The position numbers were made by a program, and so were the translations under genes. Positions 1-29,085 of a stretch of DNA of 29,085 nucleotides are shown in pieces; position 1 is the stretch's first letter, and each line of letters starts with the position of its first letter. The notes beneath the pieces were generated by a model, which made no database searches, was not told the origin of the DNA, and was given only the letters and a program-made list of their open reading frames with translations. The stretch comes from a virus (lineage: Duplodnaviria; Caudoviricetes): the IMG/VR virus record IMGVR_UViG_3300048849_000031, positions 1 to 29,085 of that record; one strand, 5' to 3'.

Positions 1-314
1 CGACCGGCCGCGCACAGGTGGCTGCGGGCCTGAAGCTGCCGATCTTCACCTTCGTCGCCTTCGGTGCCGACGACCTGCTGGTGGCCTGGGTGCCAGGCGC
101 CGAGGACAGCACCGGCAAGCTGGAGGGCCTGCTGGCCGAGCCGGTGGACACCACCGTCACCGGCACCAATGCCGCGACGTTCGCCCCGTATTACGAGGCC
201 GGCGTCTTCAACCATGAGGTGCTGAACTGGCCGACCGACCTGGCCGCCGCCGCTCTGCCGGCGCGCAAGGCCGCCCTCGCCGGGACACGCTTCTCCGTCG
301 ATCGCCTGCCCTGA
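1..314 (+). CDS. Head decoration protein (lambda gpD-like), probably 5'-truncated by the window edge
   Basis: Frame is open from position 3 to the TGA ending at 314. Contains YYEAGVFNHEVLNWP and sits directly upstream of the major capsid gene. Confidence 0.75.
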   Translation, partial: TGRAQVAAGLKLPIFTFVAFGADDLLVAWVPGAEDSTGKLEGLLAEPVDTTVTGTNAATFAPYYEAGVFNHEVLNWPTDLAAAALPARKAALAGTRFSVDRLP

Positions 315-367
315 GTCGAACGACCAGCCCGCAGCCCCGTCACCCCTAAGCGCAGGACAGGAAACCA

Positions 368-1438
368 ATGGCTACCGAAGACATCATCCAGCTCTGGGAT
401 ACCTGGGAGTTCACCGCCCTCCTGACGGACGACCGTTACGTCCGACCCGATGGCTTCTGGCTCCAGTTCTTCCCGACGCCGTTCTTCAGCGAGAAGGAAG
501 AAATTTTCTTCGATGAGCTCCCCATCGAAGATCGCCGGATGGCGCCGTTCGTCATGCCGCACCTCCAGGGCCGCATCATGCGCGCCCCGCAGGGTGCCGG
601 GCTGCGTTCCTTCCGCCCCGCTTACCTGAAGCCGAAGCACGAAGTCTCGCCCTCCATGGCGGTCCCGCGCATGCCGGGCGAGCCCCTGGGCGGCAATCTG
701 TCCCGGCAGGAGCGTTTCAACCGCATCGTCGCCGACCGGGCGATCCGTCAGGATGCGATGATTCGTCGGCGCTGGGACTGGATGGCGGCGCAGGCCGCGA
801 TCTACGGCTATTGCGACGTGGCCGGCGAGGACTACACGCCCGTCCGCATCGACTTCCGCCGCGACGCCGACCTGACGGAAGTGCTGACGGGCACCGCCCG
901 CTGGGGTCAGGCCGACGCCAACCCGCTGAAGGACGTGGCGGATATGCGCGGGCGCGGTTTGAAGAAGGGCCGCTCGCCCATCAACCGCATCGTGATGGGC
1001 TCGGGGGCGGCGGCCAACTTCCTGGCTTTCCCCGGTCTGAAGGAGTTGACGGACCTGCGCTACCGCCAGTCCGGCACCGCCACGTTCAACACCTCCGGCT
1101 TCCGCTCCGGCGAGCCGGTGGAGGCCATCGGCACCTTCGTCCTGCCGGACGGCGGCACCGTGGAGTTCTTCAAATACGAGAACTCCTATGAGGACCCGGT
1201 GGACGGCGTGGAGAAGCCGCTGCTGCATGAGAATGACGTGGTGGGCGTGGGCACGGGCCTGAACGGCATCCGCGCTTTCGGCGCGATCGAAGACATCAAG
1301 GCCGGCATGCAGGCCACCGATGTCTTTACGAAGAACTATGAGAAGGACGATCCCAGCAAAGCGTTCGTCGTCTCGCAGTCCGCCCCGCTGATGGTCCCGG
1401 GCAATCCGGACAACAGCTTCCGCCTGCGCACGGCCTGA
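368..1438 (+). CDS. Major capsid protein (lambda gpE / Phage_cap_E family)
   Basis: 356 aa with family-like segments (MAPFVMP, FRPAYLKPKH, IRRRWDWMAAQA, QSAPLMVP). AGGA RBS; follows the decoration gene. Confidence 0.92.
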   Translation: MATEDIIQLWDTWEFTALLTDDRYVRPDGFWLQFFPTPFFSEKEEIFFDELPIEDRRMAPFVMPHLQGRIMRAPQGAGLRSFRPAYLKPKHEVSPSMAVPRMPGEPLGGNLSRQERFNRIVADRAIRQDAMIRRRWDWMAAQAAIYGYCDVAGEDYTPVRIDFRRDADLTEVLTGTARWGQADANPLKDVADMRGRGLKKGRSPINRIVMGSGAAANFLAFPGLKELTDLRYRQSGTATFNTSGFRSGEPVEAIGTFVLPDGGTVEFFKYENSYEDPVDGVEKPLLHENDVVGVGTGLNGIRAFGAIEDIKAGMQATDVFTKNYEKDDPSKAFVVSQSAPLMVPGNPDNSFRLRTA

Positions 1439-1457
1439 ACGAGTTGTGACCTGAGAC

Positions 1458-1477
1458 GGCCGGGGGAAACCCCGGCC
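1458..1477 (+). other. GC-rich stem-loop after the capsid gene (mRNA stabiliser or weak terminator)
   Basis: Perfect 8-bp stem GGCCGGGG/CCCCGGCC with a GAAA tetraloop; no U-tract. Confidence 0.55.
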
Positions 1478-1520
1478 ACTCCGCCTACCCCCTTCCCCAC
1501 CCCGAACCAGGAGACGCCCC

Positions 1521-1886
1521 ATGCCGACCAAGGTGGCAGTCCATTCCATCACTGTGATGCGCGACGGCAAGCGGATGCGCGTGAAGGCCGGCGAGCCATT
1601 CAACTTTACCAAGGACGAAATTTCGGCCCTGGAAGCCTCCTCGCCGGAGTCCATTCGCAACGCGAAGAACGAAGCGCCGATCAGTGAGGCCGAGGCCGAA
1701 GCGCAAGGCGACGCCGAGGTGCAGGCCGAGGCGCAGCGTGCGGCTGCCGCCGGCACCAAGCCCGCCGCTGGCACCAAGCCCGCCGCAGCCGCTGCGAAGC
1801 CTGCCGCCGCTGCGAAGCCCGCCGCTGCCGCCGCTGCCGCCAAGGCCGCGACCCCGGCTGCCGGCGCCGGCACCGACGACATCTGA
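1521..1886 (+). CDS. Small head-associated protein (gpFI-like position) with Ala/Lys/Pro low-complexity tail
   Basis: AGGAG RBS; lies between capsid and head-tail joining genes; AAGTKP and AAAAKP repeats. Confidence 0.7.
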   Translation: MPTKVAVHSITVMRDGKRMRVKAGEPFNFTKDEISALEASSPESIRNAKNEAPISEAEAEAQGDAEVQAEAQRAAAAGTKPAAGTKPAAAAAKPAAAAKPAAAAAAAKAATPAAGAGTDDI

Positions 1887-1895
1887 GTCGTCATC

Positions 1896-2234
1896 GTGGA
1901 TTGGGCGGACCACAAGGCACTCGCACGGCGGACGGTGCATGACACCTTCGCCGTGGAGGCGTTCTACGAGGACGACACCACCGCTCAACCGGTGGGCCTG
2001 AAGGTTCGCTACCACAACCGACTGGACCGCAGCGGCATCGGGGGTTCCGATGGGTTCGCTGCGGTCCTGGAGGGCATCGACCGCCTCGTGTTTGACCGCG
2101 AGGAACTGGCGCGCAAGGGCGTGACGCTTCAGGCCGGCGCCAAGGTCTCCTTCCCGAAATACGGCGTCGCCTTCAATCTGGAGACGATGGACCCCAAGGA
2201 GGGTCCTGTGACGGTCATCTGGACGGTCAGCTAG
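1896..2234 (+). CDS. Head-tail joining protein (gpFII-like)
   Basis: 112-aa beta-rich protein in the canonical neck position (RRTVHDTFAVEAFY...RLVFDREEL). Confidence 0.7.
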   Translation: MDWADHKALARRTVHDTFAVEAFYEDDTTAQPVGLKVRYHNRLDRSGIGGSDGFAAVLEGIDRLVFDREELARKGVTLQAGAKVSFPKYGVAFNLETMDPKEGPVTVIWTVS

Positions 2235-2236
2235 GC

Positions 2237-2845
2237 ATGGTCGTCTCGATTCAGCCTGAAGGCATCCCCGGCATCCAGCGATATCTGGAAGACGCGCCGG
2301 ACGTGGCTCGCCGGGCAGCGAGCCTCGCCATCAACCAGACCGCCAGCCGCAAGGGGTTGTCGATGGTCAGGGACCTGATGCGCGAGCAGATCGCGTTTCC
2401 TCGCGGCTATCTGGAAGACCCGGAGCGGCTGAGCGTGACGCAGAAGGCCACGCCGCAGAACCTCCAGGCCGCCATCACGGGCCGCCATCAGCCGACCAGT
2501 CTGGCCCGCTTCGCCACGAGTGGCAGCCCCGCTGTGCGCAACGCGCCCGTGCGGGTGCGGGTCAATCCCGGTCGCACCGTCACCCTGGATCGCGCCTTCC
2601 TCCTCCGGCTGCGGGGCGCCGTCGATTCCTTCAACCTTGGCCTCGCTGTGCGGCTCCGGCCCGGCGAGACCATCGAGAACAAGAACTTCATGGTGAAGTC
2701 GATGGGCGCCGGGAGCGGCGTCTATCTGCTCTACGGCCCGTCTGTGACCCAGGTGTTCCGCGACGTTGCCGTGGACGTTGCCCCCGCGCTGATGGACGAA
2801 GTGGAAACTGAGTTCCTGCGCCAGTTCATCCGCCTCTCGAAGTAG
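2237..2845 (+). CDS. Minor tail / tail completion protein (gpZ-like)
   Basis: Basic 202-aa protein with RAASLAINQTA and LYGPSVTQVF motifs; synteny. Confidence 0.75.
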   Translation: MVVSIQPEGIPGIQRYLEDAPDVARRAASLAINQTASRKGLSMVRDLMREQIAFPRGYLEDPERLSVTQKATPQNLQAAITGRHQPTSLARFATSGSPAVRNAPVRVRVNPGRTVTLDRAFLLRLRGAVDSFNLGLAVRLRPGETIENKNFMVKSMGAGSGVYLLYGPSVTQVFRDVAVDVAPALMDEVETEFLRQFIRLSK

Positions 2846-2854
2846 GAGAGCACC

Positions 2855-3385
2855 GTGCCCGAGTCCCTCCGCCTCAACATCCTGAAGGCGCTTTCTGACC
2901 ACCTGGCGGGCACACCACTAGCCGGCGGCAAGACCCTGGGTGAAGCCTCTGTGTATCGGGGTAAGCTGCTATTCGGTGCCGAGATGAAGCTGCCGGCCCT
3001 GTCGGTGCTGGAGGCCCCGCGGCAGGACGATGGTATCCCCGGGGCCGAGAAGGGCGTGAAGCGGAGCGAAGGCTGGGCGCTGCTGGTGCAGGGCTGGGTG
3101 CCCGATGACAAGCGGAACCCCACCGACCCGGCCTATGAGTTTTGCGCCAGAGTCGAGCAGCGGATGTCGATGCTCGTGGATGAGGCCAACGGACAGCCGG
3201 TCTATCCCGACATATACCGCCTTGGAAAGCTGCCCAACGGCCGCTACCGCATCGCGGGCCTGACGTGGGCGCCGCCGGTTGTCCGCCCGCCGCAACAGGG
3301 CGTGTCCGACAAGGCTTTCTTCTATCTTCCCGTGACGCTCTCCGTTGCTATAGATATTAGGGAGCCGTTCGTCACGGCAGGTTAG
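2855..3385 (+). CDS. Tail terminator protein (gpU-like)
   Basis: Immediately precedes the tail tube gene; LLVQGWVPDDKRNPTDPAY motif; AGGAG RBS before a GTG start. Confidence 0.7.
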   Translation: MPESLRLNILKALSDHLAGTPLAGGKTLGEASVYRGKLLFGAEMKLPALSVLEAPRQDDGIPGAEKGVKRSEGWALLVQGWVPDDKRNPTDPAYEFCARVEQRMSMLVDEANGQPVYPDIYRLGKLPNGRYRIAGLTWAPPVVRPPQQGVSDKAFFYLPVTLSVAIDIREPFVTAG

Positions 3386-3425
3386 GGAAGTCCATTTCTT
3401 CCGCAACTCGTAAGGAGGTCATACC

Positions 3426-4181
3426 ATGCCGCAGGACCAGATGCTTGGCGCCGGCAAGCTGTTTTTCACCCTGTTCCCCACAGGTCAGTTCACCAACGCA
3501 GGTGCCATGGAATACTTCGGCAACACGCCGGAGCTGAGCACCACGCAGGACGACACGGTGCTGGACCACTACGACGCCGACAACGGCATTCGTAAGAAGG
3601 ACATCAGCATCGTCACCAGCCGCGACCGCACGGTGTCGTTCACGACCGACAACATCTCGGCCGAGAATCTGGCCCGCTGGTTCTCCGGCGAGCAGCAGAC
3701 CATCGCGCAGACCGCCGCGACGGAGCTGAGCCAGACCGAGACCGTGAAGCGCGGCGGCTACATCCAGCTCGGCGTCAGCGACGCCCTGCCGGCCGGCGCC
3801 CGCAGCGTTACCAACGTCGAGATCACCAACGGCGGCACCGCCGTCGCGGCGGCGGGCAACTACACGGTCGATCTGGACCGCGGCATCATCTTCATCCTGG
3901 CCGAAGCAGCGGATATCGAAGACAAGGATTCGATCACCGTCACCTACGACCGGGCGCTGGTGACGCGCGAGGTGGTGGTCAGCGCCGACAAGTCGCTGTT
4001 CGGCCGCCTCTACTTCCAGGCCGACAACGGCTACGGCGCGAACCGCGACTACACCTGGCCGTTCGTCAAGCTGACCCCGACCGGCGACTTCAACATCAAG
4101 ACGGACAACGATTGGGCCTCGCTGTCCTTCGAGTGCGAGGTGTTGAGCCCGCCGACCGGCCCGTCCGTCATCATCGGCTGA
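3426..4181 (+). CDS. Major tail tube protein
   Basis: Strong TAAGGAGGT RBS; LGAGKLFF...YFGNTPEL...FTTDNIS and PFVKLTPTGDF motifs; precedes chaperone and tape measure genes. Confidence 0.85.
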   Translation: MPQDQMLGAGKLFFTLFPTGQFTNAGAMEYFGNTPELSTTQDDTVLDHYDADNGIRKKDISIVTSRDRTVSFTTDNISAENLARWFSGEQQTIAQTAATELSQTETVKRGGYIQLGVSDALPAGARSVTNVEITNGGTAVAAAGNYTVDLDRGIIFILAEAADIEDKDSITVTYDRALVTREVVVSADKSLFGRLYFQADNGYGANRDYTWPFVKLTPTGDFNIKTDNDWASLSFECEVLSPPTGPSVIIG

Positions 4182-4194
4182 AGGCATCCCGCAG

Positions 4195-4689
4195 ATGAAC
4201 CTGGCTGATTTCGAGCCGGTCACGCTGTCGGTGAAGATCAAGGGCAGTTCCTTCCTCGTGAGGGGGCTGTCCTTGGCCGATCTGACGCCGCTGATCGCGA
4301 CCTATTACCCCGACTTGAAGGTCTTGGTGGAAAGCTGGTCCGGCAGTCGCATTGACGCCATCGGCGACGCGCAGTTGCAGCAGTTCATCCTCGACCTGTG
4401 CGCCCGCGCCCCCGCCCTCGCGACCGACATCATCGCGGCCGGCGCCGACATTACGGAAGAGAAGGGTCGGATTGCGATCCGGCGTATGCCCTTCCCGGTG
4501 CAGGTCGAGGCTCTGAAGTCGATCTTCCACCTGACCTTTGAGGACATCGGCGGCGCGGGAAACTTCGCAGCGACTCTCGTAAGCCTAACCGGCGGAATGT
4601 TCCCCGGCGCGGCGGCGGCAATCGAGAAGTCGCTGGAAGGTATGCAAGCCGCGTTGATGAACTCCTCGCCGGTCTCCGGCGTGACGTGA
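4195..4689 (+). CDS. Tail assembly chaperone (gpG-like, pre-tape-measure)
   Basis: Between tail tube and tape measure genes; VRGLSLADLT and PFPVQVEALKSIFHLTF segments. Confidence 0.8.
   Translation: MNLADFEPVTLSVKIKGSSFLVRGLSLADLTPLIATYYPDLKVLVESWSGSRIDAIGDAQLQQFILDLCARAPALATDIIAAGADITEEKGRIAIRRMPFPVQVEALKSIFHLTFEDIGGAGNFAATLVSLTGGMFPGAAAAIEKSLEGMQAALMNSSPVSGVT
4557..4563 (+). promoter_or_regulatory. -1 programmed ribosomal frameshift slippery site G_GGA_AAC
   Basis: X_XXY_YYZ heptamer in the correct phase. The -1 frame has no stop from 4563 to 4886. Confidence 0.8.
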
Positions 4690-4886
4690 GCCTGCTCCTC
4701 GCCCAAGGCCACACCGCAGCCCGCCGGTATCCGGTCGGGATGGTGTGGTCTGAGGTGAGGTTCGTTCGGGAGCGGGTGATCGAGCAACACCGCACTGAAG
4801 CTGTGCTGATGAGCGCCGTCGTCGCGAACGCCATAGGCGGGAAGAACGTGCTCAAAAAGGCCCTGGAGGCGCTGGACAATGGCTGA
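4563..4886 (+). CDS. gpT-like C-terminal part of the frameshifted chaperone fusion (about 230 aa in total)
   Basis: -1 frame reads ...LLAGLRRDVSLLLAQGHTAARRYPVG... and is continuous with the 4686..4886 ORF. Confidence 0.75.
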   Translation, partial: LRSDSRKPNRRNVPRRGGGNREVAGRYASRVDELLAGLRRDVSLLLAQGHTAARRYPVGMVWSEVRFVRERVIEQHRTEAVLMSAVVANAIGGKNVLKKALEALDNG

Positions 4887-7800
4887 GACCAGTAAAGACA
4901 TCCGGCTCCTCATCTCCGGCGAGTTGAAGAATGCGCGGGCGTTCAAGGAAACGGCCGCGCTGATTTCCGATCTGACGGATGAGATCGGGAAGCAGGCCCA
5001 AGCGGCGTCGCGCGGCGAGGCGTCGATGGAGCGGCTGGCGGAAGCCGTCGCCGAACTGAAGCAGGCGGGCGACTCCCTGGTCGCGGCGCAGGGCCTTGTG
5101 GACAGCCTCCGCAAGACGGATGAGCGGCTAGTCAAGGCTGCCGCCAGTGCCGAGAAGGCGCAGAAGCGGTTCGAGGAGTTTGCCGAGAAACTGAAGGGCG
5201 CGGAGACCGTCACGCAGGCGCAGAGCGACAAGCTGGCCCGCCTGGAGACTGCTGCGCAGAAGACCACCACATCGCTCGCCAACCTGACGCGAATCGCTGC
5301 CGAGCAGCGGGCCGGGCTGGTGGAGCTCGGCCTCAGTGCCGATCATCTAGCCGAGAACACGGAGCAGATCGTCACCTCCGCCCGGCAAGCAGGTGAGGCC
5401 CTGGCCTCCGTTACGAAGATCACCAAGGACAACACCGAAGCCGCCCGCGAATACCAGGGGCAGTTGCAGCGCGCCGCAGAGATTCGGAAGCAGCAGGCGA
5501 CGGCGGATGAGCAGGCCGCCCGGAACGAGCAGGTCTCCGCCCGTCGTCGTGTCGCCGACATGGAATCCATCCTGCGGGCGAACCAGAGCTCCTTCAACGA
5601 CTTCCTGGCGCAAGAGGCGCGCGGGCTCCAGATGCAGGAGCGGTCCCGCGCCGCTGCGCGGGAGGCAGCCGAAGCATTCCGGCAGGCCGGCGAGAAGGCA
5701 ATCGCCTCGGCACGCGGCTACACCACCCTGGCGGACGCAAGCAGCCGCCTGGGGCCGGCGATGACGGCTGCCGCTGCCGGCGTCGGGAACATCCTGGATA
5801 AGGCGTCTGAGGAGCGGAAGACCCTCTCCGGCCTGGAGCAGCAGCTCACCGGCCTGACCCAAGTAGTGGAGGGCATCAAGGGTCCACTGAAGGACTATGA
5901 GGTCACGCTGAAGTCCATCGGCGCGATCCAGTCCGAGATCGCCCGCAAGGCCGACCTAGTGGACGCCTTCAGCAACCAGGTCGCTGCCGTGAGGGCGGCG
6001 CGGGCGGAGTTCGTCGCGGCGCGAACCGAAGCACTGCGGCTGGGTCAGGCGATGGCGGCGGCCACCAAGCCGAGCGACGAACTGGCTGCTGCCAACCGCA
6101 AGGCGCAGCAGAACCTTGCCTCCGCGTCCCGCGAGCTGACGAACCAGTTCCAGAAGGCGCAGCAGCTTCGCCAGACGCTCCAACAGGCGGGGCTCGCGAC
6201 CAACAACCTCGCGGACACCCAGCGACGCCTGGAAGCGGCTGCCCGGCAGACCACCACAACGGCCGGCCGCTTGACCGCTGCCTTCGAGAAGCACGGACGC
6301 TCGACCGAGGGCGGAGCCCTATTCGGTCTCTCACCCTATGCCTTGCAGAACCTCGGCTACCAGATCAACGACGTGTTCACCCAGCTTGGGTCTGGCGCGT
6401 CGATCATGCAGACGCTCGCCCAGCAGGGCGGGCAGATTTTGCAGATTTTCCCCGGCGCGTTCGCCGCCATCGGGACCTACGCGCTACCGTTGACAGCAGC
6501 ACTGGCTGCCCTGGTCGTGGTGGTTGGCTCGCTCAATCGGGCGGCCGAGAATGCCGCGGCCCTTCGCCAGTATTCCGGCACCCTCGCGCTCATCCCCGGT
6601 AGCGCCGGCACCACGGCGGCGAGTCTGGTCCGCGTGCAACGCGAGATCACCAACATGGGTGCCTCGTGGGAAGATGCCGGCAAGGTGGTGAATGATGCCA
6701 TCGAACGGAGTTTCCGCCCCGAGCGCATCGCCGAGTTCGCGAAGTACGCGCAGAACCTTGCCGACATCAAGCCCGGCTTGGCGCTGACCGACGCCTTCAA
6801 ACTGGTCGCCGATGCTGCGCAGCGCGGCTATCCGGCGGTCCTGAAGTTGCAAGAGGCGACCGGGCTGTTCACGGCGGCGCAGATGGAGGCGCTGCGGGCC
6901 GCGAACGAGCAGGGCAAGGCCCTGGAGGAGCAGCGGATCGTCACCGAAGCCCTCGGTCGGACAAACGAGGCTGCCGAGAAGTCTACCGGGGCCTGGACGC
7001 GGGCATGGCGCGATTTCAAGTCCGCCCTGGACGCGGTGTTCGAGCGTCTGTCCAACACGGCGCCCGTCCAGCTTGCGATCTCTGCCTTCAACGCCCTGGC
7101 CGGCGCCATCAGCACGGCCAGCCGCGCAGTGAAGAACTTCGTCCTGCCGGACGCCGCCGCGTCGGCGCAGGACGCTTTGGCGACAGCTCAGAAGCGCCTT
7201 GCCGAATTCGACCGAAACCAAGCGGGCACGGCCTTCGGCGGCGTCGCCACCAGCCCCATGGCGCAGCGCGCCCGAGCCCGCTTGCTGGAGGATGTCGCGA
7301 AGGCGCAGGAGGCGCTGAACGCCGCACAGAAGGAGGGCGTCAAGCCGGCCGAGGATGTGACCGTTGCCACGGAGCGCCAGCAGGCCGCGAACCAGCGCGC
7401 CCTGGTAGCGACCCGGCGGCGGATCGACGGCGAGACCGACCTGACCAACGAGCAGAAGGTCCAGAAGGCTGTTCGGGAGGCCCTGGCAGCAGCCGAGGCG
7501 GAGGGCGCCGATGCAGCCACGAAAGAGGAGATTGCGCGCCGGGCCAGGGAGGCGCAGGAGGAAGAGAACCGGACCAACGACTACAAGCGGAACGCCGCCG
7601 CCCGCGCCACGGCAGCCAAGGATGGCGCGAACAGCGCGCGGATCGAGGCTGCCGCCATCCGGGCGCGGAACGCCGCCGTGGCCGAGGGAGTCACCTCCCA
7701 GAAGGCACTTCGCGAGATCATGACTAGCGCCCGCGAGGAGGAGCGTGGGCGGATCGCGCAGGAGCGTGCCGGCGCGTCGGCAGCGAAGGCCCGGCTGAGC

Positions 7801-9264
7801 CAGGAGCAGTCCGTTGCCAACCAGATCAGCAGCCTGATCGCCGCTGCGAACCGAAAGGACACGCAAAGCCTGGAGAACCGCCTGGCCGCGGTCAACGAGC
7901 AATACGAGCGCATCTTCCGCGCCATCGAGAAGTTCCGCGCCTCCGGCGGCTCCTCGATCAGCGGGGTGCCCCTGTCGCAGATCGAGGCGCAGGTCCGGGC
8001 GCAGTTGACCCTGCTCCAGCAGCAGGAGACCCAGAAGTTCTACGAGCAGCAGATGAACGAGTTGGTGCAACAGCGCACCGCCCTGTTCCGGGCTGTTCGC
8101 GATGAGCAGCAAAGCGGGCTGATCGACGGTGCCACGGCCATCGACCGCATCCGGCAGATCAGCGACGACTTGGCGCCCCGCATGCGGGACATCGCCACGC
8201 AAGCCGTCGCCTTCGCCACCAGTCTGAAGGGCGCGGCACCCAACCCGCGCCTGGAAGCGTTCCTGGCGCAGATGCGGCAGGCTGGCGGGCTGACCGGCGG
8301 CACTGCCGGCCCCCGCGCTGCGAGCGCGCCTAGCCCGACGCAGCAGGCGTCCACGCAGGCGGTGGGGGACAGCGAGCGCGAGATCAACCGCCTCTTCCAA
8401 GAGCGCAACGCGACGGTCTCCGCCTTCAACAACCTGGTGCGGGATGGCACCCTCTCCTACACCGAGGCGCAGACCAAAATTCGCGCCGCCTACGAGTCCA
8501 GCGAGCCCGCTATTCAGCAGGCGATCTCGGACTTCCAGAAGACCAACAACTCCGCCTACGAATTGGGCGCGACAACGCAGAGCGCCTTCGACCTGGCGAA
8601 TGCGAAGATCGCGAACTTCAGCAGTAAGGTTGCCTACGTCGATCCGCAGATGCAGCGCATCGGCAAGGCCATCGACGACGCCTTCGTGAACTCGGCGGGG
8701 ACTGCCATCGACAGCATCAGCCAGTCCATCGCTGGCATGATCGACGGCACCATGACGGCGGCCGAGGGGTTCGAGGCAATCGGGCAGGCGGCGCTCCAGA
8801 TGGGCGCGGACATCCTGAAGGCCATCGCCATGGCGATCGTTCAGGAGCAGGCCCTTATCGCGGTCCAGACCATTCGCCGCTCCCTGGGCGCGTTCCACGG
8901 AGGCGGCCTGGTGGGCGGCACGCAGGGTGTCCGACGTACCAACATCGACCCTTCCGTCTTCGCGTTCGCCCCGCGCTACCACAACGGGTCGAATGGCCCG
9001 GTTGGTCTGCGCCCGGATGAGCAGGCAGCCATTCTCCAGAAGGGCGAAGAGGTGCTGACGGCCGACAACCCCCGTAACCTCGCCAACATCGCCAAGGGCG
9101 GCGGGCAGGCAGCCGGCGGTGGTGAACTGGCGATCCGCAACGTGCTGGTGACGGACCCCAACTTCGTGCCGGACGCCATGGCCTCCAGCTCGGGCGAGAA
9201 GGTCATCATCACGGCGATCCGGCGCAACGCGCCCGGCATCAAGCAAGCCTTGGGAATCCGGTAA
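4879..9264 (+). CDS. Tail tape measure protein
   Basis: 1461 aa, Ala/Gln-rich and helical; lambda-type TMP motif QNLGYQINDVFTQLGSG...AQQGGQI; C-terminal FHGGGLVGG...LQKGEEVLT. Confidence 0.95.
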   Translation: MAETSKDIRLLISGELKNARAFKETAALISDLTDEIGKQAQAASRGEASMERLAEAVAELKQAGDSLVAAQGLVDSLRKTDERLVKAAASAEKAQKRFEEFAEKLKGAETVTQAQSDKLARLETAAQKTTTSLANLTRIAAEQRAGLVELGLSADHLAENTEQIVTSARQAGEALASVTKITKDNTEAAREYQGQLQRAAEIRKQQATADEQAARNEQVSARRRVADMESILRANQSSFNDFLAQEARGLQMQERSRAAAREAAEAFRQAGEKAIASARGYTTLADASSRLGPAMTAAAAGVGNILDKASEERKTLSGLEQQLTGLTQVVEGIKGPLKDYEVTLKSIGAIQSEIARKADLVDAFSNQVAAVRAARAEFVAARTEALRLGQAMAAATKPSDELAAANRKAQQNLASASRELTNQFQKAQQLRQTLQQAGLATNNLADTQRRLEAAARQTTTTAGRLTAAFEKHGRSTEGGALFGLSPYALQNLGYQINDVFTQLGSGASIMQTLAQQGGQILQIFPGAFAAIGTYALPLTAALAALVVVVGSLNRAAENAAALRQYSGTLALIPGSAGTTAASLVRVQREITNMGASWEDAGKVVNDAIERSFRPERIAEFAKYAQNLADIKPGLALTDAFKLVADAAQRGYPAVLKLQEATGLFTAAQMEALRAANEQGKALEEQRIVTEALGRTNEAAEKSTGAWTRAWRDFKSALDAVFERLSNTAPVQLAISAFNALAGAISTASRAVKNFVLPDAAASAQDALATAQKRLAEFDRNQAGTAFGGVATSPMAQRARARLLEDVAKAQEALNAAQKEGVKPAEDVTVATERQQAANQRALVATRRRIDGETDLTNEQKVQKAVREALAAAEAEGADAATKEEIARRAREAQEEENRTNDYKRNAAARATAAKDGANSARIEAAAIRARNAAVAEGVTSQKALREIMTSAREEERGRIAQERAGASAAKARLSQEQSVANQISSLIAAANRKDTQSLENRLAAVNEQYERIFRAIEKFRASGGSSISGVPLSQIEAQVRAQLTLLQQQETQKFYEQQMNELVQQRTALFRAVRDEQQSGLIDGATAIDRIRQISDDLAPRMRDIATQAVAFATSLKGAAPNPRLEAFLAQMRQAGGLTGGTAGPRAASAPSPTQQASTQAVGDSEREINRLFQERNATVSAFNNLVRDGTLSYTEAQTKIRAAYESSEPAIQQAISDFQKTNNSAYELGATTQSAFDLANAKIANFSSKVAYVDPQMQRIGKAIDDAFVNSAGTAIDSISQSIAGMIDGTMTAAEGFEAIGQAALQMGADILKAIAMAIVQEQALIAVQTIRRSLGAFHGGGLVGGTQGVRRTNIDPSVFAFAPRYHNGSNGPVGLRPDEQAAILQKGEEVLTADNPRNLANIAKGGGQAAGGGELAIRNVLVTDPNFVPDAMASSSGEKVIITAIRRNAPGIKQALGIR

Positions 9265-11330
9265 TGGCCCTGCGCAACATTCCGACGTGGACCATCCGCC
9301 CCAACTGGTCGAGTGGCGTGCTAGAGCGGCTGGAGTGGCTGACCAGCGTGCTCCAGAGCCCCAGCTACGCCGAGCAACGCATTCAGCTACGGCAGGCCCC
9401 TCGCCGCAGCTTCGAGTTCAGCACCCTCCTGGCTGGGCCGGAGCGCACTCTGTTCGATCTCGGCGTCAGCCGGGTCGGCCGGGGCGACTGGTATCTACCG
9501 ATTTGGCACGATGTGGCGATCACCGACGCCGCAGTCTCGGCCGGCGGCAGCACCACGATCCGGATGGACACCGCCGGCCGGGCCTTCACCGCAGGCGGCG
9601 CCCTGGTACTGATGAGCCGGAAGGCGCTTCAGGCGGAGACGCTGGAGATCGCCGCCGTCTACTCGGACGCCGTGGTGGTGTCCTCCCCGCCGACCCGCTC
9701 CTGGCCGAAGGGAACGCGAGCTTATCCTGCGCGCATCGCCCGGCTCGGCGAGGAGCCGAAGCCCGTCCGCATCAGCGACCGCGTGGAAACCGCGACGGTG
9801 CGCTTCGACGTGCAGGAGCGCGACACGACCCTGGCGGCCCCTTTGCCGGATACCTATCGCGGCTTCCCGGTCCTGCTGCGCCCTCCCAATGAGACAGGCT
9901 CCCTCGATCGCGAGTATGCGCGGCTGCTGAAGGAACTCGACAACGGCACGGGCAAGCCCCTGGTGGTGGACACCGCCGGCTTCCCGACCCGCCTCCAGAA
10001 GATGGCCTGGATGCTGCGCGGGCATGGTGGACACGCCGAGGTGCGGTCCCTGCTGCACGTGCTGCGCGGGAAGTTAGTTCCCGCCTGGATGCCGACCTTC
10101 GCGGCAGATTTCGACCTGGTTGAAACAGCAGAGGCAGGACATGATGCGATCACTGTCACTGGTTGCGGCTTCACTGCTTTTGGTGGCCCCCAGCAGGGCC
10201 GCAGTGATATCCGCATCCAGCTCCGCGACGGAACCAGCTTGTTCACGCGCATCTTGTCTTCCGAGGAGACCAGCGCAGGAGATGAGCGGTTGGTCTTGGA
10301 ATCCCCGCTCCCTCGCGGCTTCTCGGCAGAGCAGGTTCGCCGCATCAGCTTCATGGAGATCATGCGACTGGACCAAGATTCAGTCGAGATTTCACACGAG
10401 ACGGACGAGGCTGGCGTCTCTACAGTCGTCACGACGTTCCGCAGCACGCCGGAGAGCCGCATTGCGGCTGACTGGAGTCCGCCGGAACTGCCGATGAAGG
10501 TGATGACTCCGGGAACTTGCGGCGAGCCGCCTCCTTCAACTCCGCAACCGGGGCCGGTCTCTTGGTTCGCTCACCGGGGCGAATGGCCGGGACAGGAATC
10601 CACCCCGATCGAAAGCGGGGCGGTATATAACGATTACGTCTGGTCCTACGAGAAGATTTCCGACACAGCAGATAGGTTCATAGTCAGTTCGATCGAGGGT
10701 ACAGACGTTACCTTCCCGTTCCTGCGTTTCGACTATGAAGACGAATATTCAAAGCCCGTCTACTTCCGCGAGCCACAAGGCGACACTTGGAAGGTGGTTC
10801 ACCGTGTCAAAATCACGGGACAGCATTACCTGGTTCGGCTCGGCCTCGGCGCGCGGAATGATTTGCAAGACTTCTGGACCAACATGAACTTCCCGGACGT
10901 TACGGTTCAGCACTACGCTGACATCGACCCGGACGGCATACGCGCGCCGTACTACCTCTACGTCCAGCTCGACCGCCTATACAACGGCGGCACGGAGATG
11001 GTGTCCATTGGCACTGAAGCCGCTGTCCCGGACGATGACCCCTGGTACGGCGGCTGGGCGACGAACGTGTTTCGGTTCCCGACCGGGACAGAGATCACGA
11101 TCACCTATCTGTTCAAGGATGCGATGCAGTCGGTTTACGTCAATGGTCTCCTCATGTGGACCAGCGAGGGCGCCTATAACGAGGCCGATCTCCACCTCCT
11201 CAACAGAGTTTACGGCAATGTCGGCCACTTCCAGCCCTTGCACCTTGACGCGGCCACTGCGGACGTTCTGGTGGACTGGCAATACCTGTATTCGCCGATC
11301 CCGTCTGGCGAGATTGGGAACGGCATTTAA
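9264..11330 (+). CDS. Distal tail / tail-tip protein with an extra C-terminal domain
   Basis: First gene after TMP (TAATG overlap); PNWSSGVLERLEWLTSVL...EQRIQLRQAPRRSFE N-terminus typical of this tail type. Confidence 0.75.
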   Translation: MALRNIPTWTIRPNWSSGVLERLEWLTSVLQSPSYAEQRIQLRQAPRRSFEFSTLLAGPERTLFDLGVSRVGRGDWYLPIWHDVAITDAAVSAGGSTTIRMDTAGRAFTAGGALVLMSRKALQAETLEIAAVYSDAVVVSSPPTRSWPKGTRAYPARIARLGEEPKPVRISDRVETATVRFDVQERDTTLAAPLPDTYRGFPVLLRPPNETGSLDREYARLLKELDNGTGKPLVVDTAGFPTRLQKMAWMLRGHGGHAEVRSLLHVLRGKLVPAWMPTFAADFDLVETAEAGHDAITVTGCGFTAFGGPQQGRSDIRIQLRDGTSLFTRILSSEETSAGDERLVLESPLPRGFSAEQVRRISFMEIMRLDQDSVEISHETDEAGVSTVVTTFRSTPESRIAADWSPPELPMKVMTPGTCGEPPPSTPQPGPVSWFAHRGEWPGQESTPIESGAVYNDYVWSYEKISDTADRFIVSSIEGTDVTFPFLRFDYEDEYSKPVYFREPQGDTWKVVHRVKITGQHYLVRLGLGARNDLQDFWTNMNFPDVTVQHYADIDPDGIRAPYYLYVQLDRLYNGGTEMVSIGTEAAVPDDDPWYGGWATNVFRFPTGTEITITYLFKDAMQSVYVNGLLMWTSEGAYNEADLHLLNRVYGNVGHFQPLHLDAATADVLVDWQYLYSPIPSGEIGNGI

Positions 11331-11342
11331 GGGGCTACGGTC

Positions 11343-12158
11343 ATGTCTTTCTCGGAGAGAGAGGTTTCAAACTACAGCGGCCAGCCGGTCCTTCTCTACG
11401 ACTTCTCCCGCGGGGCGATGCACTGGCGGTATTGCACGGCGGCCGAGGACATCACCCTGGAGGGCGCAAACTACGAGGCAGTTCCGGTCTCGGACGGCGG
11501 TGTGGTGCAGTCCGGCGACACCAATGCCGACACCTTTGAGGTGACGCTGCCGGCGGCGTCTGCGGTGGCCCAACTCTATGCCGGCACCCCACCGTCCGAT
11601 CCGCTGACCCTGGTGGTACGCCGGCTGCACTTCGGCGACGCAGATGCGCCCGCTATCTGGAGCGGACGGGTTCTGACTTGCACGCAAAATGATGAAGCAC
11701 AGGCGACGCTGGCCTGCCAGTCGCTCATCAGCCTGTTCGCCACAGATGGTCTGCGTCTCGCCTGGCAGCGGACCTGCCCACATATGCTCTACGACAGCGA
11801 GTGCCGCGTGGACAAAGCCGCCTATGCCGTGCGTCTCGTGGTCTCTGTCGCGGCGACCCTGACGCTGCAACTGGACGGCGCCGACGCTTTCGAGAGCGGC
11901 TACTTCGCGGGCGGCTGGATCGAGTGGGAGGTGGCGCCCGGCACCCTGGAGCGCAGGATGGTCGAGGCCCATGTCGGAAATCAGTTCGGCATGGCGGGCG
12001 TCACCGATGGGATTACGGCGGGCCTCTCCGTCACTGCCTATCCTGGCTGTAGCCGCACCGCAGATGTCTGCAACGGGCGGTTCAACAACATCGGCAACTA
12101 CGGCGGCATCCTGCACCTGCCCGGCAAGAGTCCCTTCAACGGCGAAGCCGTGTTCTAG
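11343..12158 (+). CDS. Tail-tip hub protein (DUF2163 / Phage_BR0599-like, Cys-containing)
   Basis: WQRTCPHMLYDSECRV and AYPGCSRTADVCNGRFNNIGNYGG motifs. Confidence 0.85.
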   Translation: MSFSEREVSNYSGQPVLLYDFSRGAMHWRYCTAAEDITLEGANYEAVPVSDGGVVQSGDTNADTFEVTLPAASAVAQLYAGTPPSDPLTLVVRRLHFGDADAPAIWSGRVLTCTQNDEAQATLACQSLISLFATDGLRLAWQRTCPHMLYDSECRVDKAAYAVRLVVSVAATLTLQLDGADAFESGYFAGGWIEWEVAPGTLERRMVEAHVGNQFGMAGVTDGITAGLSVTAYPGCSRTADVCNGRFNNIGNYGGILHLPGKSPFNGEAVF

Positions 12159-12167
12159 GAGGACGAT

Positions 12168-12413
12168 ATGGACCCCTATTCCGCCGTAATCGCCGTCGTT
12201 CTGATGGTGGCCTCCTACCTGATTACTTCCTCCATGATTACCAAGCCGGAGCCGGTGAAGCCCAATACCATCGACGACTTCGACTTTCCGACATTCGAGG
12301 AGGGCACCCCGCAGGCGGTGGTCTTCGGCGATTGCTGGACGGCGGACTGGATGGTGCTTGCCTATGGAGATTTCCGCGTTGATGCAATAAAGGGGAAGGG
12401 AGGTAAGAAGTGA
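12168..12413 (+). CDS. Small tail assembly protein
   Basis: AGGAGG RBS; hydrophobic N-terminus followed by DFDFPTFEEGTPQAVVFGDCW; synteny. Confidence 0.75.
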   Translation: MDPYSAVIAVVLMVASYLITSSMITKPEPVKPNTIDDFDFPTFEEGTPQAVVFGDCWTADWMVLAYGDFRVDAIKGKGGKK

Positions 12414-12425
12414 GGGAAGTCGGCG

Positions 12426-12641
12426 ATGCCTGATGAGCCGATGGCTACCGTCCGGCACCTTCGGGAAGCCCGCGTCTGCGCTGCCGGCGCACGCGGGTTC
12501 TTTCGCGACATGGGCCTGTCATGGAACGACTTCATCTCTATCGGTGTGCCGGCCTCCGCCCTGGAGGCGACCGGCGACCCCTTCGCCCTGAAGGTGGCGG
12601 CCTGCGCCCGCGAGGAGGCAGCCCATGGGCGGAAGCAGTAA
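12426..12641 (+). CDS. Small tail assembly protein
   Basis: CAAGARGFF...GLSWNDF...GVPASALEATGDPFA; overlaps the start of the next tail gene. Confidence 0.75.
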   Translation: MPDEPMATVRHLREARVCAAGARGFFRDMGLSWNDFISIGVPASALEATGDPFALKVAACAREEAAHGRKQ

Positions 12642-14925
12642 GAAACAGACCATCGGCTACCGCTACAGCTTCTTCATCCACATGGGGCTGTGCCGCGGCC
12701 CGGTCGATGAGATTGTGCAGGTCAAGATCGACGACCTGGTGGCCTATGACAAGCCGCTGACGGACGACAAGGATGACGTGCTGATCCTGAAGCACGACTT
12801 GTTCGGCGGCGACGAGAAGGAGGGCGGCGTCGTCGGCGGCATGTCTGTTCTGATGGGAAAGGCCGATCAGGACATCAGTACCCGCACCGTGACCGATGTG
12901 CGGATGTACGGGAACAAGGGCGCTACCGGCGATGCAGTCGGGCAGCTTCCCATCAAGAGTTTCCTGACCGGGCTGGTATCATCCTTCCGGGGCATCACCA
13001 CCGTCTTCTATCGCGGCCAGATCAGCGTCAACAACCCCTACCCCAAGACGTGGAAGTTCCGCGTTCGCCGCACGAACAAAGGCTGGCAGGGTGATGCACC
13101 CTGGTATCCCGATAAAGCGGCGATCTGGATGTATGAGGGCGACCAGATCATCCAGGCGATGAACCCTGCACACATCATCTATGAGTGCATCACTAACCAG
13201 GCGTGGGGTAAGGGTCTGCCGGCCAGTGCGATTGACGAAGCCAGTTTCGTCTCGGCGGCCAACACCCTTTGCGCCGAAGGCTTCGGCCTCTGCCTGCGCT
13301 GGACGCGGACGAACAAGCTCAGCGAGTTCATCCAGAGCGTCGTCGATCACGTCAACGCCATGCTCTATGTGTCGCGGCAGACCGGGCTGCTGACGCTGCG
13401 GCTGATCCGCGAAGACTATGACGCGGCGTCGCTACCCCTCTTCGATGTGGATTCTGGTCTCCTCTCCATCACAGAGGACCAGAAGGCTTCGCCCAACGAG
13501 TCGGTTAACGAGATCGTCCTGACCTACCACTCTCCGATTGATGACGGCGACAGAATGGTCAGGGCGCACAACCTAGCGGCGTTTCAGGCTGACGGCGCGG
13601 TGCGGAGCACCAAGAGCAACTACGCCGGCCTGCCAACCGCCGAGTTGGCCCTGCGCGTGGCGCAGCGCGACCTGCGCCTTCAGTCTGCCGGCCTGCGACG
13701 GCTGAAGCTGGTGATGGACAGGCGGGCATGGAAGATCGAGCCGGGCGGGGTGTTCCGAATTAGGGACGTTCGTAGAGGCATCGACAACATCGTCATGCGC
13801 GCCGGCCGGGTGGAAGACAGCACCCTGACGGACGGCAAAATCTCTGTCGCTGCCGTGCAGGACGTGTTCGGCCTGCCGGCCACCAGCTTCATGGGATACC
13901 AGCCGAGCCAGTGGGTGCCGCCCGACCGCTCCGCCAGGGTCCCTGAGCAGCGGCGCCTGGTGGAAGCCAGCTATCGCGACATCTTCCAGGGTGTCGGCGC
14001 CAGCAGTGCGGCGGAGTTCCCTATCGACGGCGCCGCGTTCATGTCGCTGGCGCAGCAGCCAACGACCCTCTCGCCGACCTACACGCTGCACAGCCGGGCG
14101 GAGGGCGAAGACTACGGTGCAGGCACCACCTCCGCCTGGACCCCAACCGGCCTCCTGGTCGCCGCCATTGGTCCAGGCGCCCGTAGCATCTTCGTCGAGG
14201 ACGTGACCGGCTGGGGCTATATCACCGCCGGCTCCGCTGCGCTGATCGACGATGAAATGGTGCGCGTGGACGCCTTCAATGCCGCTACCGGCGAGATCGT
14301 CATCGCACGCGGTTGCGTCGATACCATCCCCGCCGGCCATGCGGTCGGCGCACGCATCTGGTTCTTTGATGAGAATGCAGGTTCGGACGAACGCGATTAC
14401 GTCGCCGGGGAGACTGTTCACGTCAAGGTCTTGACGCAGACCAGCAGCGCGACCCTGCCGCTCGGCAGCGCACCAGAGGACAGCATCACTCTCGATCACC
14501 GCTTCTCCCGGCCCTACCCGCCTGGCGCGGTGCAGGTCAACGGCCTCCCCTTCTACGCGCCGGATGTGCAAGCTGGTGATCTCGCTTTCACCTGGTCGCA
14601 CCGGAACCGCGTGTCGCAGCAGGATCAGGTCGTTGATCACGCTGCCGGCAGCGTCGCACCGGAGGCGGGCACCACCTACACGATCCGGCTGTATGGCGAC
14701 ACCGGAGCACTGGTTCGCACGCAGGCCGGCATCACCGACACCGCCTGGACCTACGACGCCGCGACGATCGAGGCGGATGGCGTGACGACCGAGGTAGGCG
14801 TCGAGATCGAGTCTATCCGCGACGGGCTCGCCTCCTATCAGACCTACAGCTTCAAGGTGCCCCGCGTCCGCCGCGGCGGCTTCAACCGCGCGTTTAACCG
14901 CGCCTTCAACAACGGAGCGGCGTGA
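12625..14925 (+). CDS. Central tail-tip protein (Phage-tail_3-like)
   Basis: 766 aa; MGGSSKKQTIGYRY, LFGGDEKEGG, NNPYPKTWKFRVRR, MNPAHIIYEC and ARGCVDT motifs. Confidence 0.85.
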   Translation: MGGSSKKQTIGYRYSFFIHMGLCRGPVDEIVQVKIDDLVAYDKPLTDDKDDVLILKHDLFGGDEKEGGVVGGMSVLMGKADQDISTRTVTDVRMYGNKGATGDAVGQLPIKSFLTGLVSSFRGITTVFYRGQISVNNPYPKTWKFRVRRTNKGWQGDAPWYPDKAAIWMYEGDQIIQAMNPAHIIYECITNQAWGKGLPASAIDEASFVSAANTLCAEGFGLCLRWTRTNKLSEFIQSVVDHVNAMLYVSRQTGLLTLRLIREDYDAASLPLFDVDSGLLSITEDQKASPNESVNEIVLTYHSPIDDGDRMVRAHNLAAFQADGAVRSTKSNYAGLPTAELALRVAQRDLRLQSAGLRRLKLVMDRRAWKIEPGGVFRIRDVRRGIDNIVMRAGRVEDSTLTDGKISVAAVQDVFGLPATSFMGYQPSQWVPPDRSARVPEQRRLVEASYRDIFQGVGASSAAEFPIDGAAFMSLAQQPTTLSPTYTLHSRAEGEDYGAGTTSAWTPTGLLVAAIGPGARSIFVEDVTGWGYITAGSAALIDDEMVRVDAFNAATGEIVIARGCVDTIPAGHAVGARIWFFDENAGSDERDYVAGETVHVKVLTQTSSATLPLGSAPEDSITLDHRFSRPYPPGAVQVNGLPFYAPDVQAGDLAFTWSHRNRVSQQDQVVDHAAGSVAPEAGTTYTIRLYGDTGALVRTQAGITDTAWTYDAATIEADGVTTEVGVEIESIRDGLASYQTYSFKVPRVRRGGFNRAFNRAFNNGAA

Positions 14926-16589
14926 TGCCCGGAACTCCCGGCCCGAACCTGGGTCTTGTCACCGGCTGGCAGCAGGACGAAGATGGCTGGGGCGAGGAGG
15001 GGTTCAACCCCAACTTCGACAAGCTCGATGCCCTTGTCCACCTGTCGGTGCTGTCGGCCACGCAAGCGGCGCCGCCCGCCTCGCCGGCCCACGGGGACCG
15101 CTACATCGTCCCTGCGGCGGCCTCCGGCGCCTGGGCAAACCACGGAACGCACATCGCGGTCTACCGCGAGGGAGTCTGGGCCTTCTACGAGCCACAGCGC
15201 GGGTTCCGCGCCGACGTGCAGGACCAAGCTCCGATCCCCTTCTCGGTCTTCGACGGTACGGCCTGGGCGCCGGAGCCCGGCATCGCGGACGCGCCGAATG
15301 ATGGCCAGGGCTATGTCCGCCGGGAGGGCGAATGGGTGCCGGCCCCCACCGGTGGTGACGGGGCAGGTATTGGGGAGGCGCCGGAGGACGGGAATCTCTA
15401 CGGTCGCCGAGACGGCTCCTGGGAGCAGATCGAGCATCCCGAGACCAGCGGGATTGAGGAGGCGCCGGAGGATGGGCAGGGCTACATCCGTATGGATGGC
15501 GGCTGGGTCGCGGCGCCTACTCCCGGCGACGGCGGTAACGGGGTCGAGGAGGCTCCGGAGGACGGGACACCCTACTCGCGTCAGGACGGCACATGGGTGC
15601 CGTCGCCCACTGGCGGGGGAGGCGATGGCGGTAATGCGGTCGAGGAGGCTCCGGAGGACGGGAAGCCTTACGCGCGCCAGGATGGCGGCTGGGTAGAGAT
15701 TTCAACCGGCGACGGAGGGGACGGCAATGACGATGCGCCGTTCACCGCGAGGACGTGGCGAATCGCCATCACCGCTAGCGCGGGCGGCTCAAATTTCGGC
15801 ACTCGCATCGCCGCATTCGACTTGCTGGACGCCGGAGGCAACAGGATAGACATGTCGGCGGCCACTGTTACGGGGTCGGCGCCGCTATCAACTGCCAATT
15901 CTGCTCAAATGGCTGTAGACGGAGACGATCAGACTTGGTTCCGCTCCAATGCGTCTCCCTCTGCGATCTCGCCTATCTTCTTGCAGGTGGAGTTTCCTGG
16001 CGCTGTTAAGGTCTCGGCGGTTAGACTGGTTGTGCAGGAGAATGTCGGCGGTGCGCCGAGAGATTTTACAGTATTCGGCGACGGCGTTGTGTTGCTGTCC
16101 TTGGCGCAAGTGGCTGATTGGGCACTTGGCGTTCCCAAGGTGTACCGCGTTTACGGCGGCAGCTTCTTTGTGCAGGACGCGCCGAAGGACGATAAGACAT
16201 ACAGCCGCAGGAACGGCCAGTGGGTAGAAGCAACTGTTGCCGCGAGCGCACCGTTCGATGTTGGCCTCTTCATCCCTGGCGTTGTGCCGGCCGCTAACGC
16301 CCTGCTCTCCCGCTACGTGTTCACGCGGGCAGTCGCCTTCGCTGCGAACCTAACGGGCTCGGTAGGCTACGCAGGCACGCCGCCGACCGCCGGCACGACT
16401 CTGGACCTGCGCAAGAACGGCACGTCCATCGGCACGGTGACTTTCGCCGCAGGAGCCAGCACCGCGACGTTTACCACCGCTGCGGCAGTGTCCTTCGCTG
16501 CCGGCGATCGCTTGTCTGTCTACGCCCCGGCTGCTGTGGATGCCGCCCTGGCAGACATCTCGGTAACGCTCGCGGGGACAAGGAGCTAG
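14922..16589 (+). CDS. Tail fibre: DUF2793-like N-terminus, six foldon-like repeats, discoidin/F5-8C-like domain
   Basis: LDALVHLSVLS...PPASPAHGDRYIVP...GAWA N-terminus; repeated (E/D)APxDGxxYxRxxGxW; AVDGDDQTWF...LQVEF...APRDFTV. Confidence 0.8.
   Translation: MMPGTPGPNLGLVTGWQQDEDGWGEEGFNPNFDKLDALVHLSVLSATQAAPPASPAHGDRYIVPAAASGAWANHGTHIAVYREGVWAFYEPQRGFRADVQDQAPIPFSVFDGTAWAPEPGIADAPNDGQGYVRREGEWVPAPTGGDGAGIGEAPEDGNLYGRRDGSWEQIEHPETSGIEEAPEDGQGYIRMDGGWVAAPTPGDGGNGVEEAPEDGTPYSRQDGTWVPSPTGGGGDGGNAVEEAPEDGKPYARQDGGWVEISTGDGGDGNDDAPFTARTWRIAITASAGGSNFGTRIAAFDLLDAGGNRIDMSAATVTGSAPLSTANSAQMAVDGDDQTWFRSNASPSAISPIFLQVEFPGAVKVSAVRLVVQENVGGAPRDFTVFGDGVVLLSLAQVADWALGVPKVYRVYGGSFFVQDAPKDDKTYSRRNGQWVEATVAASAPFDVGLFIPGVVPAANALLSRYVFTRAVAFAANLTGSVGYAGTPPTAGTTLDLRKNGTSIGTVTFAAGASTATFTTAAAVSFAAGDRLSVYAPAAVDAALADISVTLAGTRS
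15282..16230 (+). repeat. Six foldon-like coding repeats in the fibre gene
   Basis: Copies begin near 15282, 15369, 15453, 15543, 15639 and 16170; each resembles T4 foldon [20 protein letters not shown]. Confidence 0.8.
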
Positions 16590-16592
16590 ACC

Positions 16593-16691
16593 ATGATTGC
16601 GGTGTTCCCTGTGTTCGGCCCTGGGCGCCGCCCGATTGCGAACCAAGGCGCGCTCTATCCCGGTGGCTCCTTCAGCCAGAGCCAGCAATGA
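16593..16691 (+). CDS. Possible 32-aa small protein
   Basis: AAGGAG RBS and ATG just after the fibre stop; MIAVFPVFGPGRRPIANQGALYPGGSFSQSQQ. Confidence 0.3.
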   Translation: MIAVFPVFGPGRRPIANQGALYPGGSFSQSQQ

Positions 16692-16769
16692 CAACGCCTA
16701 TGCCGGTCGATTCGCCGCTACGCAAATCTATCCCGACACCGCACCGCGATTCCGTCTGAGAGGTGAGCC

Positions 16770-18758
16770 ATGACAATCCGATACCTCGATCCCGAGAACG
16801 GCAACGATGCAAACGATGGCCTGTCTTTCGGCACCCGCAAGAAGACCTTCGGCTCGGCCACCGCGGGGGCGAAGGCAGGCGACGAACTGCGCGTCATCGC
16901 TTCTCCTGAGCCCACTCTCGTTGGCTCGGCAACGTGGACCGACAACAGCCGCTTGATCGCGCTGCCGCCCGGCACGAACAAGGAAATCCCGGTAGGGCCT
17001 ACCGCGTGGACACCCTCCGCCAATGTCACCGCGACGGTCACTACCTCCGCGCTGAAGCATGGCGCAAGCATCTACCTGCTTTTCGCCAACGGGTTCACCA
17101 CGGGGAAAGCCGCTTACCGAGCACTCGCTGAGCCGCTCGACCTGTCCACGTTCCAATCTCTCTCGGCGTTCTTCCAGTCCACCGTACCGCTCGCGGCGAA
17201 CACCTTGGAACTTCACCTCTGTAGCGATCTTACCGGCGACGTACCCGTGGCGGTGTTGCCCCTCTCGGCAGGTGTAGGAGAGACTCTTGGCACCAGTCGC
17301 TTTATCACGGTGTTCCGAGACCTCGGAGCCCCGATTTCCGAGGCCGTCCGGTCCATCTCGATCTGGGCGAACACCGACCCCGGCTTCGTGGCGGTGTATC
17401 TCAACAATCTTGTCGCCTGCAAAGCGGCGTCTGCACCCGACCATGTGTCGCACACGACGCTGCTCGGGAAGAACACTGAACAGGAGTGGGAGTGGTACAG
17501 CCTCGGCGGCATTGACGACAGCGGCGCGCATACCGGCGGGGCATCCACCTCTACGGTAGGACGGCCTTACCGCGGCGTCTCTGAGTCGGTGCCCACTTTC
17601 GCGCTCCAGCCGATGTTCCTTGGAGGGGTCCCGAACGACCGGCTTTTGTCCGGCGCGTCGTCGTCTCTCACGCAAATCTCGGGCGGCTGGGACCGCGAGA
17701 GCATGGCGCAACAGACAGGAGAATCATGGCTCACGGGCCGGTACAACTCAACCACAGGGCTCGGGTCAAGCGGCTCCAACGCCTTGGGATTCTTGATCTC
17801 CAACCTCGGCTTCGCCCATGTTGCCGGGCCTGCTCTCTCGGAAAAGAACTGGCAGATAGACTTGCTGGGCATCCTTGCTTGCGACCAGCAGATCGCGGAA
17901 CCGGCCTCTGCCTCAACAGGCGGCGGGTCCTACCCGAAGATATGGAAGGTGCGGCAGGTATGGGGCGGAACGACGCCTTTGACAGACCCCGCTATCAACC
18001 AACAAGGGCAGGCAGTTTCCGTCTTAGCGGCCGAGCGCGTCCACGGTTTCCCTGGCGCCACTCAACCCGCGGTCTTGCTGAACGGGGACGAGCAGGTAGA
18101 GCGCCACCATCGTCTCGTCCGCGTTGACAACAATCGAACCTGGGGCGTGGGAACAGGGGTAGGCACCCGCGCTTCTCTCAGCGGCACGATCTTAGAGAAT
18201 AACGACACGGCTGATCTCTATGTCGCGCTGGGCAGTGTGCTGAGTGCGAGCGGCTGTGACATGCGAAGCGCGAAAAAGGTGGCGTTCAGTTCGCTCTCCG
18301 ACCGATGTGCTGCGGCCTACCTCAGCTACGCAGGCCCGGATGGGACCGTGCATGAGACGGTTCGGAACTCCTATACGGTCATCACAGACCGCGAGGTCCG
18401 CCACGCGGCCTCCGGGTTCTCCTGGAAGCTGACGCAGGTGGAGGAGCCGCCTTTCACGGCCGCGCTTCCCTCGGAATACGAGGTGGGCCTTGTGGCGGTA
18501 CGAGCCGGACAGCCCGTGACGATCAGCGCGTGGCTGCGGCGGAACCAGCCCGACATCAACGTCGGTCTTCGGGTTCGGGAGGATTGGGTGACCGGCGTTC
18601 AGGCGCAGAACACGTGGATGACGGCCGCGAGCGATGCGTGGGAGCAAGTCAGTCTGTCTTTCACGCCTACGGCCGAGGGCGTAGTCTCGATCTGTCTTGC
18701 CACCTTCGGCGGCTATAACCGATCCGCTTGGATCGACGACCTGGCGGTCTCGCAATGA
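16770..18758 (+). CDS. Putative virion accessory / receptor-binding protein (pectin-lyase-like N-terminal motif, carbohydrate-binding-like C-terminus)
   Basis: YLDPENGNDANDGLS...KKTF N-terminal motif; C-terminal VTISAWLR...WEQVSLSFTP...WIDDLAV; located after the fibre gene. Confidence 0.6.
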   Translation: MTIRYLDPENGNDANDGLSFGTRKKTFGSATAGAKAGDELRVIASPEPTLVGSATWTDNSRLIALPPGTNKEIPVGPTAWTPSANVTATVTTSALKHGASIYLLFANGFTTGKAAYRALAEPLDLSTFQSLSAFFQSTVPLAANTLELHLCSDLTGDVPVAVLPLSAGVGETLGTSRFITVFRDLGAPISEAVRSISIWANTDPGFVAVYLNNLVACKAASAPDHVSHTTLLGKNTEQEWEWYSLGGIDDSGAHTGGASTSTVGRPYRGVSESVPTFALQPMFLGGVPNDRLLSGASSSLTQISGGWDRESMAQQTGESWLTGRYNSTTGLGSSGSNALGFLISNLGFAHVAGPALSEKNWQIDLLGILACDQQIAEPASASTGGGSYPKIWKVRQVWGGTTPLTDPAINQQGQAVSVLAAERVHGFPGATQPAVLLNGDEQVERHHRLVRVDNNRTWGVGTGVGTRASLSGTILENNDTADLYVALGSVLSASGCDMRSAKKVAFSSLSDRCAAAYLSYAGPDGTVHETVRNSYTVITDREVRHAASGFSWKLTQVEEPPFTAALPSEYEVGLVAVRAGQPVTISAWLRRNQPDINVGLRVREDWVTGVQAQNTWMTAASDAWEQVSLSFTPTAEGVVSICLATFGGYNRSAWIDDLAVSQ

Positions 18759-18964
18759 GCCGCCCGGACAGGGCAGACCTGCTGAAGCTGGACTATGGCT
18801 TCAACGGAAAGCCTTTCCTGCGAGTGCGCGCAGGCGGCAGCGACGCGGCAGAGTACGGCTGGGATGGCAAGCCATTCTTCCCCGCGCCTGGGGCGGCTGT
18901 GACACCGGAGCCTGAGCCGGAGCCAGCAATCGCCCGTCCGGTGCTGTTCGTCATCTCGCAGTAG
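18755..18964 (+). CDS. Small protein with an internal duplication
   Basis: ATGA overlap with the upstream gene; DYGFNGKPF / EYGWDGKPF repeat and PEPEPEP linker. Confidence 0.6.
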   Translation: MSRPDRADLLKLDYGFNGKPFLRVRAGGSDAAEYGWDGKPFFPAPGAAVTPEPEPEPAIARPVLFVISQ

Positions 18965-19086
18965 GGACAGCCGCAGGTTGAGGAACCATCGTCCTCCTGT
19001 CGCGTTCTTGGACTCAGGGCCTTTACCGTGTTAGGGACGTGGACCTCCGGGGACGTGGTGCCCCCGCTACGGATGGGATCGCCTTG

Positions 19087-19536
19087 ATGGAGCCACGTCA
19101 AACGCACTTCAGGGGGTCCGTCGTCCGGGCATGGCGGGACCTTCGCGTTCGCTGGAGGCGCCCTTTGCGACCCTACACGTTCATCCACCTCTGTCTGTCG
19201 GGCGTGCTCGCCTGGTGGGCCTTTGTGCTGTCGATGCCGGGAAGTGTGTTCGCAGCAAGTAAGAGCTACGACATCTTCACCGCCCTGTCCCCGCATGAAG
19301 GTTTGTGGGCTGCGGCGTTCGCTGCCTTTTCGGTCTTCGGCCTGGTCGGTGCGGTCTCGCGCAATACCAATCTGAAGTGGTGGTCGGCTCTCGCCCTGGG
19401 TGCCATGCACTTCATCGTTGCTGCGTTCTTGTGGGGCGGCAATGCGATCAACACCGGGTCGGGCACCTATGCCATCATCGCCGCGCAGGCGTACTACCTG
19501 CTGCGCAAGCTGGTTAACTTCCGAGGAGACCAGTGA
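19087..19536 (+). CDS. Multi-pass membrane protein, holin candidate (start could be 19039)
   Basis: About four hydrophobic segments; first gene of the lysis region. Confidence 0.6.
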   Translation: MEPRQTHFRGSVVRAWRDLRVRWRRPLRPYTFIHLCLSGVLAWWAFVLSMPGSVFAASKSYDIFTALSPHEGLWAAAFAAFSVFGLVGAVSRNTNLKWWSALALGAMHFIVAAFLWGGNAINTGSGTYAIIAAQAYYLLRKLVNFRGDQ

Positions 19537-19985
19537 TGGAGTTCAATACCGGCAACATCATCGCCTTGGTCGTCGGCATCGTCGGCCTCATCGGGTTCCA
19601 CCTAAACCAGCAGCGAGCCTGGGCGGCGCTTATGGACTCCATGCGGAAGGAGTTCGTCACTGCGCTCGATGCGCTGCGGCGGGAGTCGGAACTGCGCGTT
19701 GACAAGCTGGGCGAGTCCGAGAGCAAGGCGCGACATGACCTGAGCAACCACATCCAGGGTATCGTCGGGGGTCTCGGCCGCCGGGTCGAGGATATGGATA
19801 AGGTCACTGTCCGGAAGGAGGACCAAACCGCCCTGGAAGCGCGGCTCAACACTTCTTTGGGTGAGATCAAAACCAAGATCGACCGGCATAACGAACAGCT
19901 TGGCGATATCCGGCTTCTGAACCAGCGTGTCGAGGGCCTGACCGCCCTGGTCGAGAAGATCGCTACCAAGGTGGAAGCCAAGTAA
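19536..19985 (+). CDS. Single-TM coiled-coil lysis-associated protein
   Basis: GAGGAG RBS, TGATG overlap; N-terminal TM (IIALVVGIVGLIGF) followed by heptad-rich helix. Confidence 0.65.
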   Translation: MEFNTGNIIALVVGIVGLIGFHLNQQRAWAALMDSMRKEFVTALDALRRESELRVDKLGESESKARHDLSNHIQGIVGGLGRRVEDMDKVTVRKEDQTALEARLNTSLGEIKTKIDRHNEQLGDIRLLNQRVEGLTALVEKIATKVEAK

Positions 19986-20062
19986 GCACTAATTAGGGAA
20001 GACTCTAGACAGGGAGATTATGCTATTTCGGGGTGACAGACCCCGGAAGCAGGAACCTCCCG

Positions 20063-20464
20063 ATGCCCGATTGGCTCGTCCCCCTCCTCCCCTACATCAT
20101 CGAATACGCGGCCGTGCCGCTTCTCGTCGCGTTCGTGACGTGGCTGGTCAGCGTTGCGCCCGGCCCCATCAAGACGGCGCTCCAGGCGATCGTGTTCAAC
20201 AAGGACATGGCGCACCTGGTCGCCCTGCTCGGCCGGGGCGCGGTTGGCGCCTATGCGCTCTACACCAAAGGCCAGATCAGCAATGGTGCGGAGGCCATCA
20301 ACTACATCATCGGCTACGCGCAGCGGTCTGCGCCGGGTCTGATGTCGAAGCTGAAGCCGGGCGAGGAGCAGATTACGAATCTCGCCACGGAAGCCTGGGA
20401 GAAGTGGCTGCTGACGAAGAAGCCCGCCCTAGTGGCGGTCGATACCAGCAAGCCGGAGGCGTGA
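20063..20464 (+). CDS. Holin-like membrane protein (start could be 20033)
   Basis: N-terminal TM; EAINYIIGYAQRSAPGLMSKL helix; directly upstream of the endolysin. Confidence 0.6.
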   Translation: MPDWLVPLLPYIIEYAAVPLLVAFVTWLVSVAPGPIKTALQAIVFNKDMAHLVALLGRGAVGAYALYTKGQISNGAEAINYIIGYAQRSAPGLMSKLKPGEEQITNLATEAWEKWLLTKKPALVAVDTSKPEA

Positions 20465-20467
20465 GCC

Positions 20468-21289
20468 GTGGTGAACGCAGCACCTCGCCTCGCTTATTCC
20501 GGCCCGGCGCGCAAGCTGACGGAGATCGACTTCACCCGCGCCGCCCAGCGGTCGGGCCTGGGGGTGGCTATCATCAAGGCTGTAGACTTAGTGGAGAGCG
20601 CCGGCTCTGGTTTCCTATCTGACGGCAGCGGTCGGCCGGTTATCCTGTATGAAGCGCACCGCTTCTCAAAAGAGACGGGCGGCGACTTCGACCGGAACTA
20701 CCCGAAGCTGTCTGTGCCGTCCTGGGACCGCTCTCTCTACCTCGGCGGTGCTCGCGAATATGAGCGGCTGAACGCCGCCGCCTTACTGGACGAGCAGGCC
20801 GCCCTGAAGGCCACCTCCTGGGGTCGCTTCCAGATTCTCGGCTCGAACCACTCGGCGGTCGGATACCCCGACGTGCGGAGCTACGTCGAGGCGATGACCC
20901 AAAGTGAGGGCGCGCACCTCGACGCCTTCATTGGCTTCATCCAGGCCAACAACCTCGTCCGCCCGCTGAAGGCGCTCGATTGGGCGACCTTCGCCCGCGG
21001 CTACAACGGCACGCAATACCGCCTGAACAAGTATGACGAGAAGCTGGCCGAAGCCTACGCGCGCCTTACCGGCTGGCCTATCCCCATGCCGGCCGCTCTT
21101 CGCATCGGCGCCTCCGGGGAGCCCGTGAAGCAGCTTCAGCAGGCACTCATCAAGGCCGGCTGGCGCCTGGCGGTCGATGGGCAATTCGGGCGGGCCACCG
21201 AGATCGCGGTAGAGCAGTTCCAGGCGAGCCGTGGCCTCGTCTCGGATGGTATCGCTGGCCCCCTCACCTACGCGGCGCTGGGTCTGTAG
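20468..21289 (+). CDS. Endolysin: N-acetylmuramidase (DUF3380) plus C-terminal PG_binding_1 domain
   Basis: VESAGSGF, ILYEAHRF, SWGRFQILGSN, FARGYNG, YDEKL; VKQLQQAL...VDGQFGRATE...DGIAGPLT. Confidence 0.93.
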   Translation: MVNAAPRLAYSGPARKLTEIDFTRAAQRSGLGVAIIKAVDLVESAGSGFLSDGSGRPVILYEAHRFSKETGGDFDRNYPKLSVPSWDRSLYLGGAREYERLNAAALLDEQAALKATSWGRFQILGSNHSAVGYPDVRSYVEAMTQSEGAHLDAFIGFIQANNLVRPLKALDWATFARGYNGTQYRLNKYDEKLAEAYARLTGWPIPMPAALRIGASGEPVKQLQQALIKAGWRLAVDGQFGRATEIAVEQFQASRGLVSDGIAGPLTYAALGL

Positions 21290-21371
21290 GGATACCGGCA
21301 GAGTTGGGACGCAGAGCCGCCAGCCCTGCGTCCCGCTCCAATGCCGCCGCCGGATACGAGTCCGATCTGGC

Positions 21372-21386
21372 GTTCTCATTCTGTTC
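21372..21386 (+). promoter_or_regulatory. Alphaproteobacterial LexA (SOS) box
   Basis: GTTC-tcattct-GTTC is an exact GTTC-N7-GTTC match, in an AT-rich intergenic patch upstream of 21423. Confidence 0.75.
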
Positions 21387-21422
21387 TATCTATAGGTTGG
21401 AGGTCAAGGTGAGAACGCACTC

Positions 21423-21662
21423 GTGGCTGCGGCGAATTACAACAGGCCCAGGCCGGTAGACCCGATCTGGTATCGGTCTACGCACTCAATACGCATCACC
21501 TGCACCTGCGGCCGTGAGCCCTTCGAGCAGAGGCTTGATGCCTTCGCGGCTGACCGGGCGATCCCTGCCAGTACTAAGCTCGGCGACCTGATCCGCCGGC
21601 TGCGCTGCCAGCAATGCGGCAGCAGGCCCTCAGCCGAAATCGTGGATCGTCGCCTTTGGTGA
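21423..21662 (+). CDS. Small Zn-ribbon protein, probably SOS-regulated
   Basis: ITCTCGR...LRCQQCGSR Cys pairs; 79 aa. Confidence 0.7.
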   Translation: MAAANYNRPRPVDPIWYRSTHSIRITCTCGREPFEQRLDAFAADRAIPASTKLGDLIRRLRCQQCGSRPSAEIVDRRLW

Positions 21663-21682
21663 CGATCCCAGGCTCGGTAGCA

Positions 21683-21705
21683 CACGATAACGTTCACTTA
21701 TCGTG
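21683..21705. repeat. 8-7-8 inverted repeat (possible recombination core site or hairpin)
   Basis: CACGATAA-cgttcac-TTATCGTG between two convergent genes. Confidence 0.55.
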
Positions 21706-21718
21706 CCGAAGTGTCCGC

Positions 21719-22267
21719 CTAGGCTGGCCCGCCACAAAGCCCGCTCTGCCGGCTGATCAGGAGCCCGCTGGCCGCACGCCAGCCCTCTCCTGCCCTCTCC
21801 CAGCCCTCCAGGCGCGCGAGCTCGGCCAGTTGCTCCTCCGGCGTCCGCACGGCCGCGACCGGGCCTGACACCTTCTTCCTGATTAGATTCTTAGAGAAAA
21901 CTGGTTCTGCCACGATCTCTGAACGGGGGGTCGGCAGAAGCGTGTAGGCGTGGCACCAGCGGTAGCCGTGGCCCGGCACTCGGATCGGGAAGCGCCGGAC
22001 CTGGATGTAGCCGGCCGCCCGGAGGCGCTGGATAGCCGCCTGGACGGTGCCCAGCGCACAGCGCGCCAAACGGGCCAGCGCCCGCATGCCGGGGTTGCAT
22101 TGCCCTGTCCTCCAGTTCTGGTGGCTGACCAGGGCGGCGTAGACCGCGGCGTCAAGCGGGCTGTGTCGCAGCTTCTTGGTGCCGGCGTGCCGGCGGGTCG
22201 GCCCGTGGGCGAGTCTGGCAAGGGCATCGGTATGCGCCGCCGCTTGGGCGCGCGTGATGAGCAGCAT
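21719..22267 (-). CDS. Winged-helix (HTH_36-like) protein, probable plasmid replication initiator
   Basis: AVYAALVSHQNWRTGQCNPGMRALARLARCALGTVQAAIQRLRAAGYI wHTH; AGGA RBS; downstream of the par operon. Confidence 0.65.
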   Translation of the reverse strand: MLLITRAQAAAHTDALARLAHGPTRRHAGTKKLRHSPLDAAVYAALVSHQNWRTGQCNPGMRALARLARCALGTVQAAIQRLRAAGYIQVRRFPIRVPGHGYRWCHAYTLLPTPRSEIVAEPVFSKNLIRKKVSGPVAAVRTPEEQLAELARLEGWERAGEGWRAASGLLISRQSGLCGGPA

Positions 22268-22330
22268 CCTGGTTCCTGTCGTCGTTTGACCGACAGCCCG
22301 GACAAGCCTCCCCTGATCGCAATTTGGCGC

Positions 22331-22359
22331 TTGCGTCGGTCGGCTCGTCAGGGCAGGAT
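22331..22359 (+). promoter_or_regulatory. sigma70-type promoter for an antisense RNA
   Basis: TTGCGT-N17-CAGGAT, oriented opposite to rep. Confidence 0.5.
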
Positions 22360-22365
22360 GCTTGC

Positions 22366-22444
22366 ACTCTTCAAGTGCGGCTCTGCCCTGTGCAGGCTGT
22401 CGAGAAAGTCTCCCGGTTGGCGCCGTGGAGACTTTTTTCGTTTC
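22366..22444 (+). ncRNA. Putative counter-transcribed copy-number control RNA (about 80 nt)
   Basis: Promoter plus intrinsic terminator on the + strand within the par-rep intergenic region; 5' end estimated from the -10 position. Confidence 0.5.
22405..22438 (+). terminator. Intrinsic terminator
   Basis: AAAGTCTCC-CGG/loop/CCG-T-GGAGACTTT stem running into a T6 tract. Confidence 0.75.
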
Positions 22445-22532
22445 GGGGCTCTAGCTGGTCAAAGACTCCTCTAAAGGGGCGCCTACAGTGCCCGAGCGGG
22501 CTGGCTGTAGCAACGCCGTAATTTCAAGGCCC

Positions 22533-22628
22533 TGCCAGCACTCCCTCATGCTGCGGCTCCAGCATAGCGGCACGACCGCGTGATGCGAAGCTGCGGTGGT
22601 GGCATGCTGGCATGCTGGCATTGCAGCA
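22533..22628. repeat. Phased 8-bp repeat array 1 (putative centromere)
   Basis: Twelve in-phase degenerate units including TGCCAGCA, TGGTGGCA, TGCTGGCA x2 and TTGCAGCA. Confidence 0.7.
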
Positions 22629-22630
22629 CG

Positions 22631-22666
22631 AGAAAAGCCCGCATGCTGGTCTCCCGGCATGTGGGC
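22631..22666 (-). terminator. Probable terminator after the RHH gene
   Basis: Minus strand reads GCCCACATGCCGG-GAGA-CCAGCATGCGGGC-TTTTCT; two mismatches in the stem. Confidence 0.45.
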
Positions 22667-22672
22667 GTGATG

Positions 22673-22963
22673 TCAGTCGAAGCGGTTCATGCCTCGCTTG
22701 GTGAACAAGTCGTTCAAAGCCTCCAGGGCAAGCGCCTCCAGGCTGGCGCCCTCCTGTATCTTCAACAGCATGAGCTGCTGCCACGCGCCCGGCGGCATGT
22801 GGATCGTCATCTTGCGCTTGCCGACCCTCGACGGCGGCGGTGCAGTTGCGGCCGGTTCCGCTGCGGGTGCGGGTACAGGCGCAGGTTTCGGTTCGGGGGC
22901 AGGCGGACGAGTCAGGCCGGCCGTGAAGCTGTAGGCCGGCTGCTCCTTCTTCACTGCTGTCAT
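22673..22963 (-). CDS. Small ribbon-helix-helix centromere-binding protein (type Ib partner of ParA), 96 aa
   Basis: ATGA overlap with the parA stop; Pro/Ala-rich flexible N-terminus, then SRVGKRKMTIHM...QQLMLL...EALNDLFTKRG. Confidence 0.75.
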   Translation of the reverse strand: MTAVKKEQPAYSFTAGLTRPPAPEPKPAPVPAPAAEPAATAPPPSRVGKRKMTIHMPPGAWQQLMLLKIQEGASLEALALEALNDLFTKRGMNRFD

Positions 22964-23082
22964 GCTGCGATGGCCTTGCGCTGCTTTGCTGCCCTGCGGC
23001 TTTGCTGCGATGCTGGCATGCTGCTCTGCTGTCGTGCTGCTTCTGTGGCCTGCTGGAGTGCTGCCATGCCATCCTGCTGGCA
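22955..23082. repeat. Phased 8-bp repeat array 2, inside the parA 3' end
   Basis: Sixteen consecutive 8-mers, most starting TGCTG (TGCTGTCA, TGCTGCGA, ... TGCTGGCA). Confidence 0.85.
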
Positions 23083-23697
23083 TATCCAGTTCCAAAGGGC
23101 GTCGATCTCGGCCGCCGCCTGGCCGCGTGCGCCCCACTCGAAAGCGCCCCGGCCGCTCGGGAGCGGGTGGCGGAAGTCCATGCGCAGCCCGACCCGTGCC
23201 GGCACCATATCAGCGCCGCCGTCGATAAGGGCCTTCTCCACCGCGTCGGTGATGCCGGAGGATTGGATGGCGCCGTTCAGGACCACGTATGCAGTCTTCC
23301 GGGCGATCTGCGCCGCAACCATGGAGGCGCTGAGCGCACTGAGGTCATAGTCGGACGGCTGGCAGGGAACCAGCACCAAGTCGCTGACCTGCGCCGCCTG
23401 GACGCCGACCGTATCAGCGCGGGGTGGCGTGTCGAGGATCACCAACCCGCAGCCCTGCTCGCGCGCCTGCTGGAGCAACTGCGGGAGGGCCGGAGCCTGC
23501 GACGCAACGACCTGGGGCATGGAGCCCTTGCCGAGCGTGGCTTCCCGCCGCTGCCCCCATGACCACGCAGTCGCCTGCGGATCGAGGTCGATGATGAGCG
23601 GCCCGAGCCCGAACCGCGCCGCCTGGACCCCCAAATTGGTCGCGAGCGTGCTTTTGCCGCAGCCCCCCTTCGAGGACACGAGCGAAATTACCAGCAT
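22960..23697 (-). CDS. parA: ParA-family Walker partition ATPase without N-terminal HTH (alternative start 23712)
   Basis: Deviant Walker A KGGCGKST, IDLDPQ, Walker B ILDTPP, DLVLVPCQPS, AAAEIDALW. Confidence 0.92.
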   Translation of the reverse strand: MLVISLVSSKGGCGKSTLATNLGVQAARFGLGPLIIDLDPQATAWSWGQRREATLGKGSMPQVVASQAPALPQLLQQAREQGCGLVILDTPPRADTVGVQAAQVSDLVLVPCQPSDYDLSALSASMVAAQIARKTAYVVLNGAIQSSGITDAVEKALIDGGADMVPARVGLRMDFRHPLPSGRGAFEWGARGQAAAEIDALWNWICQQDGMAALQQATEAARQQSSMPASQQSRRAAKQRKAIAA

Positions 23698-23800
23698 CCC
23701 AACATCCCCCATTGATGCAGCGCCAGCATGACAACAAGCTGTTGTCCTGGCAAGCCATCATGGAGTCATGCTGTTGTTCTGGGATGCTGGCATGCTGGCA
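23689..23800. repeat. Phased 8-bp repeat array 3, over the parA start and upstream region
   Basis: Fourteen in-phase degenerate units, ending TTCTGGGA TGCTGGCA TGCTGGCA. Confidence 0.75.
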
Positions 23801-24451
23801 TCAGTGTCCGGCTTTGTGCGCCGGGCGGCTCGCCACCTCTGCCTGAAGACGCAGTTCATAGGCTTCGCGGCGAAGAGTGTAAGCCTGCTGGCCGAGTGTC
23901 TGCGCCTGCTGCTCCATCTCGGCAGCCTTTCGCTCGCAAGCGATGGCGCGATCCAGGAGTTCCTTTACGGCCGGGTTGTGGAGGTCAAAGGCTTGGGCCG
24001 TGGACAGCATGCCAGCATACCAGCTTAGCAGCACTGCCGCAGTGATCCTGCCCAACCGCATCCGCTCTGTCGGGACACCGAGGAGATGGCATAGCCGCAT
24101 GCGGGCGCTGGACAGCATCGCCGCCGCGTCCCTGGCCTTCTCGATCTCGAAGTTCAGCTTGAACGTCACCTGGTCGGCCTCCTTGCTGTTGGTGGCGAGA
24201 CCGAGCGCGTAGACATGCACTCGACCCATCCGGTGGCCGCGAGTGCGGTTGCAGCCGCCACATGCGACCACCAGGTTGTCTTCTTCGTTCGTGCCGCCGA
24301 GCACGCGGGGGAGGATGTGCTCTAGGGTGGCTCGCCGGGGGTGTCCGGGCGGGAGGTCATCGGCGGTGCGGATGCCGCAATAGCAGCAGCGCCAGTTCTG
24401 CATGCCGGCCAGCCGGCGTAGCTTCTCACTGATCGGCGACGGGGCGGACAT
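23801..24451 (-). CDS. HNH endonuclease with a C-terminal helical extension
   Basis: RCCYCG...ATLEHILPRVLGGTNEEDNLVVACGGCNRTRG. Confidence 0.85.
   Translation of the reverse strand: MSAPSPISEKLRRLAGMQNWRCCYCGIRTADDLPPGHPRRATLEHILPRVLGGTNEEDNLVVACGGCNRTRGHRMGRVHVYALGLATNSKEADQVTFKLNFEIEKARDAAAMLSSARMRLCHLLGVPTERMRLGRITAAVLLSWYAGMLSTAQAFDLHNPAVKELLDRAIACERKAAEMEQQAQTLGQQAYTLRREAYELRLQAEVASRPAHKAGH
24002..24041. repeat. Phased 8-bp repeat array 4, inside the HNH gene
   Basis: GGACAGCA TGCCAGCA TACCAGCT TAGCAGCA CTGCCGCA, in the opposite orientation to array 2. Confidence 0.6.
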
Positions 24452-24897
24452 CAGGGAGCCCGCAGCACTTCATCTACCGTGACACCGGCCTCGCAGAAGA
24501 TGTCCCGTGACGCCTTAGTGCTCTCCGCCCAGCGGGCGCCGTAATCGCCTTCGGGCTCAAAGGTGACGACGCGGCGGACGGTGCGGGCGGTTAGGATCGC
24601 GAGGGCGCACTGCTGGCAGGGGAAGTGGGTGGAGAAGATCACCCGCGGCGTGAACCCACTGACGTTGGACAGCGCGTTAGCCTCAGCGTGTCGCACATGG
24701 GCGTTCTTCCAGGCTCGATCGAGGAGCCGGCTGTCGTCGGCAAGACCTGGCGGGAGGCCGTTGAATCCGAGCGCCAATTGGTTCGGCTGGTCGCCCAGCA
24801 CGACTGCGCCGACCTTCGTGGACGGGTCCTTCGAGAAGATGTCGGCCACGGATCGGGCCAGCCGGAGGTGCTTGTGGTCGCGGTCAGTAACGGTCAT
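24451..24897 (-). CDS. dCMP (deoxycytidylate) deaminase
   Basis: SKDPSTKVGAV, GFNGLPPG, HAEANA and PCQQC zinc deaminase motifs. Confidence 0.9.
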   Translation of the reverse strand: MTVTDRDHKHLRLARSVADIFSKDPSTKVGAVVLGDQPNQLALGFNGLPPGLADDSRLLDRAWKNAHVRHAEANALSNVSGFTPRVIFSTHFPCQQCALAILTARTVRRVVTFEPEGDYGARWAESTKASRDIFCEAGVTVDEVLRAP

Positions 24898-25301
24898 GCC
24901 TGCTGTCTCCGGATGCTTTCCAGCACCGCGTCGATGTTGGAATTGGATTCCGCCAGGGCGGCGTCGATCTTTGTTGTGGCTTGGTCGAAGTCACTCTCGA
25001 CGTGCCGCAACAGTCCGATGAGCAGGTCGCTCAACTTCGCCTTGGATGCCTGCATGGCGGTGTCCACAGCAGTCCTGGACTGTGTGACCACGCCCTCAAG
25101 AGTCGCTGCGGCGTTCTTGGCGCGGAGGAGACGCAGGTAGTCCGCCGCAGTGATCTCGTAGGTGGTGGACAGCTCCTCGCAGTTCGGGCAGTGGAACCGT
25201 CGCAGTCGCGCCCGGATGTTCGCCTTGTAATCGGCCGTCATCAGGCGCAGCCGCCGGCCGCCGCACTTGGGGCAGGGGTCAGAGGGTGGGCTGGGTGTCA
25301 T
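24894..25301 (-). CDS. Zn-ribbon protein resembling the NrdR N-terminal domain, plus a helical tail
   Basis: CPKCGG...RLRRFHCPNCEELSTTYE; GAGGGGAG RBS before the ATG at 25301. Confidence 0.65.
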   Translation of the reverse strand: MTPSPPSDPCPKCGGRRLRLMTADYKANIRARLRRFHCPNCEELSTTYEITAADYLRLLRAKNAAATLEGVVTQSRTAVDTAMQASKAKLSDLLIGLLRHVESDFDQATTKIDAALAESNSNIDAVLESIRRQQA

Positions 25302-25497
25302 CGGACTCCCCTCGCTTTGCCTCCCGCACCAGCAGGGCCTTACCCGCTTCCTGCGCAGCCTCCTGCAAGTCCTTGGTGGCGAGATAGTAGTGGTCGGCGC
25401 GCTCGCGGATCGCTTCGATGTCATCCCACTGGCGGCGGCGCACGAGTTCATCAGTCGCCCAGCGCAGGCGGGTGGGGTAGGCGGTCTTCCAGGCCAT
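25279..25497 (-). CDS. Hypothetical protein, 72 aa
   Basis: TGATG-coupled to the upstream micro-ORF; fits the operon tiling. Confidence 0.55.
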   Translation of the reverse strand: MAWKTAYPTRLRWATDELVRRRQWDDIEAIRERADHYYLATKDLQEAAQEAGKALLVREAKRGESDDTQPTL

Positions 25498-25580
25498 CAG
25501 AAGAACATCCTGAGTCCGAGGAGGGCGCCGAGCACGAGGCCCAGCGTTCCGGCTCCTGCGATGATGAGGAAAGGCTTCAC
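25497..25580 (-). CDS. 27-aa membrane micro-protein
   Basis: MKPFLIIAGAGTLGLVLGALLGLRMFF; GTGA and TGATG overlaps at the two ends. Confidence 0.6.
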   Translation of the reverse strand: MKPFLIIAGAGTLGLVLGALLGLRMFF

Positions 25581-25807
25581 GCCGGCTTCGCGTCGGCAGG
25601 GTTCACCGGACGCAGGACACCCTTCAGCCAAGTGTCCAGTTGCTCGTGCGTGTAATAGACGCGCTTGCCGAGGCGGCTGTAGCTCGGCCCGCCGCCGCGC
25701 CAGGACAGGAACTCCAGCCGCTTCTTCGTCATGTGCTCCAGGCCGCGTTCCCGCAGGTAGGCAGCAGCCTTTTCGCGGGTCAGCAGCGGTGCGGGGGTCG
25801 CGGTCAT
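25577..25807 (-). CDS. Excisionase/AlpA-like HTH protein
   Basis: LLTREKAAAYL...GGGPSYSRLGKRVYYTHEQLDTWL. Confidence 0.8.
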   Translation of the reverse strand: MTATPAPLLTREKAAAYLRERGLEHMTKKRLEFLSWRGGGPSYSRLGKRVYYTHEQLDTWLKGVLRPVNPADAKPA

Positions 25808-25825
25808 AGAACGAACTTCCCTAAT

Positions 25826-26407
25826 TCAAGGACGGCCGCAGGGACGCGCCAGGTGGCCGGTCTTCGGACAGGGCGGAGGATCGCTGTCGTTGGTGTCCCA
25901 CGTCATCGCACAGCGGAGACAGCGCATCTGGTCGGAGAACTGAGTTCCTTCGCAGTCCTGCTCCGACATGCTGTTATGCTGCGATGCTGGCATGACAGCT
26001 TCCTGCTTTCGCACCATGCGGGCATGCCATCGGACCAGCGTGCGGCTGAACTTCTTCTCGCCATGTTTCGCGATATCGACCGCCTGGTAGACGACGGTGG
26101 GCAGGAAGGCAGGCCGACTGGACCCGACGTTGGTGTGGTCGAGGACCCGGTACTCTCTGTCGTCATGCAGCCACACGGAACCCAGCTCGGGCATCTCCAG
26201 ATCGCGGCTCAACCGGCTTTCCCGCTCGGGAGTCAGCACGTCCACCTTAGCCCGGCGGTCGTAGGGCACCCACTGCTCCTGGCCGATCCCGTTGAAGACG
26301 CGGCCACCGATGCGGAAGCTGCGATCCGGCTTCACCCTGCCGATGATGACGCAGGAGACCGAGTTGTCGGCCTCCGTCAACATCGCGTAGTCGCCCTCGA
26401 TGAACAT
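25826..26407 (-). CDS. Mosaic hypothetical protein (DUF1653-like middle, Cys-rich C-terminus)
   Basis: AAGGAGG RBS before the ATG at 26407; EYRVL...TVVY...SRTLVRW; SDQMRCLRCAMTWDTNDSDPPPC. Confidence 0.65.
   Translation of the reverse strand: MFIEGDYAMLTEADNSVSCVIIGRVKPDRSFRIGGRVFNGIGQEQWVPYDRRAKVDVLTPERESRLSRDLEMPELGSVWLHDDREYRVLDHTNVGSSRPAFLPTVVYQAVDIAKHGEKKFSRTLVRWHARMVRKQEAVMPASQHNSMSEQDCEGTQFSDQMRCLRCAMTWDTNDSDPPPCPKTGHLARPCGRP
25961..26040. repeat. Phased 8-bp repeat array 5, inside a CDS
   Basis: CTCCGACA TGCTGTTA TGCTGCGA TGCTGGCA TGACAGCT TCCTGCTT TCGCACCA TGCGGGCA TGCCATCG GACCAGCG. Confidence 0.7.
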
Positions 26408-26470
26408 GGAGCCTCCTTGCTCGCTGGCGTTCATTCGGGGGTCGGCCGAGACCGGCCCCCTAGGTGATCG

Positions 26471-26614
26471 TCAGTCCTCTTCGGCTTCCGCGTCGGCCGC
26501 CAGGTTCGCGTAGTCGGCAGCCAGAGTGTGCAGGACGGCCTCGACTTGCCGCGCGTCGAGACCGCTGCCGTCGCAGACACGGCGCAGCGCGTCTTCCAGG
26601 CTTTGCCCGTCCAT
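26471..26614 (-). CDS. Hypothetical acidic protein, 47 aa
   Basis: TGATG overlap with the upstream gene; MDGQSLEDALRR...AEAEED. Confidence 0.5.
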   Translation of the reverse strand: MDGQSLEDALRRVCDGSGLDARQVEAVLHTLAADYANLAADAEAEED

Positions 26615-27027
26615 CAGATGTCGTCCGGGTCTTCGGACGGGGTGACGACGGCCTTGGTGATCGGCTCGCCCCATTCATCCAGTTCCTCCCCGCCCGGAGC
26701 CGGCGCGGGGGAGGGCAGGTCGGCGCTCGCGACATGGCCGGTCGGGTAGCTGACGCTGGACTCGCCGGCCGCGAACGGCACGCCGGACGTGCCTTTCATG
26801 ATGCCGGCGATCAGGACCCGCACGTCGTCGCGGTCGGCTTCCGACACCTCGAAGCGGTCGTTGTTGCCTGCCTCGATCACACCGCGGAACTCAGTTCCCG
26901 ACACCGCCTGGAAGGCGATCTGCGTCACCCCGTTCTCGTGGCAGTGCTCGGTGCATGCCTTCTTGGTGGTGTTCTTCTCGGGGCGCTCGCGGCCCTGCGG
27001 GCTGGCGATGAAATGGCGAATCTTCAC
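26614..27027 (-). CDS. Hypothetical protein, 137 aa, ending EDPDDI
   Basis: AGGAG RBS before a GTG start; operon tiling. Confidence 0.6.
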   Translation of the reverse strand: MKIRHFIASPQGRERPEKNTTKKACTEHCHENGVTQIAFQAVSGTEFRGVIEAGNNDRFEVSEADRDDVRVLIAGIMKGTSGVPFAAGESSVSYPTGHVASADLPSPAPAPGGEELDEWGEPITKAVVTPSEDPDDI

Positions 27028-27037
27028 GGGGTCGCTC

Positions 27038-27199
27038 CTAGGGCTTGATGAGGAAGAGGGTGGCGCCGAGCAGCAGGAGCAGCCCAGCGATGACCAGCCG
27101 GTAGCGGCGGCGCCGCTGCTGGTCTGCGGTGATGCGGGCGCGCAGGCGCTCGATATCGAAGTCCAGGCGCTTCACGTCGGCCTGTGTCTTGCTGCCCAT
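27038..27199 (-). CDS. 53-aa protein with a C-terminal membrane anchor
   Basis: MGSKTQADVKRLDFDIERLRARITADQQRRRRYRLVIAGLLLLLGATLFLIKP; fills the gap between its neighbours. Confidence 0.6.
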   Translation of the reverse strand: MGSKTQADVKRLDFDIERLRARITADQQRRRRYRLVIAGLLLLLGATLFLIKP

Positions 27200-27201
27200 G
27201 G

Positions 27202-28257
27202 TCAGATGTCATCCGGTTCTTCGGCCGTCGCCGGTTCGGCTTCGCGGGATTCAGCGATGGCCTGTTCCAGCGGCGTCGGCTCGGGCTCGCCGGCTGCCTC
27301 GCCTTCCTCGGCCTTCATGGGCACCCGCAGCGACGCATCGTTGGTCGCACCGCGAGGCTGGCCCATGTAGTCCTCCAGCTCGGCCAGGACATCCAGATCG
27401 TCCCCCTTGCGCCACGCATCCAGCCAGATCAGGCCGGTGGCCGGCATGTCGCAGGCGTAGTTGATGGCGGAGAGGAGGAAGTCGGCCGCGGAGGCGGGGC
27501 GGGCGACCGCCGGCTTGGGCTCGCGAACCCGCTTCTCGATGTGCTTATTCGTGACGCGCGACTTGCCGGCGGCCTCGGCCTTCTCCAGACCCTCCTTCAG
27601 CGCCTTGCCGGCGTTGCTGCCGTGCTCCTTCAGCGTCGCGATCGCAGTGGAGGCGGCGGTCTTACCGGAGATGACCATGGTGCGGACGGAGGCCGGAGCG
27701 CCCAGCAGCATCAGCAGATCGCCGACATACTTCTTGCTGACGTTGAACCGCGCCGCGATCCGGTCGTCATCCCACCCGAACTTGGTGAAGCGGCCGACCG
27801 CGATGGCGAGTTCCATAGGACTCAGCGAGCGGGCTTCCTGGGCGGTCGCCACCATCTCGGCGGTGATATCCTCCAGGGATGTGCCCGGCGGTGCGACAAC
27901 GACCGGCAGTGCCTCAATCTGGGCACCCTCGGCGATGGCGCGCTTGGCGGCCTCCAGGCGGCGGTGGCCGTCGTAGACGTTGATGAAGGTCTGATCACCT
28001 TCCTTCGTAATCAACGCGGCCAGAGGCTTGTGCGGGAGGAAGCCACCCTTCTTGATGGACTCCTTCAGGCTTTCGATGGACTGCTCATAGTCCGGCGCAT
28101 CAACGATGCGGATGTTGAAGCCTGGCATGATGTGTAGATAGTCCGGCGGGACCATCCAGAGGTCACGGGAGCCCTGCGCCGTCTGCTTCATGACGGTCTT
28201 GGCGCCGACCTGAACGAACTCTTTGTCGAAGTCGAGGGGCAGCGGTGTCTTCGCCAC
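27202..28257 (-). CDS. ParB/Srx N-terminal domain protein with HTH-like middle
   Basis: IMPGFNIR, VYDGHRRLEAA, GWDDDRIAARFNVSKKYV; AGGAGG RBS. Confidence 0.8.
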   Translation of the reverse strand: MAKTPLPLDFDKEFVQVGAKTVMKQTAQGSRDLWMVPPDYLHIMPGFNIRIVDAPDYEQSIESLKESIKKGGFLPHKPLAALITKEGDQTFINVYDGHRRLEAAKRAIAEGAQIEALPVVVAPPGTSLEDITAEMVATAQEARSLSPMELAIAVGRFTKFGWDDDRIAARFNVSKKYVGDLLMLLGAPASVRTMVISGKTAASTAIATLKEHGSNAGKALKEGLEKAEAAGKSRVTNKHIEKRVREPKPAVARPASAADFLLSAINYACDMPATGLIWLDAWRKGDDLDVLAELEDYMGQPRGATNDASLRVPMKAEEGEAAGEPEPTPLEQAIAESREAEPATAEEPDDI

Positions 28258-28287
28258 GCGGGGGGCCTCCTGTGCTGCGTTTTGTTG

Positions 28288-28339
28288 GTAGGGAAGTTAT
28301 ACAACCGCAGACACAAGAGGAGTCAACAGTTAGGGAAGT
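28288..28339 (-). promoter_or_regulatory. Probable promoter flanked by two TAGGGAAGT boxes
   Basis: Minus strand TTGACT...TATAAC (19-nt spacer, longer than canonical); boxes at 28288-28297 and 28330-28339. Confidence 0.55.
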
Positions 28340-28479
28340 AGAAAGATCAGCAGGGCTACCGCTAGGATCAGCACCAGCACCGCCGCCGGTCGTAGGAGGC
28401 GGTGCCACCGGGGAGGGATCAGCCCAGCGACCTGGCCGAGCCACGCCTGGAGGAGCAGGGCGAGTTGCTGGCTGGTCAC
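28330..28479 (-). CDS. 49-aa membrane protein
   Basis: GTGA overlap; MTSQQLALLLQAWLGQVAGLIPPRWHRLLRPAAVLVLILAVALLIFLLP. Confidence 0.5.
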   Translation of the reverse strand: MTSQQLALLLQAWLGQVAGLIPPRWHRLLRPAAVLVLILAVALLIFLLP

Positions 28480-28658
28480 GCCGCCTGCCCCTTGATCCTG
28501 ATCTCCCGGTCCTCAAAGACGAAAATGACAGACGCGGATGTGAAGCGGACCTTCACCCGATCCATCTGACCCCACGGGACCCCGAAGTAGCGCAGAGCCT
28601 CCTTCATCTCCTCGTAGAATCCCTCCAGGGTCATCTCGCAGGCGGTGCCTTCGCTCAT
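28476..28658 (-). CDS. Hypothetical protein, 60 aa
   Basis: ATGA overlap with the upstream gene; MSEGTACEMTLEGFYEEMKEALRYF... Confidence 0.6.
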   Translation of the reverse strand: MSEGTACEMTLEGFYEEMKEALRYFGVPWGQMDRVKVRFTSASVIFVFEDREIRIKGQAA

Positions 28659-29085
28659 GCACCGGCCTCCGGCACCGCGACGGCCGGGATCAAGGCAAGA
28701 ATGGCTTCCTCCGTCTCCTCCCAATCCGCCATGCTTTCGGCGCCGTCGCCTGGATAGTTCCAGGCCCCGGTGTCCGGCTCCTGGCTGCCGTGCTCGGCGT
28801 GGTATGCGGTGTGCTTCTTGTTCAAGATCGCAGCCGCTTTCCGCAGCCCGGCCTCCTCCCCCTCTGTCCTCGCTTGATTTACGGCGGCAGCGTGGTCATC
28901 CGGGGTTAGGCAGGGGCCAACATAAGCATAGGCAGGCATCCAAGTCGGACGATCATCTATCAGTTCGTCAGGGCTGACTCGCCGCCCACCAATCGCCCAT
29001 TTCTGTGATCTCGCATACCACTTCACGGGGTAGTCGGAAGCAGGGATCACGCCTGGACAGGTCAGCCAGTGGTGGCCGTCCCTCT
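28655..29085 (-). CDS. Phage hypothetical protein, probably 5'-truncated by the window edge
   Basis: Frame stays open upstream of the GTG at 29050 to the window edge (RDGHHWLTCPGV...YVGPCLTP). Confidence 0.6.
   Translation of the reverse strand, partial: RDGHHWLTCPGVIPASDYPVKWYARSQKWAIGGRRVSPDELIDDRPTWMPAYAYVGPCLTPDDHAAAVNQARTEGEEAGLRKAAAILNKKHTAYHAEHGSQEPDTGAWNYPGDGAESMADWEETEEAILALIPAVAVPEAGA

Follow-up and report, generated by a model that had tools for sequence, protein, structure and literature searches.

A Chi/Nazgul-like phage fragment with a pAgK84/pTAR-type replicon and type Ib partition: a likely phage-plasmid of Roseomonas-like hosts

Introduction

Behind the lysis genes of a 29,085-base virus record, a parA gene, a gene for a small RHH protein, a leader and a winged-helix rep-like gene follow one another on the minus strand throughout, opposite in direction to the virion and lysis operon. 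An earlier note on this DNA had read the same layout, and took it for a plasmid replicon by which the phage lysogenises, a repABC-like arrangement rebuilt from other parts. The locus raises two questions, namely whether a phage of this virion type persists as a plasmid, and to which class of replicon its module belongs. Taken in its full length (the window), the record presents a Chi/Nazgul-like phage with an intact plasmid module, likely temperate and, as we infer, persisting as a low-copy plasmid in a Roseomonas-like host.

The virion and late genes

The window comprises a whole virus record that is itself a genome fragment: genomes of the virion relatives measure 55–60 kb, so that about half of this one is unseen, with terminase, portal and replication arm falling outside the 29 kb. 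The virion operon (368..18758, plus strand) can be followed by homology and synteny from the major capsid protein (MCP) to the tail tip and fibre. Its MCP is 41–44% identical to those of Carli, R16L and BcepNazgul and, with 34 window ORFs queried, 12 virion genes are syntenic with Carli and 13 occur in the same order in the Marinobacter phage phiTHAF39; top matches of the tail-tip protein are to B3-like Pseudomonas phages (44%). This comparison with Casjensviridae, revealing a head-tail synteny of the Chi/Nazgul type, agrees with the earlier assignment of the virion, for which 'Chi/Nazgul-like' appears a fair label at the level of homology and gene order. The late operon ends with an endolysin gene (20468..21289, plus strand; muramidase and PG-binding, from domain and PHROG matches), and both virion and lysis genes, as expected of a phage-plasmid, are present within the fragment. 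The early genes (23801-29050) lie on the minus strand, in the same direction as the parA-RHH-rep module.

Metagenome assembly, together with the absence of any full-length close relative of the phage from IMG/VR and metagenome scans, could suggest that the contig is a chimera of phage and plasmid. This is very improbable, however: one independently assembled X1 contig covers 18009-29058 with zero differences and even depth, bridging lysis genes and module, which checks the assembly only, since X1 may be the source sample, and in C17, one of the circular Roseomonas contigs described below, a Rep of 48% identity also lies right after the lysis genes. The X1 run did not extend the contig beyond the record. 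Two loci found in the scans, L004 and L005 (E 2e-5 to 5e-4), were discarded as noise.

A type Ib partition operon and its repeats

The parA gene (22960..23712, minus strand) encodes a short Walker-type ParA of 250 aa (PHROG ParA, E 9e-31), in which an N-terminal HTH would not fit, as the Walker A motif is reached already at residues 15-22. Immediately 3′ of it follows the gene for a 96-aa RHH centromere-binding protein with a Pro/Ala-rich N-terminal tail (22673..22963, minus strand), assigned by a match to PF20605 above cut-off (E 4e-9) and 30–37% identical to the ParA-adjacent RHH proteins of L002 and C18; among PDB sequences it found no match. This combination of an HTH-less ParA with an RHH protein supports a type Ib partition system, as previously proposed.

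The 8-bp autocorrelation of the whole window has its maxima at 22921-23081, 22521-22660 and 23700-23806, with a peak of 0.57 against a window mean of 0.27 (sd 0.05). Underlying these maxima are an array 3′ of the RHH gene (22530..22665), a putative centromere; 16 in-phase units inside the parA 3′ end (22954..23081), translated as a C-terminal tail of ParA of ~40 residues; and an array 5′ of parA (23713..23806), at the promoter/centromere position of type Ib systems. The repeat arrays that had been described as flanking the cassette are thus real, and give the strongest period-8 signals, but they surround the par operon and not the rep gene. Small satellite arrays of the same 8-bp repeat occur inside an HNH gene (24003..24042) and a 202-aa early ORF (25968..25991), and their presence in two phage early genes argues for long residence of the module. 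Par-bearing relatives examined mostly display a different enriched repeat around par (that of C18 falls below the enrichment cut-off but is visible by eye), and C17, without parA, has no enriched repeat; a repeat that differs between relatives fits the cognate RHH-centromere pairs of type Ib systems. In such a system RHH dimers would cover the 8-bp arrays, where they would both shut down the par promoter and draw in ParA to segregate the element. A ParB-like gene (27202-28257) was considered as ParA partner and rejected, since Carli carries it without the module.

The Rep protein and a candidate origin

The gene at 21719..22267 (minus strand) encodes a predicted initiator of 182 aa with an extended winged-helix (HTH_36, E 8e-8; PHROG replication initiation, E 2e-5). 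A word-based protein search with this Rep retrieved eight proteins, itself included, and a profile search 18 proteins at E < 1e-10. Direct tblastn with the window Rep against PLSDB and INPHARED gave no matches, and links to PLSDB plasmids arose only via the proteins of relatives. One longer-form family member leads to 47 PLSDB plasmids, including pAgK84, where the match is annotated 'replication protein A', and a 15.4-kb NT-26 plasmid, which the relevant part of its published description presents as built like pTAR (PMC3673622). HHalign aligned a 24-sequence Rep alignment with pAgK84 RepA over 87 columns (94%, E 1.4e-7), in which the window protein is 23% identical to RepA (182 vs 236 aa), and a 13-sequence profile excluding both proteins scored pAgK84 RepA at 79.5 bits and the window Rep at 49.2 bits, where 1000 shuffles reached at most 9.8 bits. 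The window Rep is thus a remote homolog of pAgK84/pTAR-type RepA, in keeping with the similarity to initiators anticipated for the winged-helix protein.

Structural comparison was less specific than these profiles. An AlphaFold model (pLDDT 81.6) shows an extended winged helix whose neighbours are generic, topped by TFIIE/TFE and MarR/Fur regulators. DnaB-N (Z 7.8) and RctB domain 1 (Z 6.5), considered as relatives, did not rise above other fold matches. RepC was absent among the eight Pfam matches of the window Rep at E up to 1, and was not found for it in NCBIfam. HTH_36-type Reps are reported from small Paracoccus plasmids in the pertinent sections of two papers (PMC3832669, PMC6209633), which does not imply kinship with the present family. 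In a Rep tree that did not converge and returned long-branch warnings, the window protein clusters with C17, L002 and metagenomic proteins. Together, initiator and partition genes provide the plasmid functions of a phage-plasmid, as judged by homology and context.

At 21873..21925 (minus strand) rep has a conserved motif followed by its 40 nt richest in A and T. This AT maximum lies at nt 340-390 of the gene both here and in 28 of 30 relatives, and by analogy with repC the stretch is a candidate oriV; Rep would bind the origin within its own gene, beside the AT-rich stretch, and start replication. An AT-rich stretch of rep could also arise from Lys codons.

The Rep family in Roseomonas plasmids and circular phages

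Within a Roseomonas-type genus, 17 of 23 genomes contain the family, with 37 matches and up to five copies per genome; in an order-wide sample it is present in eight of 151 genomes, three of these eight containing longer forms. The 20 family-bearing contigs that were sized range from 5 to 87 kb, and a terminal overlap of at least 37 nt was seen in only two of 20 further contigs. Thirty loci were fetched of the 37 matches, a set that includes previously seen loci and four PLSDB plasmids, and in 28 of these 30 a ParA gene lies at most 1.5 kb from Rep. Par and rep are co-oriented in 16 and divergent in 12 of 28 relatives, so that the order par-par-RNA-rep does not amount to a fixed operon. One divergent parA-RHH pair lies on a non-phage Pseudoroseomonas globiformis contig of 77.8 kb, which gives a Rep match of 54%. 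The C18 protein leads to six Roseomonas plasmid records in PLSDB, entered there as linear and with an incomplete gene table, in each of which parA adjoins Rep and MOB-suite assigns no replicon type; the three viewed whole have no other annotated Rep. A second Rep is present on contig G001:C28 and on a Rhodovastum plasmid. Where Sinorhizobium and Rhodovastum plasmids bearing the wider family were inspected, the stretches covered contained no phage genes.

Other members reside on phages. Roseomonas sp. USHLN139, in which a 47.5-kb contig gives a Rep match of 48%, has family members on three contigs, C17, C18 and C19, every one of which is circular (111-nt terminal overlap) and has a near-complete virion set. 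C18 repeats the gene order parA-RHH-leader-Rep of the window, with a leader of the same class, and C17, which has no parA, possesses polymerase and primase genes of its own. A further circular contig, the myovirus G404:C77, has Rep and parA. The virions are unrelated, C17 and C19 being HK97-like siphoviruses and C18 and G404:C77 contractile-tailed. The context of the relatives, on plasmids and phages together, lends support to the reading of a plasmid replicon on a Chi/Nazgul-like phage. Against plasmid lysogeny, circular phage contigs in the assembly of an isolate can also stem from induced or lytic DNA. The titles and abstract openings of the literature searched do not describe phage-borne occurrence of this replicon, although supplementary phage-plasmid catalogues could include relatives, and 'phage-plasmid' and 'Roseomonas' appear together in no paper found. 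As far as their consulted portions go, an Azospirillum preprint (10.64898/2026.09.14.751567) deals with iteron replicons, and a second report (10.1101/2024.09.03.610885) does not mention HTH_36.

As to integration, the absence of an integrase from the window, noted earlier, held among the 34 ORFs scanned and in tblastn with five recombinases, both within a 29-kb fragment; an integrase or repressor could lie in the unseen part of the genome. It is conceivable, if unlikely, that the phage integrates by an integrase encoded in this missing half, the module serving an episomal phase or a second option. The Chi-like phiTHAF39, syntenic over 13 virion genes, does encode an integrase, and G404:C77 pairs the module with a tyrosine recombinase (along with a small serine recombinase). 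On the other hand, a tyrosine recombinase of a circular element may serve as a dimer resolvase, and neither of the complete circles C17 and C18, whose leaders belong to the same class, gave an integrase match, PF00589 being found in none of C17, C18 and C19 (C19 encodes a 246-aa serine recombinase). Persistence as a plasmid accounts for the window better.

The leader and its predicted antisense RNA

The intergenic region between the RHH and rep genes is 405 nt long, and its leader fold is better than that of 200/200 shuffles (z -4.95). On the plus strand it contains a predicted antisense promoter (22331..22359; -35 at 22331-22336, 17-nt spacer, -10 at 22354-22359) and, based on folding and conservation, a predicted counter-transcribed RNA of ~73 nt (22366..22438) whose variable 5′ tail leads into a small hairpin and then a terminator hairpin with a U-turn-type loop. 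The same -35/17-nt/-10 pattern is kept in all ten leaders of this class (class I), where the promoter is followed by 70–78 nt of the same build, the loop of the terminator hairpin being invariant, and in nine of the ten the antisense strand is the better-folding one. Ten of 26 leader pairs are changed on both sides, compared to 3.2 ± 1.2 for shuffled and at most 4 for slid controls, a figure somewhat inflated by the relatedness of the sequences and by deriving the structure from the window. A conserved hairpin overlapping the antisense -35 (helix 3; 22318..22335, minus strand) is 100% paired, with two of its five pairs changed on both sides, and recurs in the pAgK84 leader, which by inspection also shares the antisense terminator and -10 landmarks. 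The leaders of C17 and C18 are of the same class as that of the window, and a second class is found in PLSDB plasmids and C19. Conservation and compensatory changes therefore support an antisense RNA in the intergenic hairpin region, where one had been suspected.

Generic searches were uninformative: Rfam, including its ctRNA families, returned no match to the leader at E up to 5, and a scan for E. coli-consensus promoters and terminators did not pick up the antisense unit. A terminator-loop pattern found 23 loci in IMG/VR, none with Rep, and was dropped as describing generic terminators; this strict pattern occurs in 2/401 family genomes. Titles and abstract openings of the literature do not describe an antisense RNA for pTAR or pAgK84, though older papers, e.g., Gallie and Kado 1988, may have it.

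Folding models further predict how such an RNA might act. In the rep mRNA, element Y (22348-22361, minus strand), the complement of the antisense promoter region, has two alternative partners, element X (22383-22390, minus strand), within the target of the antisense RNA, and the downstream start region, including element Z (22262..22273, minus strand) with the Shine-Dalgarno sequence and rep start codon. The antisense RNA would pair with nascent rep mRNA and free Y from X, and Y would then cover the Shine-Dalgarno sequence and start codon, so that Rep output drops as copy number climbs; the variable 5′ tail would set incompatibility. In the modelled nascent mRNA, X:Y pairing has a probability of 0.48–0.9 in 9/9 relatives (0.73 in the window), and blocking the target of the RNA makes Y pair at least 40 nt downstream in 9/9 (0.46–0.86). 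In the full-length free mRNA, however, X:Y is kept in only 7/9 relatives and not in the window, where the 'off' fold is favoured by 3.9 kcal/mol even without antisense RNA, so that the switch would need kinetic control or co-transcriptional folding. A first equilibrium test in the window left start-site accessibility unchanged (0.26 vs 0.25), modelled shifts in accessibility are modest, Y:Z complementarity exceeds shuffles in only 3/9, and the conservation of Y could instead reflect its second role as the -10 box of the antisense promoter. The antisense-triggered mRNA switch is accordingly put forward as a reasoned prediction.

Lifestyle of the phage

A GTTC-N7-GTTC site (21372..21386, plus strand), a putative alphaproteobacterial LexA box, precedes a 79-aa Cys-rich ORF (21423..21662, plus strand). 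Two such sites occur in the window against 0.53 expected, weak evidence when taken alone, and similar sites lie close to rep in C17, C18, C19 and G407:C8; in tblastn against a small set, the ORF itself weakly matches short ORFs in G407:C8, C19 and C18 (E 4e-5 to 2e-3). Possibly the ORF is SOS-induced; this small gene, under LexA control, may then switch the phage to lytic growth after DNA damage.

One could also imagine a lytic Chi-like phage with no stable plasmid state, carrying the plasmid fragment as cargo or using the winged-helix protein as a lambda O-like initiator or regulator, given that the PHROG matches are to phage replication initiation and O-like families, that no INPHARED phage matches Rep, and that the cultured Chi-like phage Carli has no parA, RHH or rep matches in the 49 of 57 kb examined. 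This is improbable, since every part of the module is intact, its GC content (0.664) is close to that of the window (0.651), the cognate 8-bp repeat has spread into two phage genes, and the family resides mostly on non-phage plasmids, where a lytic initiator would be useless. The idea of a phage-plasmid, by comparison, is well supported and probably correct, at the resolution of a fragment that cannot show plasmid lysogeny of this particular phage.

Implications

Taken singly, the parts of the module are all of known classes. The apparent novelty lies in finding the replicon with a Chi-like virion, in its occurrence across several Roseomonas virion types, and in a predicted, unannotated antisense switch. 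A wider proposal, which we judge slightly less probable than its negation, is that an unannotated antisense-RNA replicon family drives Roseomonas plasmids together with a hidden phage-plasmid guild of several unrelated virion types, Chi/Nazgul-like ones included, in which swappable RNA 5′ tails and replicon-specific RHH repeats would let three phages coexist per cell, and that the translational switch extends to pAgK84/pTAR-type replicons. The Chi-like virion lineage is known mostly from lytic isolates and, if the phage-plasmid reading is right, plasmid lysogeny would be added to it. A replicon is also named for the Roseomonas plasmids that MOB-suite leaves untyped, a gap through which these phage-plasmids escape replicon-based screens; pAgK84/pTAR-like replicons would gain a testable antisense control absent from Rfam, and Acetobacteraceae genetics a set of compatible small replicons.

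Comparison with known systems

Among Casjensviridae-like phages, BcepNazgul, Carli, R16L and phiTHAF39 share the capsid and tail gene order of the window, and Carli also the ParB-like early gene, but the window is only 29–51% identical to these phages; Carli lacks the par/rep module over the portion examined, and in phiTHAF39 none is annotated, an integrase being present instead. Type Ib partition systems are characterised by a short Walker ParA, an RHH protein with a flexible N-terminal tail and repeats 5′ of parA, as laid out in the corresponding part of PMC3074162. TP228 ParFG, pSM19035 delta/omega and pCXC100 agree with the window in their ParA and RHH types and in repeats 5′ of parA, but the window has extra arrays in the parA 3′ end, 3′ of the RHH gene and in two phage genes.

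In repABC replicons, according to the sections of PMC3155836 that treat these elements, an antisense RNA between the partition genes and the initiator acts by mRNA refolding, which in p42d results in termination, and oriV sits within the initiator gene, close to an AT-rich stretch. The predicted features of the window resemble p42d, pSymA and Ti in both respects: a counter-transcribed RNA 5′ of the initiator, with control by an mRNA switch, and an oriV inside the initiator gene. It differs from them in having an RHH protein rather than RepB, a ParA without HTH, variable par orientation in the family, and a predicted translational block as opposed to the induced terminator of p42d. The 182-aa initiator has no RepC match, and an HTH-bearing RepA with a ParB-type RepB is missing from the initiator operon (TIGR03453 at 27.5 bits, against a cut-off of 348). 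Replicons of the pAgK84/pTAR type are closer, with a homologous winged-helix Rep, a ParA and a small gene nearby, and, in pAgK84, the leader landmarks, although they are conjugative or mobilisable Rhizobiaceae plasmids and not phages, and pAgK84 has its RHH gene immediately 5′ of repA and parA 3′. Of the earlier notion of a rebuilt repABC, the counter-transcribed RNA stands as a prediction, but the initiator is of the pAgK84/pTAR type and the par-rep order is variable; the 'repABC-like layout' is only an analogy, since the initiator is a remote RepA homolog sharing RepA leader landmarks, and the replicon is better described as one of pTAR/pAgK84 type with type Ib partition.

Distribution of the Rep family replicon

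A single isolate, Roseomonas sp. USHLN139, carries three circular phage genomes of differing virion types (contigs G002:C17, C18 and C19; loci L010-L012 and L015-L020), each of which encodes a member of the Rep family. The terminator loop of the predicted antisense RNA is common to C17 and C18, and its 5' tail is not alike between the two. Two further contigs (G407:C24, L129-L130; G417:C17, L126-L128) bear a Rep family replicon but C19-like virion genes as fragments only, and this fragmentary state suggests that these elements are phage-plasmids decaying into plasmids. Plasmid p1318-7 bears, alongside its Rep family replicon, a locus annotated as type I-D CRISPR-Cas (L048 25392-34644). Elsewhere, a rep gene of this family (L001 9971-10480), with neither parA nor the leader next to it, follows the terminase in a small IMG/VR element whose only virion genes are those of the head, which encodes a primase and looks like a satellite, and a 77.8-kb P. 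globiformis contig holds a broken second rep gene copy adjoining a RepA_C/ParA replicon (L006 6082-6410).

Other features of the window

Within the virion operon, the tail fibre (14922-16589) combines DUF2793, fibritin C-terminal repeats, encoded by a 96-nt tandem (15525-15725), with a weakly matching carbohydrate-binding domain, and is followed by a 662-aa ORF (16770-18758) with no match in Pfam or PHROG. At 21372-21662 a putative LexA box precedes an ORF of 79 aa that is rich in Cys and weakly related to ORFs of C18, C19 and G407:C8; together they are a candidate SOS switch or antirepressor. The ParB-like gene (27202-28257), distant from parA and found also in the cultured Chi-like phage Carli, probably belongs to the phage lineage and has nothing to do with the partition module. 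Finally, the repeat array in the 3' end of parA (22954-23081) yields on translation a C-terminal ParA tail of ~40 residues, which is missing from relatives (about 210-216 aa).
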